Source: Patescibacteria group bacterium
GTDB lineage: Bacteria; Patescibacteriota; Minisyncoccia; Phycocordibacterales; PALSA-1337
Direction of reading: 5' to 3'
Assembly: GCA_040388415.1 (NCBI GenBank)
Contig: JAZKBV010000001.1
Location: 138,369-202,368 of the forward strand
DNA length: 64,000 nucleotides
Part shown: positions 1-64,000 of the stretch, piece by piece
Position numbering within the stretch: the first letter of the stretch is position 1
Layout: each line of letters opens with the position of its first letter
Program-made: the position numbers and the translations under genes
Notes under the pieces: model-generated
Seen by the model: the letters and a program-made list of their open reading frames with translations, nothing else
Told to the model about the DNA's origin: nothing
The model's database searches: none

Positions 1-951
1 CCTGTCGACATAAGCTCAGGCATCGATCCTTCTGTCCGTTTTATTGGTTCTCATATCAGCGTGTTGAAGCCGGAATTAATCGGTGGTTCGATTCCTGCTC
101 CTGGTGAATATATCGTTCAGGACTGTATGAGGGCAAAAAATTTAAAAGAATTATTTAATGACGCTTCTTCTCCTCAATGGGGGTCAACTTTCACGAGCAT
201 GGGCGCGCTTGTTCCTTATGAGCGTCTAGATGAACTTGTTTCTGAAACTTTGATCTTTTTTGAAAAGATACTTAATGTTAAAAATGAAGATATCAAGATA
301 TCTGTCTCATCTCAGGATCAAGATCTCGTGTCCGCTATCGCAAAAAGCCTTTCGTCGGAATCTTTGGAAGTCGATATGCAGCCGAATTCATACTACAGGC
401 ATCAGATTGGTGTAGAGGGCATCATTGGACGTAATTTTAATCTTGCAATAAGAAATAAAGTCGGCGGAGATTTTTCTGATGTAGGAAATATTATTGTGCT
501 GGAAGATACTGAGAAAAAGCTAGGTGCAGAGTTGGCCCTTGGATCATCAGTGATGCTAAAGCAGATGTATGGTCTAGAACATGTCAATGACTGTTATCCG
601 TTAACTGGGATAGATATTGAAAATAAAACAATAAAAAGGAAATTTGAGGACTGCATTATAGTGAGCATTTCTTTGTTCAATGAAGGGTTAGAGCCAAGAG
701 CAGCAGATAATAAAGGCAGAATCTTACGCTCGTATGTGAGAGCACTAAGTTATTTTAGGTCGAAAGAGAATATGTCATTAGAAAGCCTAGCTGAAATCAT
801 GGCTCGCTTTGAGTCAAAGCGTTATCCGGATAAAAAAGACAGCATCGTTCCGAGTATCGTAGAGTATCTTCGCTCATATGAAGAAATGCTCTTGAGTGAA
901 AAGATATCAACTGCTGAGGATAAAATAATTGCAGCTGTATTAAAGAAGTGA
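1..951 (+). CDS. hypothetical protein, 5'-partial (frame open to window start)
   Basis: ORF 61..951 (296 aa, GTG at 61) has no in-frame stop back to nt 1, so the protein probably continues upstream of the window. No motif recognised. Confidence 0.45.
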   Translation, partial: PVDISSGIDPSVRFIGSHISVLKPELIGGSIPAPGEYIVQDCMRAKNLKELFNDASSPQWGSTFTSMGALVPYERLDELVSETLIFFEKILNVKNEDIKISVSSQDQDLVSAIAKSLSSESLEVDMQPNSYYRHQIGVEGIIGRNFNLAIRNKVGGDFSDVGNIIVLEDTEKKLGAELALGSSVMLKQMYGLEHVNDCYPLTGIDIENKTIKRKFEDCIIVSISLFNEGLEPRAADNKGRILRSYVRALSYFRSKENMSLESLAEIMARFESKRYPDKKDSIVPSIVEYLRSYEEMLLSEKISTAEDKIIAAVLKK

Positions 952-963
952 TAGTCTAAAAAT

Positions 964-1944
964 ATGAAGATTCCTGCAAAACTAAAAAAAGGGTCACATA
1001 TCAGAATCATCGCACCATCAAGAAGCATGGGTCTTTTAAGTCCTGAGTCGAAGACTGAAGCTGTAAAAAGGCTTGAAGAATACGGGTTTGTTTTAAGCTA
1101 CGGAAAGCATGTGAATGAAATAGATGAATTTAGTTCCTCTTCTGTCGCTTCGCGAGTCGCAGATATCCATGAAGCATTTGCTGATAAATCAGTAGATGGT
1201 ATTTTAACTGTTATTGGCGGTTATAATTCGAACCAGCTTCTCGATCATCTTGATTATGATCTATTAGCAAAAAATCCAAAAATATTTTGTGGATTTTCAG
1301 ATATAACAGCGCTTAGCAATGCTATCACCGAAAAATCAAAATTTATCACTTATACAGGGCCGCACTTTTCCAGCTGGGCAATCAAGCATGGTTTTGAATA
1401 TTCTATGGAATATTTTGCCAAGTGTTGCATGTCTAGTGAACCGTATGAGCTTTTGCCTTCAGAAGTTTGGAGCGATGATCCTTGGTTCTTGGATCAAGAG
1501 AAAAGACAGTTCGTCAACAATGAGGGCTATTGGGTCATAAATGAGGGTAATGCAACTGGAAGAACTGTAGGTTCCCATGTTCGGTGCGTAAGTGCTCTTC
1601 AAGGGACCAAGTATTGGCCGTCTTTTAAAGGTGCCATCCTTCTTATGGAGGAAGATTCTGAGGTTAATCCGCAGATTTTTGATCGATTATTGCAGTCGTT
1701 TATACAACAACCAGATTTTTCTGGCGTGAAAGGCATTTTGATCGGCCGTTTTCAGCGGGACTCAAAGATGACAAAAGAGCTTTTGACTAAAATTATATCA
1801 ACTAAGCCAGAATTAAAGGGGGTACCTGTTATTGCAAATATCAATTTTGGCCATACGCTGCCGCTCTCCACGTTGCCGATCGGCGGAGAGATTCAAATGC
1901 TTGCTGAAAAGGGTAAGGCGCAGATCATTGTGACTATGCATTGA
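964..1944 (+). CDS. S66-family serine peptidase (LD-carboxypeptidase LdcA / microcin-C immunity MccF-like)
   Basis: 326 aa. Shows the S66 hallmarks: N-terminal 'IRIIAPS', nucleophile motif 'GFSDITAL', and a C-terminal His/Glu region. Confidence 0.8.
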   Translation: MKIPAKLKKGSHIRIIAPSRSMGLLSPESKTEAVKRLEEYGFVLSYGKHVNEIDEFSSSSVASRVADIHEAFADKSVDGILTVIGGYNSNQLLDHLDYDLLAKNPKIFCGFSDITALSNAITEKSKFITYTGPHFSSWAIKHGFEYSMEYFAKCCMSSEPYELLPSEVWSDDPWFLDQEKRQFVNNEGYWVINEGNATGRTVGSHVRCVSALQGTKYWPSFKGAILLMEEDSEVNPQIFDRLLQSFIQQPDFSGVKGILIGRFQRDSKMTKELLTKIISTKPELKGVPVIANINFGHTLPLSTLPIGGEIQMLAEKGKAQIIVTMH

Positions 1945-1994
1945 TCAATAAAAAAAGTGGGTTGGATAAATCCAACCCACTTGTGCATTTTTCT

Positions 1995-3395
1995 CTAAGC
2001 CTTTAGTTTCGCATCAATATATGCACCCAACTGATCGAGACTTACGCGCTCTTGGCGCATATCGTCTCGATTCCGGATAGTGACCTGCTTTTCCGAAAGG
2101 GTATCATAGTCAACCGTGATGCAATATGGCGTCCCGATTTCGTCTTGACGACGATAGCGTTTTCCGATGTTGCCGCTGTCATCAAACTCGCAGATGTGCC
2201 GCTCACGCAAGTCCTCGTATATTTTACGGGCAACCTGCACAAGCTCTGGACGATTTCTGACAAGAGGGAAGACGGCTACTTTGACAGGTGCCATTTTGGG
2301 GGTGAATTTTAGAACGGTCCGCGTCTCACCCTCAATTTCCTCTTCGTGATAGGCTTCACACAGTATCGCCAGGAATGTTCTGCCGACGCCAACTGACGAT
2401 TCGATAATGTGAGGCGTGTAGCGTTCCGTGGTGCGCTGATCAATGTAGCTCAAATCGGTTCCCGAATGGGTTGTGTGTTGTGTCAGGTCATAATCGCCAC
2501 GGGCGTGTATGCCTTCAAGTTCACTAAAACCAAACGGGAAACGATATTCAATGTCGTATGCTTCCTTTGCGTAGAACACAAGTTTTTCATGTTTGTGCCA
2601 CTGCAAGTTTGAGCTACTGATACCGATCGTCCGATAGTATTCCCAGCGCGCCTGCCGCAGTTTTTCGTATTCGACCATCTCCTGGTCAGGGTGAGTAAAA
2701 TACTGCATTTCCATCTGCTCGAATTCTCGAGTTCTGAAAATAAACTGCCGGGCGGTGATCTCGTTGCGGAACGCTTTTCCGATCTGAGCGATCCCGAAGG
2801 GGATTTTAACCCGATTTGCTGCCAAGACGTTCTTGTAGTTCACGTAGATTCCTTGGCATGTTTCTCCGCGGAGATACACCGGGTCCTTGTTGACGTCCCC
2901 AGTGAAATTTCCAAGGTTTGACTTGACCAAGAGGTTAAATTTCTTTACTTCCGTAAAGTTATTTTTGCCACAAGTAGGGCAGACAATCTTCGCTTTATTT
3001 TCTTGAAACAAAGCGTTGATTTCAGCCACATCCATCTTTTCATCGGCGATGACGCCGATAGTGGCAAGCAAATGGTCCACACGGATGCGTCCATTGCATT
3101 CCTTGCATTCAGCAACCGGATCGGCAAAACCTTTGACGTGTCCGCTCGCTTCCCAAATGCGCGGGCTCATGAAGATGCCTGAGTCCAAGCCGACAATATT
3201 GTCCTGCAGTTGAACCATAGCTCTCCACCACTCGCGCTTTACGGCATTTGCAAGCGCGACGCCGTAATGACCGTAGTCATACACAGCGGCAAATCCGCCG
3301 TATATCTCCGAAGACGGAAAGACGAACCCGCGACGCTTGCAAAACGATACGATCTTGCTGAGTGAAGTGGCTTCATCACTGTTTTTTTGAGTCAT
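1995..3395 (-). CDS. glyQS: glycine--tRNA ligase (dimeric class II, GlyQS type)
   Basis: 466 aa with full-length similarity pattern to GlyRS. The N-terminus 'FVFPSSEIYGG' and class II motifs are present. Confidence 0.9.
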   Translation of the reverse strand: MTQKNSDEATSLSKIVSFCKRRGFVFPSSEIYGGFAAVYDYGHYGVALANAVKREWWRAMVQLQDNIVGLDSGIFMSPRIWEASGHVKGFADPVAECKECNGRIRVDHLLATIGVIADEKMDVAEINALFQENKAKIVCPTCGKNNFTEVKKFNLLVKSNLGNFTGDVNKDPVYLRGETCQGIYVNYKNVLAANRVKIPFGIAQIGKAFRNEITARQFIFRTREFEQMEMQYFTHPDQEMVEYEKLRQARWEYYRTIGISSSNLQWHKHEKLVFYAKEAYDIEYRFPFGFSELEGIHARGDYDLTQHTTHSGTDLSYIDQRTTERYTPHIIESSVGVGRTFLAILCEAYHEEEIEGETRTVLKFTPKMAPVKVAVFPLVRNRPELVQVARKIYEDLRERHICEFDDSGNIGKRYRRQDEIGTPYCITVDYDTLSEKQVTIRNRDDMRQERVSLDQLGAYIDAKLKA

Positions 3396-3495
3396 AAACT
3401 ATCCTTTCATGTTTTGTGCATATGTTGTTTTAAATGTGCTGCACTTGATTTTTAAACTATCATAATAATGGTAACTAGTCAATGTACCTCTCGCT

Positions 3496-4284
3496 CTATT
3501 TTTTCTGGCTAATCACCAAAAAAAGAAACTTACGTTTAGTAAAAAACCGTTCAAAAAATATCGTGAATATTTGTATGAATATTTTAGGTGTCTCAACAAA
3601 TAAAGGGCTGCCGAGGTTATATACCTTAGCAGTGTGAAGCCCGGATCCTAATTGTTTTGCCGCGCTTGAAAGCATGTCTTCTATATCCTTGGGTCCGTAT
3701 ATTTTTTCAGTATCGAGCCTATATCCAGGGATGTGTTTCAGTATTTTTTTAAATCGAGGGCGAGCCAACAGCTCAGCCTTTTTTATGGGGAGAGAATTGA
3801 AATTAGGGATAGCGATTCCTATGTGTCCGCCGATTTTGGTTACGCGCAGCATTTCTTTTAGAATCTGAATAACAAGTTCTTTATCGTAGTGTTCAATTGT
3901 TCCTATGTTCCAAGTCAAATCAAAATTATTATCAGGAAAAGGCATCGAGAACATGTTTCCTTCAACATACGAGACTTTTTTACAACCATGTATCGTTGCT
4001 AATTTTTCTGCCAGTCTAAGTCCTTCAGTAGAAATATCCAGCAATGTTATATTTTTATTCGACAAAGATAATAAAGTCGCTTTTCCAGACCCGCAACCAG
4101 CTTCGAGGATCGATGCATTTGCAGGTATTGATATCGAGTTTACACAATCTCTGATTTGTTCGTAATAGTATCTCCACCAATAGGAAGAAAATTTTTCAGT
4201 AGATTCTCTTGCCAGCTCTTCGGAAAATATTTTATTCCAAGTCCGTTTTTCATGCTCTAAAGCCGCCTTAATTTTTTCCTGCAT
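3496..4284 (-). CDS. class I SAM-dependent methyltransferase
   Basis: Motif I 'ILEAGCGSGKATL' with an acidic post-I 'LLDIS'. The ORF track gives 3496..4395. An internal ATG at 4284 (MQEKIKAALE) removes a 100-bp overlap with the upstream gene and leaves an 11-bp gap, so the two genes look operonic. Confidence 0.75.
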   Translation of the reverse strand: MQEKIKAALEHEKRTWNKIFSEELARESTEKFSSYWWRYYYEQIRDCVNSISIPANASILEAGCGSGKATLLSLSNKNITLLDISTEGLRLAEKLATIHGCKKVSYVEGNMFSMPFPDNNFDLTWNIGTIEHYDKELVIQILKEMLRVTKIGGHIGIAIPNFNSLPIKKAELLARPRFKKILKHIPGYRLDTEKIYGPKDIEDMLSSAAKQLGSGLHTAKVYNLGSPLFVETPKIFIQIFTIFFERFFTKRKFLFLVISQKK

Positions 4285-4294
4285 ATTAATATCG

Positions 4295-5443
4295 TTATGG
4301 TTTCGGCAGATGTTCTCCTCGTGGAATATGCACGGCTTCCCATATATACGGCAGTTTAAGCAGCCACTGAACATAGCGTTGCCATCCCAACCCAAACCCC
4401 GCCGTCGCTTTGTAGTGTTTATAGTCTCTTGTTTTTAGGTAAGGCTCGTAATCCTCAAGCGGCAGATTGAACACTCGTGCTTTTTCAGCTAGCACAGCCG
4501 GTTCGCTGATTCGTACGCCTGACCCAATGACTTCACGGTAGCCCATAAGCACGATGTCAGCATTTTCAGCGATCGATATCCCATCCGTATTTTTTTTAAG
4601 CACATTATGATAAAAGGGGATCTGCAAAATGGGAAAATCTGTAACGGCAACATTTTTACCTAGTAATTCAGTAAGCCTAATCTCCTCCCATCCGCCAAAA
4701 TGCTTAAGTGAAAATTCTTTATAGCGCTCATCTTTTGTATCCGCATAGAGTATCTCCATTGCCTCTTTGAAAGGGATGGTAGATAGATTTTTCTTCTTGA
4801 AAGCATGCTTTAGCTCGCCTATGTCATTTGAGGTTAAAAAATATTCCAAATTCTCTATATTATTTTTTAGCAAATATAAAGTGATATAGTCTAGAATCCC
4901 GTAAGCAATATCAAGATTTTCTTTAAAATCCACCTTTCCTTCAAACTCAACATGCTGGAATTCTGATAAATGCGAGTAGTCGGCTTTTTCTTTCCTGAAA
5001 GAATTATAAATAGAAAAGACTCGATCTACTTTTTTAATGAGAAGTCTTAGTTCTAGATAGAATTGCGAGCTTTCAGATAGGAATGCTTTTTTTGAATTAT
5101 TGAACCATGATATGTCTACAGGCAGGGCGTCAGTGGTGTAATCGAGCGTTTTTCCGGCATATATTTCTCCTGGAGATGAAATCATCATGGTGGTTAGCGG
5201 AAGATTGCACCACTCGGTTTGATGTTTCTTAAAATATTCAGTTACGGCATAAAATATCGCAGTATCTATTTTATGTAAGTGAAAATAGTGCTTGCTAGAA
5301 ACTATCTCATCCATTCTTTTTTCGATGAGATCCAAGTCGAATTGCTTCGAGAGAACATTCTCGATTTTTTTATAGCGCTTGTTTCCTTTATATTCGATAA
5401 TGCGCTTGCCGTCTTTTATTTTTGCAGAATATGGTCCTAACAT
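4295..5443 (-). CDS. class IIb aminoacyl-tRNA-synthetase catalytic-core paralog without anticodon-binding domain (AsnA/AS-AR/EpmA-like amino-acid ligase)
   Basis: 382 aa. Motif 1-like region starts about 50 aa from the N-terminus. Motif 2 is 'FRKEKADYSHLSEFQHVEFE'. The class IIb C-terminal block is 'VTDFP..PFY...ADIVLMGYREVIGSGVRISEP..GFGLGWQRYVQWLL...HIPRGE'. There is no N-terminal OB-fold anticodon-binding domain. Confidence 0.7.
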   Translation of the reverse strand: MLGPYSAKIKDGKRIIEYKGNKRYKKIENVLSKQFDLDLIEKRMDEIVSSKHYFHLHKIDTAIFYAVTEYFKKHQTEWCNLPLTTMMISSPGEIYAGKTLDYTTDALPVDISWFNNSKKAFLSESSQFYLELRLLIKKVDRVFSIYNSFRKEKADYSHLSEFQHVEFEGKVDFKENLDIAYGILDYITLYLLKNNIENLEYFLTSNDIGELKHAFKKKNLSTIPFKEAMEILYADTKDERYKEFSLKHFGGWEEIRLTELLGKNVAVTDFPILQIPFYHNVLKKNTDGISIAENADIVLMGYREVIGSGVRISEPAVLAEKARVFNLPLEDYEPYLKTRDYKHYKATAGFGLGWQRYVQWLLKLPYIWEAVHIPRGEHLPKP

Positions 5444-5559
5444 TGTTTGTGTGCCTATAGACTAGCACAATCTGTTTTTTATACAACAATTGGTAATATG
5501 TCAATACCGGTCATATACAACACCAATTAATATAATGCTATCATCTAGCCATATGAACT
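5444..5559. promoter_or_regulatory. divergent promoter region with two ~20-nt direct repeats
   Basis: 'TTATACAACAATTGGTAATAT' (~5478-5498) and 'CATATACAACACCAATTAATAT' (~5512-5533). The region lies between divergently oriented operons. Confidence 0.4.
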
Positions 5560-6561
5560 GTGGATCACGATACGGCATATTTTCTTAACATGTTTTCATT
5601 ATCTGAGCTAAAGAATGAGTTCTTACTCATCAAAGAATCTTCCTACGAGGGAATAAAGGGAGTTATGGTATTTGATTCAGGTATACCAGGACCATGCCTC
5701 GGCATCACCATTAATACCCACGGCAATGAACCAAGCGGTTTAGCTGCTTTGGGATATTTTCGAAAAGATGATTTGGTCAAAAGCCTCATCAGTGGACGCG
5801 TTATGTTTGTTATAAATAATATTCAAGCGTGCGAGGCCTATTTTAAAGCTCTTGAAATAGAAAATGTATCTGAAAGAGAGACTGCAAAGCTTAAGTCTCG
5901 ATTTTGTGACGTAAATATGAATCGCTTACCAACGAACACGCTTGAACTTTCCGGTGACAAGCGTTACGAGATTCTTCGTGCACAAGAGTTGAGACAAGTG
6001 TGGGAACGGTTTGATATTGCATTTGATGTGCATAGCACTAGAAGCGAATCGGAACCAATGATCATTGCGTTGGGCAATGTGCAAAGCACTTTGTATGCCG
6101 GTTTCCCCATAGGTATAATTATTCGCAATATCGAGAATGTTCAATCAGGAAAACCTGCGTCTGCATTTTATGGTAGGGCAGGTGAAACACCTGTTTTCGC
6201 TATCGAGACCGGCTCTCATGAAAAAGAAACTTCATTTCAGACGGCGATGACATGCATATCTATTCTCTTGCAAAATCTCGGCATGCTTCCGAAAACTTCA
6301 CTGCTAGTGTCAAAAACTTATAAGGAATATTTGATCGTTGATTCAATGTTTTTTCCTGATAATTCGTACGAATTAACTAAAGCATTTAATATGTTTGAAT
6401 TGTGTGAAAAAGGGCAGATCATCGCTCAAGGCAATGGTCCTGCTATCGTAGCGCCTGAGACTGGTTGCCTGTTATTTGTCCCGCCTGGGAAGAAGCCGAC
6501 AGCTCCGCTTGATGAGGAGGTATTATTTTTTTCTGCCCCACCTCGAATAATCAAGGCATAG
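5560..6561 (+). CDS. succinylglutamate desuccinylase/aspartoacylase (AstE/AspA) family zinc deacylase
   Basis: 333 aa. Has the 'INTHGNEPSG' zinc-binding signature of the AstE_AspA family. Confidence 0.75.
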   Translation: MDHDTAYFLNMFSLSELKNEFLLIKESSYEGIKGVMVFDSGIPGPCLGITINTHGNEPSGLAALGYFRKDDLVKSLISGRVMFVINNIQACEAYFKALEIENVSERETAKLKSRFCDVNMNRLPTNTLELSGDKRYEILRAQELRQVWERFDIAFDVHSTRSESEPMIIALGNVQSTLYAGFPIGIIIRNIENVQSGKPASAFYGRAGETPVFAIETGSHEKETSFQTAMTCISILLQNLGMLPKTSLLVSKTYKEYLIVDSMFFPDNSYELTKAFNMFELCEKGQIIAQGNGPAIVAPETGCLLFVPPGKKPTAPLDEEVLFFSAPPRIIKA

Positions 6562-6564
6562 TTT

Positions 6565-7275
6565 ATGGTTAAATTTTTAATTTTACAAAAATGCTATAAT
6601 ACAGCCACCATGAAACTGTATTTCCTTTCGCCGTTCATCCTTCAAAAGATCATTTGGATACCGACTCGTTTCTCACTCTTTTTCTTTGGACACTGGAAGA
6701 TATCAGGCATGGACAACCTCAAAGGCATCCCTGCGCCAGTCATATTTGCATGCAACCATACGAGCGAGATCGATCCTTTTTTTGTACCGGCGTCGCTTCC
6801 ATTTTTATCGCGATTCGCACCTACTTTTTATACGTCTCGTGAAAGCAAGTTTTATACCAACTCGGGTTGGCGCCGCTATATCTATGGGGGATTTTTCTTC
6901 AAGATGTGGGGGTCATATCCAGTGCATGTTGGCTTGAATGATTATGCAAAATCAATGACGCACCATATCGAGATCATCCGAGATGGAGGCAGTCTCTGCA
7001 TGTTTCCTGAGGGGCGCATCACTCCCGATGGGACGATTCAAGCCGCCAAGGGCGGAGTAGCATACCTCTCGCAGGCAACTGGCGCGCTCATCGTTCCTGT
7101 CCGTTTTGAAGGAGCTTTCGGCGTATCTTTGAAAGACCTTTTCTTACGTCGTCGTCACATATCGATTGTATATGGCAAACCGATGAAGCCGACTGACTAT
7201 CTTGGATCTGACCCGATGATCGATGAGCTCAAAAATTATGCCGCCGTGGTGATGGCAGAAGTGGGGAAGTTGTAA
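6565..7275 (+). CDS. plsC: lysophospholipid acyltransferase family protein (PlsC-like)
   Basis: HX4D motif 'ACNHTSEIDPF' and 'FPEGRITPDG'. The start lies 4 nt after the preceding stop, consistent with an operon. Confidence 0.8.
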   Translation: MVKFLILQKCYNTATMKLYFLSPFILQKIIWIPTRFSLFFFGHWKISGMDNLKGIPAPVIFACNHTSEIDPFFVPASLPFLSRFAPTFYTSRESKFYTNSGWRRYIYGGFFFKMWGSYPVHVGLNDYAKSMTHHIEIIRDGGSLCMFPEGRITPDGTIQAAKGGVAYLSQATGALIVPVRFEGAFGVSLKDLFLRRRHISIVYGKPMKPTDYLGSDPMIDELKNYAAVVMAEVGKL

Positions 7276-7334
7276 ACGTTTCTCGTCGCGAACGTGATAT
7301 AATTACCGCGGTTGAAAAACTAATTTCTACTTTT

Positions 7335-8954
7335 ATGATCAGTCAAGAAGCAATACAAAAAATTTTGGGCATAGGTGAACAGGTTGATGTTGACCCGAAA
7401 GATATGGCACGTACGCTCACGATTACTTTTTTTCCTGAAAAAGGCCATATATATAGCAAGAAAGTAAAAGATTTCAGCGACTTGCTCCGCCAGGCGTTGA
7501 TAGATCTGGATGTTAAAGTCATTTCTTATGATGAGTCGTTAGAAACCGTGGCGATCTCTAAGATAGCCAAAAGATTTTTCAAGATATTAGGGAATAATAT
7601 CCTGTTCGCGCTCTATGAAGCTTTGCGGATCTCGCATAATTATCATTACATCAATCTTCTTGCCCTTCAGAACCTTTTGAAGCGTCGCAGGATAAAGAAA
7701 GGAATATCAGTGGTGGCTTTAGGAGAAGGGAAAGTCTATAACCTTCCGATCGACTATACTTCGAGCTTTACCCGAAGCTCAGTCATCACTCTTCTGGATA
7801 GGCCTGCTGATGTCGATGAGACATCGGGCTTCCAGAAGCATTTTGATACAGCGATGGATTCTTTTTCGTACCATATGACACAGATCGTTATACTCGTTGA
7901 TGAAAAGAAATGGATCCTCTATAACTTCAACGCTTCACATCCAGTGTATCCGATCGACTCTCATTTCAAAGAAAATATCCTGCACGCTCTCGTACCGAAA
8001 GTCGCCGCGCCCATCCGTCCGCATCGTATGCCTGATTTTATCATTGATCAAAAGACCTTTGATCCTGAAGCGCCGGAATATGCGACTGCTGTGCAAGATT
8101 TGATAGATGGAGGAATGGCTTTCGAAGGGACTAATCTTTATCCAAAAGGAAAGAAGATGGCTGATCTGCCATTTCGAAATAAATTCTATCGTTGGATAGG
8201 CAGTATCCATCTCGACCATAGAAATGGTATGAGCTATGGTTTTTTGGCGCGACAGCTTCCAACTGAGCTTCCTGCGCTCGAGCCATATAGCCAGGCTTAT
8301 GCAAGCGAAGGCGATTATTTTATCCGCGACGGACATATATATCTCAAACTCGATCTGGCACAAGGAAAGTTTATTCTGCAGGTCCCACCGATCTGGGTTA
8401 TGACGCAGCGATCTGGTGCTGACAAGACTCATATAGACATACATAAGGACCTCCTTATGCTGGGTTTGGTGGATGGCAAGATGCGCATGCGCACACCAGA
8501 TGGACTGAAGCTCACTGCCGATTATAAGCCTTCATTCGATACTAAAGTCATCCTCGCACATGCAGTCGGCAATGCGATCACAGCTGCGATCATGAATCAT
8601 TTCCAGTCTAACGCCGAGTATGTGAAAAATGTCCGCGAAAATGGCCTTGCGATCGCGCATTGGCACGGGTATTTCCATCCGCAACATATTCCAAAAGGCT
8701 GGTATCACCATGGCTATGGCAATCCGCATGTAGCATGTTCGACGCCGCAATCAGCGATTTTTGCTTTGGATGGAAAGCTCAACACATTTGAGAAGGCCAT
8801 GAAAGAAGGCGCAGATTATCATGGCGACATCCATATAGAGCCGCATCATGGTACAAACATCGTATTTCCTTCAGTCAAGGAGCTTGGTCGGCTGCTCATG
8901 GAAAATCCTGAAGCTTCTGTTCTTGGAAATAAGTATCTTGGGTATTATAATTAA
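7335..8954 (+). CDS. hypothetical protein, 539 aa, His-rich C-terminal region
   Basis: Long ORF with no recognised family. The C-terminus reads 'HWHGYFHPQHIPKGWYHHGYGNPH...HGDIHIEPHHG'. Only a 7-nt gap separates it from the downstream histidine kinase. Confidence 0.6.
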   Translation: MISQEAIQKILGIGEQVDVDPKDMARTLTITFFPEKGHIYSKKVKDFSDLLRQALIDLDVKVISYDESLETVAISKIAKRFFKILGNNILFALYEALRISHNYHYINLLALQNLLKRRRIKKGISVVALGEGKVYNLPIDYTSSFTRSSVITLLDRPADVDETSGFQKHFDTAMDSFSYHMTQIVILVDEKKWILYNFNASHPVYPIDSHFKENILHALVPKVAAPIRPHRMPDFIIDQKTFDPEAPEYATAVQDLIDGGMAFEGTNLYPKGKKMADLPFRNKFYRWIGSIHLDHRNGMSYGFLARQLPTELPALEPYSQAYASEGDYFIRDGHIYLKLDLAQGKFILQVPPIWVMTQRSGADKTHIDIHKDLLMLGLVDGKMRMRTPDGLKLTADYKPSFDTKVILAHAVGNAITAAIMNHFQSNAEYVKNVRENGLAIAHWHGYFHPQHIPKGWYHHGYGNPHVACSTPQSAIFALDGKLNTFEKAMKEGADYHGDIHIEPHHGTNIVFPSVKELGRLLMENPEASVLGNKYLGYYN

Positions 8955-8960
8955 GCAGTC

Positions 8961-10577
8961 ATGCTCTCTATCTTCAGTTACTACAGCCTCTCTCTGTTTT
9001 TGGGAGGAATCGTAGCTCTCTTCTCGGGCATATTTGTATTTCTCAATAACTCCAAGAAAATGGAAAGCATCGTTTGGTTGCTTTTGACCATTTCGACGGC
9101 GATCTGGAGCTTTGGATACTACATCATGATCATTACTCCGGACAAGCACGTTGCTTGGATCAGCGATGTCATTTTGCATATCGGCGCATCATTCATACCT
9201 TTCTTCTATCTTTTCTTTATAATAGCCATTACGAATGTCTTCGGGCAGTATAAGAAACTCATTTACTGCCTGTCTCCAATAGCGATCTTTTTTGTGCTTG
9301 TGACGCCAAGCTCATTATTTGTTACTGATGTATATCAAAAAGGACCATTCAGTTATGCTCCTAATGCTGGGATACTTTATACGCCATTCACGGCTTATTT
9401 CTTTATAGTAGTTATAATCGCTTTGGCCATATTGCTCATTCAGATCAAGAAATCTGAGCGCAAAGAGGCGCTTCGCCTAAAATTCATCTTCGGGTCGTCG
9501 ATCTTCGGTTTCATTGGCGGCAGCAGCGTTTTCTTTCTAACGTTCAATGTCTTCGTACCGCCATTTCCTGTCATACTATTCGCTTTTTATCCGATGATCA
9601 TCGCATATGCAGTGCTACGCTATAATCTTTTTGACGTAAGAATAATCACGGCAGAATTGCTCACTGCGACGATTTGGATCACTCTTTTGTTCCGTACAGT
9701 TCTTTCAAATAATGGCACCGACCAGGTCATTAGCGGTATCATTCTCGCGATTACAGTCTTGTTCGGTATCTGGCTTGTGCGAAATGTATACCACGAGATC
9801 ACTCAACGCGAAAAGATCGAGAAGCTCGCCAAAGACCTCGAATCTGCCAATGTCCGCCTGACTGAGCTCGATCGCCAAAAGTCAGAGTTCGTCTCATTTG
9901 CGACGCATCAGCTCCGCGCGCCACTCACCGCAATGAAAGGCTATGCCTCGATGATCCTCGATGGCGATATGGGTAAGCTGGCCGATGAGGCCAAGCTCGG
10001 CGTATCGCGCATATACGACTCAGCCCAGACGCTCACCAACATCGTCGACGATTATCTCAACATCACACGCATCGAGCTCGGTACGATGAAGTATGCTTTT
10101 GAGACGATCAACTGGCGCACCCTTATCGATGATATCCTCGCTGAGCTCAAGCCGAATATCGAAAAGTCGAAGCTCGCTTTCTCATTCAATGTTCAAGAAG
10201 AGAATATGGATTATCGCATCACTGCTGACCGCGACAAGTTCAAACAAGTCATCGCCAACCTCATCGACAACTCGATGAAATATACGCCGAAGGGTACAGT
10301 GGCGCTGTCGCTTTCGTTCGACCGCGCGCGTCGCAAGTACGTCTTTATGATCAAAGATACCGGCATCGGCATCGCTCCTGAAGTCTTGCCGCATCTCTTC
10401 GCTAAGTGGAGCCGTGCAGGTAATGCTAACAAGACGAATATCAAAGGCACTGGTCTCGGCCTTTTCGTGGCAAAAGAGATCATTACTGCGCATCATGGCG
10501 AAGTCCGTGCAGAATCTCCTGGCGAAGGGAAGGGCTCAACATTCATCGTGGAGATGGAGCCATTTGGGAAAATGTAA
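8961..10577 (+). CDS. sensor histidine kinase, multi-pass membrane
   Basis: About 6 N-terminal TM helices. HisKA H-box 'ATHQLRAPLTAM'. HATPase N/G boxes 'NLIDNSMKYT', 'DTGIGI' and 'GTGLGL'. Confidence 0.85.
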   Translation: MLSIFSYYSLSLFLGGIVALFSGIFVFLNNSKKMESIVWLLLTISTAIWSFGYYIMIITPDKHVAWISDVILHIGASFIPFFYLFFIIAITNVFGQYKKLIYCLSPIAIFFVLVTPSSLFVTDVYQKGPFSYAPNAGILYTPFTAYFFIVVIIALAILLIQIKKSERKEALRLKFIFGSSIFGFIGGSSVFFLTFNVFVPPFPVILFAFYPMIIAYAVLRYNLFDVRIITAELLTATIWITLLFRTVLSNNGTDQVISGIILAITVLFGIWLVRNVYHEITQREKIEKLAKDLESANVRLTELDRQKSEFVSFATHQLRAPLTAMKGYASMILDGDMGKLADEAKLGVSRIYDSAQTLTNIVDDYLNITRIELGTMKYAFETINWRTLIDDILAELKPNIEKSKLAFSFNVQEENMDYRITADRDKFKQVIANLIDNSMKYTPKGTVALSLSFDRARRKYVFMIKDTGIGIAPEVLPHLFAKWSRAGNANKTNIKGTGLGLFVAKEIITAHHGEVRAESPGEGKGSTFIVEMEPFGKM

Positions 10578-10579
10578 GC

Positions 10580-10612
10580 GTAACACGAATCTACGAATAA
10601 ACGCACGAATAC
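10580..10612. repeat. ACGAAT tandem-repeat element (copy 1)
   Basis: 'aCACGAATctACGAATaaacgcACGAATac'. Near-identical to 54771-54800 and related to 40245-40262. Confidence 0.5.
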
Positions 10613-10654
10613 GGTCGGCGCTCAAAGGACGTTGCGCCGACATGATTTCGCTAA
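10613..10654. repeat. 35-nt conserved intergenic element 'AAAGGACGTTGCGC.GACATGATT..C...AATCAAAAA' (copy 1)
   Basis: Matches 48825-48862 (after pepF) with few mismatches. In both places it is followed by a hairpin. Confidence 0.5.
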
Positions 10655-10682
10655 ATCAAAAAGCCCCGAACAGTGCGTTCGG
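10655..10682. terminator. intrinsic terminator hairpin (A-tract/hairpin, serves convergent genes)
   Basis: 'aaaaaGCCCCGAACagtgcGTTCGGGGtgtgtt'. Confidence 0.6.
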
Positions 10683-10688
10683 GGTGTG

Positions 10689-11207
10689 TTAGGTGCTCTC
10701 CAATGGAGGTTTGGTCGGACATATCTCGCGTCGGCTGCTCGTTTCAGCATAGTGAGGCGCACCTGGTGGCTCTTCAGACGTCTCTCTACAAGCTGGAGGA
10801 CAAGAGAATCCTTTCTGTCCACGCCTCCATCGTCGAGCTGAAGCAGGTGGCGGAGATGGCGGTTCAGTTTGAGCTGGAGGATTCAAGATGCTTTCCATGC
10901 CCAGCTGCCGACGAGCGATGGTTGCTTTAACAGATCGCTTATCAGACTCCTTTTTCTTCTTTTGCAAAAAGGCTGTCCGATAACGTGCTCGCCTTTCTGT
11001 CGGCGTCTCTAGCTTTTTTTCAGTCCGAGGAACGTCAAGCAAGTTTTCGCTCGGTTTGGCCGGCTGTTGAAACGGCGGCTGAGTAGGAATATTCCACACT
11101 ATCGGCTTTTGGGTGCGGTCGCGTCGGGCGGCCTTTCCGATAAAACTAAAAACTAACAGGGCTCCGATCACGATCACGAGCCCGCAGATATTTTTTACAA
11201 TATTCAT
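10689..11207 (-). CDS. hypothetical membrane-anchored, Pro/Lys-rich low-complexity protein
   Basis: N-terminal TM helix 'ICGLVIVIGALLVFSFIG', then a disordered Pro-rich tail. The stop codon abuts the hairpin at 10655-10682. The C-terminal third overlaps plus-strand ORF 10673..10930, so the true extent is uncertain. Confidence 0.45.
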   Translation of the reverse strand: MNIVKNICGLVIVIGALLVFSFIGKAARRDRTQKPIVWNIPTQPPFQQPAKPSENLLDVPRTEKKLETPTERRARYRTAFLQKKKKESDKRSVKATIARRQLGMESILNPPAQTEPPSPPPASARRWRRGQKGFSCPPACRETSEEPPGAPHYAETSSRREICPTKPPLEST

Positions 11208-11265
11208 GGCAAATGAGATAAAGTTTCAGGCGCCGATCCGAAGAAAGGCGCCTGGGTTGAATCAT

Positions 11266-11586
11266 TCAGCAGTCACGACGCGTGACCCATGGCCGGCGAT
11301 CGGAATCCAACGGACTCCGGCGCGGACGAATCTGGACTTCTTCAGCATCGTGCCGAGTGAAGGTGAAGGGGATCGGTGTCATCTTGCTGTGACCGAATTG
11401 TCCCCGACGAAACTGCTTGTGAACCATGACGACGGAGATCATTTGATCGAGAGTTTTTGGCTCCTTTACAAAATATTTTCCCGCCTCGATGGATATGATG
11501 CCTTCGTAATTGAGCCTGTTCAGCATCGCCCATTGCCGTTCACCGGCAGGGGTGATTATTTGTTGACGAATCAGATGTGCGGGCAT
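11266..11586 (-). CDS. hypothetical protein
   Basis: 106-aa ORF with no family recognised. Confidence 0.45.
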   Translation of the reverse strand: MPAHLIRQQIITPAGERQWAMLNRLNYEGIISIEAGKYFVKEPKTLDQMISVVMVHKQFRRGQFGHSKMTPIPFTFTRHDAEEVQIRPRRSPLDSDRRPWVTRRDC

Positions 11587-11669
11587 AAAGTTCCTTTCGG
11601 TTGATGGTTTAAAGGTTCAGGTTACTTGATACCATTATAGCACCTTTTAGCTATATTTGTCAAATGATT

Positions 11670-12137
11670 TTATGAGGTAGAAACCAGTTCATCTACAGCC
11701 TTTTTTACCATCATGCCGTCGGCCTTGCCTGCAAGCTCTTTTATGAGCATACCGACGATTTTGCCGGTCGCTTTCGGGTCAAATCCGCCTTGAGACTTGA
11801 GTGCATCGACGCGTGTACGAACGATTATTTTCACTTCATCATATGACATCATCGCAGGCATGAATGATTCGAGGATGATGAGCTCGGCTTTTTCTTTTGA
11901 TACGAGGTCTGTGCGTCCGCCTTTTTCGAATTGTTCAATAGAATCTCTGTGCTGTTTGACGCTTCTCTTGATGATGGCCATAACTTTGTCGTCTGCAAGG
12001 AAATCACCGGCAATGTTTCCAGACATCATTTCGTTCAAAGCGAGAGCGTTCAGGCCACGGAGCGTGTCGAGGCGTATAGTGTCTTTGGCGCGGAGAGCAT
12101 CCTTGATCTGTTCTTTGATTGTTTGGTGGAGGGTCAT
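11670..12137 (-). CDS. yqeY: GatB/YqeY domain protein
   Basis: 155 aa. The N-terminus 'IKEQIKDALRAKDTIRLDTLRGL' and overall pattern are typical of the YqeY family. Confidence 0.85.
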   Translation of the reverse strand: MTLHQTIKEQIKDALRAKDTIRLDTLRGLNALALNEMMSGNIAGDFLADDKVMAIIKRSVKQHRDSIEQFEKGGRTDLVSKEKAELIILESFMPAMMSYDEVKIIVRTRVDALKSQGGFDPKATGKIVGMLIKELAGKADGMMVKKAVDELVSTS

Positions 12138-12229
12138 AGAATTAGTTTATCACATTTTGAGAACTTTTTGAGCGTTTCTTTATCGCTTGTGTGTATGATT
12201 ATATAATTATAATATTAAGATATAAATTT

Positions 12230-12541
12230 ATGGCCTTAGATACACAAGATAAAAAATACATTGAAGAAGTCTTAGATAAGACGCGAGTCTCATTTAGAGG
12301 CGACATGGAGCACTATTTTGGTGTTCTCCGAGATGATTTCGATCATAAATTCTCAATTTTAGTTGAAATTTCAAAAGATAAACCAGGCAGAGAAGAAGTG
12401 AGAGAAATCGTAAGGGAAGAAGCGGAATACGTCGTGCAAAAAACAATGAAAGATATATTTGCGCCAGAAGTAAAAGAGATCAAGGCCATCCAGAACAAGC
12501 ATGAAAAAAGAATAAGTAAATTGGAAGCAGCTCATATTTAA
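12230..12541 (+). CDS. hypothetical small charged protein
   Basis: ORF track 12191..12541 starts on GTG inside an AT-rich promoter-like stretch. The ATG at 12230 (MALDTQDKK) is preferred. Confidence 0.45.
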   Translation: MALDTQDKKYIEEVLDKTRVSFRGDMEHYFGVLRDDFDHKFSILVEISKDKPGREEVREIVREEAEYVVQKTMKDIFAPEVKEIKAIQNKHEKRISKLEAAHI

Positions 12542-12556
12542 GGTACTATTACGTAC

Positions 12557-13669
12557 ATGACCACACTCCTCATCATTCTCATTGTCTTAGCGGTTTTGAT
12601 AATTGTCTTTTTGGGAGTGCTGTTGTTGCGCCAGAAAAACGCCGCTTTCGGCGGGGCGAACAATCAACAAAATACTCAGCAAAACGAAGGGCTCAACCTC
12701 ATCCTCCAGCAGATCAATGAAATGTCGCGCACAGTTGATGCTAAGATGGGCGATCTCAGCAAAACGGTGGATGCCAAGATCAATGATGGCAATCGCTCGA
12801 TGCAAGAGTCTATGCGCGGACAGCTTTCGGAGTCGTCAAAACTCATCAAGGAAGTCACTCAGGGTTTGACCAAGCTCGATGAGACCAACCGTCAGGTGGT
12901 TTCTTTTGCCGACCAGTTACAGAGTCTTCAGGATATCCTCAAAAATCCAAAACAACGCGGTATCCTCGGCGAGTATTATCTGGAAACATTGCTCAAGAAC
13001 GTCTTGGCACCAGGGCAGTATCAGATGCAATATGCGTTCAAGAATGGCGAGATCGTAGATGCGGCTGTCTTCGTAAAAGATAAGGTCATTCCTATAGATT
13101 CGAAGTTTTCATTGGAAAATTACAATAAACTCGTTGAAGAAAAGAATCCGGCGGAAAAAGAAAAATTGGAAAAAGCTTTTGTGAATGATTTGAAATTACG
13201 CATCCAGGAAACAGCGAAGTATGTCCGCCCTTCTGAAAATACGATGGATTTTGCCTTTATGTTCATTCCTCACGAGGCTATCTACTATGATCTCTTGGTT
13301 AATAAGATTGGCGCAGCAGTTGGGGAGACTGACAATTTGATCCAGCGCGCAGCAAGCAAGTATAAGGTCATCATTGTATCGCCAACTTCTTTCTTGGCGT
13401 ATTTACAGACGGTGTTGCAGGGCCTCAAGGCTATGCAGATCGAAGAGACCGCAAAGGACATCGTCAAGCATGTCGAACAGCTCGGTACACATCTCAAAAA
13501 GTATGAGGAGTATCATACAAAGCTTGGTACATCACTTGGCACAGTTATCAATCATTACAATAACTCCGGCAAGGAGCTCAAGAAGGTAGACAAAGATATT
13601 ATGCGCATTGCAGGTGAGGCGCCAGGCATAGAAGTGGCTGTTTTGGAGGGGCCAGAAAGCGATGAGTGA
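12557..13669 (+). CDS. rmuC: DNA recombination protein RmuC
   Basis: N-terminal TM, central coiled coil, and a C-terminal RmuC domain 'FMFIPHEAIYYDLL'. Confidence 0.8.
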   Translation: MTTLLIILIVLAVLIIVFLGVLLLRQKNAAFGGANNQQNTQQNEGLNLILQQINEMSRTVDAKMGDLSKTVDAKINDGNRSMQESMRGQLSESSKLIKEVTQGLTKLDETNRQVVSFADQLQSLQDILKNPKQRGILGEYYLETLLKNVLAPGQYQMQYAFKNGEIVDAAVFVKDKVIPIDSKFSLENYNKLVEEKNPAEKEKLEKAFVNDLKLRIQETAKYVRPSENTMDFAFMFIPHEAIYYDLLVNKIGAAVGETDNLIQRAASKYKVIIVSPTSFLAYLQTVLQGLKAMQIEETAKDIVKHVEQLGTHLKKYEEYHTKLGTSLGTVINHYNNSGKELKKVDKDIMRIAGEAPGIEVAVLEGPESDE

Positions 13670-13709
13670 TGCTATTGAGTCACGAGTAGTAGGGTGTTAT
13701 CATAGTGTA

Positions 13710-16700
13710 ATGAAACGTAACTGCATGTATAGGTATCTATTTTTACTCATTACGTCACTCTCGATTGTTTTGCTCACCGGAAAAAATGCTTTTGCTGATG
13801 TTTTGTCACCAGGCACGATATACAGTTGTGGTGAAATAGCGAGTGCGGGCGTGTACACACTTAGTTCTACCAGTACATTTTCTGTAGCTCCCGGCAACGA
13901 TTGCATCAGAGTTACGTCAGGGGGAACAGTGGATGATACTGTTATTGATGGCAACGGGGCAACTATTACTGGTAATGTGAATGGTGATGGTGTAAACCCT
14001 GGTGATAGTGGTTTTAATTTTACGTTGGAGAATGCCACAGTCATTGGAACTACGAGTACAAGTGGAATTGATTTGGCAGATTGTAGTACCTATGGTGGTT
14101 TAGGTGGCATTGTAAAAATATTAAACTCCACAACCACTGCACTTGTCGCCAATGGTGGAAAAATTGAGACAGTGACGGCGTGTAGTCCAACACCAAGTCA
14201 GTATTATGGTGGAGATGGAGGTTTTTTTACTATCTCAACATCTACGTTCACGACAATAAGCACTGTCGGTGCTGATGGTGGAACAGGGGGGTATGGAGGA
14301 CGTATAGTTATTTTCAATTCAGACAGCTCTCTTGCAAGTAGCACAATCTCACTCGGGGGTGGACACGGGACTGATCTTTCGGTGGCTGGCTATCTTGAGG
14401 TTCACTATACTGTATTTGATTATGTGAATTACCTTTTTTCTGCGCTCAATTGGCTCTATCTATATGGTCCCGATAATCTTCCTGGTGAAATTTTCAATAA
14501 TACCCCATTCGCTGGAGGCTATCTCTACACTCCACCAGGTGACACCACTTGTTCGAGTAGTTTAATAACCGCAGGAATCTATACCCTCACCGGTGATGTA
14601 ACAGGAGATTGCACTATTGCTGGTAACGGCGTGATCCTCAATGGTCAGGGTCACACCATAAATGGGAATGTGCATGGTGACGGATCAGGTTTTGATACTT
14701 CAGGTTACACTTTTACTTTAGAAAATGTAACCGTCACAGGAACAACTTCGGCAACTCTTGGCGCTGGAAATATTACCGTCAACAACTCCACAACCTCTGT
14801 TATAACCGTGAATAATGAAGGAGATCGTTTTGCGGGAAATGTTGGGGAGATACATTTGATAAATTCAACTTCGACTTCACTGTATGCGAGTGCTTCCAGA
14901 TACGGAGCGACGTGTGGTCTCTGTACTGTGCAAAGCGGTCATGCGGGAGTTATTGATGTCACGAACTCGGTATTCACGCATATATATGCCGATAGTATTA
15001 TCGGTGCGAGCAGTACCGGGGGGACGATAACCATCACCGGCACAAATGTCGATGTTTCGAGTACGACTGTGTCAGCGACAGGTTTGGTAAATGGTATTCT
15101 GACTATCAATTATGCGACTTTGGTAAATGACAATTTTACCCTCTCTGCACTGAGCGATCTTATCCTTAATGGGCCGAGTAATTTACCAGGTGATCTGGGT
15201 TCATTTGGCGGCGGAGTGCTTTCTCTTGATAACACGATTTATAATGCATCACAATGTAGTAATCTCGGCATCTCACAGACGTATTTTCTAGCCAATAATA
15301 TTACGGGAAATTGTGTGATCAAGGCGAATAATGTGGTAATCGATGGTGCAGGGCAATGGACCGTCAATGGAAGCATTACTGGTGACGCTACAGTTGTAGG
15401 TAATAATGGTTATAATTTTACGTTACAAAATATTACCGTAACTGGACCAGTTACCTCAAATGGTTCTATCGTCTATCTTTCTCAAGTAAGTCAGACAGCT
15501 GGAGCGGGGGGTTCTATCACTATCGATCATGCCACGACGAGCGATATAACTTCGCTGGGTGCAGCTCCATGTGCTCATTTCAAGATTGGTAATCCGTGTG
15601 GTACTGGCGGTAATGTGATTGTGAGAGATTCTTATGTGGGAAATATTAATGTTGATGGTGGCAGTAGCCAGAGTTCTCAGCTTTCAGGACAGGGCGGAAC
15701 GATCGTTATTTCGACTTCAACCACAGCCTCGCTCAGTGCCAATGGTGGAAACGGTGATACGCAAGGTGGTAATGGGGGGTCTGTAACTGTTACAAATTCT
15801 CTCGAAAATATCGCTAGTAGTACAATAAGTGCTCGTGGAGGAAACTCTCTCCTATGTGGAAGTGGAGGAAATGGCGGTTCGATCAATTTATTGAATTCAA
15901 CATATACAGGTTCGATAATCAACACTGCCGGAAATGATGCTTCAGATTGTAGCTATTCATATTCCGGTTCATCAGGACATAGTGGGTCAATACAGGTGCT
16001 TGGCCAGTATAGCCAAGTTGTAAGCACGGTTGCTCCAACCGAACCAGCCCCCGCTCTCATACCAACACCTGTCGTAGTTCCAAAAACCCCAGCCGTGTCA
16101 GGTTCGAGCGGTTCATTCATCACACCACCTATCAGTGATTCAGTACCAGTTGAAACCATCCCAACATCACCAATACCTCCACGCACATTTGGATCAGTTG
16201 CTGCTCAAGCCATCCAACAAGTAACCAAAGTTGCAACCGCCGTCGCCAACTCTCCAGCCGCTAAAACAGTCCAAACCGTCGGCTTCTTCGGTGGCTTGGC
16301 AGCATCAGTCGCCTTCTACACTGATAGTGCCTTTGCGACACCAGTTGCCGCATCGGAAGTCCTCCTTATCCCGGTGCGCCTCTGGGGACTCCTCCTTGCA
16401 GGCTTAGGTATACGTAAGCGTTCACGTCCGTGGGGCACCGTCTATGACAGCGTGACCAAACAACCGATCGACCCTGCTTTTGTCACAGCACGTGATGCCT
16501 CAGGCAAGGTAGTGGCTGAATCATTCACTGATATCGATGGTAGATACGGCTTCCTCCTTCCTGACGGCGTATACTACATCTCTGCACAAAAGACGAACTA
16601 TGAATTCCCATCGAAGAAGATGGTGGGCAAGCAGAATGACGAGCTCTACAGTGATCTCTACTTTGGCGAGTCTGTCATCATTCACAGCGGTCAGGTCCTC

Positions 16701-17204
16701 GACAAGAATATCCCCATGGATCAAAAGAACTTCGACTGGAATGAATATGCCAAGAAGAAGCGTAATGCACTCTTGTTCCATTCAAAATATGAAAAGCCGT
16801 GGGCTGTCGTGAGTAACTATGTCTATGGCATCGGCCTTGCCATCTCCGTCATCGCGACTGTTATCCATCCCACAACCTACAATATTGTCATTCTCGTTTC
16901 GTATGCGGTAGTCCTCATCTCATTCAATTTCACCAGTCGAAAGAAAAAGCTGGGATCGATCATCGACAAGGAGACTCATGACCCGTTGTCCTATGCGATT
17001 TTCCGTGTGACTGGATCTGACCATCAAACTGTTCTTCGTTCAGGCGCCTGTGATGTCCTTGGCCGATTCTACTGTATCGTGCCAAAAGGCGAGTGTTATA
17101 TTGATATCGAGAAAAAGAACGTTGACGGCACCTATGTGAAAGTCTATGAATCAGCGCTACTCAACAACAAGACGGGCTTCATTAACAGCGATTTGGTGGT
17201 CTAG
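13710..17204 (+). CDS. giant surface protein with three ~230-aa tandem modules, Gly-rich and Pro/Thr-rich stalk, TM helices and two CarboxypepD_reg-like domains
   Basis: Signal peptide 'MYRYLFLLITSLSIVLLTGKNAFA'. Three repeated modules recognisable by '...NGQGHTINGNVHGDG...FTLENVTVTGTTS'. C-terminal TM segments. 'DASGKVVAESFTDIDGRYGF' and 'IFRVTGSDHQTVLRSGACDVLGRFY' are Ig-like carboxypeptidase-regulatory-type folds. Confidence 0.75.
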   Translation: MKRNCMYRYLFLLITSLSIVLLTGKNAFADVLSPGTIYSCGEIASAGVYTLSSTSTFSVAPGNDCIRVTSGGTVDDTVIDGNGATITGNVNGDGVNPGDSGFNFTLENATVIGTTSTSGIDLADCSTYGGLGGIVKILNSTTTALVANGGKIETVTACSPTPSQYYGGDGGFFTISTSTFTTISTVGADGGTGGYGGRIVIFNSDSSLASSTISLGGGHGTDLSVAGYLEVHYTVFDYVNYLFSALNWLYLYGPDNLPGEIFNNTPFAGGYLYTPPGDTTCSSSLITAGIYTLTGDVTGDCTIAGNGVILNGQGHTINGNVHGDGSGFDTSGYTFTLENVTVTGTTSATLGAGNITVNNSTTSVITVNNEGDRFAGNVGEIHLINSTSTSLYASASRYGATCGLCTVQSGHAGVIDVTNSVFTHIYADSIIGASSTGGTITITGTNVDVSSTTVSATGLVNGILTINYATLVNDNFTLSALSDLILNGPSNLPGDLGSFGGGVLSLDNTIYNASQCSNLGISQTYFLANNITGNCVIKANNVVIDGAGQWTVNGSITGDATVVGNNGYNFTLQNITVTGPVTSNGSIVYLSQVSQTAGAGGSITIDHATTSDITSLGAAPCAHFKIGNPCGTGGNVIVRDSYVGNINVDGGSSQSSQLSGQGGTIVISTSTTASLSANGGNGDTQGGNGGSVTVTNSLENIASSTISARGGNSLLCGSGGNGGSINLLNSTYTGSIINTAGNDASDCSYSYSGSSGHSGSIQVLGQYSQVVSTVAPTEPAPALIPTPVVVPKTPAVSGSSGSFITPPISDSVPVETIPTSPIPPRTFGSVAAQAIQQVTKVATAVANSPAAKTVQTVGFFGGLAASVAFYTDSAFATPVAASEVLLIPVRLWGLLLAGLGIRKRSRPWGTVYDSVTKQPIDPAFVTARDASGKVVAESFTDIDGRYGFLLPDGVYYISAQKTNYEFPSKKMVGKQNDELYSDLYFGESVIIHSGQVLDKNIPMDQKNFDWNEYAKKKRNALLFHSKYEKPWAVVSNYVYGIGLAISVIATVIHPTTYNIVILVSYAVVLISFNFTSRKKKLGSIIDKETHDPLSYAIFRVTGSDHQTVLRSGACDVLGRFYCIVPKGECYIDIEKKNVDGTYVKVYESALLNNKTGFINSDLVV

Positions 17205-17243
17205 GTATTGCGTTTATTATGCCTTCGTGTATAATGTTCTTCT

Positions 17244-17564
17244 ATGGAATTTGCAGTTATACAGACAGGCGGAAAGCAATATACAGTCTCAAAAGGAGAT
17301 CTTATTTTGATTGAGAAGATTATTGGCGAATACAAAGAGGGCGACAAAATCGTCTTCGACCACGTCCTTCTCGTTGATAACGGCAAAGACACTACTATCG
17401 GCACACCTTACATCCCAAACGCATCAGTCAAAGGCACTATCACAAAGATCGGTCGCTCAGCAAAGGTTCTTGTAGTGAAATATAAGCAAAAGAGCCGTTC
17501 AGGTTGGACACGCAACGGACATCGTCAGCCTTACTTCCAGGTTAAGATTGATTCTCTCAAATAG
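17244..17564 (+). CDS. rplU: 50S ribosomal protein bL21
   Basis: 'MEFAVIQTGGKQYTVSKGDLILIEKI' is the canonical L21 N-terminus. Confidence 0.95.
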   Translation: MEFAVIQTGGKQYTVSKGDLILIEKIIGEYKEGDKIVFDHVLLVDNGKDTTIGTPYIPNASVKGTITKIGRSAKVLVVKYKQKSRSGWTRNGHRQPYFQVKIDSLK

Positions 17565-17572
17565 TTAAAAAG

Positions 17573-17597
17573 CCTCCAGTTGGAGGTTTTTTGTTAA
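17573..17597 (+). terminator. intrinsic terminator after rplU
   Basis: 'aaaaaGCCTCCagttGGAGGtttttt'. Confidence 0.7.
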
Positions 17598-17617
17598 GAA
17601 AGTAATTCATGAAAGTT

Positions 17618-17643
17618 TGACAAATTCTTATTTTTGTATAATG
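17618..17643 (+). promoter_or_regulatory. sigma70-like promoter with extended -10 (TTGACA-N14-TGTATAAT)
   Basis: 'TTGACAaattcttattttTGTATAAT', with an SD 'AGGAG' 8 nt before the ATG at 17702. Confidence 0.4.
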
Positions 17644-17701
17644 CTACTTACAAATACACGTCAACGCTCGTTGATATAACAATGTAACTTAGGAGTCTAA
17701 A

Positions 17702-18361
17702 ATGAATGACTTACTTGAATTAACTTCTAAACAGAGAGAGTTTCTTCGTTTAAGAATTGCAAAATGGTATGGGCTCGTCAGAGTTTTTGTTCATCCAATG
17801 TTTGAAAGATGGCATTTCCCTCCGGGCGAATATAGTAAACACCCTGATCATAAACGGTTAGTGGAAATTGAAAAAGCACTTTCTCGATTGGTCACGCTAC
17901 CCGAAAGAAAAACGCCACCGATTATAATCATGGAGGAAGATTATCGGTTGGAGAATCTGAAGAACTGGCTCGCTCAAAATCCTTTTGGTCAGTCACAACG
18001 TAATGTTTACTATGTCAGGACCTGGAAAAACACCTCTCATCCACTCGTTGATCCTCACTCGTATTATCCTCCTCAGTGGGAACCATTGGTTAAAAGATTG
18101 GGCTCAGTTGGGGTTAAAAAAATCTTGATGGGCGGGATGCAATTCACGGCTTCGGCTTTTGGAAGTGACTGGACAGGTAAAAGGCCGCGAGTTGATTATT
18201 GTGTTGGTATTGCTCTGTCATATTTATCAAATGATAAGGCAGGTAAATTTAACGTCGATCTCTCCGCTCTTGTTGATTGCTCACGCTCGAGAGAATTTTA
18301 TATTCAATGCGTAAATGAAACCCGCTTGAAAAAACAAATTCAGATAGCCGCATGCCCCTAA
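17702..18361 (+). CDS. hypothetical protein (AT-rich gene)
   Basis: 219 aa, no family recognised. Has its own promoter and terminator. Confidence 0.5.
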   Translation: MNDLLELTSKQREFLRLRIAKWYGLVRVFVHPMFERWHFPPGEYSKHPDHKRLVEIEKALSRLVTLPERKTPPIIIMEEDYRLENLKNWLAQNPFGQSQRNVYYVRTWKNTSHPLVDPHSYYPPQWEPLVKRLGSVGVKKILMGGMQFTASAFGSDWTGKRPRVDYCVGIALSYLSNDKAGKFNVDLSALVDCSRSREFYIQCVNETRLKKQIQIAACP

Positions 18362-18380
18362 AAAGGGATGCGGCTTTTTT
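18343..18380. terminator. bidirectional intrinsic terminator (hyp 17702 / recR)
   Basis: 'AGCCGCATgCCCCtaaaaaGGGATGCGGCTttttttt'. Confidence 0.6.
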
Positions 18381-18386
18381 TATTAC

Positions 18387-19034
18387 CTATTTTCTATTGC
18401 TCAACGCATTCCTTATCGTCTCACTATCTGCATATTCGAGTTCAGCGCCTGTCGAAAGGCCACGACCAAGGATGGTCACTTTGGTTGATGAGAGCATTGA
18501 ATTGCTTGCGGTAACATTTTTGAGTGCATCTCTGACGATAGTCGCCGTGTGCTCGCCGTCAGGTGTCGTATTCAATGAAAGAATAATTTCCTTGATTACC
18601 TGCCTGCCGTCAGGCATGGTTGTTTCTTGGTTTTTGGTTATTCTTTCTAGTAACGTCTTTAATCTGATACGTTTTTCGGGTTCCTTATCGAGTATCGGCA
18701 CGGTACCACCAAGGATAAAATATAACCCCTTATAAGTTCCACTCTTTTCTATACTTTCAAAATCTGAGTCTCGAGCAACGATCATGAGGGTCGAGGCGTC
18801 GCGAGAAGGATCTGCACAGACTGAACAGACAACCTGCTTGGTCGAATTGATGAATAGGCGATGGCACTGCGGACATTCTGAGGTGGCTTTACGAACTTCT
18901 TCAATCAGCTTGATGAACTCAGCGATAGAGGCTGGGGATTTGCCGAGGAGGTAGTATACAAAACGTCGGGCCTGACGTGGGCCGATGCCAGGGAAATGGG
19001 CGAAGAGTTCTTCGAGGCGGTGTAAGCTGTCCAT
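18387..19034 (-). CDS. recR: recombination protein RecR
   Basis: 'MDSLHRLEELFAHFPGIGPRQARRFVYYLL' HhH, a C4 zinc finger 'CPQCHRL..CSVC', and a Toprim domain. The start was moved to the MDSL methionine. Confidence 0.9.
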   Translation of the reverse strand: MDSLHRLEELFAHFPGIGPRQARRFVYYLLGKSPASIAEFIKLIEEVRKATSECPQCHRLFINSTKQVVCSVCADPSRDASTLMIVARDSDFESIEKSGTYKGLYFILGGTVPILDKEPEKRIRLKTLLERITKNQETTMPDGRQVIKEIILSLNTTPDGEHTATIVRDALKNVTASNSMLSSTKVTILGRGLSTGAELEYADSETIRNALSNRK

Positions 19035-19100
19035 GGGTATATAGTAAACAGTAAACAGCAATTAGTAAACAGTTGAAAATTTGTATGCTATGATTTTACG

Positions 19101-19580
19101 ATGAACGACTACTATAAAAATCTCCCTAAAAAACGAATGGGCTCCGGCGCACTATTTTTTAATTCTGAGGGCAAGGTGCTCATCGTAAAACCAACCTACA
19201 AAGATTATTGGGAGATACCAGGAGGCGTAACCGAAAATGATGAATCACCTTGGAACACCTGTGTTCGAGAGGTTAAAGAAGAACTTGGCCTGAGTGTTTC
19301 TGGTACAAAACTACTTTCAATTGATTACATTTCAAATAGTGACGGCAAAGGCGAGCGTTTGATGTTTATCTTTGATGGCGGAGAGCTGTCAGATTCGGAT
19401 ATTAAAAATATTTCCTTACAAGAAAAAGAATTGAGCGAATATCGCTTTGTCACTTCAGAGGAAGCTGTTAGTTTGCTCGGTGATAAATTGAAGAGAAGAG
19501 TGGCGAATAGTATTCTGGTAAGAAAAGAAGATAAAGCTCTATATTTGGAGAATGGCGAACCGGCAGATTATTTTAAATAA
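19101..19580 (+). CDS. Nudix hydrolase
   Basis: Nudix box 'GGVTENDESPWNTCVREVKEELGL'. Confidence 0.85.
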   Translation: MNDYYKNLPKKRMGSGALFFNSEGKVLIVKPTYKDYWEIPGGVTENDESPWNTCVREVKEELGLSVSGTKLLSIDYISNSDGKGERLMFIFDGGELSDSDIKNISLQEKELSEYRFVTSEEAVSLLGDKLKRRVANSILVRKEDKALYLENGEPADYFK

Positions 19581-19581
19581 T

Positions 19582-20214
19582 CTAGTTATGATTATTTAAT
19601 AATTCTCTTACATCTTCATCTTTGAGACAATCAAGCACATTTTGCCAGAGTTCAATATTAGTTTCAGCCCACTTTAAGTAGTTTTGCTTGGCAAAATCTG
19701 TGTAAAAATAAATATCTTCATTTAATAATGGAACCTGCTCATTAACAATTTTTTGTGCCAATTTTGATATATCAATTTCGTTTTCAGTAATATATTTTCC
19801 AGCAAAAATAATTGGAGTAATAGGTAGTGCTTTAAACAAAGTGTCAGCGTCACTTAAAACTCTTCCTTCATCTGAAATACTTAGTCCTCGTGTTTTGGTA
19901 TGTGATTCATTAATAATTTTCTCAATCCAGACAATTTCCTGCTCATCATATCCTGATTCAATCAAGTATCTGTTACGTAAAGTTTTACCTTCTTCAGGTT
20001 CTGAATTAGTTTTGACAATATAATTTAGATCATGAACAAGAATCGCAGATTCAATGATTAACGAGTTGATATTAAGTGAACCTGCAATATTTATAGCTTT
20101 ACTTCTAACAAAAACAATATGGTGCCAACCATGAAAAGGTAATTTATTTTTATTTTCAACGTAAAGTGGTTTGAGTATTTGTTCGAGCTTAACTAATTTT
20201 TCAGATAAAGTCAT
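19582..20214 (-). CDS. HD-domain metal-dependent phosphohydrolase
   Basis: 'HGWHH' H..H pair followed by the 'LVHDL' HD motif. AT-rich gene, convergent with the Nudix gene at 1 bp. Confidence 0.7.
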   Translation of the reverse strand: MTLSEKLVKLEQILKPLYVENKNKLPFHGWHHIVFVRSKAINIAGSLNINSLIIESAILVHDLNYIVKTNSEPEEGKTLRNRYLIESGYDEQEIVWIEKIINESHTKTRGLSISDEGRVLSDADTLFKALPITPIIFAGKYITENEIDISKLAQKIVNEQVPLLNEDIYFYTDFAKQNYLKWAETNIELWQNVLDCLKDEDVRELLNNHN

Positions 20215-20262
20215 GTCTACATTGTATCATGTTAATATTTTTTGGCTTTAGACTACACCTAA

Positions 20263-21663
20263 TCAAAACCCACCAAAATCCGCCTTCTCCATAGACATGA
20301 ATGTCGTCTTCTTACTATCGAAGAAGAGCTTGGCGATACCTGTCGGACCGTTACGATGCTTTTCGATGAGGATCTCGGCTTCTTCTTTGCGACCGCCTTG
20401 GTCGGCATCAGACTCGCGGTGAATGAACATGACGACGTCGGCATCTTGCTCGATAGAACCAGAATCACGCAAGTCGGAGAGGCGTGGCTTACCACCACGT
20501 TGTTCCACAGCACGAGAGAGCTGTGAGAGGGCGAGGACGGGCACTTCGAGCTCACGGGCGAGGTTCTTCAAAGCATGCGAAATCTCAGTGATCTGCTGAA
20601 CAAGGTTATCGTTGGCATTTTTTTGAGGGATTATGAGCTGGAGATAGTCGACGATGATGAGGCCGAGCTTGCCTTCGTTCTTGAGGCGACGAGCGACGGC
20701 GCGCATCTTGAGGATATTGTTGCCTGGCTGGTCGTCGATATAGATAGGCGCTTCTGAAAGGCGCGAGATAGCTTCACCGATGGCTTTGAAGTCTTGATCG
20801 ACTGAAAGGTTGTGACCGGTGCGAATCTTCCATGAGTCGACTTGCGACTCAGCAGCGAGCATACGGTCGACGAGCTGCTGTGAGCTCATTTCGAGAGAGA
20901 AGATAGCGACGGGTACTTTGTGATTGATGGCAGCTTTGCGAGCAATGTCGAGAGCAAGAGAGGTCTTACCCATACTTGGGCGAGCAGCGAGAATGATGAG
21001 GTCGGACTTCTGGAAACCCGCAAGCTTGTTGTCGAGTTCGACGAAACCAGTAGGTACGCCACGAAGCTCGTCGCGCGTCTTGTGGAGATGATCGAGGCGT
21101 TCCCACGCTTCGTCGAGAGTGTCTTTGAGGGCGACGAATTTGTTGGAGCCACTTTTGTTGGTGACAGCATAAAGGGCTTTCTCGGCTTTTTCGAGGATCT
21201 CATGGAGATCAGCCTCTTCGTCATAGCCGAGACCAGTGATCTCTTCGGCAGCCTTGAGGAGCTCACGCATGATGTGCTTGTTGGCGACCATTTCGGCATA
21301 GTGGTGGGCGTTGGTTGATGAGGGAACTGAGTTGATGAGCTCAGAGAGGTATGCCATACCACCAACGTTCTCGAGAGCATTCTTTTCTTTGAGGCGTGCT
21401 GAGACGGAGAGGAGATCGATCGGCGTGCTTTTGCTATGAAGTTCAAAGAGAGTCGTCCACACATGGCGGTGTTGGTTGCTGTAAAATGCGCGGTCAGTGA
21501 CGAGGTCGAGGATATCATGCATGACTTCAGGACGGATCATGATCGAGCCGAGGAGGGCTTTTTCAGCTTCGAGCGAGTGCGGTGGGATCTTGAGATCTTT
21601 TGCTTTGAGGTAAGGGGAAGTGGTGGCCATGGAAGTATTTTTTGTAATTGGTTTTGTGAGCAC
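20263..21663 (-). CDS. dnaB: replicative DNA helicase DnaB
   Basis: N-terminal 'PHSLEAEKALLGSIM'. Walker A 'ARPSMGKTSLALDIA'. RecA-fold motifs throughout. Confidence 0.9.
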   Translation of the reverse strand: MLTKPITKNTSMATTSPYLKAKDLKIPPHSLEAEKALLGSIMIRPEVMHDILDLVTDRAFYSNQHRHVWTTLFELHSKSTPIDLLSVSARLKEKNALENVGGMAYLSELINSVPSSTNAHHYAEMVANKHIMRELLKAAEEITGLGYDEEADLHEILEKAEKALYAVTNKSGSNKFVALKDTLDEAWERLDHLHKTRDELRGVPTGFVELDNKLAGFQKSDLIILAARPSMGKTSLALDIARKAAINHKVPVAIFSLEMSSQQLVDRMLAAESQVDSWKIRTGHNLSVDQDFKAIGEAISRLSEAPIYIDDQPGNNILKMRAVARRLKNEGKLGLIIVDYLQLIIPQKNANDNLVQQITEISHALKNLARELEVPVLALSQLSRAVEQRGGKPRLSDLRDSGSIEQDADVVMFIHRESDADQGGRKEEAEILIEKHRNGPTGIAKLFFDSKKTTFMSMEKADFGGF

Positions 21664-21817
21664 ATTTTAGCATGAGTGCCGGTGGGAAATTTTCAAAATG
21701 GGAGGTCAAAAAGGGGAAAGGTTGTGGATAAATACTTTATTGAAATTTGAGTGCAACTTTACCGTTTCTTGAGAACTTTTTGAGAGGAATTTTATCTTGA
21801 ATTGGTAGGGTTATTTA

Positions 21818-22189
21818 GTGTCATTTGAATCACGGGCCCATTTTATAAAAGATGCAAGGAATACGTATAAACGGATAAAGAGCGTTTCTTGTCCGGCGTT
21901 TAACTATGAACTTATTTATTTTAATAAACACGGATTTAATCATCTTATTTCAAAACAGAGGTTGCTCAGAAGTAAGAATGAACAAGCAAGAAGAATCAAT
22001 TTGTTACCACATGCAGTAATTCTTATTGAATCCGTGCATAAAATATGTGGATATAAGAAAACTGTTGTTGATTCTTCAATAGGACACTTCTGGACATTAA
22101 AAGGGAATATCGAAGGTAAAAATATTCGCGTTATCATTCGACAGCTAAACCAGGGTAATAAGCACTTTTTCAGTGTGATGGATGAATAG
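21818..22189 (+). CDS. hypothetical protein (AT-rich islet gene 1)
   Basis: 123 aa with a GTG start. No family recognised. Confidence 0.45.
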   Translation: MSFESRAHFIKDARNTYKRIKSVSCPAFNYELIYFNKHGFNHLISKQRLLRSKNEQARRINLLPHAVILIESVHKICGYKKTVVDSSIGHFWTLKGNIEGKNIRVIIRQLNQGNKHFFSVMDE

Positions 22190-22368
22190 CACAAAACCTC
22201 CCGGAGGAGGCTTGTGACGCTTGCTATCAACAATTGTGCCGATCGAATCATCTTGGTTTTGAAGCCAATGACTCGCAAACGTATGGAAGCATTTTAGTAT
22301 TTCTTGGATAAGGAAGTCAAGTAAATTATGTAAAGAAAAACCACATGATTTTTCAAACATATTTATCA

Positions 22369-22394
22369 TTGACAAATATAGTATTTTGTAATTA
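22369..22394 (+). promoter_or_regulatory. sigma70-like promoter (TTGACA-N14-TGTAATTAA)
   Basis: 'TTGACAaatatagtatttTGTAATTA'. Closely resembles the promoter at 17618. Confidence 0.35.
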
Positions 22395-22426
22395 AATAGA
22401 GAAAAACAAAAAGCACTTTTTAAATT

Positions 22427-22993
22427 ATGAATACTGAGTTACTCACGCAGGGTAATTATGCTCATGGACTGTCTCTCTATGGCCAATTTAACATGGAGAT
22501 AGGTTTTCGTGAGCTTGAAACTTATAAAAAACCAACGCCGCAATCATCACACTGTTACGAGCATTATTACCATCCCTTTGGTCTTGAGCGCCCAGAGAGC
22601 ACTCGGTTTGTCGGCATTCAGGATCAACCGGAGTTGTCTTATAATCTCTTCATGATCCATCTGCATTCTTACTTTAGGAACTATGCAGAAGGATGCAAAG
22701 ATACGCGTCTGCTGCGAGTGATTACCTTTAAAGATGATGTAAATTCGATCTCGCTCAGTCCCTCCGTTTTCTTTGAAATTAGAATGGGAACAAAATATCG
22801 TGATCGTGGACATCTCTTCGGTGCCTATGCTAATGAAACAGGGGCTTATCGGTTCATTCGGGAAAAGACTGATGTCTTTGCTTTTATTGCCAAGATTACA
22901 GATTTGAAAGTCGAGTTTCATGAAGTCCGTCGTATCGAAGTTCCTGATTTATATCTTGAAACTAGTCCCGTGGAAATTCTACAGGCAAGTTAA
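22427..22993 (+). CDS. hypothetical protein (AT-rich islet gene 2)
   Basis: 188 aa. No family recognised. Confidence 0.45.
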   Translation: MNTELLTQGNYAHGLSLYGQFNMEIGFRELETYKKPTPQSSHCYEHYYHPFGLERPESTRFVGIQDQPELSYNLFMIHLHSYFRNYAEGCKDTRLLRVITFKDDVNSISLSPSVFFEIRMGTKYRDRGHLFGAYANETGAYRFIREKTDVFAFIAKITDLKVEFHEVRRIEVPDLYLETSPVEILQAS

Positions 22994-22997
22994 TTTC

Positions 22998-23034
22998 ACA
23001 GCGCGCCAGCATTAGTTGGCGCGCTTTTTATATA
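22998..23034 (+). terminator. intrinsic terminator
   Basis: 'cAGCGCGCCAgcattagtTGGCGCGCTtttttat', a perfect 9-bp GC stem with a T tract. Confidence 0.75.
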
Positions 23035-23093
23035 CTAAATTATTCATACTGATGTTGCCATTTCCCCAAAAACGTGCTATCTTCGGTCTACTT

Positions 23094-25754
23094 ATGTCAG
23101 CTGCTCACTCTCACAATTCGCGCCCAGAAAAGTCTGATAAAATCGTGCGCAGAAACTCATCTATCCACGGCGAAGACCGCCTGATCGTCAAAGGGGCGCG
23201 TACCCATAACCTCAAGAACATCACGGTTGAGATGCCGCGCAACACCATGATCGCTATCACTGGTCTTTCTGGCTCAGGGAAATCATCGCTTGCGTTCGAT
23301 ACTATCTTTGCTGAAGGTCAGCGCCGCTACGTCGAGTCGCTCTCAGCCTATGCTCGTCAGTTCCTCCACAAGATGCAGAAGCCTGACGTTGACGAGATCA
23401 TCGGTCTCTCGCCAGCGATCTCTATCGACCAGAAGTCTCGCTCGAACAACCCGCGCTCAACAGTCGCGACTATCACCGAGATCTACGACTATATGCGTAT
23501 CTTGTTTGCGCGCGTGGGCAAGCCGCATTGTTTAACCTGCGGACGCCTCATTCACCGCATCTCAAAAGAAGAAATCCTTCAGACTATCCTCAAAACCATC
23601 ACTGAGAAATCTCTTCGCGACAAAAAAGTCTTTGGCGTCGAGTTCAGCGCAGCTAAAGTCGGCATCTACGCGCCAGTCGTTGTCGGTCGCAAAGGCGAGT
23701 ACTATCAGCTCCTCTATGATCTCCTCGGCAAAGGCTATGAGCGCGTGCGCATCGACGGCGTGCCTCATAAACTCCGCGACCAGATCATTCTTGAGAAAAA
23801 CAAAAAGCACGATATCGATGTGCTTGTCGATGAGCTGTTCCTGAGCGAATTCAAAGACAAGAAAAATGCTGACAATGCCAAAGAACGTCTCTCAGAAGCC
23901 CTCGAACGCGCAGTCCAAGAAGCAGACGGTCTGATCAAGATCCAGTACCCGGGACAGGTAGATGGTAGTGAAGTCCTCATGTCGGTCAAGTTCATGTGTC
24001 CATACGACGGCTTTTCATATCCTGAGATCGAGCCAAGACTTTTCTCATTCAACTCACCATACGGCGCCTGTTCAGCATGTAACGGTCTTGGCACAGAAAC
24101 TATTTTCTCTGATGATCCCTGTAAGGTCTGTATGGGCGCACGTCTCCGCCCAGAAGCACTATTCGTAAAGATCGGCGAGCAGAACATCGTCGATGTCGTC
24201 AACATGTCTATCGAAAAAGCGGTAAAGTATTTTGAAGAGATCAAACTAACTGACTCAGAAAAGGAAATTGCCAAAGTTGTCCTCAAAGAAATTGATGCGC
24301 GTCTTTCATTTATGATAAACGTGGGTATCGAATATCTCACCCTCAATCGTCGTGCACACACATTGTCCGGCGGTGAAGCTCAGCGTATTCGTTTGGCGTC
24401 ACAACTTGGCTCTGGCCTCGTCGGCGCTTTATACGTCTTGGACGAACCAACTATTGGTCTTCATCAAAGAGATAATGATAAACTCATAAAAACTCTTTTA
24501 CATTTGCGCGACATCGGCAATACCATTATCGTCGTCGAACACGATGAGGATACAATGTATGCCTCTGACTATATCGTTGATATTGGTCCCGGTGCTGGCG
24601 TACATGGTGGTGAAGTTGTCGTGGCAGGATATCTCGATGAGCTTCTCACTGCAAAAACTTTGCCGAAGGGTGGTGGCAAAGAGTCGCTCACTCTCGCATA
24701 CCTCCGTGGTGAAGCGAAGATCGCTGTGCCGCATACACGCCGCGAACCAAAAGGGAAGATCATCATCCGCAATGGCCACGCTTTCAATATTAAAGATATG
24801 AATGTTGATCTACCTCTCGGCGTCCTCAACGTCATCACCGGTGTCTCTGGTTCAGGCAAGTCATCGCTCATGTATGAGATCATCCACAAGAACCTTGCAC
24901 GCAGACTTGAAGCCCGTGTTCGTTCAAACGAAGTAGTTAACGCTTCAGAATTTAAAGGATCAGAGTACCTCGGTCGCGTCATCCTCATCGACCAATCACC
25001 AATCGGTCGTACACCTCGCTCGAACCCTGCGACATATACCGGCGCATGGACTCATGTTCGTGATCTCTTTGCATCAGAGCCTGAAGCTCGTGCACGTGGT
25101 TGGACTGCCAGCCGTTTCTCATTCAACCGTCCCGGTGGACGCTGTGAAGCATGTGAAGGTAATGGTGAGATCGCTGTTGAGATGCACTTCCTCCCAACGG
25201 TCTATGTGACCTGTGAAGTCTGTGGTGGCAAGCGCTTTACCAAAGAAACATTGGAGATAAAATTCCGCAAGAAGAATATTCATGAAGTGCTTGAACTTAC
25301 TATCGAAGAGGCGCTCGAATATTTCAAAGATATCCCGGCAGTTGAAGATCGCCTGAGTACGCTCATGGAAGTGGGTCTGGGCTATGTAAAGCTCGGTCAG
25401 TCAGCAACGACGCTCTCCGGCGGTGAAGCTCAGCGCGTCAAGATCTCATCTGAACTCTATCGTGCGCATATGCAAAAGACGATCTATCTTCTCGATGAAC
25501 CAACCGTTGGTTTGCACTATGAAGACGTCAAGAAGCTCATTGAGATTCTTCAGAGACTCGTCGAGAAGGGAAATACGGTTGTAGTTATCGAGCATAACCT
25601 CGATCTCATCAAGTGTGCAGACTATGTCATCGACATCGGTCCCGAAGGTGGTGAACGTGGGGGTACTATTGTTGCCAAAGGAACTCCTGAGGATGTGGCT
25701 AAGAGTGAAAAGTCATATACGGGTAAATATTTGAAGAAGGTGTTGAAGAAATAG
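23094..25754 (+). CDS. uvrA: excinuclease ABC subunit A
   Basis: Two ABC modules with Walker A '[14 protein letters not shown]' and '[10 protein letters not shown]'. Zinc-finger Cys clusters. Signature 'LSGGEAQR' twice. The start was moved downstream of the terminator that overlaps the ORF-track start at 23016. Confidence 0.9.
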
Positions 25755-25804
25755 CAATACGAATTTGCCAATAAAACGAATGGTACGAAAAATACAAATA
25801 AAAA

Positions 25805-25840
25805 ACCGAGCGGATGAGCCGTTCGGTTTGTGTTTGTGCC
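25805..25840. terminator. bidirectional intrinsic terminator
   Basis: 'aaaaaaCCGAGCGGatgagCCGTTCGGtttgtgtttg' (one G.U pair), flanked by an A tract and a T tract. Confidence 0.6.
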
Positions 25841-25843
25841 ATG

Positions 25844-25978
25844 TCAGTGAAACAAATGGACAAGGAAATAGATGCCTCCGACGATGATCGCCAATACAAT
25901 AGAAATAGAAAGCGGTATGCCCCATTTATACGATTGATTACCACCAAATTTCTCTTGCAGATCACGTATCAGTCTCAT
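25844..25978 (-). CDS. putative 44-aa tail-anchored membrane micro-protein
   Basis: MRLIRDLQEKFGGNQSYKWGIPLSISIVLAIIVGGIYFLVHLFH. Its ATG overlaps the TGA of the upstream gene as an ATGA overlap. Below the 60-aa ORF-track cutoff. Confidence 0.3.
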   Translation of the reverse strand: MRLIRDLQEKFGGNQSYKWGIPLSISIVLAIIVGGIYFLVHLFH

Positions 25979-26427
25979 GCATACCTCCGTTCCGCATCAG
26001 AGCCGCCATATTTCCAACCCAGATTTTCCTCATGTTCAGGTGTCCAAGTAATGGTGATTTCTTCAGTGCATGTGCGCACGACGCCGACGATGCTACTGAT
26101 CACGATCACCACCAGATAACTGCCAAAGATAATCCCTAGTGGAATCAAGATTACTCCAATCCCAAGGGCGATTTTTCGTATAGTTTCCCGAGGTGATTCC
26201 TTCGTATCTGGAGTTTTGAAAAGCTCGATGACAAGGACTGATATCATAAAGATAACGGTAACCGTGACCATCCAGTCATATTTCACGAGCATGTAGATAT
26301 ACAAGCACATCAGGCCGAGCACTGCGATGGCCATGCAACAGGCTAAAGTGAACCAAACCATGGTTGCACTTGATGTGCTCCATTCTTTCGTCGGGCGAAG
26401 GTCGTTGAGGGGAGTGTCTTGTTCCAT
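25975..26427 (-). CDS. hypothetical integral membrane protein (3 TM)
   Basis: ORF track 25975..26790. The start was moved to ATG 26427 (MEQDTPLNDL) because the longer version overlaps the divergent uvrC. Hydrophobic helices 'MVWFTLACCMAIAVLGLMCLYIY', 'VTVIFMISVLVIELF' and 'IALGIGVILIPLGIIFGSYLVVIVISSIVGV'. Confidence 0.55.
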   Translation of the reverse strand: MEQDTPLNDLRPTKEWSTSSATMVWFTLACCMAIAVLGLMCLYIYMLVKYDWMVTVTVIFMISVLVIELFKTPDTKESPRETIRKIALGIGVILIPLGIIFGSYLVVIVISSIVGVVRTCTEEITITWTPEHEENLGWKYGGSDAERRYA

Positions 26428-26517
26428 ATAGGATCCTTTCTCGTTGTGGTTTTTTGTTTGAAGCGTTTGTGTGAATGAAACTTGCGAACCGTCCGTCAAT
26501 ACCATACTCTTAGCATC

Positions 26518-27789
26518 ATGATCAGTCAACAGGTCAAAAAACTCGATATCCCTGAGCTTCCTGGCGTCTATATCTTCAGGGATTATCAGAAGCGCCCGCT
26601 CTATATCGGTCGCGCCACTTCGCTTAAGGATCGCACCAGGAGCTATTTTAGTAATGATCTCATCGAGACTCGAGGACCACGCATCGTCGATATGGTCACC
26701 AAAGCAAAGACGCTGACATGGGAAACGACCGACTCCGTTCTTGAAGCTATCATCCTTGAAAGTGCCCTTATCAAAAAATATCAGCCCCACTACAATGTCG
26801 ATGAGCGTGATGATAAGAGCTCATACTATGTCGTCATAACCAAAGAAGAATGGCCACGGGTATTCCTTGCACGCGCCCGTGATTTTGATGCTAAAAGATC
26901 CGGCGATGTATTCGATGATGGGAAGACGAGTTACAAAGTAAAAGCTGTCTTTGGCCCGTATGTGCATTCAGGTCTGATCAAAGAGGCTCTTAAAATCCTC
27001 CGTAAAATGTTTCCATTCAAGGACGTGAAGTCATTTGATGCGCGGCACAACTCTTTCTATGAAGCGCTTGGTCGGTCACCAAAGGGAACTGATGACAATT
27101 CAAAACGTCGCTATCAACGCACCATCGCCAACCTCATTCTTTTCTTTGAGGGAAAAAAGAAGCTCCTGCAAGCAAAGCTCCAGAGAGATATGAATATGTA
27201 TGCCAAGAAGATGGAATTTGAAGAAGCGCAAAAGGCGAAGAGGCTTATCTATGCGCTTGACCACGTGAATGATATGGCGTTAATAAAAGAAGAAAAAAAC
27301 ACCATGAGGCCTGCCGGCGGCGGACAAGGATCACAGGAAGCAACGCACAGAGATTTCCGTATGGAGGCCTATGACGTTGCACATCTCTCTGGCACCAATG
27401 TTGTCGGTGCATTTGCCGTGATGGTTGACGGGGAGTTTGATAAGAGCCAGTACCGAAAATTTATTTTATCTTCGCAAGAGAATAATGATGTGAAAAATTT
27501 GAGAGAGATTTTGACTCGCAGGCTTAATCATACAGAGTGGGCTTTCCCTGATCTAATTGTCGTAGATGGAGGTGAAGCTCAGTTGAATGCAGCGAAAGAA
27601 ATTTTATCTGCACGGCGCATCTCAATTCCTATTGTAGGTCTTGTTAAAGATGAGCGTCATAAGGCTCGAATGATTATCGGTGACTTTGAAGCATTTAAGG
27701 AAAAGGCGCGCGACATAGTTCGGCTCAATGAAGAGACGCATCGATATACGATCGCATTTCATAAAAAGAGGAGAGGGAAGTTGGTGTAA
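26518..27789 (+). CDS. uvrC: excinuclease ABC subunit C, short form lacking C-terminal (HhH)2 domain
   Basis: GIY-YIG 'LPGVYIFRD...PLYIGRATSLKDRTRSYF'. UVR motif 'MEFEEAQKAKRLIYAL'. RNase H-like endonuclease domain 'YDVAHLSGTNVVGAFAV'. The protein ends right after the endonuclease domain. Confidence 0.8.
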   Translation: MISQQVKKLDIPELPGVYIFRDYQKRPLYIGRATSLKDRTRSYFSNDLIETRGPRIVDMVTKAKTLTWETTDSVLEAIILESALIKKYQPHYNVDERDDKSSYYVVITKEEWPRVFLARARDFDAKRSGDVFDDGKTSYKVKAVFGPYVHSGLIKEALKILRKMFPFKDVKSFDARHNSFYEALGRSPKGTDDNSKRRYQRTIANLILFFEGKKKLLQAKLQRDMNMYAKKMEFEEAQKAKRLIYALDHVNDMALIKEEKNTMRPAGGGQGSQEATHRDFRMEAYDVAHLSGTNVVGAFAVMVDGEFDKSQYRKFILSSQENNDVKNLREILTRRLNHTEWAFPDLIVVDGGEAQLNAAKEILSARRISIPIVGLVKDERHKARMIIGDFEAFKEKARDIVRLNEETHRYTIAFHKKRRGKLV

Positions 27790-27858
27790 AAGAAAAGGCG
27801 CCCAAAATAGGGATCTTTTCAACTTTCAACTTTGAGCATTTCACGCTAAAATGAGCGC

Positions 27859-28848
27859 ATGAATCATCTCATCCGAGTCGGGGTGCTCCGCGGAGGACCA
27901 AGCAGCGAGTATGACATCTCGCTCCAAACTGGCGGTAATGTCCTCAAATCGCTTCGTGAAAAGCTTTCTGATAAGTATCATGCATATGACATTTTGATTG
28001 ATAAGAAAGGTGGCTGGCATATTGATGGCATGCCTGTCATGCCAGTCGATCTCGCCACGCGCCTCGATGTTGCATTCAATGCGCTTCATGGTGCATACGG
28101 CGAGGATGGCACCGTCCAGCACCTCCTCGAAGTCTATGGAATCCCATTTACTGGCTCGAAGGCTTTGCCCTCAGCAGTTGGCATGAATAAAGTGCTATCA
28201 CGAAAGACATTCGAGGACCACGGCATCAAAGTGCCTGTCGGTAGACAGATCCTTTCAAATGATATTCGTGATGATGCGCCAGCAGTTGCCCAAGAGCTAT
28301 TCCACTCATTCCCGATACCAGCATTTGTTAAGCCGGTTTCCGGAGGTTCGTCAGTTGGCATGTCAGTCGTGCGCAACCAGTCTGAGTTGATCGATGCATT
28401 AAGAAAAGCTGCTGATCATGATGTTGCTGTTCTTATTGAGGAATATATATCAGGCACTGAAACAACAGTCGGTGTTATCGAAGGATTCAGAAATGAACTC
28501 ATGTATACGCTGCCAGCCGTGGAGATCCGCCCGTACTCCACCTTCTTTGATTATAAGGCGAAATATGAAGGTCTATCAGAAGAGATCGTGCCGGCGCGGC
28601 TACCGCATAAAGTAAAAGAGCAGCTGGCCATTCTTGCGCAAAAAGCTCATCAAGCGCTCGGGCTGAGACATTACTCCCGATCTGATTTTATCATCCACCC
28701 TCGTCGTGGCATCTACATGCTCGAGACCAATACCTTGCCTGGTTTGACTGATGAGTCATTGATCCCCAAAGCACTGCGCTCGGTCGGTAGTGATACGCAT
28801 GAGCTGGTCGATCATTTGATACGACGGGCGCTGAACGATTTAAAATAA
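27859..28848 (+). CDS. ddl: D-alanine--D-alanine ligase
   Basis: N-terminal 'RVGVLRGGPSSEYDISLQTG' and an ATP-grasp C-terminal 'SRSDFI....YMLETNTLPGLT'. Confidence 0.9.
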   Translation: MNHLIRVGVLRGGPSSEYDISLQTGGNVLKSLREKLSDKYHAYDILIDKKGGWHIDGMPVMPVDLATRLDVAFNALHGAYGEDGTVQHLLEVYGIPFTGSKALPSAVGMNKVLSRKTFEDHGIKVPVGRQILSNDIRDDAPAVAQELFHSFPIPAFVKPVSGGSSVGMSVVRNQSELIDALRKAADHDVAVLIEEYISGTETTVGVIEGFRNELMYTLPAVEIRPYSTFFDYKAKYEGLSEEIVPARLPHKVKEQLAILAQKAHQALGLRHYSRSDFIIHPRRGIYMLETNTLPGLTDESLIPKALRSVGSDTHELVDHLIRRALNDLK

Positions 28849-28872
28849 ACCGCCATATCGGCGGTTTATTTT
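28847..28872. terminator. intrinsic terminator after ddl
   Basis: 'AAACCGCCatatcGGCGGTTTatttt'. Confidence 0.7.
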
Positions 28873-28877
28873 ATTAT

Positions 28878-28964
28878 CTATTTTTCAGCGCACCCGCAAT
28901 CGCAGGTGCCGTCAGGTTTCTTGTGTTCGTGTCCGCATGCAGAACAAACTTTTGCTTCAGTCAT
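28878..28964 (-). CDS. putative 28-aa Cys-rich micro-ORF (MTEAKVCSACGHEHKKPDGTCDCGCAEK)
   Basis: Found by manual translation of the minus strand between ddl and tRNA-Ala. Cysteine pattern C-x2-C-x11-C-x-C-x-C. No clear SD. Confidence 0.2.
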   Translation of the reverse strand: MTEAKVCSACGHEHKKPDGTCDCGCAEK

Positions 28965-29035
28965 AATTATTTGTAAATAAATTAATGCTGATAAAACCGA
29001 CCAGACATCTATTATATCATTTTCCTATTTTTCTG

Positions 29036-29108
29036 TGGACCCGAGAGGAATCGAACCTCCGACCTTTGCTTTGCAAAAGCACTGCTCTACCAACTGAGCT
29101 ACGGGCCC
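29036..29108 (-). tRNA. tRNA-Ala(UGC)
   Basis: The reverse complement folds as a cloverleaf: acceptor GGGCCCG/CGGGTCC with a G3:U70 pair, D-arm 'TAGCTCAGTTGGTAGAGC', anticodon loop 'TTTGCAA', T-arm 'GGAGGTTCGATTCCTCC'. CCA is not encoded. Confidence 0.9.
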
Positions 29109-29168
29109 ATATAACGTCTTTATGGTGACGACCAATACTTTATCATAATTTGAAAAATATACAATACG

Positions 29169-29387
29169 ATGCTATTCTTACTCTCCCAATCTTTACATTT
29201 CATTATGTCATTTATCTTTTCTACGCTATTTGAAGCATTCAAGGAGATCGTCTCTGCTTTTTTTGAGTTTATCCCTAAAGTGCTCCATGTCTGCCTTTGG
29301 GCTATCACTGGAGTAATCATCTTGCCATGCGTCTTTGTAGCAAATCACTTTTTTCCTAAATGGGTCAAGTGGGGAGAGGATTTTTAA
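29169..29387 (+). CDS. putative small hydrophobic protein (72 aa)
   Basis: ORF-track entry. Hydrophobic composition. Weak evidence. Confidence 0.25.
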   Translation: MLFLLSQSLHFIMSFIFSTLFEAFKEIVSAFFEFIPKVLHVCLWAITGVIILPCVFVANHFFPKWVKWGEDF

Positions 29388-29417
29388 AATTAGGTAAATG
29401 AGGCTATAATAGTCCGC

Positions 29418-30872
29418 ATGAATGCTAAATCAGTCGAACTTGACGGCCTGCCACTCCAGCCAACCATTTTCATAATCTTCGGTATTACGGGTGATCTTGC
29501 ATCACGCAAGCTCCTTCCTGCGCTGCTTGGTCTGTATACCAAAAAAATGTTGCCAAAGCGCTTCGCTATCATCGGGATCACTCGCCGTACTTTTTCTCGT
29601 GAAGAGTTTCGTGAATCGATTCGTTCACACATGCATATCAAGCAGGGTCAATTCAAAGAAGAAGACGTAAAGCATTTTCTTGATCATTTTTCATACGAAC
29701 AAGGTATGTTCGATGATCCGCTCTTGTACTCAAATCTCGGCAAGTCCATAAAAGCAATCGATGATCGTTGGGGCCAGTGTAGTAACAAACTTTTCCATCT
29801 CTCCGTTCCACCGACTCTCTATGAAGGCATTTTGACCAATGTCGCCGATTCTGCTCTCAACAAGCCGTGTGATGATGGTACCGGTTGGACACGCATACTC
29901 ATTGAAAAACCTTTTGGTAATGATACGCACACTGCTCAGTCACTCGATAAGCTTCTCGGCAAGCTCTTTGATGAAGAGCAGATATTCCGCATCGACCATT
30001 ATCTCGCCAAGGAATCATTGCAAAATATCACCGCCTTCCGCTTTGCCAATGCAATGTTCGAGCCCTTGTGGCATCGTGAATATATCGACAAGGTTCATAT
30101 CAAGCTTTTTGAAAAAGTAAGCGTCGAAGGCCGTGGCCAGTTCTATGACAATGTTGGCGCACTCAAAGACGTCGGTCAAAACCACATGCTCGCCATGCTG
30201 GCTCTCATCGCCATGGATGAGCCAAAGTCATTTGAAGTAGACATGATCCGTAAAGAGCGCGCGCGCGTATTGAACAGCCTCGTACCAATCACTTCTCGCT
30301 CGCTTGAAAAGTTCGTAGTTCGCGGTCAATACGAAGGGTATACAGCTGAGCCGGGCGTCGCGGCAGACTCTGATACAGAGACGTATTTCCGCATCGAGTC
30401 GCGCATCAAGTCGCCTCGCTGGAAAGGCGTGCCATTCTATATGGAATCAGGCAAAGCCTTTGCCGATGCGCGCACTGAGATCGATATCTATTTCAAAGCA
30501 TCTTCATGCAAACTACAAAATGCACGTGCATTCCATGGCGATGAGCCGAAGTGCATCGAAAAGCAAAATGTGCTGACATTCAGGATACAGCCTGATGAAG
30601 GCATCAAAGTGCGTTTTTTCGTCAAGACACCGGGGTATTCTATGGCGACTGAGCCAAAGATGCTCAAATTCAAGTATGCAGATACGCTGGCACATCCCGA
30701 TGCGCTCGGCGACTATGAGCGTTTGATACATGATGCGTTCGTCGGAGATCAGACTTTGTTCGCTTCGACTGATGAGATCATGGCCTCATGGAAGTATGTC
30801 ATGCCGATATTGGATAAGTGGGGCGAGTTGCCGTTGAAGACTTATAAGAAAGGGGTAAATGAAGTTGAATAA
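29418..30872 (+). CDS. zwf: glucose-6-phosphate 1-dehydrogenase
   Basis: NADP-binding 'IFGITGDLASRKLLPAL' and active-site 'RIDHYLAKE'. A TATAAT sits about 8 nt upstream of the ATG, so the mRNA may be leaderless. Confidence 0.9.
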   Translation: MNAKSVELDGLPLQPTIFIIFGITGDLASRKLLPALLGLYTKKMLPKRFAIIGITRRTFSREEFRESIRSHMHIKQGQFKEEDVKHFLDHFSYEQGMFDDPLLYSNLGKSIKAIDDRWGQCSNKLFHLSVPPTLYEGILTNVADSALNKPCDDGTGWTRILIEKPFGNDTHTAQSLDKLLGKLFDEEQIFRIDHYLAKESLQNITAFRFANAMFEPLWHREYIDKVHIKLFEKVSVEGRGQFYDNVGALKDVGQNHMLAMLALIAMDEPKSFEVDMIRKERARVLNSLVPITSRSLEKFVVRGQYEGYTAEPGVAADSDTETYFRIESRIKSPRWKGVPFYMESGKAFADARTEIDIYFKASSCKLQNARAFHGDEPKCIEKQNVLTFRIQPDEGIKVRFFVKTPGYSMATEPKMLKFKYADTLAHPDALGDYERLIHDAFVGDQTLFASTDEIMASWKYVMPILDKWGELPLKTYKKGVNEVE

Positions 30873-30884
30873 TAATTTTAAACG

Positions 30885-31106
30885 ATGAATTTTTTCATGA
30901 AAGCGCTGCTCAAGAAGCAGTTGAAAGGGGTGCCGGAAGCGGAGATCGAGAAGTTTGTGGCTATGGTTGAGCAGAATCCTGATTTCTTCAAGCAGATCGC
31001 CGAAGAGGCGCAGGTCAAGATCAAGGCTGGTATGGGTCAGCAAGAAGCGGTTATGGCGGTATTGCAGGATAAGCAGGAGGAGCTTGCGAAGGTTGTGGGG
31101 AAGTAG
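30885..31106 (+). CDS. hypothetical small helical protein (73 aa)
   Basis: ORF immediately downstream of zwf, followed by a strong terminator. Confidence 0.45.
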   Translation: MNFFMKALLKKQLKGVPEAEIEKFVAMVEQNPDFFKQIAEEAQVKIKAGMGQQEAVMAVLQDKQEELAKVVGK

Positions 31107-31118
31107 GGTAATAAAACA

Positions 31119-31148
31119 CCCGCGCTTCTTTCGAAGCGCGGGTTTGTT
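31119..31148. terminator. bidirectional intrinsic terminator
   Basis: 'CCCGCGCTTCtttcGAAGCGCGGGtttgtt', a perfect 10-bp stem. Confidence 0.8.
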
Positions 31149-31159
31149 GTTGACTGAAA

Positions 31160-31738
31160 TTACTTGGTGAACTTGGTATGGGGCAAGTCGTTGTATTGTT
31201 CACTGAAATCAACGTCCGGAATCGCCAGAACTTCGGCTTGAAATCCAGCGTAGTATGCTGATAAACGAGCTCGCTCAAAAACAGCTTGCACGTCGCATAC
31301 ATACCAGAGTGAATAATGTAGCGATTCTTGTGCTGAGACGTATCTCATGACCTCATCTGTGGTCCCTCGTGGCATCGCTTCGATCTTGACCTTTTCTTTC
31401 TGATAGTTGGCTATTTTTTCTTCAGCCCGTTTTTTCCGATAGAGAAGGGCCTCTACGATTTTGGGGCGAAGTTCGATTCTCGCTCCCAATTTGTCCGGCA
31501 TGCTGTATCCGTATAAAACACGGAAATCGTGATAGAAGGTGAATGTGCGGTAGCTGCTCCATATAAGTCCAGGGAGATTGCACGCAAAACCCAGGCAGAT
31601 AAGGATCAACACGAGGTTTCGTATGAATCCATTTTTGTATCTCAGTGCAATGAATGCTCCACAGACAATGAGTAAGAACATGGCTGCGCATGATAGCACC
31701 AGGAGCAGTTTGACCGTCTCGACAGTTTGAAGTTGCAT
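31160..31738 (-). CDS. hypothetical membrane protein (2 TM + cytoplasmic domain)
   Basis: 192-aa ORF with two N-terminal hydrophobic helices. Confidence 0.55.
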   Translation of the reverse strand: MQLQTVETVKLLLVLSCAAMFLLIVCGAFIALRYKNGFIRNLVLILICLGFACNLPGLIWSSYRTFTFYHDFRVLYGYSMPDKLGARIELRPKIVEALLYRKKRAEEKIANYQKEKVKIEAMPRGTTDEVMRYVSAQESLHYSLWYVCDVQAVFERARLSAYYAGFQAEVLAIPDVDFSEQYNDLPHTKFTK

Positions 31739-31960
31739 ATTCCTCCGTATGTATGTTGGTTAGACGTTGTTGTACAGACTCTGGCACCACACCAAAATCA
31801 GTTCTAGTATTTGTCCAACTATACGTATGTGTGCGTATCGTGTCAATAATGTCCTATAGTCAGTCTCTTTAAATGCGTAAATTGAGTTAAATTAAGTTAT
31901 TTTGACTAACTTCTACATTAGTGGTAACGTGTTTTTAGCTGTTCTACAAAAGGATTCCTT

Positions 31961-32800
31961 ATGTTCTATTATTCCTGCACCAGGCGAAATGGCATCGCCT
32001 ATCTGCTTTGGAGATGGCTTCTAAAAAACAACGGAGCTTTCCAAGCTGATCTCGATGCCTGGTATTTCGGTCCAAGTCGCGGCATGAATGACTACGAGTC
32101 GCTTGCCAAGAACTACAAAAAGTCCGACGTAAAGCCGGACAAGCAGTATTCGATACTGCCCACGGTCCTCGATATGGTCGGGGATTGCACGGGGAAGAGA
32201 ATTATCGACGTAGGCTGTGGCTCAGGTTTCTTTACTGTGCCGCTCGCCGAACAAGGTGCGTTACGCGTCTATGGAATTGATAACTCCGAAGCTCAGCTCA
32301 AACTGGCTTCAGAAGTATCTAATCGTCCAGCGGTTACGTATGCCTTGCGTGATATTTTTACTACCTCGATCGCTCCTCAGTTTGACGTCATTGTCGTTCC
32401 ATTCGTCGCCAACTACGCGCGCTCAACTCCGATCCTGCAGCATTTGTTTCAACGATTGCACGGTGGTTTGAGCGACGGAGGTAAAGTCGTGTTTGTCTTC
32501 GATCTGCCAAACGGCAAAAGCTTGCAGAAGTTTGGAGCGACCAAGATGTTTCTCGGTCCACGTGCTGATGAGACGCCAATCGAGATTAATCTGTTTAAGG
32601 AGAACAAGAATATCTGCACTCTCACATGCATGTATTACACTCCTGAAACAATCGAACGATTGCTCCGAACTGCCGGCTTTACGAATATCAATTGGCACAA
32701 GCCAATCGTCTCTCTGGAGGGAATATCTGCTATGGGTGCTGAATTCTGGGACGGCTACACAGACGATCCAGAGCTCGGCTACCTTACGGCGGAGAAGTAA
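31961..32800 (+). CDS. class I SAM-dependent methyltransferase
   Basis: Motif I 'IIDVGCGSGFFTVPLA' and post-I 'VYGIDNS'. The start may instead be an internal Met. Confidence 0.7.
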   Translation: MFYYSCTRRNGIAYLLWRWLLKNNGAFQADLDAWYFGPSRGMNDYESLAKNYKKSDVKPDKQYSILPTVLDMVGDCTGKRIIDVGCGSGFFTVPLAEQGALRVYGIDNSEAQLKLASEVSNRPAVTYALRDIFTTSIAPQFDVIVVPFVANYARSTPILQHLFQRLHGGLSDGGKVVFVFDLPNGKSLQKFGATKMFLGPRADETPIEINLFKENKNICTLTCMYYTPETIERLLRTAGFTNINWHKPIVSLEGISAMGAEFWDGYTDDPELGYLTAEK

Positions 32801-32876
32801 CTCTAGTTTGATTCACAATCGCAGCGCTTCGGTGCCGCGATTTTTTTATTGCAAATATTAGTGATATAGTAAATCA

Positions 32877-33407
32877 ATGATTGAATCAGAAAAAAATTTC
32901 ATAGCAAAACCAGAAAAGCCACCTGTCTTATTTCATGCAAGTAGAAGTCCAGACATTAAAGTTTTTGAGCCACGAGCGGAAAAAGTAAGAAATAGTAACG
33001 AAGGTCCAAAAGTGTTTGCTACTCCGAGTCGAGCAATGGCCAGTATTTTTCTAGTTGAAAATGATGATAGTTGGACACAGTCTGGAACAATAGAAGATGT
33101 TCCGTACATTGTTATTTCAGATAAAGAAAGATTCCTGAATCTGGATAAAGGCGGTCTCGTCTATTCTTTACCAAGTGATACTTTTGAAAATAATCCCGAA
33201 GAGGGTTTGGGTGATCTTGAATGGACGAGTGATAAGAAAGTCGTGCCAATTGGGCAGGAATTTGTTCCGTCTGCTCTGATTGATATGATTAAAAATGGAG
33301 TGAAAGTATATTTTGTGAATGAATCACAGTTCCATGAAATTCAAAATGCTTCTGATCAAGGCAGATCAATTATTGATAGTCTTACGCCAGAGCAATTCGC
33401 TTCCTAA
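32877..33407 (+). CDS. hypothetical protein (AT-rich)
   Basis: 176 aa. No family recognised. Confidence 0.45.
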   Translation: MIESEKNFIAKPEKPPVLFHASRSPDIKVFEPRAEKVRNSNEGPKVFATPSRAMASIFLVENDDSWTQSGTIEDVPYIVISDKERFLNLDKGGLVYSLPSDTFENNPEEGLGDLEWTSDKKVVPIGQEFVPSALIDMIKNGVKVYFVNESQFHEIQNASDQGRSIIDSLTPEQFAS

Positions 33408-33437
33408 AATCCCTCAAGTAAGCTATATTTCTATTCT

Positions 33438-34553
33438 ATGTCACTATCCATCGGCATCGTCGGCTTACCAAACGTCGGCAAATCAACTCTATTCAACGCT
33501 CTCACCAAAAAGAGCGTCCTTGTCGCTAACTATCCTTTTGCGACGATCGACCCTTCTGTGGGCGTCGTGGCGGTTCCTGATGAGCGCCTCTACAAGCTCG
33601 CTGAGTTTTCAAAGACCCAAAAGACAGTTCCTGCCATCGTTGAGTTCGTAGACATCGCTGGTCTGGTCAAAGGTGCATCAGCTGGCGAAGGTCTCGGCAA
33701 CCAGTTCCTCACCAACATCCGCGAAACTGACGCTATCGCTGAAGTCGTGCGCATATTCGAAGACGACAATATCATCCACGTTGACGGTAAGATCAACCCA
33801 CTCAAAGATATCGAAGTCATCAACCTCGAGCTCATCCTCGCTGATATGCAAACAGTCTCAAAGCGCCTCGCCAATCTCAACAGGGAAGTGAAGTCAGGAA
33901 AAAAGGAAGCTATCATCGAAGCGGGCATTCTCGCCAAAGTTCAGGTTGCTCTCGAAGCGGGCAAGCTTGCAGGTACTGTTCCTGCAGATGAATTCGAAGC
34001 ACCTTTCCTCAAAGGCATGCATCTCCTCACGGTCAAGAAGTTTTTGTATGTATTAAATAAAAAGACGGGTGGTACGAACCTCGATGAAATGAAAGATGCC
34101 AGTGGCAATCCCGATCCTCGCTGGACAGCGCTATTGAATTTCTTTAAAGAAGTCGGTGCAGGCTATGTCGTCGTCGATGCAGGCACTGAGCATGATCTCA
34201 AAGATATGACTGATGAAGAAAAAGCAGAGATGCGCACCGGTCTTGGTGGCCTCGACAACGGCATCGATACGCTCATCAAGAAAGGATATCAGTTGCTTGA
34301 TCTCATTACCTATTTTACGACAGGAGAAAAAGAGACTCGCGCCTGGACCATCGGTCGCGGTTGGACCGCACCTCTCGCCGGCACTGCTATCCATACCGAT
34401 TTCAAAGATAAGTTCATCCGCGCTGAAGTGATCGAATGGGACAAGCTCATCGAGTCAGGCTCATTTGGCGTCGCTCGCGAAAAGGGCTTGCTTCGCACTG
34501 AGGGGAAGGAGTATGTGGTCAAGGACGGTGACGTGATGGAGTTTAAGATTTAG
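33438..34553 (+). CDS. ychF: ribosome-binding ATPase YchF (Obg-family GTPase)
   Basis: G1 'GIVGLPNVGKSTLFNALT', and a TGS-domain C-terminus 'GKEYVVKDGDVMEFKI'. Confidence 0.9.
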   Translation: MSLSIGIVGLPNVGKSTLFNALTKKSVLVANYPFATIDPSVGVVAVPDERLYKLAEFSKTQKTVPAIVEFVDIAGLVKGASAGEGLGNQFLTNIRETDAIAEVVRIFEDDNIIHVDGKINPLKDIEVINLELILADMQTVSKRLANLNREVKSGKKEAIIEAGILAKVQVALEAGKLAGTVPADEFEAPFLKGMHLLTVKKFLYVLNKKTGGTNLDEMKDASGNPDPRWTALLNFFKEVGAGYVVVDAGTEHDLKDMTDEEKAEMRTGLGGLDNGIDTLIKKGYQLLDLITYFTTGEKETRAWTIGRGWTAPLAGTAIHTDFKDKFIRAEVIEWDKLIESGSFGVAREKGLLRTEGKEYVVKDGDVMEFKI

Positions 34554-34613
34554 GTAAAAGAAAAGCGGCCAGGTTATGGTCGCTTTTGCGTTTGGTGTGA
34601 CGTGCGCAGTCAT

Positions 34614-34829
34614 TCAGGCGAGCATGGCATTTTTCTCTGCCAACAACTTGACGTTGTCGCCGACCAATGTTGTATCATGAATGTTTCCTGTAGGGGACTC
34701 GAAGATGACCTGTTTTTCCTCTGGACGTGAGGTCGGACGCGTATAGAGCACGTGCCAACGACCGATTCCGTCTTCGGCTTGAACGAGATCACCCTTTCCT
34801 AATCCGAAGTATTCTTCTTTAGAGATCAT
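34614..34829 (-). CDS. hypothetical small protein
   Basis: Internal Met of ORF 34614..34865. No family recognised. Confidence 0.3.
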   Translation of the reverse strand: MISKEEYFGLGKGDLVQAEDGIGRWHVLYTRPTSRPEEKQVIFESPTGNIHDTTLVGDNVKLLAEKNAMLA

Positions 34830-34915
34830 AGAGCTAGGTTCCTTTCGAGTTAAAATATGCCACAAGACACCTTTTGGGTCAAACTTTTGACATGTACTTT
34901 GATGTATTATCTAAA

Positions 34916-34944
34916 TTGACATTGGTAACAAATTGTGGTAGTAT
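34916..34944 (+). promoter_or_regulatory. sigma70-like promoter TTGACA-N17-TAGTAT
   Basis: 'TTGACAttggtaacaaattgtggTAGTAT', upstream of the 48-codon ORF and leuS. Confidence 0.4.
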
Positions 34945-34973
34945 GAATATTAAAACTGCCCCTTCCAAAATCT

Positions 34974-35120
34974 ATGAAAAGACTATTCGATCATGCCGAA
35001 GTTCAGGAACTCCTTGTATATGAGACCAAAAAATTTAGTTGGGCTCACTGGACTATGCTCTTCCCAATCCTCGGACCCATCGTCATCATTGTTTACTATA
35101 TGTTGACTGGTCCAAAGTAA
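34974..35120 (+). CDS. putative 48-aa leader/micro-membrane protein upstream of leuS
   Basis: MKRLFDHAEVQELLVYETKKFSWAHWTMLFPILGPIVIIVYYMLTGPK. A hairpin terminator follows. Confidence 0.3.
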   Translation: MKRLFDHAEVQELLVYETKKFSWAHWTMLFPILGPIVIIVYYMLTGPK

Positions 35121-35132
35121 GTGTCTTTCACC

Positions 35133-35165
35133 AAGCCGTCTCTACCAAGAGACGGCTTTTTTTAT
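35133..35165 (+). terminator. intrinsic terminator/attenuator 15 nt upstream of leuS start
   Basis: 'AAGCCGTCTCTaccaAGAGACGGCTTttttttat'. Confidence 0.7.
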
Positions 35166-35180
35166 ACAGACTTTTGAGCT

Positions 35181-38100
35181 ATGATTATCCCCATGAATAA
35201 AGACGCGAAATACGATCCGGCCAAGATAGAAAAGAAATGGCAGAAGAAGTGGACCAAGGATAAGCTCTATCAGTCAAAAGAAGACCCAAAGAAAGAAAAA
35301 TTCTTTGTGCTCGACATGTTTCCATATCCGTCTGGTGAAGGACTGCACGTCGGCCACCCAAAGGGTTATATCGCCACCGATATCATCTCTCGTTTTCAGC
35401 GCATGCACGGCAAGTCTGTCTTGCACCCGATGGGCTTTGATGCCTTCGGTTTGCCTGCTGAGAACTATGCCATCAAGATGAAAAAGAATCCGATGGATTT
35501 GACTGAGGTGAATGTGAATAGGTTTAAAGAACAATTAGAGATCATTGGTCTTGACTATGATTGGTCACGTGAGGTCAATACAACTGATCCTGCATATTAC
35601 ACGTGGACGCAGTGGATCTTTTTGCAGTTGTATAAAAAAGGTTTGGCATACGAATCATTTGAGCCGATCAACTGGTGTCCTGTCGACAAGACCGGTTTGG
35701 CAAACGAGGATGTCGTCGATGGTCGTTGTGAACGTTGTGGAACGCTCGTGGAGAAGAGGCCGATGCGCCAGTGGGTCCTCAAGATTACTGATTATGCAGA
35801 TCGATTGTTGCAGGACTTGGATATGGTACGTGCGCCAGTGTTTACCAACACTGTTGGTTCAGATGCATTTCGTAAAGATATGCCAGTGAGCGAGCGTCAC
35901 GTTGTTCACTGTCTCATCAAGCATTGGAGCGAAGACAAATATTTGTGCATGAAGTGGAAGAAAAATGATTGGCGTGGTTTTGTCATCGGTGGTATCGAAG
36001 ATGGTGAGTCTGCCGAGACGACTGCTATCCGCGAAGTGATGGAAGAGACTGGGTATAAAAATGTTGTTTTCAAGAAAATCGTCGGCACGATGACTGCAGA
36101 GTTCTATCAGCAGATCAAAAAGGAAAATCGCCGTGCGTTCATTACAACTGTATATCTTGAACTTCAGAATGGCGAGCAAAGTGACGTGCCTCAACATGAA
36201 AAAGATATTCAAGATATGGAATGGGTGCCTGCTGCTCAGGTCCGTGATTTTGTGAACAGAGATGATCTCAAATATGAATGGGATGTCTTTACGGGTGCAG
36301 TAAAGCAGGCCCCGTTATTGGATTGGCCCGCATCTATCAAAGAAGCTCAGCGAAATTGGATCGGCAAATCAGAGGGTGCAGAAATAGAATTTACATTGAA
36401 GTTGGCAAATAATAAGCCTCGCTTTGTGCTGATTCATGGATATAAAGAAAGTCCACAAGAGGGATATCTCCCTTGGCTCAAAAAAGAACTCGAGAAGCGT
36501 GGTCATGAAGTGCAGGTTCCTGAATTGCCAAATCCTGCGAATCCAAAAGAGTCTGAGCAAGTAGACTATGTCATCAATAACTGCACTATCGATGAGAATA
36601 CGGTCATCGTTGCACATAGTCTCGGCGGTGTAGTTGCTCAAAAAGTTATTATGAAATTGAACAAGCAGATTTCAGGACTTGTTCTCGTTGGCAACGCAAT
36701 CACCCCAGGTTTTTCAAAAGATACAAAGTCGCGTCCATTCCACAAAAACTTCACCTGGGATTTTGACTATGCGCGCATCAACAAGCTCGCACAAGGAAGA
36801 GTCGCAGTTCTCTCTGATACAAAAGAGATTCATCGCAGTGCTTTTTTGAAAGATCTAGCGACAAAATTGTCAGCAGCTTTCATTGAAGTAGATGCAGTCA
36901 AAGAGCACTTCAATGGTTCAGAGGAGCCTGCAGTTTTGAAGTGTGTCACGCCGACAGTCAGTGTGTTCACCACACGTCCCGATACGATCTTTGGTGTTAC
37001 GTACATCGTCCTTGCTCCTGAACATCCATGGGTAAGTGAATTATTGCCACAGTTGGAGAATGGATCAGAAGTCGAAGCATACGTTGCGCAAGCTAAGCTT
37101 GCCACCGAGATCGAGCGCACTGATGCAAAGAAGGAAAAGACTGGTGTTGAGCTCAAGGGTATCAAGGCAACCAATCCAGCCAATGGCGAAGAAGTACCCG
37201 TATGGATCGCTGACTATGTTCTCGCAGACTACGGTACTGGCGTTGTCATGGCTGTGCCTGCGCATGATGAAAGAGACTTTGCTTTTGCAAAGAAGTTTGG
37301 GTTGGGAGTGAAGCAAGTTGTTGCTCCGCTTATTACTCGTACAGGCGATGAAGATGCATGGAGAGCACATGAACCAGAAGCTAAAAGACCGACTGTTGTG
37401 TGTATTGTTAAACATTGGTCAGATGATAAGTATCTTTTTATAAAGAAAAAAATTCTTGATAAAGCGGTTGTTGCGATTGCTGGCGGTATCGACGGGGAGG
37501 ACACTGTTCAGGCGGGTCAACGTGAGATTCGTGAAGAATCTGGGTATCTCAATACAAAGTTTGTGAGAGATTTGGGCACCCCCGTTTATTATCGATTTTA
37601 TTCAATTACCGGCAAACAGAATCGCATCTCTGAATTGAGGCCGCTTTATTTTGAATTGGTTGATGGTGAAAGAGAAGAGATGTCGGAAAATGAGAAGCAA
37701 CAGCATGAAGAACTATGGCTTTCAAAAGAGGAAATTGATCAATATCTGAAAGGAAGACTATTCAATCCTATTTTTTGGAATCGTCTCAATAATTCTCAGG
37801 AGGCATTTACTGAAGCTGGTATTGTCATCAATTCAGGAAAATTTGACGGTAAAGCATCTGATTCAGTCAAAAAAGACATCACCCTCTCAGTCGGCGGACA
37901 ATGGGTTTCAAAATATAAACTGCGCGACTGGGTTTTCTCACGCCAGCGCTATTGGGGAGAACCAATACCGCTCATTCATTGTAAGAAGTGCGGGGTAGTT
38001 GCTGTACCTGAAAAAGATCTGCCGGTGAAGCTACCAAAGGTGAAGTCATATGAGCCAACAGGCACGGGCGAATCTCCGCTCGCTGATATCCATAAATGGG

Positions 38101-39095
38101 TCAATGTGAAATGTCCAAAGTGTAAGTCGCCTGCAAAGCGCGAGACGAACACTATGCCTCAGTGGGCAGGTTCATCATGGTACTACCTCCGTTACATGGA
38201 TCCAAAGAACAAGAATACTCTCGTCGATCCAAAGAAAGAAAAATATTGGGCACCAGTTGACATGTATGTCGGCGGTGCAGAGCATGCCACTCGCCATCTC
38301 ATCTATGCACGCTTCTGGCATAAGTTCTTGTATGACATCGGCACGGTCTCTACCACTGAGCCATTCATCAAGCTCCAGCATGTCGGTCTCATCATGGGTG
38401 AAGATGGTCGCAAGATGTCCAAGCGCTTTGGTAACGTCGTCAATCCCGATGATATCGTCAAAGCATATGGTGCCGATACGCTCCGTCTCTATGAGATGTT
38501 CATGGGTCCTTTTGATCAGCAGATAGCATGGAGCACATCGAGCATGGTTGGTCCAAGGAGATTTATCGAGAAGGTGTGGCGCCTCAGAGAAAAAGTTATT
38601 GATTTGAAAATGAAGAGTGCAAGTTCGTCACCAGAAGCTGATCGCGTTCTCCATAAAACGATAAAAAAAGTGACGGTAGATATCAATGCGCTTTCATTCA
38701 ACACCGCAGTAAGCACGCTCATGATCTCCGTCAACGAACTTGAGAAAGCCACGTCGCTCACTCGTGACCAATTCGAGATTTTACTGAAATTGCTTGCACC
38801 GTTTGCGCCTCATGTCGCTGAAGAGCTCTGGTATTCAGTTGGCAACAAAACATCAGTTCATATATCTAGTTGGCCTGTCTATAATGAAGCGTTGGTAGTT
38901 GATTCAGAAGTACAGATCATCGTTCAAGTAAATGGTAAAGTGCGTGCATCCTTCAAGGCTGAAACGGGCTCAACTGAAGCTCAATTGGAGGCACATGCAA
39001 AAGAAATCCCTGAAGTAAAAAAGTGGATTGAAGGGAAGGGGATAAAGAAAGTTATCGTGGTAAAAGGAAAGCTCGTCAGCATCGTGGTCGCCTAA
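35181..39095 (+). CDS. leuS: leucine--tRNA ligase with three inserted domains (2x Nudix, 1x Ser-hydrolase)
   Basis: HIGH 'PYPSGEGLHVGHP', ZN-1 'GRCERCGT', CP1 'VFTTRPDT' ... 'GTGVVMAVPAHDERDF', 'KLRDWVFSRQRYWGEPIP', and KMSKS 'KMSKRFGN'. Insert 1 (aa ~215-378) carries a Nudix box 'GGIEDGESAETTAIREVMEETGY'. Insert 2 (aa ~405-590) reads 'FVLIHGY...LPWLKKEL...VIVAHSLGGVVA...VLSDTKE', the RBBP9/YdeN Ser-hydrolase pattern. Insert 3 (aa ~725-870) carries a Nudix box 'GGIDGEDTVQAGQREIREESGY'. Confidence 0.9.
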   Translation: MIIPMNKDAKYDPAKIEKKWQKKWTKDKLYQSKEDPKKEKFFVLDMFPYPSGEGLHVGHPKGYIATDIISRFQRMHGKSVLHPMGFDAFGLPAENYAIKMKKNPMDLTEVNVNRFKEQLEIIGLDYDWSREVNTTDPAYYTWTQWIFLQLYKKGLAYESFEPINWCPVDKTGLANEDVVDGRCERCGTLVEKRPMRQWVLKITDYADRLLQDLDMVRAPVFTNTVGSDAFRKDMPVSERHVVHCLIKHWSEDKYLCMKWKKNDWRGFVIGGIEDGESAETTAIREVMEETGYKNVVFKKIVGTMTAEFYQQIKKENRRAFITTVYLELQNGEQSDVPQHEKDIQDMEWVPAAQVRDFVNRDDLKYEWDVFTGAVKQAPLLDWPASIKEAQRNWIGKSEGAEIEFTLKLANNKPRFVLIHGYKESPQEGYLPWLKKELEKRGHEVQVPELPNPANPKESEQVDYVINNCTIDENTVIVAHSLGGVVAQKVIMKLNKQISGLVLVGNAITPGFSKDTKSRPFHKNFTWDFDYARINKLAQGRVAVLSDTKEIHRSAFLKDLATKLSAAFIEVDAVKEHFNGSEEPAVLKCVTPTVSVFTTRPDTIFGVTYIVLAPEHPWVSELLPQLENGSEVEAYVAQAKLATEIERTDAKKEKTGVELKGIKATNPANGEEVPVWIADYVLADYGTGVVMAVPAHDERDFAFAKKFGLGVKQVVAPLITRTGDEDAWRAHEPEAKRPTVVCIVKHWSDDKYLFIKKKILDKAVVAIAGGIDGEDTVQAGQREIREESGYLNTKFVRDLGTPVYYRFYSITGKQNRISELRPLYFELVDGEREEMSENEKQQHEELWLSKEEIDQYLKGRLFNPIFWNRLNNSQEAFTEAGIVINSGKFDGKASDSVKKDITLSVGGQWVSKYKLRDWVFSRQRYWGEPIPLIHCKKCGVVAVPEKDLPVKLPKVKSYEPTGTGESPLADIHKWVNVKCPKCKSPAKRETNTMPQWAGSSWYYLRYMDPKNKNTLVDPKKEKYWAPVDMYVGGAEHATRHLIYARFWHKFLYDIGTVSTTEPFIKLQHVGLIMGEDGRKMSKRFGNVVNPDDIVKAYGADTLRLYEMFMGPFDQQIAWSTSSMVGPRRFIEKVWRLREKVIDLKMKSASSSPEADRVLHKTIKKVTVDINALSFNTAVSTLMISVNELEKATSLTRDQFEILLKLLAPFAPHVAEELWYSVGNKTSVHISSWPVYNEALVVDSEVQIIVQVNGKVRASFKAETGSTEAQLEAHAKEIPEVKKWIEGKGIKKVIVVKGKLVSIVVA

Positions 39096-39200
39096 ATTAG
39101 ACCACGTCAAGCTACTCATTACACCACATTCCTTGACTTATTTGCCCAGAGGTGATAAAACTAATCCATTAAATAAAACAATATTATATAGTCTATTATC

Positions 39201-40238
39201 ATGGCAACGCCACACATATCATTCAAGCCAAAAGTGATCGTCAAAAAGCTCCTTACGTCGCTTCCCGACCGCGCGCGTGAAGTACTCATGTACCGCTATG
39301 GTCTCGGCAAGGACGAGAAGCGTTTGACTCTCGACGCTATCGGCAAGAAGTATGGCATTACCCGTGAGCGCGTACGCCAGATAGAGAACTACGGTATCGC
39401 CAATATCCGCAAGTCAGAAGAGTACAAGCAGGAAAAGGCAGTTTTCATTGAAGTTGAGAATCTCCTCCACTCACTCGGTGGTATCGTTGTTGAAGATGAT
39501 TTCCTCGGTCATATCTCAAAAGACATCAGTCTTCAGAACCACATGTACTTCCTCCTCGTCGTTGGTGAGCCTTTTAAGAAAATAAAAGAAGATGATGATT
39601 TCCGTCATCGTTGGCATGTCAATGAAGAGCTTGCAAAGAAAGTTGAAGAAGCTCTCCGCAAGCTCTATGGTAACTTGAACAATCAAGATCTCCTCCCTGA
39701 GTCAGAGATGGTCAACAAGTTCCTCCAGCATCTCGAAGATGTTTCAGAGAAGTACAAGAACCAAGAAGTCGTCCGTCGCTGGTTGCAGCTCTCAAAGGCT
39801 ATCGGCAAGAACGCGCTTGGCGATTGGGGTATTTCACAGTCTGCCAATATCAAGACAAAGGGTGTTCGCGACTACGCATTCCTCGTCATTCGCAAGCATG
39901 GTTCACCTATCCATTTCCGCGACGTTGCAAAGCAGATCACCGTTATGTTCAACAAGAAGGCTCATGTCGCTACGACTCACAATGAGTTGATCAAAGATAA
40001 GCGTTTCGTCCTCGTCGGTCGCGGTCTCTATGCTCTCGCAGAATGGGGATATGTCCCTGGTGTCGTCCGTGACGTCATCAAGACCGTCCTTGCAAAGAAT
40101 GGTCCAATGACAAAGGAAGAGATCATCGACAAGGTTATGAAGGAACGTTACGTCAAAGAGAACACGATCCTCGTCAACCTCCAGAATCCAAAGTATTTCA
40201 AGAGAGATAAAGACGGCAAGTATACGCCAGCAGCATAG
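39201..40238 (+). CDS. sigma-70 region-4-like HTH protein with C-terminal HARE-HTH-like winged helix
   Basis: N-terminal 'LTLDAIGKKYGITRERVRQIENYGIANIRK' matches the sigma70 r4.2 pattern. C-terminal 'FVLVGRGLYALAEWGY' resembles the HARE-HTH signature. The middle region is unknown. Confidence 0.55.
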   Translation: MATPHISFKPKVIVKKLLTSLPDRAREVLMYRYGLGKDEKRLTLDAIGKKYGITRERVRQIENYGIANIRKSEEYKQEKAVFIEVENLLHSLGGIVVEDDFLGHISKDISLQNHMYFLLVVGEPFKKIKEDDDFRHRWHVNEELAKKVEEALRKLYGNLNNQDLLPESEMVNKFLQHLEDVSEKYKNQEVVRRWLQLSKAIGKNALGDWGISQSANIKTKGVRDYAFLVIRKHGSPIHFRDVAKQITVMFNKKAHVATTHNELIKDKRFVLVGRGLYALAEWGYVPGVVRDVIKTVLAKNGPMTKEEIIDKVMKERYVKENTILVNLQNPKYFKRDKDGKYTPAA

Positions 40239-40263
40239 GTTAGTACGAATATCGAATAAGATC

Positions 40264-40319
40264 AAAAAGAACAGGAGCGGTACGAATGCAGAAGCATTCT
40301 CACCGCTCCTGTTCTTTTT
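40264..40319 (+). terminator. long nested hairpin / terminator
   Basis: 'AAAAAGAACAGGAGCGGTacGAATGCagaaGCATTCtcACCGCTCCTGTTCTTTTT': an 18-bp outer stem with a perfect 6-bp inner hairpin. An ACGAAT unit sits in the loop. Confidence 0.7.
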
Positions 40320-40372
40320 GGCGCCACTCAAATTAACTTTCATAAATCCTCGCTTGGCGCTATAATATTCGC

Positions 40373-41647
40373 ATGTTCCAGTCGCTCATCACGCAACTTC
40401 AAACAGGCATCCTCCCGCAAGTCATCCAGTACACGATCTATCTGTCGCCGGTGCTTCTCGCTATCCTCCTCGGGCATATTTTTTGGCCACTCTGGCTTCG
40501 TTATGTTCGCGCAAAGTTTTCATATGGTCTCAAGTACACACTTCTTGAATTAAAATTGCCAAAAGACGTCTTCAAGTCGCCGCTGGCTATGGAAGTGGTT
40601 TTACAAGTCATCCACAATCCTGCAAATGGAAGTCCGTATGCGCAATACTGGAAAGGCGAGTACCGTCCGTTCTATTCGCTTGAGATTGTCTCGATTGAAG
40701 GGCAGATCAAATTTTACATTTGGACCGAGGACCGTCGCAAAGCCGGCATCATGTCAGGTCTATACTCGCAGTATCCCGGCATAGAGATCACCGAAGCTTC
40801 TGACTATGCTCAGGCGACTCATTTTGATCCTGAAACGATGAAGCTCTGGGCAGCTGATTATAAATTCGTTAAAGATGCAAGCAAAGGCGAACACTATCCA
40901 CTGCGCACCTATGTTGATTATGGTCTGCTCGATGACCCAAAGGAGGAATTGAAAGTCGATCCGCTGGTGCCTATTTTGGAATTTTTGGGCAGTGTTGGAC
41001 CAAACCAACAGATATGGATCCAGTACATCGTGCAGGCGCATATCAAAAATGATCCCAAACCCGGCCATTTGTTCAAGAAAACAGATCTCTGGCGCGATGA
41101 ATCGATCAAGCTCGTGGACAAGCTTATGATGCGTGACCCAAAAACAAAAGTTGCGGGTATGAAAGATGAGGCGACTGGTTTTACCAAATTGCCGTCACTT
41201 TCGAAGGGTGAGACCGACATCGTCACGGCGATCGAGAGACGTATGTCAAAACAAACATTCGATGTGGGTATGAGAGTAGTGTATGTAGCTCAAAAAGATT
41301 CTTTCAATACGGTATTTGGCCAAGGCGGCATTATTGGCATGGTCAAGCACTTTAGCTCAGAGCATATGAATGGTCTCAAGCATGACGGCGATACCTGGAT
41401 CGCTCAGTTTGGCGGCGTACCGTGGGAAGACTACAACAACACTCGCCGCAACTACTATTCAAAAGCAGCTCTCAAGGCATACCGCCGCAGATCGTTCTTT
41501 TATCCGCCCTATCAGGGCACGCCAATGGTTATGAATACCGAGGAGTTGGCGACGCTGTATCATCTTCCTGGCGCTGTCGCTGGCACGCCTACGCTCGCTC
41601 GTGTACCTTCAAAGAAGGGTGAGGCTCCTACGAATCTTCCTATTTAA
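40373..41647 (+). CDS. hypothetical membrane-anchored protein (424 aa)
   Basis: N-terminal TM 'IYLSPVLLAILLGHIFWPLWL'. No family recognised. Confidence 0.5.
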   Translation: MFQSLITQLQTGILPQVIQYTIYLSPVLLAILLGHIFWPLWLRYVRAKFSYGLKYTLLELKLPKDVFKSPLAMEVVLQVIHNPANGSPYAQYWKGEYRPFYSLEIVSIEGQIKFYIWTEDRRKAGIMSGLYSQYPGIEITEASDYAQATHFDPETMKLWAADYKFVKDASKGEHYPLRTYVDYGLLDDPKEELKVDPLVPILEFLGSVGPNQQIWIQYIVQAHIKNDPKPGHLFKKTDLWRDESIKLVDKLMMRDPKTKVAGMKDEATGFTKLPSLSKGETDIVTAIERRMSKQTFDVGMRVVYVAQKDSFNTVFGQGGIIGMVKHFSSEHMNGLKHDGDTWIAQFGGVPWEDYNNTRRNYYSKAALKAYRRRSFFYPPYQGTPMVMNTEELATLYHLPGAVAGTPTLARVPSKKGEAPTNLPI

Positions 41648-41649
41648 TA

Positions 41650-42702
41650 ATGCCGCCATTTCCTCCTGACCGCCAACCTGTTTCTGAAATGAAGGTATAT
41701 CAACCATTGAATATCAAGCAATTTCCGCCTGCGCGAAAAAAGAGATATTTCGTCAGATTCAGTATTGTTCTGTTGATCGCGCTGCTTGCAGTGACAGCTT
41801 TTGTCGTTCAGTATTCGCGTTCCCCAAATCCATTTCCATCAAATATCATCGTGACCATTCCTGCTGGCTCGACTGTATCACAAGCAGGAGATATTTTGAC
41901 TCATGCAGGCATTGTACGATCAAGTTTTGCATACAAAGTCTATGCTGTGCTCATCCATGATGGCGCTGGCATACAAGCGGGGCAGTATCTTTTCGATCAG
42001 CCACAGTCAGTGGTACGTGTGGCGTATAGAACTGCATATGGCATAGAAGGATTGACTAAAATCAAAGTCACTATACCTGAAGGTTCAAACTCAAAAGACC
42101 TTACAAGCATCATCGGCAAGGCGGTGCCGCTTATTGATAGGAAATCATTGCTGAGCATGGCAAAGGCCGAAGAGGGATATCTTTTTCCTGATACCTATTT
42201 CTTTTATCAAAATACTGTTCCTGAGCAGGTCATAACTGCGATGAAATTAAACTTCAGCGCCCAGCTGCAATATATAGCTCCGACTATGCAGGCATATATA
42301 AAGAAAAATCATGTCACCACTGACGGCGTAGTCACGATGGCGTCTATTGTGGAGAAGGAGGCAACATCGACCATTGATCGCCAGATCATCGCCGGTATTC
42401 TTTGGAAGCGCCTAGCTGATAAATATCCGCTTCAAGTTGATCCGCCATTTTTCTATATTCTCGGTAAAGATTCTTCACAGCTCACTACGGCTGACCTTGC
42501 GACTGATTCTCCGTATAATTTGTATAAGAATAAAGGTCTGCCGCCAACGCCGATAGATAATCCAGGGCTTGATGCGCTCTTCGCGACTGTGTCTCCGACT
42601 GCCACAAAGTACTGGTACTATCTCTCAGATAAAAAAGGGAATATGCACTACGCGGTGACCTATGAGCAACATCTTGCAAATAAGGCGAAGTATGTCGATT
42701 AA
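41650..42702 (+). CDS. mltG: endolytic murein transglycosylase MltG (YceG-like)
   Basis: N-terminal TM, a LysM-like/YceG domain, and the conserved 'GLPPTPIDNPGLDAL' block. Confidence 0.85.
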   Translation: MPPFPPDRQPVSEMKVYQPLNIKQFPPARKKRYFVRFSIVLLIALLAVTAFVVQYSRSPNPFPSNIIVTIPAGSTVSQAGDILTHAGIVRSSFAYKVYAVLIHDGAGIQAGQYLFDQPQSVVRVAYRTAYGIEGLTKIKVTIPEGSNSKDLTSIIGKAVPLIDRKSLLSMAKAEEGYLFPDTYFFYQNTVPEQVITAMKLNFSAQLQYIAPTMQAYIKKNHVTTDGVVTMASIVEKEATSTIDRQIIAGILWKRLADKYPLQVDPPFFYILGKDSSQLTTADLATDSPYNLYKNKGLPPTPIDNPGLDALFATVSPTATKYWYYLSDKKGNMHYAVTYEQHLANKAKYVD

Positions 42703-42716
42703 CACATGTAATAAAA

Positions 42717-42745
42717 AAGCCGCGAGGTAAGTCGCGGCTTTGGTG
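42717..42745. terminator. bidirectional intrinsic terminator
   Basis: 'aaaaAAGCCGCGAggtaagTCGCGGCTTtggtg'. Confidence 0.75.
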
Positions 42746-42759
42746 TGAACAGTTCAGGG

Positions 42760-43149
42760 TCATTTTTTCTTGATAAGCTTGAGCTCCTCAAGCCTTGATA
42801 TCAGGCTTTGCTCTGATTTATAGATCACTCCAGTCGCACCGAACTCCAGCGCCTGTTCAGCGACCGCTCGAGAAGGCTCCGAACAGTGCAGAACTATTTT
42901 TGTATGCGCCAGAACACCTTTGCATCGAAGGAGGTCGATCAAGTCGAGCCCTTCGTTGGCGTGGGGCATATTGAGATCAGTGATGATGAGGTCAAAGGGA
43001 CTGCCTTTGGCCGCTGCTCTGAGACTGGTAAATTGAGCCCCTTCCAGACCTGCAGCTTCTTCGATCTCAAACTCGGGACAGTATGCCCGTAGCACGCGTT
43101 GGCTTGCTTTGCGAAAATCAGCATCGTCATCGACAATAAGTATTTTCAT
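42760..43149 (-). CDS. single-domain response regulator (CheY-like receiver)
   Basis: 'MKILIVDDDADFRK...DLIITDLNMPHANEGLDLIDLL...KIVLHCSEPS'. The start was moved to MKIL, whose ATG forms an ATGA overlap with the upstream stop. Confidence 0.8.
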   Translation of the reverse strand: MKILIVDDDADFRKASQRVLRAYCPEFEIEEAAGLEGAQFTSLRAAAKGSPFDLIITDLNMPHANEGLDLIDLLRCKGVLAHTKIVLHCSEPSRAVAEQALEFGATGVIYKSEQSLISRLEELKLIKKK

Positions 43150-43622
43150 TGGTTTCCTTTTTGTTGTGGTCCTCCTGTAAAAGGATAATAGACCGATATG
43201 TTTTTCGTTCCTTCTTTCGTGATGTTCACTTCGAGCAAGCCAGTAAAGATGGTCGGCGTGCTTGAACGAACAGTTTGTCCGGGAAAGCTCGTGTGGCGTG
43301 GCAGCGTGATGGGAATCCATCTGCCGTCAACTTCGACAGTCGAGAGCTGGTGGCGTGCCACATCTTTGCCAGTAATGTTGACCTGCATGACGACGGTCAT
43401 CAGATCATCGTGGTATCCGTCAGCGGATCCAAATGACCAGACATCGTAATATTGGTATATGCCGACTGGAAGGTCTTCATAGCCGTGGATGCGTTGATGA
43501 GTGAAGGTGCCCGCATGTTTAGGAGCAATATTCTCGCTGCGAACATTGTAGAAAATTGCCAGACCAAGAATGAGGCCAATAGATCCCAAGATAGATACAA
43601 GCGTTCGATAGTTCATAATCAA
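43146..43622 (-). CDS. hypothetical membrane-anchored extracytoplasmic protein
   Basis: N-terminal TM 'LVSILGSIGLILGLAIFY'. Translationally coupled (ATGA) to the response regulator. Confidence 0.5.
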   Translation of the reverse strand: MIMNYRTLVSILGSIGLILGLAIFYNVRSENIAPKHAGTFTHQRIHGYEDLPVGIYQYYDVWSFGSADGYHDDLMTVVMQVNITGKDVARHQLSTVEVDGRWIPITLPRHTSFPGQTVRSSTPTIFTGLLEVNITKEGTKNISVYYPFTGGPQQKGNQ

Positions 43623-43705
43623 TTTTATTTCAAGGAGTGATGAGCAAATGCTGATAAACAGCCGTAAATTTGCTCGAAGTTCTGTGATACAGTATAATCG
43701 AATTC

Positions 43706-44848
43706 ATGAAAAGTCAAGTGTCTCGCACAGCAAAAAAAGTCTTCGTCGGCATGTCAGGCGGCGTCGATAGCTCAGTTTCAGCTGCTTTACTCAAACAAGC
43801 CGGCCATGATGTCACGGGCGTCTTTATCAAGGTCTGGCAACCTGACTGGATAGAGTGTACCTGGCGCGATGAGCGTCGTGAGGCTATGCGCGCAGCAGCA
43901 CACCTCGGTATACCATTTGTCACGCTCGATCTTGAAAAAGAATACAAGGAAGGTGTGATCGACTATATGATCGCTGAGTACTCGGCTGGGCGCACGCCGA
44001 ACCCTGACGTCATGTGTAACCGCGAAGTAAAGTTCGGGGCATTTTGGCGTTGGGCGAAGGAGCAGGGGGCAGAGTTTGTAGCGACGGGACATTATGCGAG
44101 AGTACAGAAGAATGAAGAAAGGAGAAGGGAGAAGGGAGAGTCAGGAATTTTCAAAATGCTTGCCGGCACTGACAAAAATAAAGACCAGTCATATTTCCTG
44201 TGGACACTGAATCAAGATGATCTGAAGCACGTTCTTTTTCCTGTCGGCCATTTGGAAAAGCCTGCGGTGCGCACTCTGGCAAAGAAGTTCAAGTTGCCGA
44301 ATGCGGAGAAGAAAGACAGCCAAGGCTTGTGCTTTATTGGCAAAATCGATGTGAAGGATTTTCTCGCGCATTATATCAAGACAGAAACGGGGGATGTGTT
44401 AAATGAAAAAGAAGAAGTCATTGGCTCACATAATGGCGCTTTGCTTATCACCATCGGCGAGCGTCACGGCTTTACTATCGATGCAAAGCATAAGACACCG
44501 CATGATGAGAGGTATTATGTTGTCTCGAAAGATGTTAAGGCTAATACGATTACAGTAAGCAAAAAGGGAAATGATCAATTACCAATAACCAATGATCAAA
44601 AAGGGCTACAACAAGTGATTATTAACAAGGTTAATTGGACGAGTTCAATTCCTGTCGGGGGCACCTTACTGCAAGCACGTACGCGATATCGCCAGCCATT
44701 GCAAGATATTGAAATAATCTCAGTTGACAAAGATTCTGCTGTTGTCGAATTTAAAATGCATCAAGATACTATAACTCCTGGGCAGTCCTTGGTTGTGTAT
44801 AAAGGGGAGGAATGCGTAGGGGGTGGCGTTATATCTGATATGGTATAA
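43706..44848 (+). CDS. mnmA: tRNA-specific 2-thiouridylase MnmA
   Basis: PP-loop 'VGMSGGVDSSVSA', and 'GRTPNPDVMCNREVKFGAF'. Confidence 0.9.
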   Translation: MKSQVSRTAKKVFVGMSGGVDSSVSAALLKQAGHDVTGVFIKVWQPDWIECTWRDERREAMRAAAHLGIPFVTLDLEKEYKEGVIDYMIAEYSAGRTPNPDVMCNREVKFGAFWRWAKEQGAEFVATGHYARVQKNEERRREKGESGIFKMLAGTDKNKDQSYFLWTLNQDDLKHVLFPVGHLEKPAVRTLAKKFKLPNAEKKDSQGLCFIGKIDVKDFLAHYIKTETGDVLNEKEEVIGSHNGALLITIGERHGFTIDAKHKTPHDERYYVVSKDVKANTITVSKKGNDQLPITNDQKGLQQVIINKVNWTSSIPVGGTLLQARTRYRQPLQDIEIISVDKDSAVVEFKMHQDTITPGQSLVVYKGEECVGGGVISDMV

Positions 44849-44855
44849 TTTATCT

Positions 44856-45500
44856 ATGAATAAAGTTACGTGCGCTCTCGGCAGAGGATTCACGCTTATC
44901 GAATTACTTGTTGTAGTTTCTATAATTTCTCTTTTATCATCTCTTGTTCTGTCTGCATTATCGAGCGCTCGACTCAAAGCGTATGATGGACGCAAGATAG
45001 CCGACTTTCGGAGCATTTCGACGGCTCTCACTCTATTTCATGAACAGTTTAATAGGTATCCTTATAATTATTTGAAATGGGACCATATAAGCGGTCATTA
45101 TGGCGCATATGATCCAACACCGGACAATATTAACAGCGATTCGGGTGCATGTGATGCACCAGCCCCAGGAGCTCCAGGGGCAGACCCATCACAAGGTGCA
45201 GTTAATAATCTCGAACCGAATAGTGCTTCCCAAGCATACAATGCCAGCATGAAAGAACTTGTGGATGCGGGGTTTCTCGGTGCGATCCCTCATAGTATTC
45301 CAGGTTCTTCGGGCTACTGCTATTACAATTGGTCTGCAGATTATCCTACTCAAACTCAAGGTGCAGTATTGATGACCACGCTTCAAACGGGCGCGCCAAC
45401 ACAAACTGGTCCATATAATTCATGTCGTTTTAGCGGGGTAGGGTGGTGTAGTCCAGATTCAGCATCACGCGCGTATTGTTTGTGCCACTCGCCACAATAG
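44856..45500 (+). CDS. type IV pilin / pseudopilin (prepilin-type N-terminal cleavage/methylation domain)
   Basis: 'GRGFTLIELLVVVSIISLLSSLVLSAL' is a class III signal peptide with G|FTLIE. The start was moved to ATG 44856 to avoid the overlap with mnmA. Confidence 0.8.
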   Translation: MNKVTCALGRGFTLIELLVVVSIISLLSSLVLSALSSARLKAYDGRKIADFRSISTALTLFHEQFNRYPYNYLKWDHISGHYGAYDPTPDNINSDSGACDAPAPGAPGADPSQGAVNNLEPNSASQAYNASMKELVDAGFLGAIPHSIPGSSGYCYYNWSADYPTQTQGAVLMTTLQTGAPTQTGPYNSCRFSGVGWCSPDSASRAYCLCHSPQ

Positions 45501-45534
45501 CTCTCATTTGTATTTCAAATGGTATACTAGTGCC

Positions 45535-46380
45535 ATGAACCACCTGATCTCCATCACAAAATCCGACGGTACGCGCCAGCTTTTCGAAGAAGAAAAGCTC
45601 AAGAGCTCGCTCAAGCGCGTTGGTGCGTCAGATGAAGTGATCGAGGAAATTCTTGAGGAAATAGGAAAGACGATGCACGACGGTATGACAACCAACGAAA
45701 TCTACGGTCATGCATTCGTCTTGCTCAAAAAACATTCACATCATGTTGCTGTGAAGTATTCTATTCGCCGTGCGCTCATCGAGCTCGGTCCTGATGGTTT
45801 TCCTTTTGAAAAGTTTGTCTCGCGTGTGTTTCAGTCATGGGGCTATCAAACGGTTACTGATCAGACGGTCCTTGGTAAATGTATTTCTCATGAAGTAGAC
45901 GTCGTCGGCTGGAACAAAGAGAAACTCGTTATGGCAGAAGCAAAATTTCACAATGAGTTCGGATTGCGGTCGGATTCAAAAGTTGCTCTCTATATCAATG
46001 CACGCCGTGAAGACCTCGCCGAAACATTTTTTGATTATGGTGGTATCAAGAGGAAGATCAGCGAGTTTTGGTTGGTCACCAATACCAAGTTTACCGATCA
46101 GGCTATCATCTATGGCGAGTGCAATCATCTTCACATGCTCGGCTGGAACTATCCGAAGGTAGGCGGTCTCCATGAGATCATTGAAAAAAACTCTTTGCAG
46201 CCAGTGACATGTATCACTGCGCTCAGTCACCAGCAGAAAAAAGATCTCGTGGGCAGAAATATCGTGACATGTTCTGACCTCATCCGTCAGCCACAAATAC
46301 TCGAATCGATTGGTGTCAAAGCGGTTGATGCTGAAAAGATAGTGAATGAGGCGAAACTGATCATCAAGGTGGCGAAGTAG
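45535..46380 (+). CDS. ATP-cone domain protein fused to Mrr-like restriction-endonuclease (PD-(D/E)xK) domain
   Basis: N-terminal 'ISITKSDGTRQLFEEEKLKSSLKRVGASDEVIEEILEEI' is an ATP-cone-like region. The central 'HEVDVVGW...MAEAKF' resembles the Mrr_cat catalytic pattern. Confidence 0.6.
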   Translation: MNHLISITKSDGTRQLFEEEKLKSSLKRVGASDEVIEEILEEIGKTMHDGMTTNEIYGHAFVLLKKHSHHVAVKYSIRRALIELGPDGFPFEKFVSRVFQSWGYQTVTDQTVLGKCISHEVDVVGWNKEKLVMAEAKFHNEFGLRSDSKVALYINARREDLAETFFDYGGIKRKISEFWLVTNTKFTDQAIIYGECNHLHMLGWNYPKVGGLHEIIEKNSLQPVTCITALSHQQKKDLVGRNIVTCSDLIRQPQILESIGVKAVDAEKIVNEAKLIIKVAK

Positions 46381-46405
46381 AGATTGTTAGCGGTACAATA
46401 ACGCC

Positions 46406-47002
46406 ATGACTAAAACCGACCTCATGAAAGCGATAAGAGATGAGATCCTTGTCCTCAAGGAGTCTCCACTCTATGAGTATCGAACTGGTAAGGGATATTT
46501 TCCGGTCATTGGCGAGGGAAGCCATGATGCGACAATCATGTTCGTTGGTGAAGCTCCTGGTCAAAATGAAGCAAAGACAGGCAGGCCGTTCTGCGGCGCA
46601 GCAGGTAAAGTGTTGGATGAATTGCTGACGCATGTCGGCATCGATCGAAAATCTATTTACATAACTAATATCGTCAAAGATCGTCCACCGGAGAACCGCG
46701 ATCCGACGCCAAGAGAGATCGAAGTCTATGGACCATTTCTCGATAGACAGATAGAGATCATCAAACCACGCGTTATCGTCGCCCTCGGCCGGTATGCCAT
46801 GGGGTATATTATGAAAAGATTTGACCTTGACGCGCAACTAGAATCGATCGGCAAGGCTCATGGCAAAGCATATGTCACCAAAACATCATATGGAAACCTC
46901 GACATCGTTACCCTGTACCATCCCTGCGTAGCCGTGTATAATCCCAACAATCTTCCCAATTTAAAAAAGGATATGGAGATATTAAAGAAGTACCGAGATT
47001 AA
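46406..47002 (+). CDS. uracil-DNA glycosylase, family 4
   Basis: 'FVGEAPGQNEAKTGRPFCGAAGKVLDELL' is the family-4 UDG motif. Confidence 0.85.
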   Translation: MTKTDLMKAIRDEILVLKESPLYEYRTGKGYFPVIGEGSHDATIMFVGEAPGQNEAKTGRPFCGAAGKVLDELLTHVGIDRKSIYITNIVKDRPPENRDPTPREIEVYGPFLDRQIEIIKPRVIVALGRYAMGYIMKRFDLDAQLESIGKAHGKAYVTKTSYGNLDIVTLYHPCVAVYNPNNLPNLKKDMEILKKYRD

Positions 47003-47006
47003 ATAT

Positions 47007-48824
47007 TTGAATATGAAAAAAATACCCAAAAATAATAAAAAAGCTGAATCTAGAATCTGGAATCTTGGTTTGCTGTATTCTTCAGCAACTGATCCTCAGA
47101 TAGAAAAAGATGTTGTTGCCTTTGAGGGTATAGTTGAATCATTTGCTCAGCAATTTGAACCAAAAGAAGGGAGCGTGAAATCTTTTTTAAGTGATAACTC
47201 AACTCTACTCGAAGCGCTGAAACAATACGAAAAAATTGCAGCCAATTCCGCTATACGTGCGATGCGTTATTTTCATTTCATTAAAGATACTAACGCAAGC
47301 AGTACATTCGCATCCGCGCAATATGATTTGCTTGAAAATCGTTTAACAAGTGCTTCTAATAAGATTACTTTTTTTGGAGTATTACTCGGTAAAGTATCAA
47401 ATAGCAGACAAAAAGAAATACTTTCAAATGATGTATTTTCTCACTTTAAAGTTTTTCTCGAAAGATTGTTCGATGATGCAAAACATACTCTGACAGTCTC
47501 GGAAGAAAAAATCCTTAATCTTAAATCATTGCCAGGGCACAGTATGTGGGTCTCAGCAACTAGCCGTATTCTGAATGTTAAAAGTGTTAAATGGCAAAAT
47601 AAGGAACTACCACTTGCTGCTGCCATGCAGAAAATAGCTACTTTACCTACGACCTCGCAAAGGAAAAAATTGGCCGGTTTGGTGAATGAAGCATGGAAGA
47701 CAGTTGCACCTGTCGCAGAGGCTGAGATCAATGCTATTTTTACTAACAAAAAAATTGACGATGAGCTCCGTGGATTTCCTGAACCATATTCGGGAACAGT
47801 GCTTAGTTATCGCAATGATCCAAAAGTCGTCGATCAATTAAGAAAAGTTGTGACTGATCATGTTCATATTTCTCATGATTTTCATAGACTTAAAGCGCGC
47901 TTATTGAAGCAAAAGAAGCTCGGCTACTATGATCGTGCCGCAAAAATCGGGGCAACCAAGTCGACGTATCCATTTGATGAAACAATATCAAAACTTAAAA
48001 ATATTTTTGGTAAGCTTAATCCAAAATTCAGTGACATCCTCGATAGTTACATTAAGAATGGTCAGATGGACGTCTTCCCTCGAGCTGGAAAACGTAGTGG
48101 TGCTTACTGTGCAAGTGCATTTGGTAATCCTACTTTTGTTCTGCTCAATCATACAGACAACTTGTACTCGTTCATGACCTGCGCGCATGAGCTCGGCCAT
48201 GCGATACATGGTGAACTATCTGAAGGTCAAGGTGCATTGTATTGCGATTATTCATATTCAACAGCCGAGACCGCGAGCACACTTTTTGAAGCTATTGGCT
48301 TTGAGGGTATCTATGATTCGCTATCAGATAAGGAAAAGATTATCGCACTGCACGATCGCATAAATGATGACGTTGCAACAATATTTCGTCAAATCGCAGG
48401 ATTTAATTTTGAGTTAGAGCTTCACAAGACAATACGTGCAAAAGGGTATATCTCAAAAGAGGAAATCGTCGATATTCATAACAAGAATATGTCTGCCTAT
48501 TTGGGTCCAGTATTTGATCTTACAAAAGATGATGGATATTTCTTTGTCACGTGGGAGCATATTCGCTATTTCTTCTATATGTATACCTATGCCTATGGGA
48601 CGCTCGTATCCAAGGCGCTCTTACGCAAATATCGCAAGGATCCGAGCTTCTGGAAAAATATAGAGAAATTCCTTTTGGCTGGAGGTAAAGATTCACCAGA
48701 AAATATATTTAAGGAGATCGGCATCGATGTTTCTTCTCCTGAATTCTTCAAAGAAGGTCTCATGGAAATCGCTGATGATATCAAAGAGCTCGATCGTTTG
48801 ACGAAGAAACATGTCCGCGCTTAA
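47007..48824 (+). CDS. pepF: M3-family oligoendopeptidase F
   Basis: 605 aa. Zinc motif 'HELGHAIHG' with a downstream Glu. The overall length and pattern match PepF. Confidence 0.8.
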   Translation: MNMKKIPKNNKKAESRIWNLGLLYSSATDPQIEKDVVAFEGIVESFAQQFEPKEGSVKSFLSDNSTLLEALKQYEKIAANSAIRAMRYFHFIKDTNASSTFASAQYDLLENRLTSASNKITFFGVLLGKVSNSRQKEILSNDVFSHFKVFLERLFDDAKHTLTVSEEKILNLKSLPGHSMWVSATSRILNVKSVKWQNKELPLAAAMQKIATLPTTSQRKKLAGLVNEAWKTVAPVAEAEINAIFTNKKIDDELRGFPEPYSGTVLSYRNDPKVVDQLRKVVTDHVHISHDFHRLKARLLKQKKLGYYDRAAKIGATKSTYPFDETISKLKNIFGKLNPKFSDILDSYIKNGQMDVFPRAGKRSGAYCASAFGNPTFVLLNHTDNLYSFMTCAHELGHAIHGELSEGQGALYCDYSYSTAETASTLFEAIGFEGIYDSLSDKEKIIALHDRINDDVATIFRQIAGFNFELELHKTIRAKGYISKEEIVDIHNKNMSAYLGPVFDLTKDDGYFFVTWEHIRYFFYMYTYAYGTLVSKALLRKYRKDPSFWKNIEKFLLAGGKDSPENIFKEIGIDVSSPEFFKEGLMEIADDIKELDRLTKKHVRA

Positions 48825-48862
48825 AGGACGTTGCGCAGACATGATTCCACAGAATCAAAAAT
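48825..48862. repeat. 35-nt conserved intergenic element (copy 2)
   Basis: 'AAAGGACGTTGCGCAGACATGATTCCACAGAATCAAAAA'. Compare 10613-10654. Confidence 0.5.
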
Positions 48863-48888
48863 GACAGCCTCTTGTATGTGAGGCTGTC
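48863..48888. terminator. terminator hairpin between convergent genes
   Basis: 'GACAGCCTcttgtatgtgAGGCTGTC' with an A tract on the plus side. It overlaps the stop of the minus-strand gene. Confidence 0.55.
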
Positions 48889-49318
48889 AGTGGGCTAGCT
48901 TAAGACGTCTAGTTTCTTTTCGGTAAATGATGAAGAGGGTATTTTTGAGATCACGGAGCTTCAAGCTGGGGTAAGCAACAACGACATGGATATCTCTGCC
49001 ATTCTCAGTGATGAATTGTTCAGCTGCTTTCGGTGAGCTTTTGACTTGAATGGGGATCGAAAACTCGGTGATTAACCAATTTTCCGTTCTTGCTGTTGCC
49101 CGTATTCTGAAGTCGATTTTCTTGAGGAGATCCTCTTGGGCAGTTGCCCGCGAGATGCCGTGAGCCCACCTGAGCATGTAGTTCTCAATGAGATATCGCA
49201 TCTTTGCTTCAAAGATGACCTCAGACTCATCGCCCCGCTTTTCACCTTGATTCTGTTCTTTACCGATAAACCAGTTTTTAACGTCTTCCGCATGCTGTCG
49301 CTCTGCAGCTTTTGACAT
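48887..49318 (-). CDS. hypothetical protein
   Basis: 143 aa. No family recognised. Confidence 0.45.
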   Translation of the reverse strand: MSKAAERQHAEDVKNWFIGKEQNQGEKRGDESEVIFEAKMRYLIENYMLRWAHGISRATAQEDLLKKIDFRIRATARTENWLITEFSIPIQVKSSPKAAEQFITENGRDIHVVVAYPSLKLRDLKNTLFIIYRKETRRLKLAH

Positions 49319-49435
49319 AGGGAATCCTTTCAGTTGTTCAAAATAAATATAGATTACTTTTTATATTTTGTCAAACTTCATTTTTTGAGTGAAAATCATT
49401 TTGAAAAAACGGCATATTTTGCTACACTTGCACAC

Positions 49436-51352
49436 ATGCAAAAGAGTTTAACCTCATCAGAAATTCGCTCGCGATTCCTCGCTTTCTTTGAAAAGCGCGG
49501 ACATACTATCATCCCATCCGCATCTCTTGTGACGAGTGATGAGAAAGGCGTGACCAATCCGACCCTCTTCAACACAGCAGGTATGCAACCGCTCATACCG
49601 TATCTCTTGGGTGAGCCGTATATGAAAGACGGCAAGACAGTCATTCGACTTGTTGATGCCCAAAAATGCGTACGCACCGTCGACATCGACGATATTGGCG
49701 ACAAAACACATGCGACATTTTTTGAAATGCTCGGTAACTGGTCTCTCGGTGATTATTTTAAGAAAGAAGCGATTGAGTGGAGCTTTGAATTTTTGACGAA
49801 CCCTATCGATGCTCCTATTGGTGATCAAGGTCTCGGTCTTGATCCGAATCGACTTTATGTATCAGTTTTTGAAGGAGATGCTGTGGCGCCACGCGATGAA
49901 GAAGCTGCAAATATTTGGCGCGATATTTTCAAGAAAAATAGAATCGATGGTGGTGGCGATACGTCTGCTGGTGAAGCGGGTCGTATATTTTATTTACCCG
50001 CCAAAAACAACTGGTGGGAAGCAGGTGAGAATGGTCCCTGTGGTCCAGATACAGAGATGTTCTATGACGTTGAGAATAAATTTAGTGGCAAACTTTTGAC
50101 TCATGTTGAATATGTCGCTGCGGATGATGTCCGCGATGTTCTCGAAGTGTGGAATGACGTTTTCATGCAGTATGAGAAGAAAGATGGAAAGATTATCGGC
50201 AAATTGCCAAAGCCTTCTGTTGATACTGGTGCTGGCCTCGAGCGTCTCACAATGACATTACAGGGAGTCGACAATATCTATGATACGGATCTATTGAAAC
50301 CAGTGATGGATAAGATACAAGAGCTTTCGAAGAATTGGGAAATTAAATCAGCGCGAATTGTGGCTGATCATATCAAGGCGGCAGTTCACCTAATTGCGGA
50401 TGGGGTTGTTCCATCAAATACAGATAGAGGATATGTTCTGCGCAAGCTTATTCGTAGAGCGGTCAGGCATTCAGATATTTTGAAGATGAACGGAAACTTG
50501 ATTGAGATTGCTCAATTGATTCAAGTGCAGTATTCAGAGATATATATAAATACTATTAGTACCGACAGTGGTTTGAATATACAGAATGTCATTCAAGCTG
50601 AAGTCGGTAAATTTAACGAAACCCTCAAGCATGGCCTCAAAGAGTTTGAGAAAATAGCCGTGAAAGATATTTCAGCTCACGATGCCTTTTCATTGTTTTC
50701 AAGCTACGGTTTTCCGATCGAGCTTACAGTTGAATTAGCGAAAGAAAAGGGGATTAAAGTTGATACGGAAGGATTTGAAATTGAATTCAAAAAACACCAA
50801 GACCTCTCACGCTCCGGCGCAGAACAGAAATTCAAAGGAGGTCTCGCTGATGCGAATGACCCTATGGTGCTCCGCTATCACACCGCGACGCACTTGCTTC
50901 ATCAAGCTCTTCACGATGTTCTCGGCGAAGGCACGGGCGACCAGAAAGGTTCAAATATCACTGCTGAGCGCCTCCGCTTCGACTTTACTGGCGTAAAGCT
51001 CACTGATGAGCAGAAAAAGAAGGTAGAAGATATCGTCAATGAAAAGATCGTCGCTAAACTACCGATGAGCCAGATCATCATGCCAAAAGCAGAAGCTGAA
51101 CAGACAGGTGCGCGCCATTTTTTCAGCGAAAAGTATGGTGATGAGATCTCTATCTATTTTATCGGTCCAATCGCAGGTTCAACACCAACAAAAACTGATC
51201 TCGCCAATGCGTACTCAAAAGAATTTTGTGGCGGCCCGCATGTGACAAATACTGCTGAGCTCGCAGGTCCAGAAGGTAAGTGGAAGTTCAAAATACAAAA
51301 AGAAGAAGCAAGCTCGCAAGGTGTACGACGTATCAAGGCAGTACTCGCATAG
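49436..51352 (+). CDS. alaS: alanine--tRNA ligase, short form lacking C-Ala domain
   Basis: 'FNTAGMQPL', 'FFEMLGNWSLGDYFK', editing-domain 'HTATHLLHQALHDVLG', and 'CGGPHV'. The start was moved to MQKSLTSSEIR. The protein ends about 40 aa after the editing zinc site. Confidence 0.9.
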   Translation: MQKSLTSSEIRSRFLAFFEKRGHTIIPSASLVTSDEKGVTNPTLFNTAGMQPLIPYLLGEPYMKDGKTVIRLVDAQKCVRTVDIDDIGDKTHATFFEMLGNWSLGDYFKKEAIEWSFEFLTNPIDAPIGDQGLGLDPNRLYVSVFEGDAVAPRDEEAANIWRDIFKKNRIDGGGDTSAGEAGRIFYLPAKNNWWEAGENGPCGPDTEMFYDVENKFSGKLLTHVEYVAADDVRDVLEVWNDVFMQYEKKDGKIIGKLPKPSVDTGAGLERLTMTLQGVDNIYDTDLLKPVMDKIQELSKNWEIKSARIVADHIKAAVHLIADGVVPSNTDRGYVLRKLIRRAVRHSDILKMNGNLIEIAQLIQVQYSEIYINTISTDSGLNIQNVIQAEVGKFNETLKHGLKEFEKIAVKDISAHDAFSLFSSYGFPIELTVELAKEKGIKVDTEGFEIEFKKHQDLSRSGAEQKFKGGLADANDPMVLRYHTATHLLHQALHDVLGEGTGDQKGSNITAERLRFDFTGVKLTDEQKKKVEDIVNEKIVAKLPMSQIIMPKAEAEQTGARHFFSEKYGDEISIYFIGPIAGSTPTKTDLANAYSKEFCGGPHVTNTAELAGPEGKWKFKIQKEEASSQGVRRIKAVLA

Positions 51353-51370
51353 AATCACCTATGATATAAT

Positions 51371-52531
51371 TTGCGGGTGAATCTCTTTTCTCATACATCA
51401 AAGGATCAGCTCAACCTTATCATCGACATTCAAAGCTCAGTCGTACGCGGATCTCTCGTTTTGTTGCGCGCTGGACAGTTGCCGTACATCGTGTGGACTG
51501 AAAGCGTTGATATTACCTACCGCACCAATACCCGTAGCGCATTTCTCGTCGATACAACAGTAAAGGGAGTCAAAATAGTTGCTACATCAGCCCATACCTA
51601 TGTTCGCAATGCTACAGCTCATCCTGGTTTGCCGAGCCATATCTTCAAAGTGCACTGCGTCCTTTCTTCTCCCTGGATCGTTTCGCAAGCGCGCACAATC
51701 AATCAGCAGTTTGAAAGAGAAACCAAGATCACTCGCGCGCATGTCAACGATATCATCAAAGGCGAGCGTGCTGAGCTCGCAAAGCAAAGCGAAGATAGTC
51801 TTATCGGCATTGAGGAAAAGATATTCGATGTGCGCCTCAACGGCTACTCTATCGCGCAATGGGAAGGTGCGCTCAGTCATACTCTCGAAGTCTCTTTTGC
51901 AGTCAGTCTCGCAGGCAAGCATATTATCGAGCGTTTTACCGATGCCAGCAAGCATGCCGGCGTTTCCGGTTCCCATGTAGATTTTCATTCATCACTACTT
52001 TTGCAGCATATTGGGCTGAGCGACCATTTCGCTTCAAGCATACCGCATGTACTCGTTCATGTTCATGGCGAATTGACTGATATTGTCGTTGCATCTGGAC
52101 AGACCTGTATTTTGTTCGGGTCGCACCCGATCGGCGTGCGCAGCATCATCCGCAAACTATCGCATCAGCTCAAGATCACTGACTCGACTGCTGATTCACT
52201 ATTGAAGATGTATGAAGATGGCCATATAGATCCGATACACGGTGCGAGCGATATCGAGATCATTCATAAAATATTGGCTACATGGACTGATAACTGCCAC
52301 AAAGTCACTGATCTTGTGCCAGTGAACCATGTAGCAAATCTTGCAATGATCTCCGCGCGCTTTCATGAAGTAATCTTCAAAAATACATTCGCAGCAGGGT
52401 ATCCTTCGTTCAAGATCGAAACTTTGCCTGAAGAAAATATATTTGCGCTCGCTGCTTTTGATCCGGGTATTGAACGATTGCGCCTCACTGTCCTCTATAC
52501 AGTTGCTATTCACAGCCTCGAAACTCTTTGA
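51371..52531 (+). CDS. hypothetical protein (possibly divergent actin/FtsA/PilM-like fold)
   Basis: 386 aa. Weak resemblance to phosphate-1 ('LIIDIQSS') and phosphate-2 ('VHVHGELTDIVVASG') motifs. Not verified. Confidence 0.4.
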   Translation: MRVNLFSHTSKDQLNLIIDIQSSVVRGSLVLLRAGQLPYIVWTESVDITYRTNTRSAFLVDTTVKGVKIVATSAHTYVRNATAHPGLPSHIFKVHCVLSSPWIVSQARTINQQFERETKITRAHVNDIIKGERAELAKQSEDSLIGIEEKIFDVRLNGYSIAQWEGALSHTLEVSFAVSLAGKHIIERFTDASKHAGVSGSHVDFHSSLLLQHIGLSDHFASSIPHVLVHVHGELTDIVVASGQTCILFGSHPIGVRSIIRKLSHQLKITDSTADSLLKMYEDGHIDPIHGASDIEIIHKILATWTDNCHKVTDLVPVNHVANLAMISARFHEVIFKNTFAAGYPSFKIETLPEENIFALAAFDPGIERLRLTVLYTVAIHSLETL

Positions 52532-52573
52532 TAGAAAGGCGAGTGTGGTATAATCTACCCATACCATCTTTAT

Positions 52574-53929
52574 ATGCCACGTAGAGTCCAAGACATCATA
52601 CCGGCTAACCGTCGGTCCATACGTGATATCCCTGCCAGTCAATCCTCAGCATACGAGGCCTCTCTTCGTACTCCTTCAAAAGACCAAAAAATCACTATCC
52701 ATCGCCAACACATTGCGCCTCCTGAACCGGTCGAGCCTCCAGTTGTACAGAAAAAGCCGCGCAAGCGTAAAAAGTTCCCATGGGCACTCAGCATCATCGG
52801 TGTCGTCGTGGTCTGCGCAGGTATTGGCTTCTTCATATCAAGCCATTTCGCTTCGGCCACATTCACGCTGACACCAAAAGTTTTACCAGTTGCAGTCAAT
52901 GGCACGTATATTATACCTGCAACATCGGCGACGACCTTCGGTTATGAAGTTACCACTCTTGCTGGCACTGCAAGCACCACTATCCCTGCGACACTTGGTA
53001 CATATACTGAAAGTAAAGCTCAAGGAAAGATTACTGTTTACAATGCATATAGCGCCCAGTCGCAACGCCTCGTCGCTGGCACGCGTTTGGCGGGCGAATC
53101 CGGACTCGTATATCGATTGACCAGTTCGATCGTTATCCCTGGCTACACCAAATCAGGCTCGACTATTCTCCCTGGTAGCATAGTGACGACAATAATCGCA
53201 GAAAAGGCTGGCGCAGATTATAATATTTCACGAGCTGATTCGATCAGTGATCTCAAAGTCATTGCATACAAAGGCACGATCAAATATGCCGGATTCTATG
53301 CACGTCTTGCGGGAGATGTTGTTGGAGGTTTTGCTGGCACAAAGACGATCGTCTCGCCTACGCTCCTCGCTTCGACAACCGCTCTCGTTCAAAATGATCT
53401 CATCTCGGATCTGCAGCGTCGTTTGATGAATACGATTCCTGAAGGTTATGTCATGTATCCGGGCGTGTACGCAAAAACAGTTACTGCACCTATGGTCACT
53501 TCAGTAGATGCAAAAAATGCGCGCATTGCAGTTGGTGCCACTGTATATGCGGTCATGTTTAAAAAAGTGGATTTTGCTCGATTCCTCGCAGGAGCTTCAT
53601 CGACCTCAATGTTCGGTGCCGCTGGATATACGACTCCTGATATCGATAGCATCTCATTTACTCTGGCAAATGCCAAAGACTTTGCTCCGCTCAAGAAAAC
53701 CAATATCGCTGCCCGTATCAATGGAGCTTTTAAGCTTGTTGGTTCTATCCCAACTGACACTATCAAGCACGGCGTAGCTGGTATTTCTCTCAGTAAAACG
53801 CGTGATATATTGAAAAAATACGCATCAGTTATCGATCTGACCAATAGCGCAGGAGAAATCAATCCTCCATGGGTCAGTACGGTGCCAACTGATGAAAGTC
53901 ACATATCGATCGTGGTCAAAACCCCCTAA
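52574..53929 (+). CDS. hypothetical bitopic membrane protein (cytoplasmic N-term, 1 TM, large Thr/Ala-rich exo-domain)
   Basis: 'KKPRKRKKFPWALSIIGVVVVCAGIGFFI' TM. No family recognised. Confidence 0.5.
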   Translation: MPRRVQDIIPANRRSIRDIPASQSSAYEASLRTPSKDQKITIHRQHIAPPEPVEPPVVQKKPRKRKKFPWALSIIGVVVVCAGIGFFISSHFASATFTLTPKVLPVAVNGTYIIPATSATTFGYEVTTLAGTASTTIPATLGTYTESKAQGKITVYNAYSAQSQRLVAGTRLAGESGLVYRLTSSIVIPGYTKSGSTILPGSIVTTIIAEKAGADYNISRADSISDLKVIAYKGTIKYAGFYARLAGDVVGGFAGTKTIVSPTLLASTTALVQNDLISDLQRRLMNTIPEGYVMYPGVYAKTVTAPMVTSVDAKNARIAVGATVYAVMFKKVDFARFLAGASSTSMFGAAGYTTPDIDSISFTLANAKDFAPLKKTNIAARINGAFKLVGSIPTDTIKHGVAGISLSKTRDILKKYASVIDLTNSAGEINPPWVSTVPTDESHISIVVKTP

Positions 53930-53993
53930 AAGGCCATATAAGGCTTGACACTTTTTCGTCGCTCTGCTAAGCTACCGAGACGTGCTCATTCGC

Positions 53994-54215
53994 ATGAATA
54001 CTACGAACCAAGCAAAGAAAATTCTTAAAGGCATAATAGTTGAAGCGTTGCCTGATACACTCTTCCGAGTTCAACTCGAGGATAGTGAAGAGATTATTCT
54101 TGCATATCTCGCCGGTAAGATGAGAATGAATCGTATCCGTGTCCTCGTCGGCGATAAAGTCGAGCTCGAACAGGATCAGTATGGAGGCAAGGCACGCATT
54201 ACGAGACGCTTTTAG
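53994..54215 (+). CDS. infA: translation initiation factor IF-1
   Basis: S1-like 'GIIVEALPDTLFRVQLEDSEEIILAYLAGKMRMNRIRVLVGDKVELE'. Confidence 0.85.
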   Translation: MNTTNQAKKILKGIIVEALPDTLFRVQLEDSEEIILAYLAGKMRMNRIRVLVGDKVELEQDQYGGKARITRRF

Positions 54216-54239
54216 AATATTTAGTAATACATACATCAC

Positions 54240-54356
54240 ATGCGCGTAAAAGCATCAGTCAAAAAAATATGTGCCAAGTGTAACGTAGTTCGCCGTGGTG
54301 GCTACGTCTATGTTGCATGTAAGTCGAACCCTCGTCACAAGCAACGTCAGGGATAA
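54240..54356 (+). CDS. rpmJ: 50S ribosomal protein bL36
   Basis: Manual translation gives [38 protein letters not shown] (38 aa). It falls below the ORF-track cutoff. Confidence 0.85.
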
Positions 54357-54385
54357 TCAAATAAATTTTTCAATATAACATTACT

Positions 54386-54766
54386 ATGAGAATCCTCGGT
54401 ATTACACTCCCAGAAAATAAGAGAATGGAAATCGCATTGACGGTTGTCTACGGTATTGGACGACCTCGTGCTCTCCATATTTTGAAGACAGTCGAAGTTG
54501 ATCCATCAGTCAAGCCAAAGGATCTCACTGTTGATCAGGAAAATGCGATTCGTAAGCTCATTGAAGGCTTCAAGATTGAAGGTGACCTCAAGCGTGAAGT
54601 TGCCGGTAACATCAAGCGTCTCAAGGATATCAAGACGTACCGTGGCAATCGTCACGCCCGTCATCTACCAGCTCGCGGTCAGCGCACCAAGACCAACTCT
54701 CGTACCGTCCGCGGTAACGTAAGAAAGACCATGGGATCTGGTCGCCGTAAGGAAGAGAAGACGTAG
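54386..54766 (+). CDS. rpsM: 30S ribosomal protein uS13
   Basis: 'MRILGITLPENKRMEIALTVVYGIGRPRA'. Confidence 0.95.
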   Translation: MRILGITLPENKRMEIALTVVYGIGRPRALHILKTVEVDPSVKPKDLTVDQENAIRKLIEGFKIEGDLKREVAGNIKRLKDIKTYRGNRHARHLPARGQRTKTNSRTVRGNVRKTMGSGRRKEEKT

Positions 54767-54815
54767 GCATGACACGAATCTACGAATCAAGCACGAATAC
54801 TACGAATCACGAATA
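54767..54815. repeat. ACGAAT tandem-repeat element (copy 2, five units)
   Basis: 'aCACGAATctACGAATcaagcACGAATactACGAATcACGAATacc'. Confidence 0.5.
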
Positions 54816-54844
54816 CCACAAATAATTAAACAAATAACAAACAC

Positions 54845-55285
54845 ATGGGAAAGAATAAAATCGCAACTGAAGACAAGACAACAAAAGCGCCAGCAACAGA
54901 TGCTGCGCCAAAGGTTGTTTCTGCTAGTTCAAAGAAGCGTGTCGAGTCAGGCATTCTCCATGTTCAGTCTACGTATAACAATACAAAGGTTATGTTGACT
55001 GATACAAAGGGTAACGCTCTCATGTGGGGTTCAAGTGGTGGTGCAGGTTTCCGTGGCGCAAAGAAAGGAACACCATTCGCAGCTGCAAAGGTTGGCGAAA
55101 CTCTCGCTCTCAAAGCGCAAGTTATCGGTCTCAAAGAGGTCGCTGTTGTTGTCAAAGGTGTCGGATCTGGCCGTGAATCAGCTATCCGCGGTTTCATCAG
55201 CAAGGGTGTTCTCATTACTTCTATCAAGGATGAGACTCCTGTGCCTTTCAATGGTCCAAAGCCAAAGAAGCCACGTCGTGTTTAG
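54845..55285 (+). CDS. rpsK: 30S ribosomal protein uS11
   Basis: 'GILHVQSTYNNTKVMLTDTKGNAL'. Confidence 0.95.
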   Translation: MGKNKIATEDKTTKAPATDAAPKVVSASSKKRVESGILHVQSTYNNTKVMLTDTKGNALMWGSSGGAGFRGAKKGTPFAAAKVGETLALKAQVIGLKEVAVVVKGVGSGRESAIRGFISKGVLITSIKDETPVPFNGPKPKKPRRV

Positions 55286-55321
55286 TCTTTATTTTAATTC
55301 ATAATTATTTAATTTACTCAT

Positions 55322-55927
55322 ATGCAAATTGGTCCACGATACAAAAAAGCTCGCTATCTCGGTGCCCCAGTCTTTCGCAAGACTCAGACACAGAAGTTTG
55401 CGTTGCGTTCTGAGGCAAAAACCAAGAACACAAAGCGTCGTGGCAACAAGAGTGAATTCGGCCGCCAGATGCTCGAAAAGCAAAAGGCTCGTTACAGTTA
55501 CGGTGTATCGGCTGGCCAGTTTAGCAAGTATGTTAAGCAGGCTCTCCAAACAACAGGTGACAACTCAAAGAACCTTCTCGGTATTCTTGAAGGTCGTCTC
55601 GATAACGTTGTTTTGCGCGCAGGTTTCGCTCTCAGTCGTTCAGCTGCTCGTCAGATGGTTTCTCACGGACATATCACCGTCAACGGCGTAAAGATCACTA
55701 TTCCTTCATACGAAGTTTCAGTCGGCGATACCATCACGATCCGCGAAGGCAGTAAGAACAAGGCCCTTTTTGCAAAATTGGACGAGGAGCTCAAGGCAGT
55801 CAAAGCTCCTGCATGGCTTGCGGTCAACCCAGAGACGAAAGTCATCAAGGTTGAAGGCATACCTGCGATTGACACGACTGAGCTTTTGTTCGATGTAAAG
55901 TCAGTGCTCGAGTTCTTCACACGCTAG
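55322..55927 (+). CDS. rpsD: 30S ribosomal protein uS4
   Basis: 'GPRYKKARYLG' N-terminus, plus an S4 domain. Confidence 0.95.
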   Translation: MQIGPRYKKARYLGAPVFRKTQTQKFALRSEAKTKNTKRRGNKSEFGRQMLEKQKARYSYGVSAGQFSKYVKQALQTTGDNSKNLLGILEGRLDNVVLRAGFALSRSAARQMVSHGHITVNGVKITIPSYEVSVGDTITIREGSKNKALFAKLDEELKAVKAPAWLAVNPETKVIKVEGIPAIDTTELLFDVKSVLEFFTR

Positions 55928-55983
55928 ACATTAGTAATTTTTAGTGTATAATTAATCGTCTATTTATTTTAATATAAAAAACC

Positions 55984-56949
55984 ATGACATACGACGTCAT
56001 TCTCCCATCAAAACCAAAGATCGTTCGTGAGGAAGGCATGAACGGTGTCTACGAAATCGACGGACTTTATCCGGGTTACGGTCACACGCTCGGCAACTCG
56101 CTCCGCCGTATTATTTTGTCGTCTTTGCCAGGTGCAGCTATCACAAAGGTCAAGATCGCTGGTGTCGAACACGAATTCTCAGCTATCAATGGCGTCAAAG
56201 AAGATGTCATCACTCTTTTGCTCAATATCAAGAAGCTCCGTATCCGTCTCACAGGCGACGAAGCAGTTGTTCTCAATCTCAAAGCTAAAGGTGTCTCAGA
56301 AGTTTCAGCAAAGGATATCGAAGTCCCTGGACAGGCTGAGATTTTGAACCCAGATCTCCATATCGCTTCACTTACCGACAAGTCATCAGCACTCGACATT
56401 GAACTCACGGTCGAGAAGGGTCTCGGCTATGTTCCAAAGGAAGTTCTACAAAAGGATCGCGTTGATATAGGCTCAATCACTCTCGATGCAGCGTTTACAC
56501 CTATTCGTAAGGCAAACTACGAAGTAGAGAACATGCGCGTCGGCGACCGTACAGACTTCAATCGTATCCGCTTGTCAATCGAGACAGATGGTACCATCAC
56601 TCCACGCGAAGCTCTCGAGCAGTCGATCACTCTCATGATCCACCAGCTCAAAGCTATTGTTGGTTTCAAGGAAGAGGAGGTTGTTGTCGAAGCAGTTGAT
56701 GCAGGCGACAAGGGTGAAGCTAAGTCAGACAAGATCGAGATGGACTCAGAACTCATGAAGACTCGTGTTGATTCTCTTGGTCTCTCTGGTCGTACCACAA
56801 AGGCTCTTGCAGCAGCGAACATCCGTACTCTTGGAGGCCTTGCACGCAAGAAGGAGTCAGATATCATGGATATCGATGGTCTCGGTGCAAAGGGCATTCA
56901 GGAGATCAAAAAGCTCCTTGCTGGCCATGGTATAACGATGAAGCAATAA
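55984..56949 (+). CDS. rpoA: DNA-directed RNA polymerase subunit alpha
   Basis: 'GYGHTLGNSLRRIILSSLPG' and a C-terminal alpha-CTD. Confidence 0.95.
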   Translation: MTYDVILPSKPKIVREEGMNGVYEIDGLYPGYGHTLGNSLRRIILSSLPGAAITKVKIAGVEHEFSAINGVKEDVITLLLNIKKLRIRLTGDEAVVLNLKAKGVSEVSAKDIEVPGQAEILNPDLHIASLTDKSSALDIELTVEKGLGYVPKEVLQKDRVDIGSITLDAAFTPIRKANYEVENMRVGDRTDFNRIRLSIETDGTITPREALEQSITLMIHQLKAIVGFKEEEVVVEAVDAGDKGEAKSDKIEMDSELMKTRVDSLGLSGRTTKALAAANIRTLGGLARKKESDIMDIDGLGAKGIQEIKKLLAGHGITMKQ

Positions 56950-56970
56950 TTTACGATTTAATTTACTACA

Positions 56971-57321
56971 ATGAGACACCATTCAAATGTGAGAAAATTC
57001 GGCCGAGAAAAGACACAGCGTCACGCTTTGATGCGTTCTCTTGCACGTAACTTGATCCGCGACGGTCGTATCCAGACTACTCTCGCAAAGGCAAAGGAAA
57101 CACGCCCTTTTGTCGAGAAGCTTGTCACCACAGCCAAGTCAGCTACTGTTGCTTCACGCCGTCTCCTCAGCACTCGTCTTCAGGGTGCTCCAGAGGTCAA
57201 GAAGCTTGTTGACGTCATCGCGCCAAAGTATGCTGATCGCAAGGGCGGTTACACTCGCATCGTTCGCATGCCAGATCGCGATTTGGACAACAGTCCGATG
57301 GCTTTGATCGAATTTGTATAA
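56971..57321 (+). CDS. rplQ: 50S ribosomal protein bL17
   Basis: 'MRHHSNVRKFGREKTQRHALMRSL'. Confidence 0.95.
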   Translation: MRHHSNVRKFGREKTQRHALMRSLARNLIRDGRIQTTLAKAKETRPFVEKLVTTAKSATVASRRLLSTRLQGAPEVKKLVDVIAPKYADRKGGYTRIVRMPDRDLDNSPMALIEFV

Positions 57322-57340
57322 TTATATTATTACCACCACC

Positions 57341-57694
57341 ATGAAATACACCATTGACGCAGCAGATAAAAAGATAGGACGTATCGCAAGTGAGGCAGCA
57401 GCTATCCTCATGGGCAAAAAGAGCACCTCGTTCGCAAAGAACACAGTCTCAGATGCTCAAGTTGAGATCATCAATGCAAAGCGTGCTTATATCACTGCAA
57501 AGAAAAAGGCTGGTGGTGTTGGTGATGATTATGTCCGCTACACCGGTTTCCGTGGTGGTATCAAGTCTCAGACACTCGGTGAAGTCATCGAGATCGGTGG
57601 TATGAAGCGCGTCTTCGAGCTCGCTGTCTACAGTATGCTCCCAAAGAACAAGCTCCGCGCGCCTCGCTTGAAGAATTTGACGATCAAAGAATAA
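57341..57694 (+). CDS. rplM: 50S ribosomal protein uL13
   Basis: 'KKIGRIASEAAAILMGK...YTGFRGG' and '...AVYSMLPKNKL'. Confidence 0.9.
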   Translation: MKYTIDAADKKIGRIASEAAAILMGKKSTSFAKNTVSDAQVEIINAKRAYITAKKKAGGVGDDYVRYTGFRGGIKSQTLGEVIEIGGMKRVFELAVYSMLPKNKLRAPRLKNLTIKE

Positions 57695-57703
57695 TACATT
57701 TAT

Positions 57704-58114
57704 ATGACTACAAAAATTCCTACAGGTAAATATTTTGAAGCAGTCGGTCGTCGCAAGACTGCTATCGCTCGCGTACGCCTTTTCATTGATTCAAAGAATC
57801 ACTATGTCGTTAATGATAAATCTCTCGAAGAGTACTTCCCAGTAAAGGAATACGCCACTGCAGTTTCTGATGCTATCGCAAAGGGCAAGCCAGCAGAGAA
57901 GTTTTTCGTTTCTATCAAGCTCGTCGGCGGCGGTATGTCAGCTCAGGCTGAAGCAGCTCGTCACGGCATCGCTCGTGCGCTCCTCGTCTATGATATAACT
58001 CTCCGTGGTCCTATCAAGAAGCTCGGTTTCCTCAAGCGTGACCCACGTGCAAAGGAGCGTCGTAAGTTCGGTTTCAAGAAGGCCCGCAAGTCTCCACAGT
58101 GGAGTAAGCGTTAG
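57704..58114 (+). CDS. rpsI: 30S ribosomal protein uS9
   Basis: 'AVGRRKTAIARVRL' and a C-terminal 'KKARKSPQWSKR'. Confidence 0.95.
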   Translation: MTTKIPTGKYFEAVGRRKTAIARVRLFIDSKNHYVVNDKSLEEYFPVKEYATAVSDAIAKGKPAEKFFVSIKLVGGGMSAQAEAARHGIARALLVYDITLRGPIKKLGFLKRDPRAKERRKFGFKKARKSPQWSKR

Positions 58115-58120
58115 TTTCAA

Positions 58121-58147
58121 AAACCGCCTGTTTGGCGGTTTTTTTGT
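58121..58147 (+). terminator. intrinsic terminator after rpsI
   Basis: 'aAACCGCCtgtttGGCGGTTttttttgtt'. Confidence 0.75.
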
Positions 58148-58263
58148 TGCAACAAATTATACTTATCCACTGCTTATCAACTTTTTACCATAAATCCGAG
58201 ATATACTTACCACCAGCACTTACTGGTCTTCTTTGTTTTATTACATTATTCACTCACACATAT

Positions 58264-58737
58264 ATGTTTTTCAATACTCTCCACAGCACTTTAGCAGAAT
58301 CAAATCCTGCCTACGCTTCTTGGCATAAGCATCCGCTCCACGCTATCACCCATTGGTCTGCTTTTTTTGCTCTGTCACTCATCGTTGCTGCGGGCCTTCT
58401 CCAACAGATCAGTATTACCATCGCAGAGAGCGGGGTTATCTCAACTTCTTCAGCCCAAGCTTTGAGTGCGCTTCGTGCCAACCGCACTACTTACATCGAT
58501 CCCAATCAACAACAGATCCTCTTCATTTGGAAGAGCGGTGTCAGTAAAGCAACACAGACCCAAGTCTTAAAGCGTGAGGGTATCACTCTTGTCCAGGGAA
58601 CCAATCCGCTCGGGGTTAATGTTGGCCTTATCACTGACTCAGATACACCAGAAGAAGCTGTTCAACGTTTGAGCGATATAGAAAGCGCCTATGTAAGTGC
58701 TGCCATGGTTGATTATATAGGCGTCAAATCACGTTAA
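58264..58737 (+). CDS. hypothetical membrane-anchored small protein
   Basis: Internal Met of ORF 58132..58737. The longer form would overlap the terminator. Has a TM 'AFFALSLIVAAGLL'. Confidence 0.4.
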   Translation: MFFNTLHSTLAESNPAYASWHKHPLHAITHWSAFFALSLIVAAGLLQQISITIAESGVISTSSAQALSALRANRTTYIDPNQQQILFIWKSGVSKATQTQVLKREGITLVQGTNPLGVNVGLITDSDTPEEAVQRLSDIESAYVSAAMVDYIGVKSR

Positions 58738-58756
58738 TCTTTTTCATTTCAATCCT

Positions 58757-61540
58757 ATGAACAAAACAACCAATGCATCTCTCATCTTCGGTGGACTCGC
58801 ACTCATCGCTTTTGTCGTCGTCTCCACTGCAGCGTATCAGTCGCTCGCTTTCATTTTCAATCCTGCGACTCAAGTTGCCCAGGTAACAGGAGCAGGAGGA
58901 TTGCAGTTTAGTGTAGATGAACTCGGGGTTCAGAATCTATCCTATAACAACTATAAGTTAATATCTGCATCAAATGCGGGTGGCTACGGCGCGTTTTATG
59001 GAGATAAAATCCGATATCACGTACCAGTTTTTCAGACACCAGGGGGTGCAACGATAACTCCTGATTCGTCGGAGGCTTCAACGACACTCGCAAATCCGCT
59101 TCCTTGGGCAAGCACTGGAGCAGCGACATGTCCTGTAACAAAAACAAACGAACAGTGTTACAAACAGATATTTCGTCAAGGATTGAAGGACAGCTATACG
59201 ATCAATGTTGAATTGAGTTCGTTCGATAGCAACACGATGTTGGCTGATGTTTATTTAACGAACAATGATACAACTGATACGATTGTTTCATTTAATTATA
59301 ATGATTGGCTCGGAACAGGTATGTATATTCCTGATCTTGCGTTAAATCAGTGGTTTGGTAATTTCACGGTAAATCCAGTAGCGTTCATACCTGGGGCGAC
59401 ATGGGGCAATCTAGCAGTATTTTCAACTGATTATGGTAAAAAGGCCCAACTAACCACAAGAAATGATTATGCCACTGTTGGCGTGACTACACCGCCAACA
59501 AACGTAAATCTATTGTGGGATTTTTCTGTCACTGAACACATCGGTCCAGGACAAACATTCCACTATCCACTCTACTTCCGTTTTAGCGGCTTGAGTAGTA
59601 CGGCTATGTCGCTTGCATCAGAAGCGTATGCCTCATATGCATCATCGCATCCACTCTTAAATGACTGGACAGATCGCAGACCTATCACTCGTTGGTTCAT
59701 GGCAGAAGGAACTGCACACACAAGCAAGCTCAATCCACGCGGATATCTCTGGGATGCAAATTTGGATGTGTCGAATCAAACAAATTTCAACACTCAAATT
59801 TTGAATAAGACAGATGAGATCGTCACCCGCATGAATGGCATGGATCCAAAACCACAAGGTATCGTTGTGTGGGATTTGGAAGGTGAAGAGTTCTCTCAAT
59901 ATTTCACGTATGTTGGATATCCAAACAAGCTCCATGATATGGCGCCTGAGATGGACGCTGTTGCCGATCAGATGTTCCAAAAATTCCGCACTGCTGGATA
60001 CAAGATCGGTATTACACTACGACCAGGAGATTTCCAGACGGGGACATTAGCTAACAGACCAACTACATGTCACGGCGGGGATTATAACTATGATACGGAC
60101 GATATTTATATAGCGACTGATGTAGCGTACCCGAATCGTGCGTATGATTGCGTGGCACCAAATACCTGGCAGCAACGAGACCGTACGGGTATCTTCCATC
60201 AGCATTCACCAGCAGATGACGCTACACTTTTGGCTAATTTGAAGAGCAAGGTTACGTATGCGTACAACCGTTGGGGCGTGACGATGTTCTATGTTGACAG
60301 TACCGTATATAGCGACCGTGGCGGAGGTAATCCATTCAATAGTCAGATATTTACCGACCTTATGACGTATTTGAAAACTACTGCACCTTATAGTAGTACC
60401 AAATTTGTATTTTTCCCAGAAAATGAAAACCGTGATTTCTTCTCGTCAACAGCGCCCTACAATCAAGTGGACAATGGCATATTTACCACTAGTCAGGATG
60501 CAAAAAATATCTGGCCTAAGGCTTTCTCGATTTTGGCCCATGTAAATGTGGATGGAAACCTACAGCATCCAGAATGGAAAGCTAACTATGTCCAGAGTAT
60601 CAAAGATGGAAACATTTTCTTCGAAGAAGGTATTTGGTATGCGCCAGATGAGATCGTGTCACAGTTGTATCATGATGCAGGTATCACTAACGCCACATTA
60701 GGAATTGGTTCAACTACTCCACCAACCCCTCCTGCTACCACTTACACCCTTAGCTATACTGCTGGCGCAAACGGCAGTATCACCGGCTCACTTACCCAGA
60801 CAGTCAACGCTGGAGCGAATGGTAGCACTGTCATTGCAGTTGCTAACACGGGGTATCACCTCGTTGATTGGTCAGACGGATCTACTGCTAACCCACGAAC
60901 AGATACGAGTGTCGGAGCTAACCTTAGCGTTATCGCAAACTTCGTGCAGGATACGGTCGTCATCATTCCTGATACCACCGCACCAACTGCGCCTTCTAAC
61001 CTCAAGGCAACTGCGCCAAACTCAAGTTCAGTCAACCTCAATTGGACTGCCTCTGTCGACAATGTTGGCATCACGGGCTATGCCATCACCAGGAATGGTC
61101 AAGTCATCGCTACAACTCCAACTGCCTCATACACTGACAGTGCTGTTGTCTCTGGTACTACGTATACCTATTCTGTCGTCGCATCTGACGCTGCCGGCAA
61201 TCTCTCAGCTCCGAGTAATGGGGCAACAGTGACCGTACCAGTGGTGAGCGGTCCAACACCTGTAGCGATCGTCTCATTCTCTGTCTCACAAAAGACAGCT
61301 ACAACAGCAACCATTAAATGGACGACGAGCGTCGCATCAACCGGTAGTATCTCGTATGGCCTTACTAACAAGGCTACTGGTTCTATCGTTAACGATACCA
61401 ATCTGACGACGTTGCACGTGCTGACCATCTCTGGCTTAACAAAGGCAACAAAATATTATTTCAAGATTACGGCTACTAATCCTGTTAATGGAACGCAGAC
61501 AGTATCAACAGTTTCTAACTTTAGGACGCAGGCGAAGTAG
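58757..61540 (+). CDS. large secreted/surface protein: N-terminal putative glycoside-hydrolase-like domain + Flg_new (InlB B-repeat) + FN3 + Ig-like repeats
   Basis: Signal/TM 'LIFGGLALIAFVVVSTAAY'. Flg_new repeat 'YTLSYTAGANGSITGS...GYHLVDWSDGSTANPRTDTSVGANLSVIANF'. FN3 'PSNLKATAPNSSSVNLNWTASVDNVGITGYAITRNGQ'. A second FN3-like module sits at the C-terminus. Confidence 0.75.
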   Translation: MNKTTNASLIFGGLALIAFVVVSTAAYQSLAFIFNPATQVAQVTGAGGLQFSVDELGVQNLSYNNYKLISASNAGGYGAFYGDKIRYHVPVFQTPGGATITPDSSEASTTLANPLPWASTGAATCPVTKTNEQCYKQIFRQGLKDSYTINVELSSFDSNTMLADVYLTNNDTTDTIVSFNYNDWLGTGMYIPDLALNQWFGNFTVNPVAFIPGATWGNLAVFSTDYGKKAQLTTRNDYATVGVTTPPTNVNLLWDFSVTEHIGPGQTFHYPLYFRFSGLSSTAMSLASEAYASYASSHPLLNDWTDRRPITRWFMAEGTAHTSKLNPRGYLWDANLDVSNQTNFNTQILNKTDEIVTRMNGMDPKPQGIVVWDLEGEEFSQYFTYVGYPNKLHDMAPEMDAVADQMFQKFRTAGYKIGITLRPGDFQTGTLANRPTTCHGGDYNYDTDDIYIATDVAYPNRAYDCVAPNTWQQRDRTGIFHQHSPADDATLLANLKSKVTYAYNRWGVTMFYVDSTVYSDRGGGNPFNSQIFTDLMTYLKTTAPYSSTKFVFFPENENRDFFSSTAPYNQVDNGIFTTSQDAKNIWPKAFSILAHVNVDGNLQHPEWKANYVQSIKDGNIFFEEGIWYAPDEIVSQLYHDAGITNATLGIGSTTPPTPPATTYTLSYTAGANGSITGSLTQTVNAGANGSTVIAVANTGYHLVDWSDGSTANPRTDTSVGANLSVIANFVQDTVVIIPDTTAPTAPSNLKATAPNSSSVNLNWTASVDNVGITGYAITRNGQVIATTPTASYTDSAVVSGTTYTYSVVASDAAGNLSAPSNGATVTVPVVSGPTPVAIVSFSVSQKTATTATIKWTTSVASTGSISYGLTNKATGSIVNDTNLTTLHVLTISGLTKATKYYFKITATNPVNGTQTVSTVSNFRTQAK

Positions 61541-61632
61541 CGCGCATAAGCTATTGCCGATAAGCTGATAATGTTGTATATTAGTGTAAACTGTTTTTTC
61601 CAAAATCAAAACAAACAACCAATTCGCTGCTT

Positions 61633-62007
61633 ATGAAAATCAAAAGATTGTGGACGTTGTTGCTGAATATTATCGCAACTCCATTTAACCGTATCCGTGA
61701 CATCCTTGTCGAGTTGAAGCGTGACAAGGCGCAACTCCGCGGGTTCAGGTTGGTGACCGCTCTTAATCATGAAGATGGTTATAGCCATCACGTTCTTCAT
61801 TATGTGCGTAAAGAGATCGAGCACGTTCGTGAACATTATCGTTTCGCGTATGTTCAACTCGGCCTCATTGACTGGGCTGATCTAAACAATCGGATCGCTA
61901 TGGCTGAGGCGCGTTGGGAGCTGAAGTATAAAAAAGAAGAATCTTCGTCCGTGACCGGTTCCTCGACACCGCTGCTTCAGCCACCACCGACGGTCAGGAT
62001 TTGCTAA
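61633..62007 (+). CDS. hypothetical protein
   Basis: 124-aa ORF. Confidence 0.4.
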   Translation: MKIKRLWTLLLNIIATPFNRIRDILVELKRDKAQLRGFRLVTALNHEDGYSHHVLHYVRKEIEHVREHYRFAYVQLGLIDWADLNNRIAMAEARWELKYKKEESSSVTGSSTPLLQPPPTVRIC

Positions 62008-62133
62008 ATTGTCCATCATCACTCGCCACTGCCTCAAAAACGGTGGTGTTTTTATTGTATTTATATGCTATGTACGTTACATTTACACAGGAGTAATTTT
62101 GCAGTTAAAATTCAATCAAACGAAAGGCATTTC

Positions 62134-62529
62134 ATGTTAACAATGCTGCTCAGGCTTATTCTCAGGTTTATTCACTGGGTTCAATCAATCTATTACCACA
62201 AGTATCCAAATAGATGGCGCTCCCGGCGTCGCGCAAAAGCCGAGGTGTACGGATATCTTCGTCGCTTGAGGGACGGTCACATTGATCCACTTAATCTTGT
62301 TCTTGAAATAACTCAGCGCATGAAGGAGTTTAATCTGGCGCCGATTGAGTTTGGTTTAAAGTCAAAAAAAGATCTTGGACATCTCGCCCTCCGCTCGTTG
62401 GAAGCATGTGCTGAGAAAAAAATATTGGCAAAGAAACTTGATCAACAAACTGCTGACAAGGAGTGGGGTGCACTGTATGATGCGCTCAAAAAACTGGACA
62501 TCCTTCATCGTGGCGGCAAGATGGTTTGA
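62134..62529 (+). CDS. hypothetical protein (131 aa)
   Basis: Internal ATG with a 'GAAAGG' SD 6 nt upstream. Precedes grpE. Confidence 0.4.
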   Translation: MLTMLLRLILRFIHWVQSIYYHKYPNRWRSRRRAKAEVYGYLRRLRDGHIDPLNLVLEITQRMKEFNLAPIEFGLKSKKDLGHLALRSLEACAEKKILAKKLDQQTADKEWGALYDALKKLDILHRGGKMV

Positions 62530-62590
62530 TCATAGCGGTCACAACTGGTTCTCTTTGCAGAGGACCGGTTTTTTATATATACTTCTCTCT

Positions 62591-63199
62591 ATGAATACAG
62601 ATGAAAACAAAGATATGGATGAACAAAAGCTTGATGCAGATGTCCAGGTTGATGATGTGGTTATAGAGTCCGACGATACGCTTGACGACAGCGTCATTGC
62701 TGAAGAAAATATGTCTGAGACTATCAAGAAGCTTCGCACTAAGCTCAAGAAATCCCAAGCTGATGCTCAGGAGTATCTGACGGGTTGGCAGAGAGCAAAA
62801 GCCGACTTTGTGAATGCGCGTAAGCGCGATGAAGAGGAACGTAAAGAGTTTATCAAGTTTTCAAATGAGCGTCTCATCGAAAGCCTTATTCCTGTTCTTG
62901 AGAGTTTCGACCTTGCCATGGCTAACAAAGAAGCGTGGGAAAAAGTAGATAAGAATTGGCGCATAGGTGTCGAGTACATCTATTCTCAACTGAAGAAAAC
63001 TCTCAGTGAAAGTGGTCTCGAGGAGATCAGTCCCGTCGGTCTCAAGTTTGATCCAGCTCGCGACGAAGCTGCGGAGTATGTGCCCGTGACCGAAGAAAGT
63101 CAGGATCACATCATCACGCAAGTTATTCAAAAAGGGTATTCATTGAATAAAAAGGCCATGCGTCCACCAAAGGTCAAGGTAGGTGAATTTAAAAAATAA
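62591..63199 (+). CDS. grpE: nucleotide exchange factor GrpE
   Basis: 'LTGWQRAKADFVNARKRDEEE' and 'LIPVLESFDLA'. The start was moved to MNTDENKD. Confidence 0.85.
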   Translation: MNTDENKDMDEQKLDADVQVDDVVIESDDTLDDSVIAEENMSETIKKLRTKLKKSQADAQEYLTGWQRAKADFVNARKRDEEERKEFIKFSNERLIESLIPVLESFDLAMANKEAWEKVDKNWRIGVEYIYSQLKKTLSESGLEEISPVGLKFDPARDEAAEYVPVTEESQDHIITQVIQKGYSLNKKAMRPPKVKVGEFKK

Positions 63200-63204
63200 A
63201 AGAA

Positions 63205-63232
63205 AACCGCTCCTTATGGGGCGGTTTTTTTG
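63205..63232. terminator. bidirectional intrinsic terminator
   Basis: 'AACCGCTCCttatGGGGCGGTTttttttg'. Confidence 0.7.
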
Positions 63233-63241
63233 AAGTGATTT

Positions 63242-63649
63242 TTACAGTTGGGTGAGGGAGCCATCTTTTCCCGCGGCTCTGATTTCAGCACGAATGGACT
63301 GGTATAAAGCTGATCCTTTTGTTTTCGGTTCAGTCCGTTTTTTGCGTTCAGTTCCTGGAACTACCGAATAGATGGCTACCGGAGTTCCTGATTGGAAAAA
63401 TTTCCGCATCTCCACTTTACGTTTCCCGTCGAGCTTAAATTCGACAAGTTCACCAGTGCTCGACTTGGCGATAATTGTCGGATATACGGCAAACGCTTCT
63501 TCGGGAACAAATTCAATCGGACATATCCGCTGGTCTACTTCCTCAGTGCTGATTTTGAGTTCTGGTCTCGTAATGAGTATTTGTTTTATATCCGATCCGT
63601 TGAACATGTTCCTGGCGAAGGGGATTCTAAAGTATTCAATTTCTTTCAT
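63242..63649 (-). CDS. hypothetical protein
   Basis: 135-aa ORF. Confidence 0.45.
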   Translation of the reverse strand: MKEIEYFRIPFARNMFNGSDIKQILITRPELKISTEEVDQRICPIEFVPEEAFAVYPTIIAKSSTGELVEFKLDGKRKVEMRKFFQSGTPVAIYSVVPGTERKKRTEPKTKGSALYQSIRAEIRAAGKDGSLTQL

Positions 63650-63714
63650 GATAAAGATCTCCTTTCTTTATTATTAAATTACATTGTTTTATACTTTTTG
63701 TCAAAAACAAAATC

Positions 63715-63742
63715 TTGACTAAGAGTTTCCCGTTGCTATAAT
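63715..63742 (+). promoter_or_regulatory. sigma70-like promoter TTGACT-N16-TATAAT
   Basis: 'TTGACTaagagtttcccgttgcTATAAT'. Confidence 0.45.
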
Positions 63743-63769
63743 ATGAGTCCAATAGTCCCTGCGAATCCT

Positions 63770-64000
63770 ATGCTAAAACCTACCATTCCCTCAAAATTTG
63801 TAGAGAGAATCATTACCTCACAGACTGGTGAGCAGTATCGTGTTGTGTTTCTGGTCACTCTCGTCAATGGGGAAGTGAAGGCACGAGTTGTTGGCGCACA
63901 ATTGATATCAAAAGTTCAGCTACTAGAAGATAAGAGCTATGAGCTAAGAGCTAAGAGATATGAAAGAAATACAGCTGTGCTTTGTTTACCTGGCGCCTCT
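63770..64000 (+). CDS. hypothetical protein, 3'-partial
   Basis: ATG at 63770. The frame stays open to the window end (77 codons). Confidence 0.35.
   Translation, partial: MLKPTIPSKFVERIITSQTGEQYRVVFLVTLVNGEVKARVVGAQLISKVQLLEDKSYELRAKRYERNTAVLCLPGAS

Follow-up and report, generated by a model that had tools for sequence, protein, structure and literature searches.

An AgnA-like, AsnRS-type catalytic core without an anticodon-binding domain in a recurrent gene module of Patescibacteria

Genes and elements of the locus

The features described here lie at the beginning of the window, by which we mean the whole 64-kb stretch of DNA that was analysed (Table 1). The ORF for an AsnRS-type core is followed on the same strand by that of a class I SAM-dependent methyltransferase (Methyltransf_25/11 in Pfam, E 6e-17), as a first-pass annotation had described. 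The methyltransferase start that it had preferred, ATG 4284, is favoured over TTG 4395 because independent gene calls likewise gave 262 aa and alignments with homologs begin at residue 2 of the protein. The core stop codon (TAA, 4297..4295) is separated from this start by 10 intergenic nucleotides. A reading of the locus as a defence system was also tried and rejected; PADLOC on six module proteins returned a generic methyltransferase match alone.

Table 1. Features of the locus, with positions counted from the first nucleotide of the window
Feature	Position	Strand	Remarks
AlaRS-like catalytic-core paralog, 3' 316 codons	1..951	+	whole protein P0121, 364 aa
S66 serine peptidase, MccF clade	964..1944	+	326 aa; Peptidase_S66 N- and C-terminal domains
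Bidirectional intrinsic-terminator hairpin	1955..1982	.	S66 and GlyRS genes converge on it; 12-bp stem, T-runs on both strands
Canonical dimeric-type GlyRS	1995..3395	-	NF003211, 605 bits vs cut-off 312
Class I SAM-dependent methyltransferase-fold enzyme	3496..4284	-	262 aa; 3' of core
AgnA-like, anticodon-domain-less AsnRS-type adenylate-forming core	4295..5443	-	382 aa; PF00152, asnS HMM, AlphaFold2, Foldseek
Intergenic region 5' of core	5444..5559	.	divergent from AstE-like gene

The ORF at the start of the window, which the first-pass annotation had overlooked, is the second synthetase-derived core of the same module. Its frame is open to position 1 and its true start lies 144 nt before the window; the full-length protein P0121 is identical to the ORF. 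The profile of this AlaRS-like family matched AlaRS in the PDB (E 4e-9), and the AlphaFold2 model (pLDDT 93) had AlaRS catalytic fragments as its top Foldseek matches (E 7e-15, TM 0.67-0.71). A gene for an HD phosphohydrolase lies 5' of the AlaRS-like gene, just beyond the window, and is seen in the related loci L033 and L034.

The S66/MccF-like peptidase is as previously described. Its PDB matches are B. anthracis BA_5613, labelled 'MccF-like' (379 bits), BaMccF (131 bits), E. coli MccF (107 bits) and LdcA (47 bits), and the motif GFSD with the catalytic Ser112 as well as FGHT could be aligned. For the two S66 subtypes of the module tested, the scores were 107-160 bits with MccF as compared with 26-59 bits with LdcA. 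A role in peptidoglycan recycling was set aside because both subtypes group in the MccF clade and not in the LdcA clade.

The GlyRS gene follows the methyltransferase gene after a gap of 100 nt, with no terminator predicted ahead of the hairpin in Table 1. Its GC content (0.49) is genome-typical and it adjoins the module only here and in one other locus (L001). It looks like a native housekeeping gene rather than a second resistant copy. The module genes have a GC content of 0.37-0.405, as compared with 0.465 +/- 0.028 for other large ORFs. The large ORFs tested within the window included neither a canonical AsnRS nor GatCAB.

The region 5' of the core contains a TTGACA...TATAAA pair with a short spacer, which was left unscored by the promoter scan. 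Neither an MccA-like mini-ORF ending in Asn nor another small precursor peptide was found in this region, and Rfam gave no leader RNA, T-box or riboswitch over 1..12000. The divergent AstE/AspA-like gene (5560..6561), to which the first-pass annotation had drawn attention as a neighbour, is indeed present; it is not conserved beside the core family elsewhere and does not belong to the module.

The AsnRS-type core and its missing anticodon-binding domain

Judged by its sequence, the core is a class IIb synthetase core, nearest to AsnRS, with all adenylation residues retained. PF00152 (tRNA-synt_2) matched residues 114-375 in Pfam (E 5e-30), and residues 47-376 correspond to positions 123-445 of the 451 in the NCBIfam asnS model. 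The top PDB sequence match is AsnRS 5zg8 (E 3e-17), and the AlphaFold2 model (pLDDT 90) has AsnRS 9sh8 and 1x54 as its top Foldseek PDB matches. The class II motif 2 reported earlier, FRKEKADYSHLSEFQHVEFE, occupies residues 149-168, and the C-terminal blocks that had been quoted with it as characteristic of Asp/Asn/Lys-type synthetases were found as well. Across 61 homologs, R150, E152, H158, F162 and E166 of motif 2, the Mg ligands D296 and E304, R311 and R356 of motif 3 are invariant or nearly so. When class II motifs 1-3 and the Asn-pocket residues are considered together, P91, R150, E166, R311, R356 and L130 are invariant across the core family, the members of which are 50-75% identical. 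The pocket contains what we take to be the equivalents of E228 and R364 of P. horikoshii AsnRS, and a Lys is absent from the position that presumably corresponds to K198 of AspRS.

The first-pass annotation had proposed that the core lacks an OB-fold anticodon-binding domain, and this is what the protein and its model display. The part homologous to the hinge and catalytic domain of AsnRS begins after only 46 residues, and in the AlphaFold2 model the N-terminal part forms a beta-hairpin and two helices, with no OB fold. The earlier count of about 50 residues before motif 1 was too low, as about 90 residues precede the proline P91, even if its spirit holds. A hidden anticodon domain upstream, displaced by a frameshift, was looked for and none was found; such a domain is impossible because the 116-bp gap 5' of the core is followed by a divergent gene, leaving no coding space. 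Full-length members of the core family all have 360-420 aa. The identification of the core as a canonical AsnRS was rejected on the missing OB fold and on scores under the curated cut-offs, 140 vs 414 bits for TIGR00457 and 129 vs 343 bits for NF003037.

In the databases, the family members P0022 and P0051 carry the NCBI label 'asparagine--tRNA ligase', and many members are named aspartyl/asparaginyl-tRNA synthetase by JGI. Such synthetase labels distort metabolic reconstructions.

A recurrent module and its relationship to agrocin 84

The core family is the anchor, and the most conserved gene, of a conserved, horizontally mobile accessory module. An invariant-motif scan found the family in just 29 of 185,579 species genomes. 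The locus set comprises 29 GTDB loci and the window (n = 30), which are otherwise non-syntenic and come mostly from CPR genomes. The trio of core, methyltransferase and S66 recurs in 28-29 of the 30 loci. The pairing of core and methyltransferase put forward in the first-pass annotation is conserved: the two are no more than 2 kb apart in 29 of the 30 loci, and in 24 the methyltransferase comes directly after the core on the same strand. The link to the S66 peptidase that it had suspected was likewise borne out, as core and S66 are at most 4 kb apart in 28 of the 30 loci; in the other two, the contig ends before S66 could show. Of the 30 loci, 22 have an additional class II synthetase-like gene, and divergent full-length LysRS-like and ProRS-like copies adjoin the module in 8 loci. 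The likeness to HisRS of one type of second gene consists of one weak Pfam match, and the HisRS-like profile gave nothing significant against the PDB.

Homologous modules are built around other cores. A different core family, 25-26% identical, occurs in another CPR genome, in a Bipolaricaulota-labelled contig and in Bradyrhizobium. The partners beside it are 53-66% (S66), 37-43% (methyltransferase) and 46-48% (AlaRS-like) identical to those of the window; the window methyltransferase is 37-55% identical to those of modules of the AlaRS-like type, including the ones in Bradyrhizobium and the Bipolaricaulota-labelled contig. The Bradyrhizobium locus, next to nodU, has the S66 and methyltransferase partners only. 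Draconibacterium carries a third core, of the AgnA type, with an AlaRS-like gene and S66. The last two genomes are large, 9.5 Mb for Bradyrhizobium and 6.1 Mb for Draconibacterium.

Fusions and additional genes diversify the module further. In L036 the methyltransferase and core are fused and followed by S66 (protein P0331, a genuine fusion), and other core relatives are fused to a RimL-type GNAT, to HIT, or to Asparaginase_2 and HIT. A 667-aa core-methyltransferase 'fusion' (P0061) was discarded; a frameshift artefact is its likeliest explanation, as the invariant C-terminal motif IWEA.HIPRG is lost at the junction. In variant modules an AdoMet decarboxylase lies directly 5' of the methyltransferase-fold gene or a PLP decarboxylase follows S66, one or the other adjoining the transferase in L020, L024 and L005. 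ATP-grasp ligases, a PhyH dioxygenase and HD, HAD and APH enzymes are found as well. The 25 most frequent Pfam families of neighbour genes include no exporter and no MccB/ThiF enzyme. We found no literature on the core family in CPR.

Of the known systems, the agrocin 84 cluster comes closest; the first-pass annotation had missed this direct precedent. To our knowledge, clusters resembling the agrocin 84 genes have so far been limited to one in Ensifer and a few in actinobacteria. On pAgK84 of Rhizobium rhizogenes K84, agnA is followed by the SAM methyltransferase gene agnB1 and then by agnB2 (LeuRS), and the cluster also contains agnC5 (MccF-like) and agnC6 (PhyH). AgnA, which is annotated as agrocin 84 synthetase, is a truncated AsnRS homolog that has been proposed to make the phosphoramide bond (PMC8323819, PMC4392301). 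Like the window core it has no anticodon domain, and the two are 26% identical over 335 aa (E 6e-32); its identity to the Draconibacterium module core is 43%. In both systems a methyltransferase gene lies directly 3' of the core and a synthetase gene comes next, so that GlyRS, the place of which in the module is uncertain, sits where agnB2 sits. Both also contain an MccF-like S66 gene, the window S66 being 27% identical to AgnC5 (E 3e-36), and tblastn gave AgnC5 matches in 34 loci. The methyltransferases of five CPR loci are 36-42% identical to AgnB1, with 13 loci in total at 30-42%. By sequence comparison, then, the core and S66 are homologous to AgnA and AgnC5, and the methyltransferase in 13 related loci is homologous to AgnB1. 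In a neighbour-joining tree, which is a simple one with deep groupings supported moderately, the core family joined AgnA to the exclusion of canonical AsnRS in 93 of 100 bootstrap replicates, and all truncated cores grouped together in 84 of 100.

The differences are also considerable. The 382-aa proteins with which the window core is classed form a family of their own, centred on CPR. The window methyltransferase is of a subtype only 24% identical to AgnB1 and corresponds to it in position only. Whereas the agrocin 84 cluster contains genes for the pentanamide (agnC1-C4, C7) and for the opine moiety (agnD-F) and the exporter gene agnG, the module has none of these, and tblastn found no homolog of agnC1-C4, C6, C7, D, E, F or G in any module locus; in their place, the module here has an HD hydrolase and an AlaRS-like core. 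The PhyH gene in L028 encodes a PhyH dioxygenase, as does agnC6, but is unrelated to it. A relationship of the second synthetase-like genes to AgnC1 was considered and dropped, as none showed when their HisRS-like and AlaRS-like profiles were compared with it by hhalign.

Microcin C offers a second comparison. Aminoacyl-nucleotide mimics are the substrates of MccF, MccE2 (GNAT) and MccH (HIT), and MccD, a class I methyltransferase, decorates the phosphate (PMC8323819, PMC4392301). The module resembles this system in its MccF-clade S66 amidase, in its class I methyltransferase-fold SAM-dependent transferase (cf. MccD), in the PLP or AdoMet decarboxylase beside the transferase of variant modules (cf. 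MccE1), and in the core relatives fused to RimL-type GNAT (cf. MccE2) and HIT (cf. MccH); the chemistry would likewise revolve around Asn/Asp and AMP. It differs in that no MccB (ThiF-type) adenylyltransferase, ribosomal MccA peptide or MFS exporter was found for the module, the adenylating enzyme of which is synthetase-derived. The methyltransferase has the class I fold of MccD, and comparison of the two sequences gave no specific or meaningful similarity (E 0.002).

Candidate chemistry and alternative explanations

Taken together, the data support a view of the core as a stand-alone, tRNA-independent class IIb enzyme that is operonic with a SAM methyltransferase and would serve a small-molecule pathway. 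Among the roles listed in the first-pass annotation, an 'aminoacyl-nucleotide-like metabolite' gives the best fit. We lean towards the reading, and hold it to be somewhat probable, that the core is an AsnRS-derived adenylate-forming enzyme of the AgnA clade and that the accessory module makes an acyl- or aminoacyl-adenylate mimic, i.e. an N-acyl phosphoramidate nucleotide. The substrates, the product, the formation of the N-P bond and the role of each partner are given here as we infer them. With ATP, the core would turn an acyl substrate, Asn/Asp-like or other, into an acyl-adenylate. This may then be converted to a carboxamide or, as proposed for AgnA, to an N-acyl phosphoramidate link to AMP, which would be a non-hydrolysable aminoacyl-adenylate mimic. 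The methyltransferase-fold enzyme would decorate the scaffold, as MccD does on the phosphate in microcin C, and S66 may cut the acyl-N bond, either for self-immunity or for maturation. The variable second synthetase-like gene would determine the amino acid that is mimicked or supplied.

The alternative that survives best, though we regard it as rather unlikely, is that an amide synthetase and a methyltransferase make a modified amino acid and that the product has no nucleotide. The core would amidate an Asp-type carboxylate like AS-AR or SlgZ, with methylation as by SlgM, and the S66 carboxypeptidase would trim a dipeptide assembled by a second synthetase-like or ATP-grasp enzyme. SlgZ and SlgM, which are compared with the module here by their description, reportedly belong to a PKS-NRPS tetramic-acid pathway; we know of no S66 partner for either. 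In streptolydigin biosynthesis the AsnRS-like SlgZ and the methyltransferase SlgM form a pair that cooperates in making a natural product (PMC5357945), and core relatives are fused to or adjoin Asparaginase_2, an isoaspartyl peptidase family. AS-AR (PRK06462; PDB 3p8t) is likewise an anticodon-domain-less, tRNA-independent core of the AsnRS/AspRS type, and AS-AR HMMs gave 100 bits on the window core and 134-242 bits on sister cores. The 100-bit match and the AsnRS-type pocket (E166, R311, L130) leave room for plain amide-synthetase chemistry in the core. However, every AS-AR score is far under the cut-offs of 309-389 bits, and the AsnA-like reading offered by the first-pass annotation fails on the window core, for which the equivalog cut-off is 389 bits; AgnA, too, reaches 199 bits with this model, so that similarity to AS-AR is not diagnostic of function. 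AS-AR has 294 aa as compared with 382 aa for the window protein, 3p8t aligns with core residues 290-380 only, and it is absent from the top 50 fold matches. The tie of the core to a methyltransferase and S66 module is left unexplained by plain asparagine synthesis, and these S66 partners are of the MccF clade rather than LdcA peptidases. The HIT, RimL-type GNAT, HD and HAD partners point to a compound containing a nucleotide or phosphate, and the 25 commonest neighbour Pfam families include no NRPS or PKS.

We consider it improbable that the module makes nothing and is purely a protection island against aminoacyl-adenylate-mimic antibiotics from hosts or competitors, in which S66 would hydrolyse and the methyltransferase inactivate the antibiotic while the truncated cores serve as decoys or spare enzymes. 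MccF homologs are often stand-alone resistance genes, the full-length LysRS-like and ProRS-like copies by the module recall agnB2, and the missing exporter among frequent neighbour families would fit as well. Against this, the invariant adenylation residues of the core would be needless in a decoy, AgnA, the closest characterised relative, is proposed to be biosynthetic, and the ATP-grasp ligases, decarboxylases and dioxygenase of variant modules look biosynthetic.

Truncated class II paralogs are known to modify proteins or tRNA, as EpmA/PoxA does in EF-P lysylation and GluQRS in queuosine glutamylation, and the core could be such a modifier with the methyltransferase finishing the modification. 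EpmA, too, is a class IIb core that lacks the anticodon domain, and the majority-type methyltransferase has a weak CmoM-like match (51 bits). EpmA is LysRS-derived, however, and its HMM scores 20 bits on the core against a cut-off of 287 bits; EF-P and EpmB-type genes are not among the frequent neighbours, so that the EpmA-like reading raised in the first-pass annotation did not hold. A modifier would also account for neither the MccF-type amidase, which is obligatory, nor the synthetase-like partner, which is variable, and the module is rare, patchy and foreign in base composition. We judge this explanation to be quite improbable. That the core is a minimal housekeeping AsnRS charging tRNA(Asn) without an anticodon-binding domain is hardly credible: the annotations of some family records, the retained Asn pocket, the degree of family conservation and the lack of a canonical AsnRS or GatCAB among the tested ORFs of the window would agree with it, whereas the absent OB fold, the restriction to so few species genomes, the tight operons of low GC with non-translation genes, the homologous modules in the large Bradyrhizobium and Draconibacterium genomes and the grouping with AgnA instead of AsnRS speak against it.

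Dozens of CPR genomes, and members of several further phyla, have the agnA-agnB1-agnC5 trio without the agrocin-specific genes, which suggests that the central chemistry is carried out by these three enzymes and that the methyltransferase is an integral part of it, not a side-chain tailoring enzyme. The Bradyrhizobium sp. Pa8 copy provides a culturable organism for experiments. CPR, whose genomes are tiny and in which few biosynthetic clusters have been recognised, may still make tRNA-synthetase inhibitors. More tentatively, it is possible that CPR/Patescibacteria carry diversified agrocin/microcin-C-like clusters that recycle class II synthetase cores, found sporadically also in a Bipolaricaulota-labelled contig, a nodU-adjacent region of Bradyrhizobium and Bacteroidota. 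Their products would be aminoacyl-adenylate-mimicking phosphoramidate nucleotides, made without a ribosomal peptide or MccB, and the host synthetase under attack would depend on the interchangeable second synthetase-like gene, of the Ala-, His-, Lys- or Pro-type. Should this be true, genome-reduced episymbionts would gain a chemical weapon or control over host translation.

A stand-alone AsnRS-type core and its neighbours in the window

The first-pass annotation had described the core gene as a class IIb synthetase paralog reduced to its catalytic domain, and the reading frame is as claimed: it codes for 382 aa, motif 2 falls at residues 149-168, and the C-terminal blocks read as quoted. Residues 114-375 match PF00152 in Pfam (E 5e-30). 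In the NCBIfam asnS models, residues 47-376 align to model positions 123-445 of 451, scoring 140 bits where the cut-off is 414. An anticodon domain hidden by a frameshift was excluded, since 116 intergenic nt separate the 5' end of the core from a divergent gene, which leaves no room. The AlphaFold2 model built from 61 homologs is confident (pLDDT 90, pTM 0.91), and in it residues 1-73 are folded into a beta-hairpin plus a pair of helices; the OB fold is indeed absent. AsnRS of T. thermophilus and of P. horikoshii match best in structure, archaeal AspRS comes next, and the archaeal asparagine synthetase 3p8t is absent from the top 50.

HMMER alignments to AsnRS structures were laid over the conservation of the family to map the active site. 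R150 of motif 2, E152, H158/F162, E166, D296, E304, R311 and R356 of motif 3 are invariant or nearly so, as are S125 and Q127 of the QSxQ element. We take D296 and E304 to be Mg ligands, E166 to be equivalent to P. horikoshii E228 and R311 to P. horikoshii R364. L130 sits where AspRS has the Lys that reads the Asp carboxylate, and D/N101-Y102 stands in for 'EG', the segment by which class IIb enzymes hold the alpha-amino group; the latter region has the lowest confidence in the model. From these features, we read the window core as a probably active adenylate-forming enzyme in which the handling of the amino end of the substrate has changed.

The methyltransferase had been proposed to start at ATG 4284 instead of TTG 4395, and that start is favoured by homolog alignments and by gene calls made independently on two further assemblies of this organism. 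It lies 10 nt past the stop codon TAA (4297..4295) of the core and gives a class I SAM methyltransferase of 262 aa. The AlaRS-like protein P0121 matches AlaRS both by profile (E 4e-9) and by fold (E 7e-15, TM about 0.7), and an HD phosphohydrolase gene lies directly 5' of it, just beyond the window edge. The GC content of the four module genes is 0.37-0.405, that of the other large window ORFs 0.465 +/- 0.028 and that of the intervening GlyRS gene 0.49. The order core, methyltransferase, GlyRS parallels agnA, agnB1, agnB2, and the sole predicted terminator is placed after GlyRS, with none between methyltransferase and GlyRS. Because its base composition is native and it adjoins the module only in the window and one other locus (L001), GlyRS is no more than a possible member of the module. 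The AstE/AspA deacylase, suggested earlier as a module neighbour, stands beside the core family in no other locus.

The remaining window genes are ordinary CPR housekeeping genes (DnaB, UvrA, UvrC, Zwf, LeuRS, AlaRS). The 435-aa UvrC-like protein aligns to the uvrC model over roughly the first half alone, and AlaRS is of the short PRK01584 type (672 aa). LeuRS is unusually long; the leuS model matches it in four pieces, and weak Nudix-like matches at about residues 261-359 suggest that a sizeable insertion, perhaps a Nudix domain, interrupts it.

Coordinates of the module genes, other window genes and selected loci elsewhere
Feature	Location	Coordinates	Strand	Remark
AlaRS-like gene	window	61..951		runs off window start; full protein 364 aa (P0121)
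S66 peptidase	window	964..1944	+	
GlyRS, canonical	window	1995..3395	-	100 nt downstream of core-methyltransferase pair
SAM methyltransferase	window	3496..4284	-	
AsnRS-type core	window	4295..5443	-	
AstE/AspA-type zinc deacylase	window	5560..6561	+	divergent from core; later start by other gene callers, 298 aa
539-aa ORF	window	7335..8954	+	between acyltransferase and 7TM histidine kinase genes; no Pfam or NCBIfam match
Shortened housekeeping protein	window	26482..27789	+	
LeuRS	window	35181..39095	+	1304 aa
Shortened housekeeping protein	window	49334..51352	+	
Region with divergent LysRS-like paralog	locus L029	9084..11841		
Draconibacterium module	locus L030	11633..14541		
Bradyrhizobium sp. 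Pa8 module	locus L038, CP176767.1	2373815-2390603		chromosome

Conservation of the module and its wider relatives

Members of the core family are proteins of 360-420 aa with a mutual identity of 50-75%, found almost only in CPR/Patescibacteria records, several MAG records carrying doubtful taxonomic labels. ORFs were called and clustered in 29 loci and the window. The proposed pairing held: the methyltransferase is directly downstream on the same strand in 24 of the 30 loci and within 2 kb in 29. An S66 peptidase lies within 4 kb of the core in 28, and the contigs of the remaining two stop short of it. An extra class II synthetase-like gene, present in 22 loci, belongs to one of four mutually exclusive types: AlaRS-like (about 364 aa, five loci including the window), weakly HisRS-like (about 380 aa, nine loci), divergent LysRS-like with the OB fold retained (six loci) and ProRS-like paralogs (two loci). 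The flanks are otherwise unrelated between loci. Among 118 neighbouring genes classified by Pfam, class II synthetase domains rank top, and transporter families are missing from the 25 most frequent families.

The window methyltransferase and S66 peptidase are 38-75% identical to those of loci of the AlaRS-like type, in contrast with about 30% for the other types. The partners thus co-vary with the second synthetase-like gene; the core, unlike them, is uniformly conserved. The LysRS-like paralogs (L029, L006, L007, L008, L011 and L013) are 414-444 aa long, carry an OB fold and reach about half the LysRS cut-off score. A canonical LysRS adjoins the paralog in L029, and a 300-aa radical-SAM gene follows it in L006, L008 and L013. 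In a single example, P0221 (520 aa), a GNAT acetyltransferase is fused N-terminally to the AlaRS-like core family.

The S66 peptidases are of two subtypes, that of the window (BA_5613 'MccF-like' 379 bits, MccF 107-131, LdcA 47) and that of the majority, represented by L004 (182, 147-160 and 26-59 bits, respectively). Both fall in the MccF clade by score, and an identity as LdcA murein carboxypeptidase was rejected.

A different core family, with proteins of about 372 aa and only 25-26% identity to the window core, also has the module partners beside it. A further CPR genome has the order HD, methyltransferase, AlaRS-like, S66, core. In a contig of 438 kb, where NCBI gives the methyltransferase the name Bipolaricaulota, just downstream come a HinT-like HIT gene and a second methyltransferase. 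The Bradyrhizobium sp. Pa8 module consists of S66, 372-aa core, HAD phosphatase and methyltransferase; its neighbours are nodU and a remnant of nodS, suggestive of a symbiosis island. Plasmids of B. elkanii and B. barranii carry related S66 genes. In Draconibacterium (6.1-Mb genome), core, AlaRS-like, S66 and a PurD-like ATP-grasp gene lie beside an IS (rve) transposase, an ABC-3C-type conflict system (CTD10, MC6/MC7, DUF2326) and a Fic gene, and this setting is a mobile or defence island.

By exhaustive profile search, the next tier of relatives comprises mostly anticodon-less cores of 320-360 aa and several fusions: methyltransferase with core, followed by an overlapping S66 gene (L036); RimL-type GNAT with core; HIT with core, an Asparaginase_2 gene lying 5'; and, in a chytrid, Asparaginase_2 with HIT and core. 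Multidomain proteins of this last composition appear in eukaryotic records P0306, P0289 and P0401 (chytrid, Fusarium, a fish gene model), the Fusarium protein of 842 aa being annotated 'Asparagine--tRNA ligase'. Variant CPR modules have an AdoMet decarboxylase immediately 5' of the methyltransferase-fold gene, a PLP Orn/Arg-type decarboxylase 3' of S66, or further ATP-grasp ligases, PhyH dioxygenase, APH kinases and HAD hydrolases. Three enzyme types are known to disarm aminoacyl-nucleotide mimics, S66 (MccF), GNAT (MccE2) and HIT (MccH) (PMC8323819).

Correspondence with agrocin 84

When a module S66 was compared with plasmids by tblastn, it matched agnC5 ('MccF-like') of pAgK84. That plasmid carries, in order, agnA ('Agrocin84-synthetase', 353 aa), the SAM methyltransferase gene agnB1 and agnB2 (resistant LeuRS), and additionally agnC5 and the PhyH gene agnC6. 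In the literature AgnA is presented as a truncated homolog of AsnRS that lacks the anticodon domain, and it is proposed to form the phosphoramide bond between a pentanamide precursor and AMP. AgnA is 26% identical to the window core (E 6e-32), 31-33% to the 372-aa family, 37-43% to the fused forms and 43% over its full length to the Draconibacterium core (E 9e-105). AgnC5 matches in 34 loci at 27-41% identity. AgnB1 is 36-42% identical at full length to the methyltransferase of five CPR loci, and 13 loci in all fall at 30-42%; it is only 24% identical to the window methyltransferase, where the correspondence is one of position alone. No homolog of any other agn gene was found in the modules. 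In a simple neighbour-joining tree, the core family and AgnA cluster to the exclusion of canonical AsnRS in 93 of 100 bootstraps, and the truncated cores as a whole form one group in 84.

Proposed chemistry and alternative readings

All four steps of the mechanism, and every statement on the substrates and product of the module, we infer. With moderate confidence we favour a tRNA-independent chemistry yielding an adenylate mimic. The core would form an acyl-adenylate without tRNA and go on from it to a carboxamide or, alternatively, to an N-acyl phosphoramidate bond with AMP. The methyltransferase-fold enzyme would modify the resulting scaffold; we count it in the core chemistry because it is co-conserved with the core where the agrocin side-chain genes are absent. 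The MccF-type S66 would cut the acyl-N bond, for self-protection or maturation, and the variable synthetase-like gene would set which amino acid is mimicked. Where that gene keeps its tRNA-binding domain, it may instead be a resistant spare, like AgnB2. In microcin C, MccD and a decarboxylase put an aminopropyl group on the phosphate (PMC8323819), and by analogy the AdoMet and PLP decarboxylases adjoining some variants suggest a possible phosphate alkylation.

An amide synthetase of the AS-AR or SlgZ/SlgM kind, acting with the methyltransferase to give a modified amino acid, is an unlikely alternative to such a mimic; similarity to AS-AR by HMM can not separate the readings, as AgnA itself scores 199 bits on the AS-AR model. 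A protection-only island, a reading that must also accommodate the conserved catalytic residues of the core, seems distinctly improbable. Still less credit is given to an EpmA- or GluQRS-like modifier. The window core is very probably not a housekeeping AsnRS, and a minimal form of that enzyme is scarcely credible; a scan with two invariant peptides found the family in only 29 of 185,579 species genomes.

Nucleotide-antibiotic synthesis with a truncated AsnRS paralog, the kind of system to which we assign the adenylate-mimic module, was already described in 2006. In the literature we found neither the CPR-centred core family, nor a minimal agnA-agnB1-agnC5-like trio recognised as such, with its exchangeable partners derived from synthetases, nor its spread across phyla. 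Bradyrhizobium sp. Pa8 provides a culturable host for experiments on the module.

Follow-up and report, generated by a model that had tools for sequence, protein, structure and literature searches.

Patescibacteria are ultra-small bacteria that are unable to make their own lipids. They have been described as devoid of PlsX, PlsB and ACP, but retaining PlsY and PlsC, and as enriched in lysolipids (PMC7242380). The class II aldolases AraD and FucA carry the motifs KPSSD...HTH...HSHG and PSSE...HNH...HHG, respectively, and the same order is seen with KPSFD, HWH and EPHHG in a patescibacterial protein of 539 aa, referred to here as U539, whose gene lies between those for a PlsC-like acyltransferase and an orphan histidine kinase. 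The signal synthase and receptor pairs CqsA/CqsS and LuxM/LuxN would be analogues of such a combination of enzyme and kinase if the enzyme made a signal for the kinase. Kinases of the intramembrane-sensing type commonly need accessory proteins, as exemplified by BceS-BceAB and LiaS-LiaF.

The locus is part of a window of 64,000 nt, corresponding to positions 138,369-202,368 on the forward strand of contig JAZKBV010000001.1 from a Patescibacteria group bacterium (GCA_040388415.1; GTDB lineage Bacteria; Patescibacteriota; Minisyncoccia; Phycocordibacterales; PALSA-1337), and all positions are counted from the first letter of this window. The four-gene plus-strand array described in the first-pass annotation is borne out for all of its ORFs, which code for an AstE/AspA-family metallo-deacylase homologue of 333 aa (5560..6561), a PlsC-like (LPLAT) membrane acyltransferase of 236 aa (6565..7275), the two-domain protein U539 of an uncharacterised family (7335..8954) and an orphan multi-pass histidine kinase of 538 aa (8961..10577). 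The tight packing and the spacer of 59 nt had been given correctly, whereas the reported values of 4 and 7 nt represent start minus end positions, the real spacers being 3 and 6 nt. Domain searches also confirm the divergent minus-strand pair of an AsnRS-like catalytic-core paralogue of 382 aa without anticodon domain (4295..5443) and a SAM methyltransferase (3496..4395), which is separated from the array by an intergenic region of 116 nt (5444..5559). At the other end, a G+C-rich hairpin (10664..10684) with a T-run on its minus-strand side is located between the kinase gene and a convergent minus-strand ORF (10689..11207), and the operon probably ends there. The AstE/AspA homologue, encoded by the first operon gene in this genome, is recognized by Pfam PF24827 (AstE_AspA_cat, E 1.4e-10) and contains the motifs HGNE (aa 54-57) and DVHS (aa 156-159); it stays below the NCBIfam equivalog cut-offs and has no PDB match by sequence. 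The PlsC-like protein (Pfam PF01553, Acyltransferase, E 8.5e-14) has a hydrophobic N-terminus, the HX4D motif NHTSEID (aa 64-70) and an FPEGR motif (aa 147-151), partially matches AGPAT and the acyltransferase domain of Aas, and has T. maritima PlsC (5KYM, E 1e-4) as its nearest solved structure.

A comparison with related loci shows that the real unit is a strongly conserved three-gene module of Patescibacteria, consisting of the PlsC-like acyltransferase, U539 and the orphan 7TM histidine kinase, and that the AstE gene and the aaRS-like/methyltransferase pair were added locally in this genome and stand outside of the module. The kinase gene overlaps the 3'-end of the U539 gene or starts at most 23 nt from its stop codon in 60 of 63 species-level loci from Patescibacteria (spacing range -59 to +23 nt), and the identity of U539 across the kinase-paired loci amounts to 37-65%. 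A PlsC gene occurs within 3 kb of the U539 gene in 41 of 57 Patescibacteria loci, and no more than 100 nt upstream of it in 26 of these 57; some of this linkage could reflect an inherited gene order shared with housekeeping genes. In many genomes, the module sits inside a block of housekeeping synteny, but the pairing of U539 and kinase outlasts rearrangements that interrupt the surrounding DnaK-DnaJ ... TrpRS-AsxRS order, as seen in this window and in locus L084. Nine loci contain a second kinase of the 7TM type, which is divergently oriented and flanks U539 on its other side, and in locus L026 the kinase is present in tandem copies beside it.

Gene order in relatives had been named beforehand as the test of the original interpretation, and it is kept for PlsC, U539 and the kinase, but not for AstE and the aaRS paralogue. 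In that interpretation, AstE, an OlsA-like PlsC, the His-rich protein U539 and the ligase paralogue jointly synthesize or remodel an N-acylated amino acid or an aminoacyl lipid, with the kinase controlling the pathway via repeats in the shared promoter. It agrees with the packing of the four genes at 3-, 59- and 6-nt spacers, facing the AsnRS-like/methyltransferase pair, and the domain identities it builds on are right. However, an AstE/AspA gene is found within 7 kb of the U539 gene in just 2 of 80 species-level loci and belongs to the operon in neither, and the aaRS-like paralogue is unlinked to U539 in related loci, save one partial similar copy in L024; the remaining aaRS matches are canonical AsnRS/AspRS genes of the housekeeping block. 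The aaRS-like protein itself looks like an AsnRS/AsnA-type core by its sequence, and Pfam detects no domain of the OlsB, MprF or N-acyltransferase type. Because of the rarity of AstE, the unlinked aaRS paralogue and the absence of such an N-acyltransferase domain, the idea of N-acyl-amino-acid or aminoacyl-lipid synthesis is left unsupported, and the interpretation as a whole is largely refuted by the gene order in relatives and must be considered highly improbable.

The promoter repeats of this interpretation do exist within 5444..5559, as TATACAACAATTGGTAATAT (5480-5499) and TATACAACACCAATTAATAT (5514-5533). These 20-nt direct repeats are spaced by 34 nt and identical in 15 of 20 positions, including an exact block of 9 nt, and their 7-nt cores AATTGGT and ACCAATT are mutual reverse complements. 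When the 116-nt region is shuffled, repeats this good appear in 2% of the mononucleotide and 7.7% of the first-order Markov shuffles. With up to two mismatches, five copies are present in the window, compared to 1.5 expected and reached in 2 of 100 shuffles, and the three additional copies have two mismatches each and are all distant from the promoter. The repeats are thus genuine as sequence, but barely past chance and statistically not compelling. No copy of them occurs in 94 related loci, and an operator role has no support.

U539 does not match any Pfam, NCBIfam or PDB entry by sequence, and all of its 509 homologues are annotated as hypothetical. The family comprises 215 representatives among 1.84 billion proteins and ranges from Patescibacteria to several further phyla. 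The AlphaFold model (pLDDT 91.5, pTM 0.91) contains an N-terminal alpha/beta domain (aa 1-245; 7335..8069, plus strand; domain model pLDDT 85), for which a Foldseek search of the PDB gives no significant match (best E 0.025, probability 0.14). This domain harbors no residue that is invariant family-wide; all 18 such residues are located at or after residue 229, and 17 of them within the C-terminal domain. The latter (8181..8951, plus strand) is predicted to be class-II-aldolase/adducin-like, as judged from Foldseek matches of the model to the PDB, in which all of the top 13 have the class II aldolase fold. The best match is RhaD (2v2a; E 7.9e-4, probability 1.0, TM 0.46, with a large rmsd), followed by AraD (1jdi) and YgbL (6vop), with 2z7b and 3m4r ranking lower. 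This relation to Aldolase_II is one of predicted structure to which sequence-profile methods give no link: Pfam reaches E 0.2 in one of 42 members, hhalign yields probabilities of 0.8-3.4% and places HWHG on the distal-His block instead, and hmmsearch finds no match in the PDB.

The family-wide alignment reveals invariant residues in six plus-strand segments, namely R296/S300/G302 (8220-8243), S360/G361/K364 (8409-8426), S400/D402 in KPSFD (8526-8540), H442/H444 in HWH (8658-8666), C468 (8736-8738) and E502/H505/G506 in EPHHG (8838-8852). KPSFD, HWH and EPHHG fit the acidic-residue/HxH/H zinc site of the fold, which would be formed by D402, H442, H444 and H505, and U539 is probably an enzyme binding zinc. 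The C-terminal His cluster had been noticed before and is indeed present; the metal binding ascribed to it is consistent with the predicted fold, but only H442, H444 and H505 are invariant family-wide, while H500 and H504 are kept within Patescibacteria only. The invariant Ser/Gly/Arg/Lys motifs appear to sit where the fold has its phosphate-binding loops, suggesting that the substrate is probably a small carbonyl or hydroxy compound bearing a phosphate group.

Such phosphate-loop-like motifs would also suit an ordinary soluble member of the class II aldolase superfamily, whose aldolase, epimerase, dehydratase or decarboxylase activity would serve carbon or salvage metabolism, with the kinase as a transcriptional sensor or synteny-kept neighbour and PlsC as an incidental one. 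Every functionally characterised match of this fold uses a small phosphorylated sugar or small acid, and none a lipid; the mixed neighbours of U539 in Rhodothermales and Balneolaceae (ArgJ, rhomboid, RuBisCO-like protein, phosphorylase) include carbohydrate-related ones, namely the RuBisCO-like protein and glycogen phosphorylase, and the housekeeping surroundings of the module point in the same direction. Nevertheless, this explanation is regarded as unlikely, since the kinase pairing survives rearrangement and kinase duplication, no sugar kinase, isomerase or transporter is found among the recurrent or Pfam-scanned neighbours, and many U539 homologues occur in lipid-related contexts. Distant homologues bear a TubC_N (NRPS/PKS docking) domain, and the loci of this subfamily show an ACP gene immediately upstream in 41 of 70 cases and Pfa-type PKS genes upstream in 49 of 70. 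They represent PUFA-synthase-type glycolipid clusters, in which the U539 homologue is followed by a KdsR-like SDR or NAD reductase, and which also hold a PapA-like acyltransferase, an MGDG-synthase-like GT, Glf and ABC/HlyD exporters. In other loci, an FAAL is encoded beside the homologue of Pseudomonas huaxiensis, and the gene immediately upstream codes for a FadD-type ligase in L054, L059 and L064 and for an SDR in five loci of Bacteroidota/Ignavibacteriota. Two loci of the Rhodothermales type also have an SDR nearby, and a fatty-acid desaturase is among the neighbours as well. Fatty-acyl ligases, SDRs, desaturase and PlsC recur beside U539 in five different lineages, and PlsC, a FadD-type ligase, an SDR and a methyltransferase are also repeatedly met as neighbours within Patescibacteria, where the SDR is found in only 5 loci (three confirmed as a divergent upstream gene) and no ACP is detected adjacent to the U539 gene. 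The lipid link of the family is thus supported through guilt by association from several phyla, which independently backs the earlier lipid connection, but not its AstE/aminoacyl route.

The kinase (Pfam HisKA_7TM + HisKA + HATPase_c) consists of the HisKA_7TM region (aa 12-226), two more hydrophobic segments (aa 229-276) and the catalytic part, and contains no PAS, GAF or periplasmic domain according to Pfam, leaving it without any sensor domain outside the membrane. Its H-box with H316 (9906-9926), N box (10266-10286), G1 (10356-10373) and G2 (10446-10463), all on the plus strand, are intact and show a conservation of 90% or more among 55 orthologues, and transmembrane residues are conserved too. 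Its description as an orphan is correct: a receiver HMM search of six-frame ORFs finds the sole receiver domain of the window 32 kb away, in a stand-alone protein on the minus strand (42760..43320; Pfam Response_reg, E 9e-14), and a receiver domain is adjacent to the module in none of the loci and within 7 kb in only 3 of 80 loci searched. This receiver protein is a candidate partner of the kinase, and two-component control of the locus is plausible. U539 itself contains an alignment-defined insertion of about 45 aa (aa 72-115; 7548..7679, plus strand), which is hydrophobic and basic and predicted to be helical. Insertion and kinase are both present in 59 loci and both missing in 14, with 3 exceptions, a correlation representing a single clade-level contrast rather than independent events. 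The insertion may be in contact with the membrane or the kinase.

These features allow two further explanations. U539 may use a fatty acyl donor and a small phosphorylated precursor to synthesize a signal that is derived from lipid and either diffuses or stays in the membrane, with the adjacent multi-pass kinase as receptor. A kinase whose transmembrane residues are conserved, and which has no sensor domain on either side of the membrane, would suit a hydrophobic ligand, and the very tight enzyme-then-kinase order, the expansion of kinase paralogues next to U539 and the acyl-linked contexts of the family agree with this idea. Such a system could serve symbiont-host or symbiont-symbiont communication. 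Yet it appears quite improbable, as U539 shows no likeness to known autoinducer synthases in Pfam or NCBIfam, the kinase is not a hybrid and has no phosphorelay nearby, the kinase-linked insertion suggests a physical association that is needless for a diffusible signal, and no kinase accompanies the homologues that function outside Patescibacteria. Alternatively, U539 may mainly serve as a cytoplasmic co-sensor for a kinase sensing within the membrane, binding a phosphorylated metabolite at its metal site and passing its state on by the inserted helices, with lipid chemistry secondary or absent in Patescibacteria. The missing sensor domain, the accessory-protein reliance typical of such kinases, the co-occurrence of insertion and kinase and the overlapping or closely spaced genes are in line with this proposal. 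It is likewise given a small chance, because the putative catalytic residues are all invariant in Patescibacteria at about 50% identity over 540 aa, which argues for retained catalysis, and because of the recurring lipid-related neighbours there.

The best explanation of the data as a whole, i.e., a conserved module of a zinc enzyme acting on acyl chains and a membrane-sensing kinase, is put forward tentatively, with a likelihood slightly short of even. On this best reading, U539 would represent a new zinc enzyme family acting on fatty-acyl chains, with the C-terminal class-II-aldolase-like domain as its catalytic part. The family would most likely join or process a fatty-acyl thioester with a polar phosphorylated partner, one subfamily presumably acting at the end of PUFA-synthase-type lines by docking on an acyl carrier protein, and the next steps may be catalyzed by a ketoreductase and then a second acyltransferase, which would be PlsC in Patescibacteria. 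There, U539 appears to have gained the hydrophobic/basic helical insertion together with a gene position abutting or overlapping the kinase gene, and the kinase may sense the enzyme's state, or else its lipid substrate or product, and signal to an unlinked receiver. The trio of PlsC, U539 and kinase is therefore a candidate for membrane-lipid handling in Patescibacteria lacking their own lipid synthesis.

The four closely packed genes on the forward strand were recovered by ORF listing at 5560-6561, 6565-7275, 7335-8954, and 8961-10577, separated by spacers of 3, 59, and 6 nt, and the domain identities given in the first-pass annotation for their products were upheld by Pfam and NCBIfam. The first gene (5560-6561) codes for an AstE/AspA deacylase homologue (PF24827, 41.5 bits vs. 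a cut-off of 25) with the HxxE...H zinc motif represented by HGNE (aa 54-57) and DVHS (aa 156-159), which stays under the equivalog cut-offs of the NCBIfam models for aspartoacylase (35 vs. 180) and succinylglutamate desuccinylase (17.5 vs. 170). The second product (6565-7275) is a PlsC-like/LPLAT acyltransferase (PF01553, 51.9 bits vs. a cut-off of 23), which contains the HX4D and FPEG motifs (NHTSEID, aa 64-70; FPEGR, aa 147-151), matches the solved PlsC structure 5KYM at an E value of 1e-4, and reaches 38-45 bits in NCBIfam models with cut-offs of 103-1349, none of which is an OlsA model. The third gene (7335-8954) codes for the 539-residue protein U539, which has no Pfam or NCBIfam match and whose exact sequence is listed as "hypothetical protein V4524_00725" for a Patescibacteria MAG, and the fourth (8961-10577) for a histidine kinase with HisKA_7TM, HisKA, and HATPase_c domains. 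A 116-nt intergenic region separates these genes from a divergent pair on the reverse strand (3496-5443), which looks co-transcribed and codes for an AsnRS-like class II catalytic core without anticodon-binding domain (4295-5443) and a SAM methyltransferase (3496-4395). The AsnRS-like core is matched best by AsnRS and by archaeal-type asparagine synthetase A, with all scores far under the equivalog cut-offs. No Rfam families were found in the operon region, and a G+C-rich hairpin (10664-10684) lies between the kinase gene and a convergent ORF. Elsewhere in the window, the forward strand codes for a 1304-aa leucyl-tRNA synthetase of unusual architecture (35181-39095), in which the editing domain is separated from the catalytic N-terminal half by two extra domains, a NUDIX domain (aa 260-356, E 2e-23) and a domain of the Ser_hydrolase/alpha-beta hydrolase type (aa 416-578, E 1e-10), and for a strongly repetitive Gly/Thr/Ser/Asn-rich protein of 1180 aa (13662-17204), which is probably a surface protein, as judged from a hydrophobic N-terminal segment and further hydrophobic segments in its C-terminal region.

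A comparison of gene order shows which of these genes belong together. U539 has 509 detectable homologues, all of them unnamed, most of the best matches showing about 50% identity over the full length, and those with a source name are labeled as Parcubacteria/Paceibacteria-type lineages. Eighty species-representative loci were fetched and their ORFs searched with the window proteins (loci from other genomes or metagenomes with U539 homologues are labeled L001-L174). In 60 of the 63 Patescibacteria-type loci, the gene for the 7TM kinase either overlaps the 3' end of the U539 gene or starts at most 23 nt past its stop codon (spacing from -59 to +23 nt), and the PlsC-like gene is found within 3 kb of U539 in 41 of 57 such loci, in 26 of them at most 100 nt upstream. 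Many relatives keep the order GrpE-DnaK-DnaJ-PlsC-U539-kinase-TrpRS-AsxRS as a housekeeping synteny block; since this block is broken in the window and PlsC, U539, and the kinase are still together, these three genes represent the conserved unit. The conservation of gene order, which the first-pass annotation had named as a test, holds for this unit, but not for the flanking genes: AstE occurs within 7 kb of U539 in only two of the 80 loci, and the aaRS-like paralogue is unlinked, the aaRS-like matches in the relatives being the canonical AsnRS/AspRS of the synteny block. AstE and the divergent AsnRS-like/methyltransferase pair are therefore local and outside the conserved unit. The closest relative (65% identity) lacks both PlsC and AstE and carries kinases on both sides of U539. 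In nine Patescibacteria-type loci (L006, L007, L040, L048, L049, L050, L053, L055, and L084), a second, divergent 7TM kinase is located between PlsC and U539, and L026 contains a tandem run of three HisKA_7TM kinase copies downstream of U539.

These results bear directly on the earlier proposal that the locus serves an aminoacyl or N-acyl-amino-acid lipid system, which had drawn on the AstE-type deacylase and the neighboring ligase-like paralogue. Both proteins are indeed of the kinds proposed, but neither gene is linked to the module of acyltransferase, U539, and kinase in the relatives, and the Pfam scan of the genes at 61-10577 revealed neither an OlsB-like N-acyltransferase nor an aminoacyl-PG synthase domain of the MprF type, leaving this model highly improbable. 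A different gene extends the module to PlsC-U539-kinase-MTase in 11 Patescibacteria loci (L009, L010, L012, L013, L016, L018, L021, L034, L044, L046, and L060), in which the gene behind that of the kinase codes for a SAM methyltransferase (Methyltransf_25/11, about 230 aa); the gap between the two is just a few nt in several cases. The methyltransferase of the window was rejected as its counterpart, sharing only generic class I similarity at 26% identity. In the related Patescibacteria genome represented by L001, the signature of a diversity-generating retroelement (bAvd accessory protein and RVT_1 reverse transcriptase, 16318-17647) is found downstream of the module at a distance of about 7 kb.

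The two direct repeats of about 20 nt described previously in the 116-nt promoter region do exist (5480-5499 and 5514-5533; 15 of 20 positions identical, with exact 8+1 and 5-nt blocks), but their interpretation as a regulator binding site gained no support. An equally good pair was obtained in 2% of mononucleotide and 7.7% of Markov-1 shuffles of the region, no further copies beyond chance were found in the window, and the motif is absent from all 94 related loci searched, so it was also rejected as a regulon motif. On both strands, -10-like hexamers overlap with the repeats, and the promoter scan returned fewer consensus promoters than in shuffled sequences. The 7-nt cores of the repeats, AATTGGT (5488-5494) and ACCAATT (5522-5528), are mutual reverse complements and thus form an inverted core enclosed by identical flanks, which may be due to chance, and an ACCGGT palindrome is located between the two repeats. 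The repeats are real sequence features with no evidence of a regulator site.

The assignment of U539 to a known family by sequence was rejected. A Pfam search gave nothing at an E value of 0.01, neither phmmer nor two hmmsearch runs with family profiles found a match in the PDB, and PF00596 was found in one of 42 family members only, at E 0.2 in a scan admitting E values up to 10. Likewise, hhalign comparisons of two family alignments with FucA, AraD, and RhaD of E. coli yielded probabilities of 0.8 and 3.4%, the match consisting of 20 residues with HWHG set against the wrong His block. The predicted structure, by comparison, points to one fold only. An AlphaFold model calculated from 45 sequences (pLDDT 91.5, pTM 0.91) retrieved exclusively members of the class II aldolase/adducin fold at ranks 1-13 of a Foldseek search against the PDB, led by RhaD (E 7.9e-4, probability 1.0, TM 0.46) and followed by AraD and YgbL, with HMPDdc and a Thermoplasma class II aldolase domain at lower ranks. 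As modeled, the C-terminal domain thus shares its three-dimensional fold with the solved members of this superfamily, which provide the best and sole consistent structural match for this half of the protein (RhaD, FucA, AraD; MtnB, and YgbL/OtnC-type decarboxylases). An alignment of 42 family members, down to 22% identity, contains 18 invariant residues, all at or past residue 229: P229, R296, S300, G302, P351, S360, G361, K364, D372, S400, D402, H442, H444, G460, C468, E502, H505, and G506; all except P229 are located in the C-terminal domain. The blocks RNGMS, RSG, KPSFD, HWH, and EPHHG follow each other like GNVS, PSG, KPSSD, HTH, and HSHG of AraD, an order also found in the equivalents of E. 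coli FucA, and they occur in comparable secondary-structure settings, as read from the DSSP string of the model. In particular, D402, H442, H444, and H505 are ordered as D76, H95, H97, and H171 of AraD and as in FucA. Because of the matching fold and motif order, these four residues are read as a predicted metal site, and the invariant Ser/Gly/Arg/Lys blocks, which take the places of the phosphate loops of those enzymes, as predicted phosphate loops. The C-terminal His cluster had been regarded as a possible metal binder before, which would fit the fold in the case of the invariant H442, H444, and H505; H500, H504, and the remaining His residues are lineage-specific.

U539 also differs from the class II aldolases in several respects: the sequence profiles show no detectable relationship, large insertions separate the motif blocks, Cys468 is invariant, and about 250 additional N-terminal residues form a separate alpha/beta domain without structural match (the N-terminal 245 residues modeled alone gave only generic Rossmann-like hits and no significant match in the PDB). 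Aldolase-, epimerase-, or dehydratase-like chemistry on a phosphorylated substrate may be proposed by motif analogy (RNGMS/RSG/KPSFD vs. GNVS/PSG/KPSSD). U539 might thus be an ordinary enzyme of sugar-phosphate metabolism whose neighboring kinase has a regulatory role or is incidental, as would fit its fold; yet its genes occur in a lipid or PKS context and not in that of sugar catabolism, and this explanation is regarded as unlikely.

An association with enzymes activating, carrying, reducing, or transferring fatty acyl chains recurs within the family, which is small (1.84 billion proteins clustered at 50% contain 215 representatives) and not confined to Patescibacteria. The recurrent partners in Patescibacteria are PlsC, the methyltransferase following the kinase (11 loci), and FadD-type ligases (3 loci), the latter being long-chain acyl-CoA ligases encoded directly upstream of U539 in the deep Patescibacteria-type loci L054, L059, and L064. 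An SDR was detected in five Patescibacteria loci by similarity search and confirmed as a divergent upstream gene in three of them; it is directly upstream and often overlapping in five loci from Bacteroidota/Ignavibacteriota and related groups, and nearby in two Rhodothermales-type loci. No shared neighbor pattern was found in Rhodothermales/Balneolaceae, where the neighbors are heterogeneous, and a fatty-acid desaturase follows the U539 homologue on one contig. Distant full-length members begin with an additional docking domain, TubC_N, at the N-terminus. Scanning of metagenomes yielded 80 loci of this subfamily: an ACP gene is directly upstream of the homologue in 41 of 70 and within two genes in 47 of 70, genes for KS/CLF, KR-DH, and PfaD of the PUFA-synthase (Pfa) type are upstream in 49 of 70, and a KdsR-like SDR gene is directly downstream in 18 of 77, its place being taken by an NAD-dependent reductase in other loci. 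These clusters also contain a PapA/condensation-like acyltransferase, an MGDG-synthase-like glycosyltransferase, UDP-galactopyranose mutase, a methyltransferase, and ABC/HlyD exporters. They constitute a widespread and apparently undescribed cluster type (L088-L174, e.g., L088:1-12739, L117, and L120) combining Pfa-type PKS or FAAL-ACP-PKS, PapA/condensation-like acyltransferase, ACP, and U539 homologue, which looks like a glycolipid pathway.

In this glycolipid-type assembly line, the U539 homologue stands after the last carrier protein. The arrangement resembles that of the heterocyst-glycolipid (hgl) clusters, which contain HglB, HglT, and DevBCA, and of Pfa-type "secondary lipid" clusters, which end in a chain-release enzyme, with the docking-domain homologue behind the last ACP of the KS/CLF, KR-DH, and ER genes and followed by reductases, glycosyltransferase, and ABC/HlyD exporters. 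Unlike in those clusters, however, the usual place of a thioesterase or thioester reductase is held by the U539 homologue, and U539 of the window itself has neither a docking domain nor a PKS nearby. Pseudomonas huaxiensis harbors a two-gene unit (L091:7951-11854) flanked by huge RHS-repeat proteins, in which a fatty-acyl-AMP ligase gene is followed 4 nt on by that for the docking-domain homologue WP_110970559.1. The acyltransferase of the window in turn recalls the re-acylation of lysophospholipids by Aas and PlsC. E. coli Aas consists of an acyltransferase and an acyl-ACP synthetase domain, and the best NCBIfam matches of the window protein, which carries PF01553 with HX4D and FPEG, are partial ones to the acyltransferase domain of Aas; the FadD-type AMP-ligases found in PlsC's stead in some Patescibacteria loci complete the resemblance to the two Aas halves. 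In contrast to this module, nothing like U539 and no kinase of its own belong to Aas, and the window acyltransferase remains under the equivalog cut-offs.

The kinase is an orphan, as already stated in the first-pass annotation. With a receiver HMM built from CheY, CheB, CreB, ArcA, and PhoB of E. coli plus the window's own receiver, the only receiver of the window was located at 42760-43320 on the reverse strand, 32 kb from the kinase, while receivers were within 7 kb in three of 80 related loci and adjacent in none. The protein at 42760-43320 is a stand-alone CheY-like receiver without output domain, whose likely true start is the internal MKILIVDDD, and may be considered as a candidate partner of the kinase. 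Among 55 orthologues of the kinase, conservation is at least 90% in the H, N, G1, and G2 boxes, and many transmembrane residues are conserved as well. Pfam detected no PAS, GAF, periplasmic, or receiver domain in it, and two extra hydrophobic segments follow the HisKA_7TM region. It consists of transmembrane helices and the DHp/CA core only, as in the intramembrane-sensing kinases BceS and LiaS, which cooperate with the accessory proteins BceAB and LiaF, and in DesK, a sensor of the membrane state, and its strictly conserved neighbor gene may supply the stimulus. In those kinases, however, the transmembrane helices number 2-5 and the response regulator is encoded next to the kinase, whereas the window kinase has two hydrophobic segments in addition to HisKA_7TM and lacks a linked regulator, and its partner is a soluble or peripheral enzyme instead of a transporter or membrane protein.

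A further connection between the two proteins is apparent from an insertion of about 45 residues in U539 (aa 72-115), which is hydrophobic, basic, and confidently predicted to be helical. Insertion and kinase neighbor are both present in 59 loci and both missing in 14, with three exceptions, two of which are accounted for by kinase genes that overlap or are displaced. The contrast tracks the split between Patescibacteria and other organisms and is therefore to be taken as a single event. Combined with the overlap of stop and start codons, the insertion suggests a physical or membrane-proximal coupling of U539 and kinase. A role of U539 as a co-sensor for the kinase is a further, rather improbable interpretation. 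Alternatively, the two may represent a lipid-signal synthase and its receptor, comparable to the CqsA/CqsS and LuxM/LuxN pairs, in which the gene for an acyl-donor enzyme (the PLP enzyme CqsA or the acyl-HSL synthase LuxM) likewise adjoins that for a multi-pass kinase without soluble sensor domain. CqsS and LuxN, however, are hybrid kinases feeding a phosphorelay, whereas the window kinase lacks a receiver domain, and Pfam and NCBIfam recognized no PLP-dependent or LuxI/LuxM-type domain in U539, making a synthase/receptor pair a fairly improbable option as well.

The reading proposed here, which is held tentatively and with slightly less than even confidence, is that the U539 family consists of enzymes reacting a fatty-acyl thioester with a small phosphorylated partner and coupled to the kinase in Patescibacteria. 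U539 would bind a metal as well as a small phosphorylated substrate of the carbonyl or hydroxy type and react this substrate with the fatty-acyl thioester, possibly via Cys468, with a ketoreductase and a second acyltransferase acting afterward. In Patescibacteria, the enzyme may serve the building or remodeling of membrane lipids from scavenged material, and the kinase may read either the lipid or the state of the enzyme.

A more specific version, quite improbable in its details, is derived by analogy from the eukaryotic acyl-DHAP route, in which DHAP acyltransferase is followed by the SDR-type acyl-DHAP reductase and AGPAT, and from FucA and RhaD, which bind DHAP at their zinc. U539 would then be a zinc-dependent enzyme loading or condensing a fatty acyl chain from ACP, CoA, or scavenged lipid on a phosphorylated C3 unit resembling DHAP and bound at a metal site of the class II aldolase type, the lipid would be completed by the SDR and a PlsC- or PapA-type second acyltransferase, and in Patescibacteria a dedicated 7TM kinase would directly monitor the activity of the enzyme. 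The acyl donor systems, SDR, and PlsC/AGPAT- or PapA-type acyltransferases of the family could match the steps of that route, but U539 is unrelated to GNPAT-type acyltransferases, and an SDR is adjacent in few Patescibacteria loci. If true, this version would represent a third entry into glycerolipids, independent of PlsB and PlsX/PlsY, and would explain both the rebuilding of phospholipids from host-derived material in Patescibacteria without PlsX, PlsB, and ACP and the off-loading of the products of Pfa-type synthases.

With its LPLAT acyltransferase, HisKA kinase, and class-II-aldolase-like fold, the module is composed of parts of known kinds. The literature searches yielded no description of the U539 family, of a HisKA_7TM ligand, or of the PKS-cluster enzyme, and the enzyme family, the domain combination, the ACP-docking role, and the pairing with an orphan 7TM kinase are undescribed in the literature searched. 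CPR bacteria have fatty-acid-based, lysolipid-rich membranes (Probst et al.; PMC7242380), and Patescibacteria are devoid of fatty-acid synthesis, ACP, PlsX, and PlsB (PMC7242380), with no machinery for lipid uptake or remodeling identified in them (PMC11665869). How these organisms acquire and maintain their membranes is the problem which this locus addresses with a concrete and testable candidate: a highly conserved unannotated enzyme, usually encoded beside one of the few lipid genes Patescibacteria keep and accompanied by a membrane-embedded kinase. Because a homologue is present in a cultured Pseudomonas, no symbiont has to be grown to study the chemistry, and the fatty-acyl-AMP ligase and U539 homologue of P. 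huaxiensis offer a tractable system for testing it. The family also fills the unexplained place of the release enzyme in widespread PUFA-synthase-type glycolipid clusters, and the tight coupling of an enzyme with a 7TM kinase that is an orphan would represent a new type of two-component wiring in minimal genomes.

Follow-up and report, generated by a model that had tools for sequence, protein, structure and literature searches.

The leuS gene at 35181..39095 (+) of the window, the 64,000-nucleotide stretch of Patescibacteria DNA that we analyzed, encodes a leucyl-tRNA synthetase (LeuRS) in which three additional hydrolase domains, all apparently active, are nested within or next to the CP1 editing domain. 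Two are Nudix modules and the third is a serine hydrolase of the YdeN/RBBP9 type. The architecture is common in Patescibacteria and not limited to the source genome, and its Nudix modules behave like exchangeable cassettes, with gains, losses, and allele swaps.

The synthetase core

The gene is a single uninterrupted open frame of 1304 aa, with the stop codon inside the coordinates, and its product is identical to NCBI protein P0001, encoded on a 208-kb contig of a metagenome-assembled genome (MAG) of a Patescibacteria group bacterium. It is the organism's leucyl-tRNA synthetase, a bacterial-type enzyme in a Patescibacteria (CPR) genome. NCBIfam leuS_bact (TIGR00396) scored the frame at 988 bits (cut-off 548), with the match split into four pieces, and Pfam recognized tRNA-synt_1, tRNA-synt_1_2 (CP1), Anticodon_1, NUDIX, and Ser_hydrolase (PF06821). 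An AF2 model of aa 1-1160 had a mean pLDDT of 89.1 and a pTM of 0.78, and Foldseek returned bacterial LeuRS structures as its top matches.

An earlier note on this DNA had credited the protein with every LeuRS landmark. The HVGH, FTTRPDT, VPAHDERD, RDWVFSRQRYWG, and KMSKR motifs are indeed in place (Table 1), but the leucine-specific domain is missing: Tth 580-637 has no counterpart in the alignment to T. thermophilus (Tth) LeuRS 1H3N. Absence of this domain leaves a LeuRS core of only ~795 aa. Both the synthetic site and the CP1 editing site are intact, and the CP1 residues D696, R698, and D699 were invariant across 110 homologs. The short segment between the first two inserts is the linker and first strand into CP1 (strand 396-408 in the model), while the part following the third insert comprises the end of CP1, the second catalytic half, the anticodon-binding domain, and the C-terminal domain.

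Three inserted hydrolase modules

Insert borders were set by the alignment to 1H3N, which breaks at query 214/380 (Tth 208/210; insert of 165 aa), 406/593 (Tth 236/243; 186 aa), and 714/873 (Tth 362/374; 158 aa), for a total of 509 aa. The earlier note had placed the borders within ~10 residues of these positions, and its description of one LeuRS frame with three in-frame insertions, two Nudix and one YdeN/RBBP9-type, is borne out by the TIGR00396 score and the three discrete inserts. All three modules exceeded Pfam thresholds, with NUDIX at 83 bits in two stretches (cut-off 21) and PF06821 at 42 bits over aa 416-578 (cut-off 22). The three are autonomous domains hosted by CP1 and its hinge. 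In the predicted structure the modules fold confidently (pLDDT ~90-95), and the site-2 hydrolase is inserted in the first CP1 beta-hairpin.

Table 1. Features of the leuS gene and its product
Feature	Residues (aa)	Coordinates	Strand	Basis
LeuRS N-terminal catalytic half	1-214	35181..35822	+	aligns to Tth 3-208
HIGH motif HVGH	56-59	35346-35357	+	motif position
ZN-1 Cys cluster		35676-35741	+	motif position
Site-1 cassette, Nudix module A	215-379	35823..36317	+	
Nudix box A GGIEDGESAETTAIREVMEETGY	270-292	35988-36056	+	canonical GX5EX7REUXEEXGU; Tyr at +17
LeuRS segment LDWPASIKEAQRNWIGKSEGAEIEFTL	380-406	36318..36398	+	aligns to Tth 210-236
Site-2 cassette, YdeN/RBBP9-type alpha/beta serine hydrolase	407-592	36399..36956	+	PF06821
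CP1 editing-domain core	593-714	36957..37322	+	PF13603 190 bits; aligns to Tth 243-362
Thr-rich motif FTTRPDT	596-602	36966-36986	+	motif position
VPAHDERD	692-699	37254-37277	+	motif position
Site-3 cassette, Nudix module B, nested in CP1	715-872	37323..37796	+	second Pfam NUDIX stretch
Nudix box B GGIDGEDTVQAGQREIREESGY	768-789	37482-37547	+	
LeuRS C-terminal part	873-1304	37797..39092	+	aligns to Tth 374-579 and 638-876
RDWVFSRQRYWG, second catalytic half	915-926	37923-37958	+	motif position
CxxC pairs, LeuRS C-terminal part		37980-37994 and 38112-38129	+	
KMSKR	1078-1082	38412-38426	+	motif position
Anticodon_1	1156-1263			Pfam

Modules A and B are paralogous, as had been noted (35% identity, E 4e-28). 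Box A has the canonical form claimed for it. Box B had also been taken for a Nudix box, and its E-x7-REx2EE-xGY core is complete, but the spacer from Gly to Glu is one residue short (GX4E). The site-2 hydrolase matched B. subtilis YdeN (1UXO) at E 1.2e-18 and RBBP9 at E 5e-7, with a candidate triad of Ser480 (AHSLGG, 36609-36629), Asp546 (VLSD, within 36801-36827), and His576 (EHF, within 36897-36917). Many orthologs keep the catalytic residues: the Ser, Asp, and His were at least 95% conserved across 56 orthologous hydrolase modules, and E-x7-REx2EE was retained in 87 of 90 site-3 and 40 of 52 site-1 Nudix modules. Not every module is catalytic, since site-1b modules have lost the box Arg and Glu in most proteins.

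Distribution and exchange of the modules

Each of the 120 best homologs had at least one module, in combinations of every sort, as did about 67 of 80 GTDB species-representative loci, so the search for the same inserts in orthologs that the earlier note had proposed found them in many Patescibacteria LeuRS. Four sites on CP1 or around it were occupied, the number of modules per relative ranged from zero to five, and HAD_2 was among them. The maximum was reached by a 1722-aa protein (L038) with three Nudix modules, the hydrolase, and HAD_2. The hydrolase occupied the fourth site in two proteins (P0068 and P0097), and several unrelated hydrolase families shared the same insertion sites.

Modules were variably present among LeuRS with 92-95% identical cores. 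For example, P0002 has a 93% identical core without cassette 1, and the site-3 cassette of P0002/L091 is ~41% identical to module B, with no DNA similarity across 37305-37805. This replacement is clean and sharp-bordered between syntenic genomes. Nudix cassette identity was uncorrelated with LeuRS core identity (r ~0.01-0.04). Among pairs whose cores were at least 90% identical, 82% had site-3 cassettes less than 50% identical, and clustering at 50% identity gave 36 Nudix cassette types. Between LeuRS whose cores exceed 90% identity, the modules can be dispensed with or exchanged.

The source DNA is a metagenome-assembled genome, which invites the explanation that an assembly chimera or a frameshift joined separate genes, or that the inserts are inteins spliced from the mature protein. 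We consider this vanishingly improbable, and it is refuted for practical purposes. The protein is neither an artefact nor intein-bearing because more than 100 independent Patescibacteria assemblies, from varied sources, share these cassettes at identical residue positions. A single open frame runs through the gene, and one confident model covers the full chain. The 1304-aa protein had no Pfam match to a Hint/intein family and no HN[CST] splice junction anywhere, and we found no direct or inverted repeats flanking the cassettes. The view in the earlier note that these are domain fusions rather than inteins therefore stands, and they are not frameshifts or chimeras either.

A Nudix subfamily associated with aminoacyl-tRNA synthetases

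The Nudix modules belong to a narrow subfamily: a search of 1.84 billion representatives at E <= 1e-3 gave only 242 clusters. LeuRS-core similarity was present in 104 of the 149 new proteins fetched from the best 150 of these clusters. The same subfamily is inserted in a ProRS of the archaeal type, for which the nearest named relatives are DPANN archaeal ProRS, and also lies within an M17 aminopeptidase that carries two GNAT domains. We also looked up eight free-standing members without reference to aminoacyl-tRNA synthetases (aaRS). Three lay immediately upstream of aaRS genes (two for LeuRS, one for ThrRS), two more had LeuRS/MetRS or ProRS only a few genes away, and three had no aaRS gene nearby. 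Assuming a 5% chance of adjacency, the binomial tail is ~0.007. A Nudix copy also sits directly upstream of leuS in L069. There are at least five independent aaRS associations: LeuRS site 1, LeuRS site 3, upstream of leuS, upstream of thrS, and the ProRS insert. This repeated fusion and gene neighborhood support a functional link between the subfamily and aaRS.

The nearest characterized relative was the Aquifex Ap4A hydrolase 3I7U by single-sequence search (E 9e-7) and the lupin Ap4A hydrolase 1F3Y by profile search (E 1.7e-8). NCBIfam RppH models matched 22-23 of 26 subfamily members, and every match to a curated Nudix equivalog scored far below the cut-off. Relatives include the RNA-end-directed enzymes RppH, AvrM14, and DCP2. 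An aromatic Tyr/Phe at +17/+18 past the Nudix box is conserved in the subfamily, at what we take to be the signature position of ApnA hydrolases (Dunn et al. 1999).

Possible roles of the modules

We tentatively favor reading the modules as accessory hydrolases, exchangeable and coupled in function to aminoacylation, working beside LeuRS on its side-products, with the Nudix modules acting on Ap4A-type by-products and the hydrolase on an amino-acid ester. Enzyme-bound aminoacyl-adenylate would react with ATP or another NTP to form dinucleoside polyphosphates (Ap4A/Ap4N and relatives), which the Nudix modules most likely hydrolyze, giving ATP and AMP back to a cell unable to make its nucleotides de novo. 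A close second is an RppH-like activity toward phosphorylated ends of RNA or tRNA. The serine hydrolase, which sits on the domain already engaged in binding the CCA end of the tRNA, would most likely cleave an alpha-amino-acid ester, with aminoacyl- or N-acyl-aminoacyl-tRNA and aminoacyl-nucleoside as candidate substrates. Since the modules would not be required for leucylation, they could be lost, duplicated, or replaced, probably via recombination through conserved LeuRS flanks. LysRS and PheRS are among the strongest Ap4A producers; that LeuRS is not known to be one of these speaks against a by-product role, as do the equivalog scores and the free-standing members away from aaRS genes. The extreme allelic diversity, uncorrelated with the core, is not obviously predicted for a housekeeping by-product hydrolase.

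Alternatively, stand-alone housekeeping enzymes (Nudix, Ser-hydrolase, HAD) may simply have settled in surface loops of CP1 that tolerate insertions. They would work independently of LeuRS with no mechanistic link to aminoacylation, and being fused to a gene that is essential and constitutively expressed would secure their expression in streamlined Patescibacteria genomes. Such an origin would fit the patchy presence of modules, the unrelated families at shared sites, the fourth-site hydrolases, the mostly degenerate site-1b copies, and the three free-standing copies that have no aaRS neighbor, and the Nudix and GNAT domains in an M17 aminopeptidase fit a general passenger-domain habit. We nevertheless think it rather unlikely given that the subfamily is narrow and housed mostly in LeuRS, that its independent associations with aaRS genes number at least five, with adjacency well over the chance estimate, and that the insertion sites all cluster on CP1, the LeuRS domain handling the tRNA 3' end. 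Clustering on this CCA-binding domain would also suit a role in conflict or repair, wherein cassettes shield LeuRS and its tRNA from toxins or antibiotics, or repair them, and an arms race drives turnover. The Nudix module, with the HAD phosphatase in some relatives, would strip pyrophosphate or nucleotide adducts from the CCA end or else degrade nucleotide-type aaRS inhibitors, and the serine hydrolase would remove N-acyl-aminoacyl groups put on by GNAT toxins. Cassette diversity, its independence of the core, the clean replacements, and the RNA-end-directed relatives would all fit. However, there was no direct sign of a toxin or inhibitor, PADLOC returned nothing beyond a weak generic Nudix match, no defense genes were noticed beside leuS, and frequent recombination with weak constraint on accessory domains could account for the diversity. 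We judge this role improbable.

The earlier note had instead proposed extra proofreading in cis, with Nudix destroying misactivated aminoacyl-adenylates before transfer and the esterase deacylating mischarged tRNALeu after it, supplementing CP1. The modules do lie within the editing domain or adjoin it, and the host or neighboring synthetases LeuRS, ThrRS, and MetRS are known to edit. Yet Nudix enzymes cleave nucleoside-diphosphate-X compounds, whereas aminoacyl-AMP is an acyl-phosphate of a monophosphate, and we know of no Nudix enzyme that hydrolyzes it. No fidelity gap is evident because the CP1 motifs are intact and invariant. Two proteins with a degenerate Thr-rich motif (P0054 and P0102) both lack the hydrolase module; therefore, the esterase does not make up for a lost CP1 function. 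Close relatives dispense with the modules, and the same Nudix occurs in the M17 aminopeptidase and in ProRS. For the Nudix-bearing ProRS, Pfam matches were limited to tRNA-synt_2b, HGTP_anticodon, NUDIX, and ProRS-C_1, and the archaeal ProRS-C_1 type is not known to have a cis-editing domain. Additional proofreading is accordingly very doubtful, and the adenylate proposal is at odds with Nudix chemistry. The note's other suggestion, an ApnA substrate, fits the nearest characterized relatives better, and an esterase role on an aminoacyl ester is possible.

The LeuRS-hydrolase design is widespread and seemingly undescribed: the earlier note knew of no description, and our literature search likewise found no published account of a hydrolase-bearing LeuRS. 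The coupling to aminoacylation that we tentatively favor has some support in the literature. Synthetases are the main source of Ap4A, which Nudix enzymes split to ATP and AMP (PMC13627108). RBBP9, in the family of the site-2 module, was reported as the hydrolase activating valacyclovir, an L-valyl ester (Shenoy et al. 2020, as cited in PMC7730578), and such cleavage of an amino-acid ester prodrug would suit a proofreading esterase as well as an accessory one.

A LeuRS with three nested hydrolase domains

Positions 35181-39095 of the forward strand form a single open frame of 1304 codons. The whole product matched the NCBIfam model TIGR00396 (leuS_bact) at 987.8 bits against a cut-off of 548.4, although the match was split into four pieces. 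Pfam placed tRNA-synt_1, the LeuRS editing domain (PF13603, 190 bits) and Anticodon_1 on the query above their gathering scores. Alignment to T. thermophilus LeuRS (1H3N) was interrupted at exactly three points, 214/380, 406/593 and 714/873 of the query, corresponding to 208/210, 236/243 and 362/374 in T. thermophilus numbering. The inserts measured 165, 186 and 158 residues, or 509 extra residues in total, and the same alignment showed the query to be without the leucine-specific domain (T. thermophilus ~580-637).

An earlier note on this DNA had described a LeuRS carrying two Nudix modules and one RBBP9/YdeN-type hydrolase as in-frame insertions. The three discrete breaks bear out its insertion points, and each LeuRS, Nudix and hydrolase motif that it quoted was found where it had been placed. 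Its domain assignments also held, as the Pfam profiles scored above their gathering thresholds: NUDIX reached 83 bits against a cut-off of 21 over two stretches (modules A and B, at sites 1 and 3), and Ser_hydrolase (PF06821) reached 42.2 bits against 22 over residues 416-578 (site 2).

The synthetic and editing motifs of LeuRS were invariant or nearly so within the family. The class I signatures read HVGH (56-59) and KMSKR (1078-1082), of which H56, G58, H59, K1078, M1079 and K1081 were invariant across 110 homologs. The CP1 editing domain, inserted after ZN-1, contains FTTRPDT (596-602) and VPAHDERD (692-699), with D696, R698 and D699 invariant across the same 110 proteins. An AlphaFold2 model of residues 1-1160, based on 110 homologs, had a mean pLDDT of 89 and a pTM of 0.78, with all three inserts above approximately 90, and Foldseek grouped the scaffold with bacterial LeuRS structures. 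These results show that the query looks like a functional LeuRS in which three intact hydrolase domains are nested.

Recurrence at fixed insertion sites

An identical protein exists in NCBI on a 208-kb contig of a MAG labelled 'Patescibacteria group'. The best 120 homologs from NCBI, JGI, ENA and Logan assemblies were LeuRS of 946-1564 aa, and every one of them carried NUDIX and/or Ser_hydrolase, some together with HAD_2. An assembly chimera or frameshift is ruled out by the single open frame and the recurrence in other assemblies. Mapping insert lengths across homologs revealed that they are quantised, with cassettes at fixed sites (see table). Seven of the eight possible on/off combinations of the three sites occurred among the homolog matches, and the all-empty form was seen among GTDB loci only.

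We also scanned GTDB species representatives and analysed the best 80 of 594 confirmed matches. Within these 80, about 67 had at least one module and about 13 (785-835 aa) had none; host labels comprised Paceibacterota, Taylorbacteria, Moranbacteria, Nomurabacteria, Uhrbacteria, Peribacteria, Saccharibacteria and Minisyncoccia. One locus from Candidatus Taylorbacteria palsa_1337 (L038:5932-11097) encodes a 1722-aa LeuRS with three Nudix modules, one hydrolase and one HAD_2. Since both samples are biased toward relatives of the query, they show recurrence rather than prevalence. The inserts described in the earlier note are therefore not peculiar to one protein: a search of Patescibacteria (CPR) orthologs found cassettes recurring at fixed sites in many LeuRS, and the design is shown to be recurrent, modular and dispensable.

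Insertion sites of the LeuRS family and other features of the window
Feature	Location	Strand	Description
Site 1	query aa 215-379		empty, ~165-188 aa (one Nudix) or ~330-370 aa (two)
Site 2	query aa 407-592		empty or ~181-190 aa (hydrolase)
Site 3	query aa 715-872		empty or ~155-174 aa (Nudix)
Fourth site	query aa 960-1000		between two CxxC motifs; usually 39 aa, sometimes 113-251 aa (HAD_2 or hydrolase)
1180-aa ORF	window 13662-17204		no Pfam match whatever
Stand-alone Nudix gene, 159 aa	window 19101-19580	+	Pfam 66 bits
Island ORF	window 31160-31738	-	
Island ORF	window 31961-32800	+	
Island ORF	window 32877-33407	+	weak DUF6886 match
Sigma-70-like promoter, good	window 34916-34944		upstream of 48-aa ORF
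48-aa ORF MKRLFDHAEVQELLVYETKKFSWAHWTMLFPILGPIVIIVYYMLTGPK	window 34975-35121		probably small membrane protein
Terminator-like hairpin, strong	window 35133-35158		11-bp stem and T-run; ends 22 nt before leuS ATG
AlaRS	window 49334-51352		672 aa only, terminating right past the tRNA_SAD domain

Several individual homologs (P-numbers for proteins, L-numbers for GTDB loci) departed from the common pattern. The fourth site held a HAD_2 phosphatase-like domain in L038, P0015, P0021, P0022, P0033, P0064 and P0094, and a Ser hydrolase in its place in P0068 and P0097. In P0054 and P0102, both of which are without the Ser-hydrolase module, FTTRPDT was replaced by (F/Y)NSVPQ(S/T)Y; with this Thr-rich motif replaced, editing may have been lost. 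At L030, L062 and L082 the tblastn match spanned 4-5.7 kb and the code-11 LeuRS ORF covered its last 2.8 kb only, which could mean that the gene is split or interrupted, or that it holds a further insert of very large size. LeuRS of ~950-980 aa with one Nudix cassette are also encoded in five MAGs labelled Clostridia, Clostridium, Bacilli or Candidatus Fimivivens (L039, L047, L049, L052, L057), and the four of these that come from animal guts, with a GC content of 27-34%, group in a separate LeuRS clade that is 52-57% identical to the CPR enzymes. Either these taxonomic labels are wrong or the design reaches beyond Patescibacteria.

Nudix modules as exchangeable cassettes

The closest relative, P0002 (locus L091), comes from a Candidatus Paceibacterota MAG whose contig is syntenic with the window across 26 kb at 74-85% DNA identity. 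Its LeuRS core and hydrolase module are 90-100% identical to those of the query. Site 1, however, has 9 aa compared to 165 in the query, meaning that the Nudix is absent, and the site-3 Nudix is 24-48% identical, with a sharp fall and recovery at its borders. Along leuS, DNA identity ran from 82.6% through a gap (cassette 1) to 82.5%, then became undetectable across cassette 3 (37305-37805) before returning to 85%.

The same behavior was apparent family-wide. Across all pairs of the 110 homologs, cassette identity showed no correlation with core identity (r = 0.04 for site 1, 0.01 for site 3 and 0.31 for the hydrolase). In the 17 pairs whose cores were at least 90% identical, the site-3 modules were less than 50% identical in 82% and more than 90% identical in a few. 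The Nudix modules fell into 36 types at 50% identity, most of them site-specific and a few common to several sites. Nudix modules thus behave as exchangeable cassettes, and we infer homologous recombination via the conserved LeuRS flanks as the simplest mechanism.

Other origins were considered. Vertical inheritance with loss is ruled out for the Nudix cassettes by the missing correlation with the core; it roughly fits the hydrolase, given its r of 0.31 and 76-89% identity where the core is at least 90% identical. Modules A and B are paralogous, as the earlier note proposed (E 4e-28), but at only 35% identity a recent internal duplication is ruled out. The nearest neighbour of every Nudix module was another protein's module, usually from the same site.

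We agree with the earlier note that the inserts are not inteins. Like inteins, they are discrete inserts of ~160-190 aa in a conserved housekeeping protein with a patchy distribution in close relatives; unlike inteins, they have no homing endonuclease or splice-junction residues and are ordinary enzymes. No Hint/intein family matched in Pfam at E ≤ 1 and HN[CST] occurred nowhere in the protein. A search for terminal repeats returned short, chance-level repeats only, none at cassette borders, with no mobile-element features flanking them, and by Pfam the modules encode hydrolase domains only, with no transposase or endonuclease. The missing Hint domain, splice residues and border repeats rule out an intein or self-mobile insertion. 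The modules are predicted to remain in the mature protein.

A narrow Nudix subfamily associated with aaRS genes

Module B was searched exhaustively with phmmer against 1.84 billion representatives, which gave 242 clusters at E ≤ 1e-3; with only these found among so many sequences, the subfamily is narrow. It is marked by a conserved 'preface' strand at the N-terminus (…F.T..G.DA.R.D.P..ER…) and, at the C-terminus, by a helix whose Trp is invariant. From the best 150 of the 242 clusters, 149 proteins were fetched as new, and 104 of them had LeuRS-core similarity. Members outside LeuRS included free-standing Nudix proteins of ~154-190 aa with the same preface, which we consider real genes because the contigs bearing them reach 200 kb.

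The subfamily also extends to a class II synthetase, ProRS, where the Nudix sits between the anticodon-binding and C-terminal domains. These archaeal-type ProRS form a small clade of 641-674 aa (P0224, P0275-P0278; L089:2762-4693), whose nearest named relatives are Nanoarchaeota/Woesearchaeota ProRS, and the insert was present in only 5 of the top 120 ProRS relatives. A 1318-aa protein from an ENA metagenome (P0242) combines the M17 leucyl-aminopeptidase family with a GNAT-Nudix-GNAT arrangement of the same Nudix subfamily, which suggests that nested enzyme cassettes are not limited to synthetases in these organisms.

We looked up the surroundings of eight free-standing members picked regardless of genomic context. 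The Nudix gene lay directly upstream of leuS in P0135 and P0169, the former in synteny matching the window, and directly upstream of thrS-miaA in P0270. In P0146 the order was metS - TatD - Nudix - HD - Nudix - leuS, with a LeuRS that has no insert, and in P0181 the Nudix was one gene upstream of a Nudix-bearing proS. The remaining three of the eight (P0217, P0239, P0236) had no aaRS gene nearby. Direct adjacency in 3/8 corresponds to a binomial tail of ~0.007 at a chance expectation of ~5%, which is our own estimate from ~21 aaRS genes per ~800 genes. A further Nudix upstream of leuS, at L069, was kept out of the count because it was found via LeuRS. These results show that the Nudix subfamily is specifically associated in evolution with aaRS genes.

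Catalytic residues and nearest characterised relatives

The Nudix modules have the alpha/beta/alpha sandwich fold of their superfamily. Of the two Nudix boxes read in the earlier note, that of module A stands as canonical (exact GX5EX7REUXEEXGU at residues 270-292). Module B departs from the canonical form in its Gly-Glu spacer, which is one residue short, and keeps E-x7-REIREESGY, the full E-x7-REx2EE-xGY core. The E-x7-REx2EE core is therefore intact in both modules of the window protein. Across 182 modules of LeuRS homologs, this core was kept in 87/90 at site 3, 40/52 of single site-1 modules, 19/20 of those standing first in a site-1 tandem (1a) and 3/20 of those standing second (1b). The site-1b box is usually degenerate, with Arg replaced by Ala and Glu by Gln (P0004, P0005, P0015, P0020, P0022, P0025, P0034, P0037 and others), and this copy is probably a non-catalytic pseudo-enzyme.

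The site-2 module aligned with B. subtilis YdeN (1UXO) at E 1.2e-18 and with human RBBP9 at E 5e-7. Its candidate triad consists of Ser480 (AHSLGG), Asp546 (VLSD) and His576 (EHF), with Asp546 and His576 assigned by family position, as the 1UXO alignment stops just short of the His. Each of the three residues was at least 95% conserved among 56 hydrolase modules. Judging from the residues kept, the LeuRS-borne modules look catalytically alive.

When a single Nudix sequence was searched, the closest characterised protein was Aquifex Ap4A hydrolase (3I7U, E 9e-7). A profile of 26 members found lupin Ap4A hydrolase (1F3Y) at E 1.7e-8, with the AvrM14 decapping effectors and the uncharacterised 2AZW next. 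NCBIfam RppH models matched 22-23 of the 26 members with every score far under the cut-off, and all NCBIfam scores stayed at or below ~33 bits against cut-offs of 116-259. The signature Tyr of ApnA hydrolases reportedly lies ~16-18 residues downstream of the Nudix box (Dunn et al. 1999). Tyr follows the box at +17 in module A and at +14, +15 and +18 in module B, and a Tyr or Phe at +17/+18 is conserved over site-1 and site-3 modules, a place that we take to be that of the signature Tyr. The sequence, profile, NCBIfam and aromatic-residue lines all point toward the ApnA/RppH type, but no single line is decisive, as similarity separates Nudix families poorly.

Possible functions of the modules

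We tentatively favor a package in which the hydrolase modules would work next to LeuRS on by-products of aminoacylation, with the Nudix modules cleaving Ap4A-type dinucleotides and the Ser hydrolase cleaving an amino-acid ester. We rate this package as a whole slightly below an even chance, and any single substrate lower; a phosphorylated RNA or tRNA end would be a near alternative for the Nudix. Synthetases are the main cellular source of Ap4A, which Nudix enzymes split into ATP and AMP (PMC13627108). RBBP9 is reported to hydrolyse the valyl ester valacyclovir, in work mentioned in PMC7730578, and this is the sole functional hint for the hydrolase's family. The main rival is that the modules are passenger enzymes without any link to LeuRS, a view that agrees with the M17 fusion, the patchy distribution and the existence of degenerate copies. 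Against it, the aaRS associations are repeated and independent, and every insertion site clusters on CP1. The earlier note had raised cis proofreading of misactivated aminoacyl-AMP by a Nudix module, but such a reaction is chemically unlikely for a Nudix enzyme and CP1 is intact, so there is no fidelity gap calling for extra proofreading.

Cassette turnover prompted a further reading, which we consider improbable, wherein biological conflict would have shaped the CP1-borne modules into a variable 'service station' that attends to the aminoacylation site and the acceptor end of the tRNA. The Nudix, joined by the HAD phosphatase in some relatives, would clear away pyrophosphate or nucleotide adducts left by toxins, or would break down aaRS inhibitors of the nucleotide type. 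N-acyl-aminoacyl groups would be taken off by the Ser hydrolase, and recombination would shuffle alleles among LeuRS backbones, as happens in defence loci. Should this hold, it would be the first hypervariable locus of an immunity-like kind within an essential translation enzyme, and one that CPR bacteria and DPANN archaea would in principle share. A PADLOC scan for similarity to defence systems counts against it, being negative apart from one weak generic Nudix match. The repeated association with aaRS genes offers a concrete, testable lead on how ultra-small symbionts handle aminoacylation by-products such as Ap4A, or tRNA-end damage.

Other features of the window

The region upstream of leuS had no T-box and no other Rfam family match. 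The stand-alone Nudix gene is flanked by recR (18387-19061, reverse strand) and an ORF of unknown function, near dnaB. Its product had no significant BLASTP similarity to modules A and B, which places it outside the LeuRS-cassette subfamily. A stretch of ~2.3 kb (31106-33435) is missing from the otherwise syntenic relative L091; lying a short way upstream of ychF-leuS, it is a small island specific to the strain or species.

Comparison with known systems

LeuRS with these inserts are already in public databases under automatic Pfam labels. NCBI names three of them (P0001, P0002, P0066) 'class I tRNA ligase family protein' or 'alpha/beta fold hydrolase', and such PGAP misnaming can lead metabolic reconstructions of CPR to count LeuRS as absent. 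LeuRS marker-gene alignments will likewise include non-homologous blocks. We found no description of a LeuRS with Nudix/YdeN inserts in the openly accessible full-text literature. Synthetases with accreted domains are already known; what surprises most is the cassette swapping. For a gene with a core conserved to more than 90%, such swapping is an unusual evolutionary pattern that merits a population-genetic explanation.

Relative to the bacterial LeuRS of T. thermophilus (1H3N), E. coli (4AQ7) and N. gonorrhoeae (6Q89), the query matches in fold, HIGH, KMSKS and ZN-1, in the CP1 Thr-rich and HD-x-RD motifs, and in the anticodon-binding and C-terminal domains. It differs by three added folded enzyme domains and the loss of the leucine-specific domain. 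An essential, highly conserved translation enzyme can thus scaffold as many as five additional enzymes. A survey of domain insertions from 2026 recorded the LeuRS editing domain as insertion-only, with zero host events (PMC13114784). In the query CP1 is itself a host, making the insertion nested, and a domain held to be insertion-only can therefore host others.

The site-2 module resembles YdeN (1UXO) and RBBP9 in being a small alpha/beta hydrolase (~185 aa) whose nucleophile lies in GxSxG and whose Asp and His occupy family positions. YdeN and RBBP9 are free-standing, whereas the module is inserted in a beta-hairpin of the LeuRS editing domain. The Nudix module has its fold and box in common with the ApnA-hydrolase/RppH clade (1F3Y, 3I7U, T. 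thermophilus Ndx1 1VC8, M. tuberculosis Rv2985 9CXX, E. coli RppH), which supplies the characterised enzymes that it matches best by sequence, profile and structure; the nearest structure overall is E. faecalis 2AZW, of unknown function. In contrast to that clade, to which it is only 15-23% identical and whose curated family cut-offs it misses throughout, the module has its own preface strand and Trp-bearing C-terminal helix and sits inside or beside aaRS genes. This one narrow subfamily is fused to or adjoins LeuRS, ThrRS, MetRS and ProRS genes in CPR bacteria and in DPANN-like archaea.

The trans-editing factors AlaX, YbaK and DTD are homologs of aaRS editing domains. They are free-standing, and the LeuRS modules are not such homologs. 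A parallel is IleRS with GNAT (NCBIfam NF040702, 'ileS_w_GNAT'), a curated class Ia case of a synthetase with an accreted catalytic domain, which matched the query through its IleRS part. The query LeuRS differs from it in having other domain families, several modules, nesting in CP1, combinatorial presence and absence, and allele swapping.
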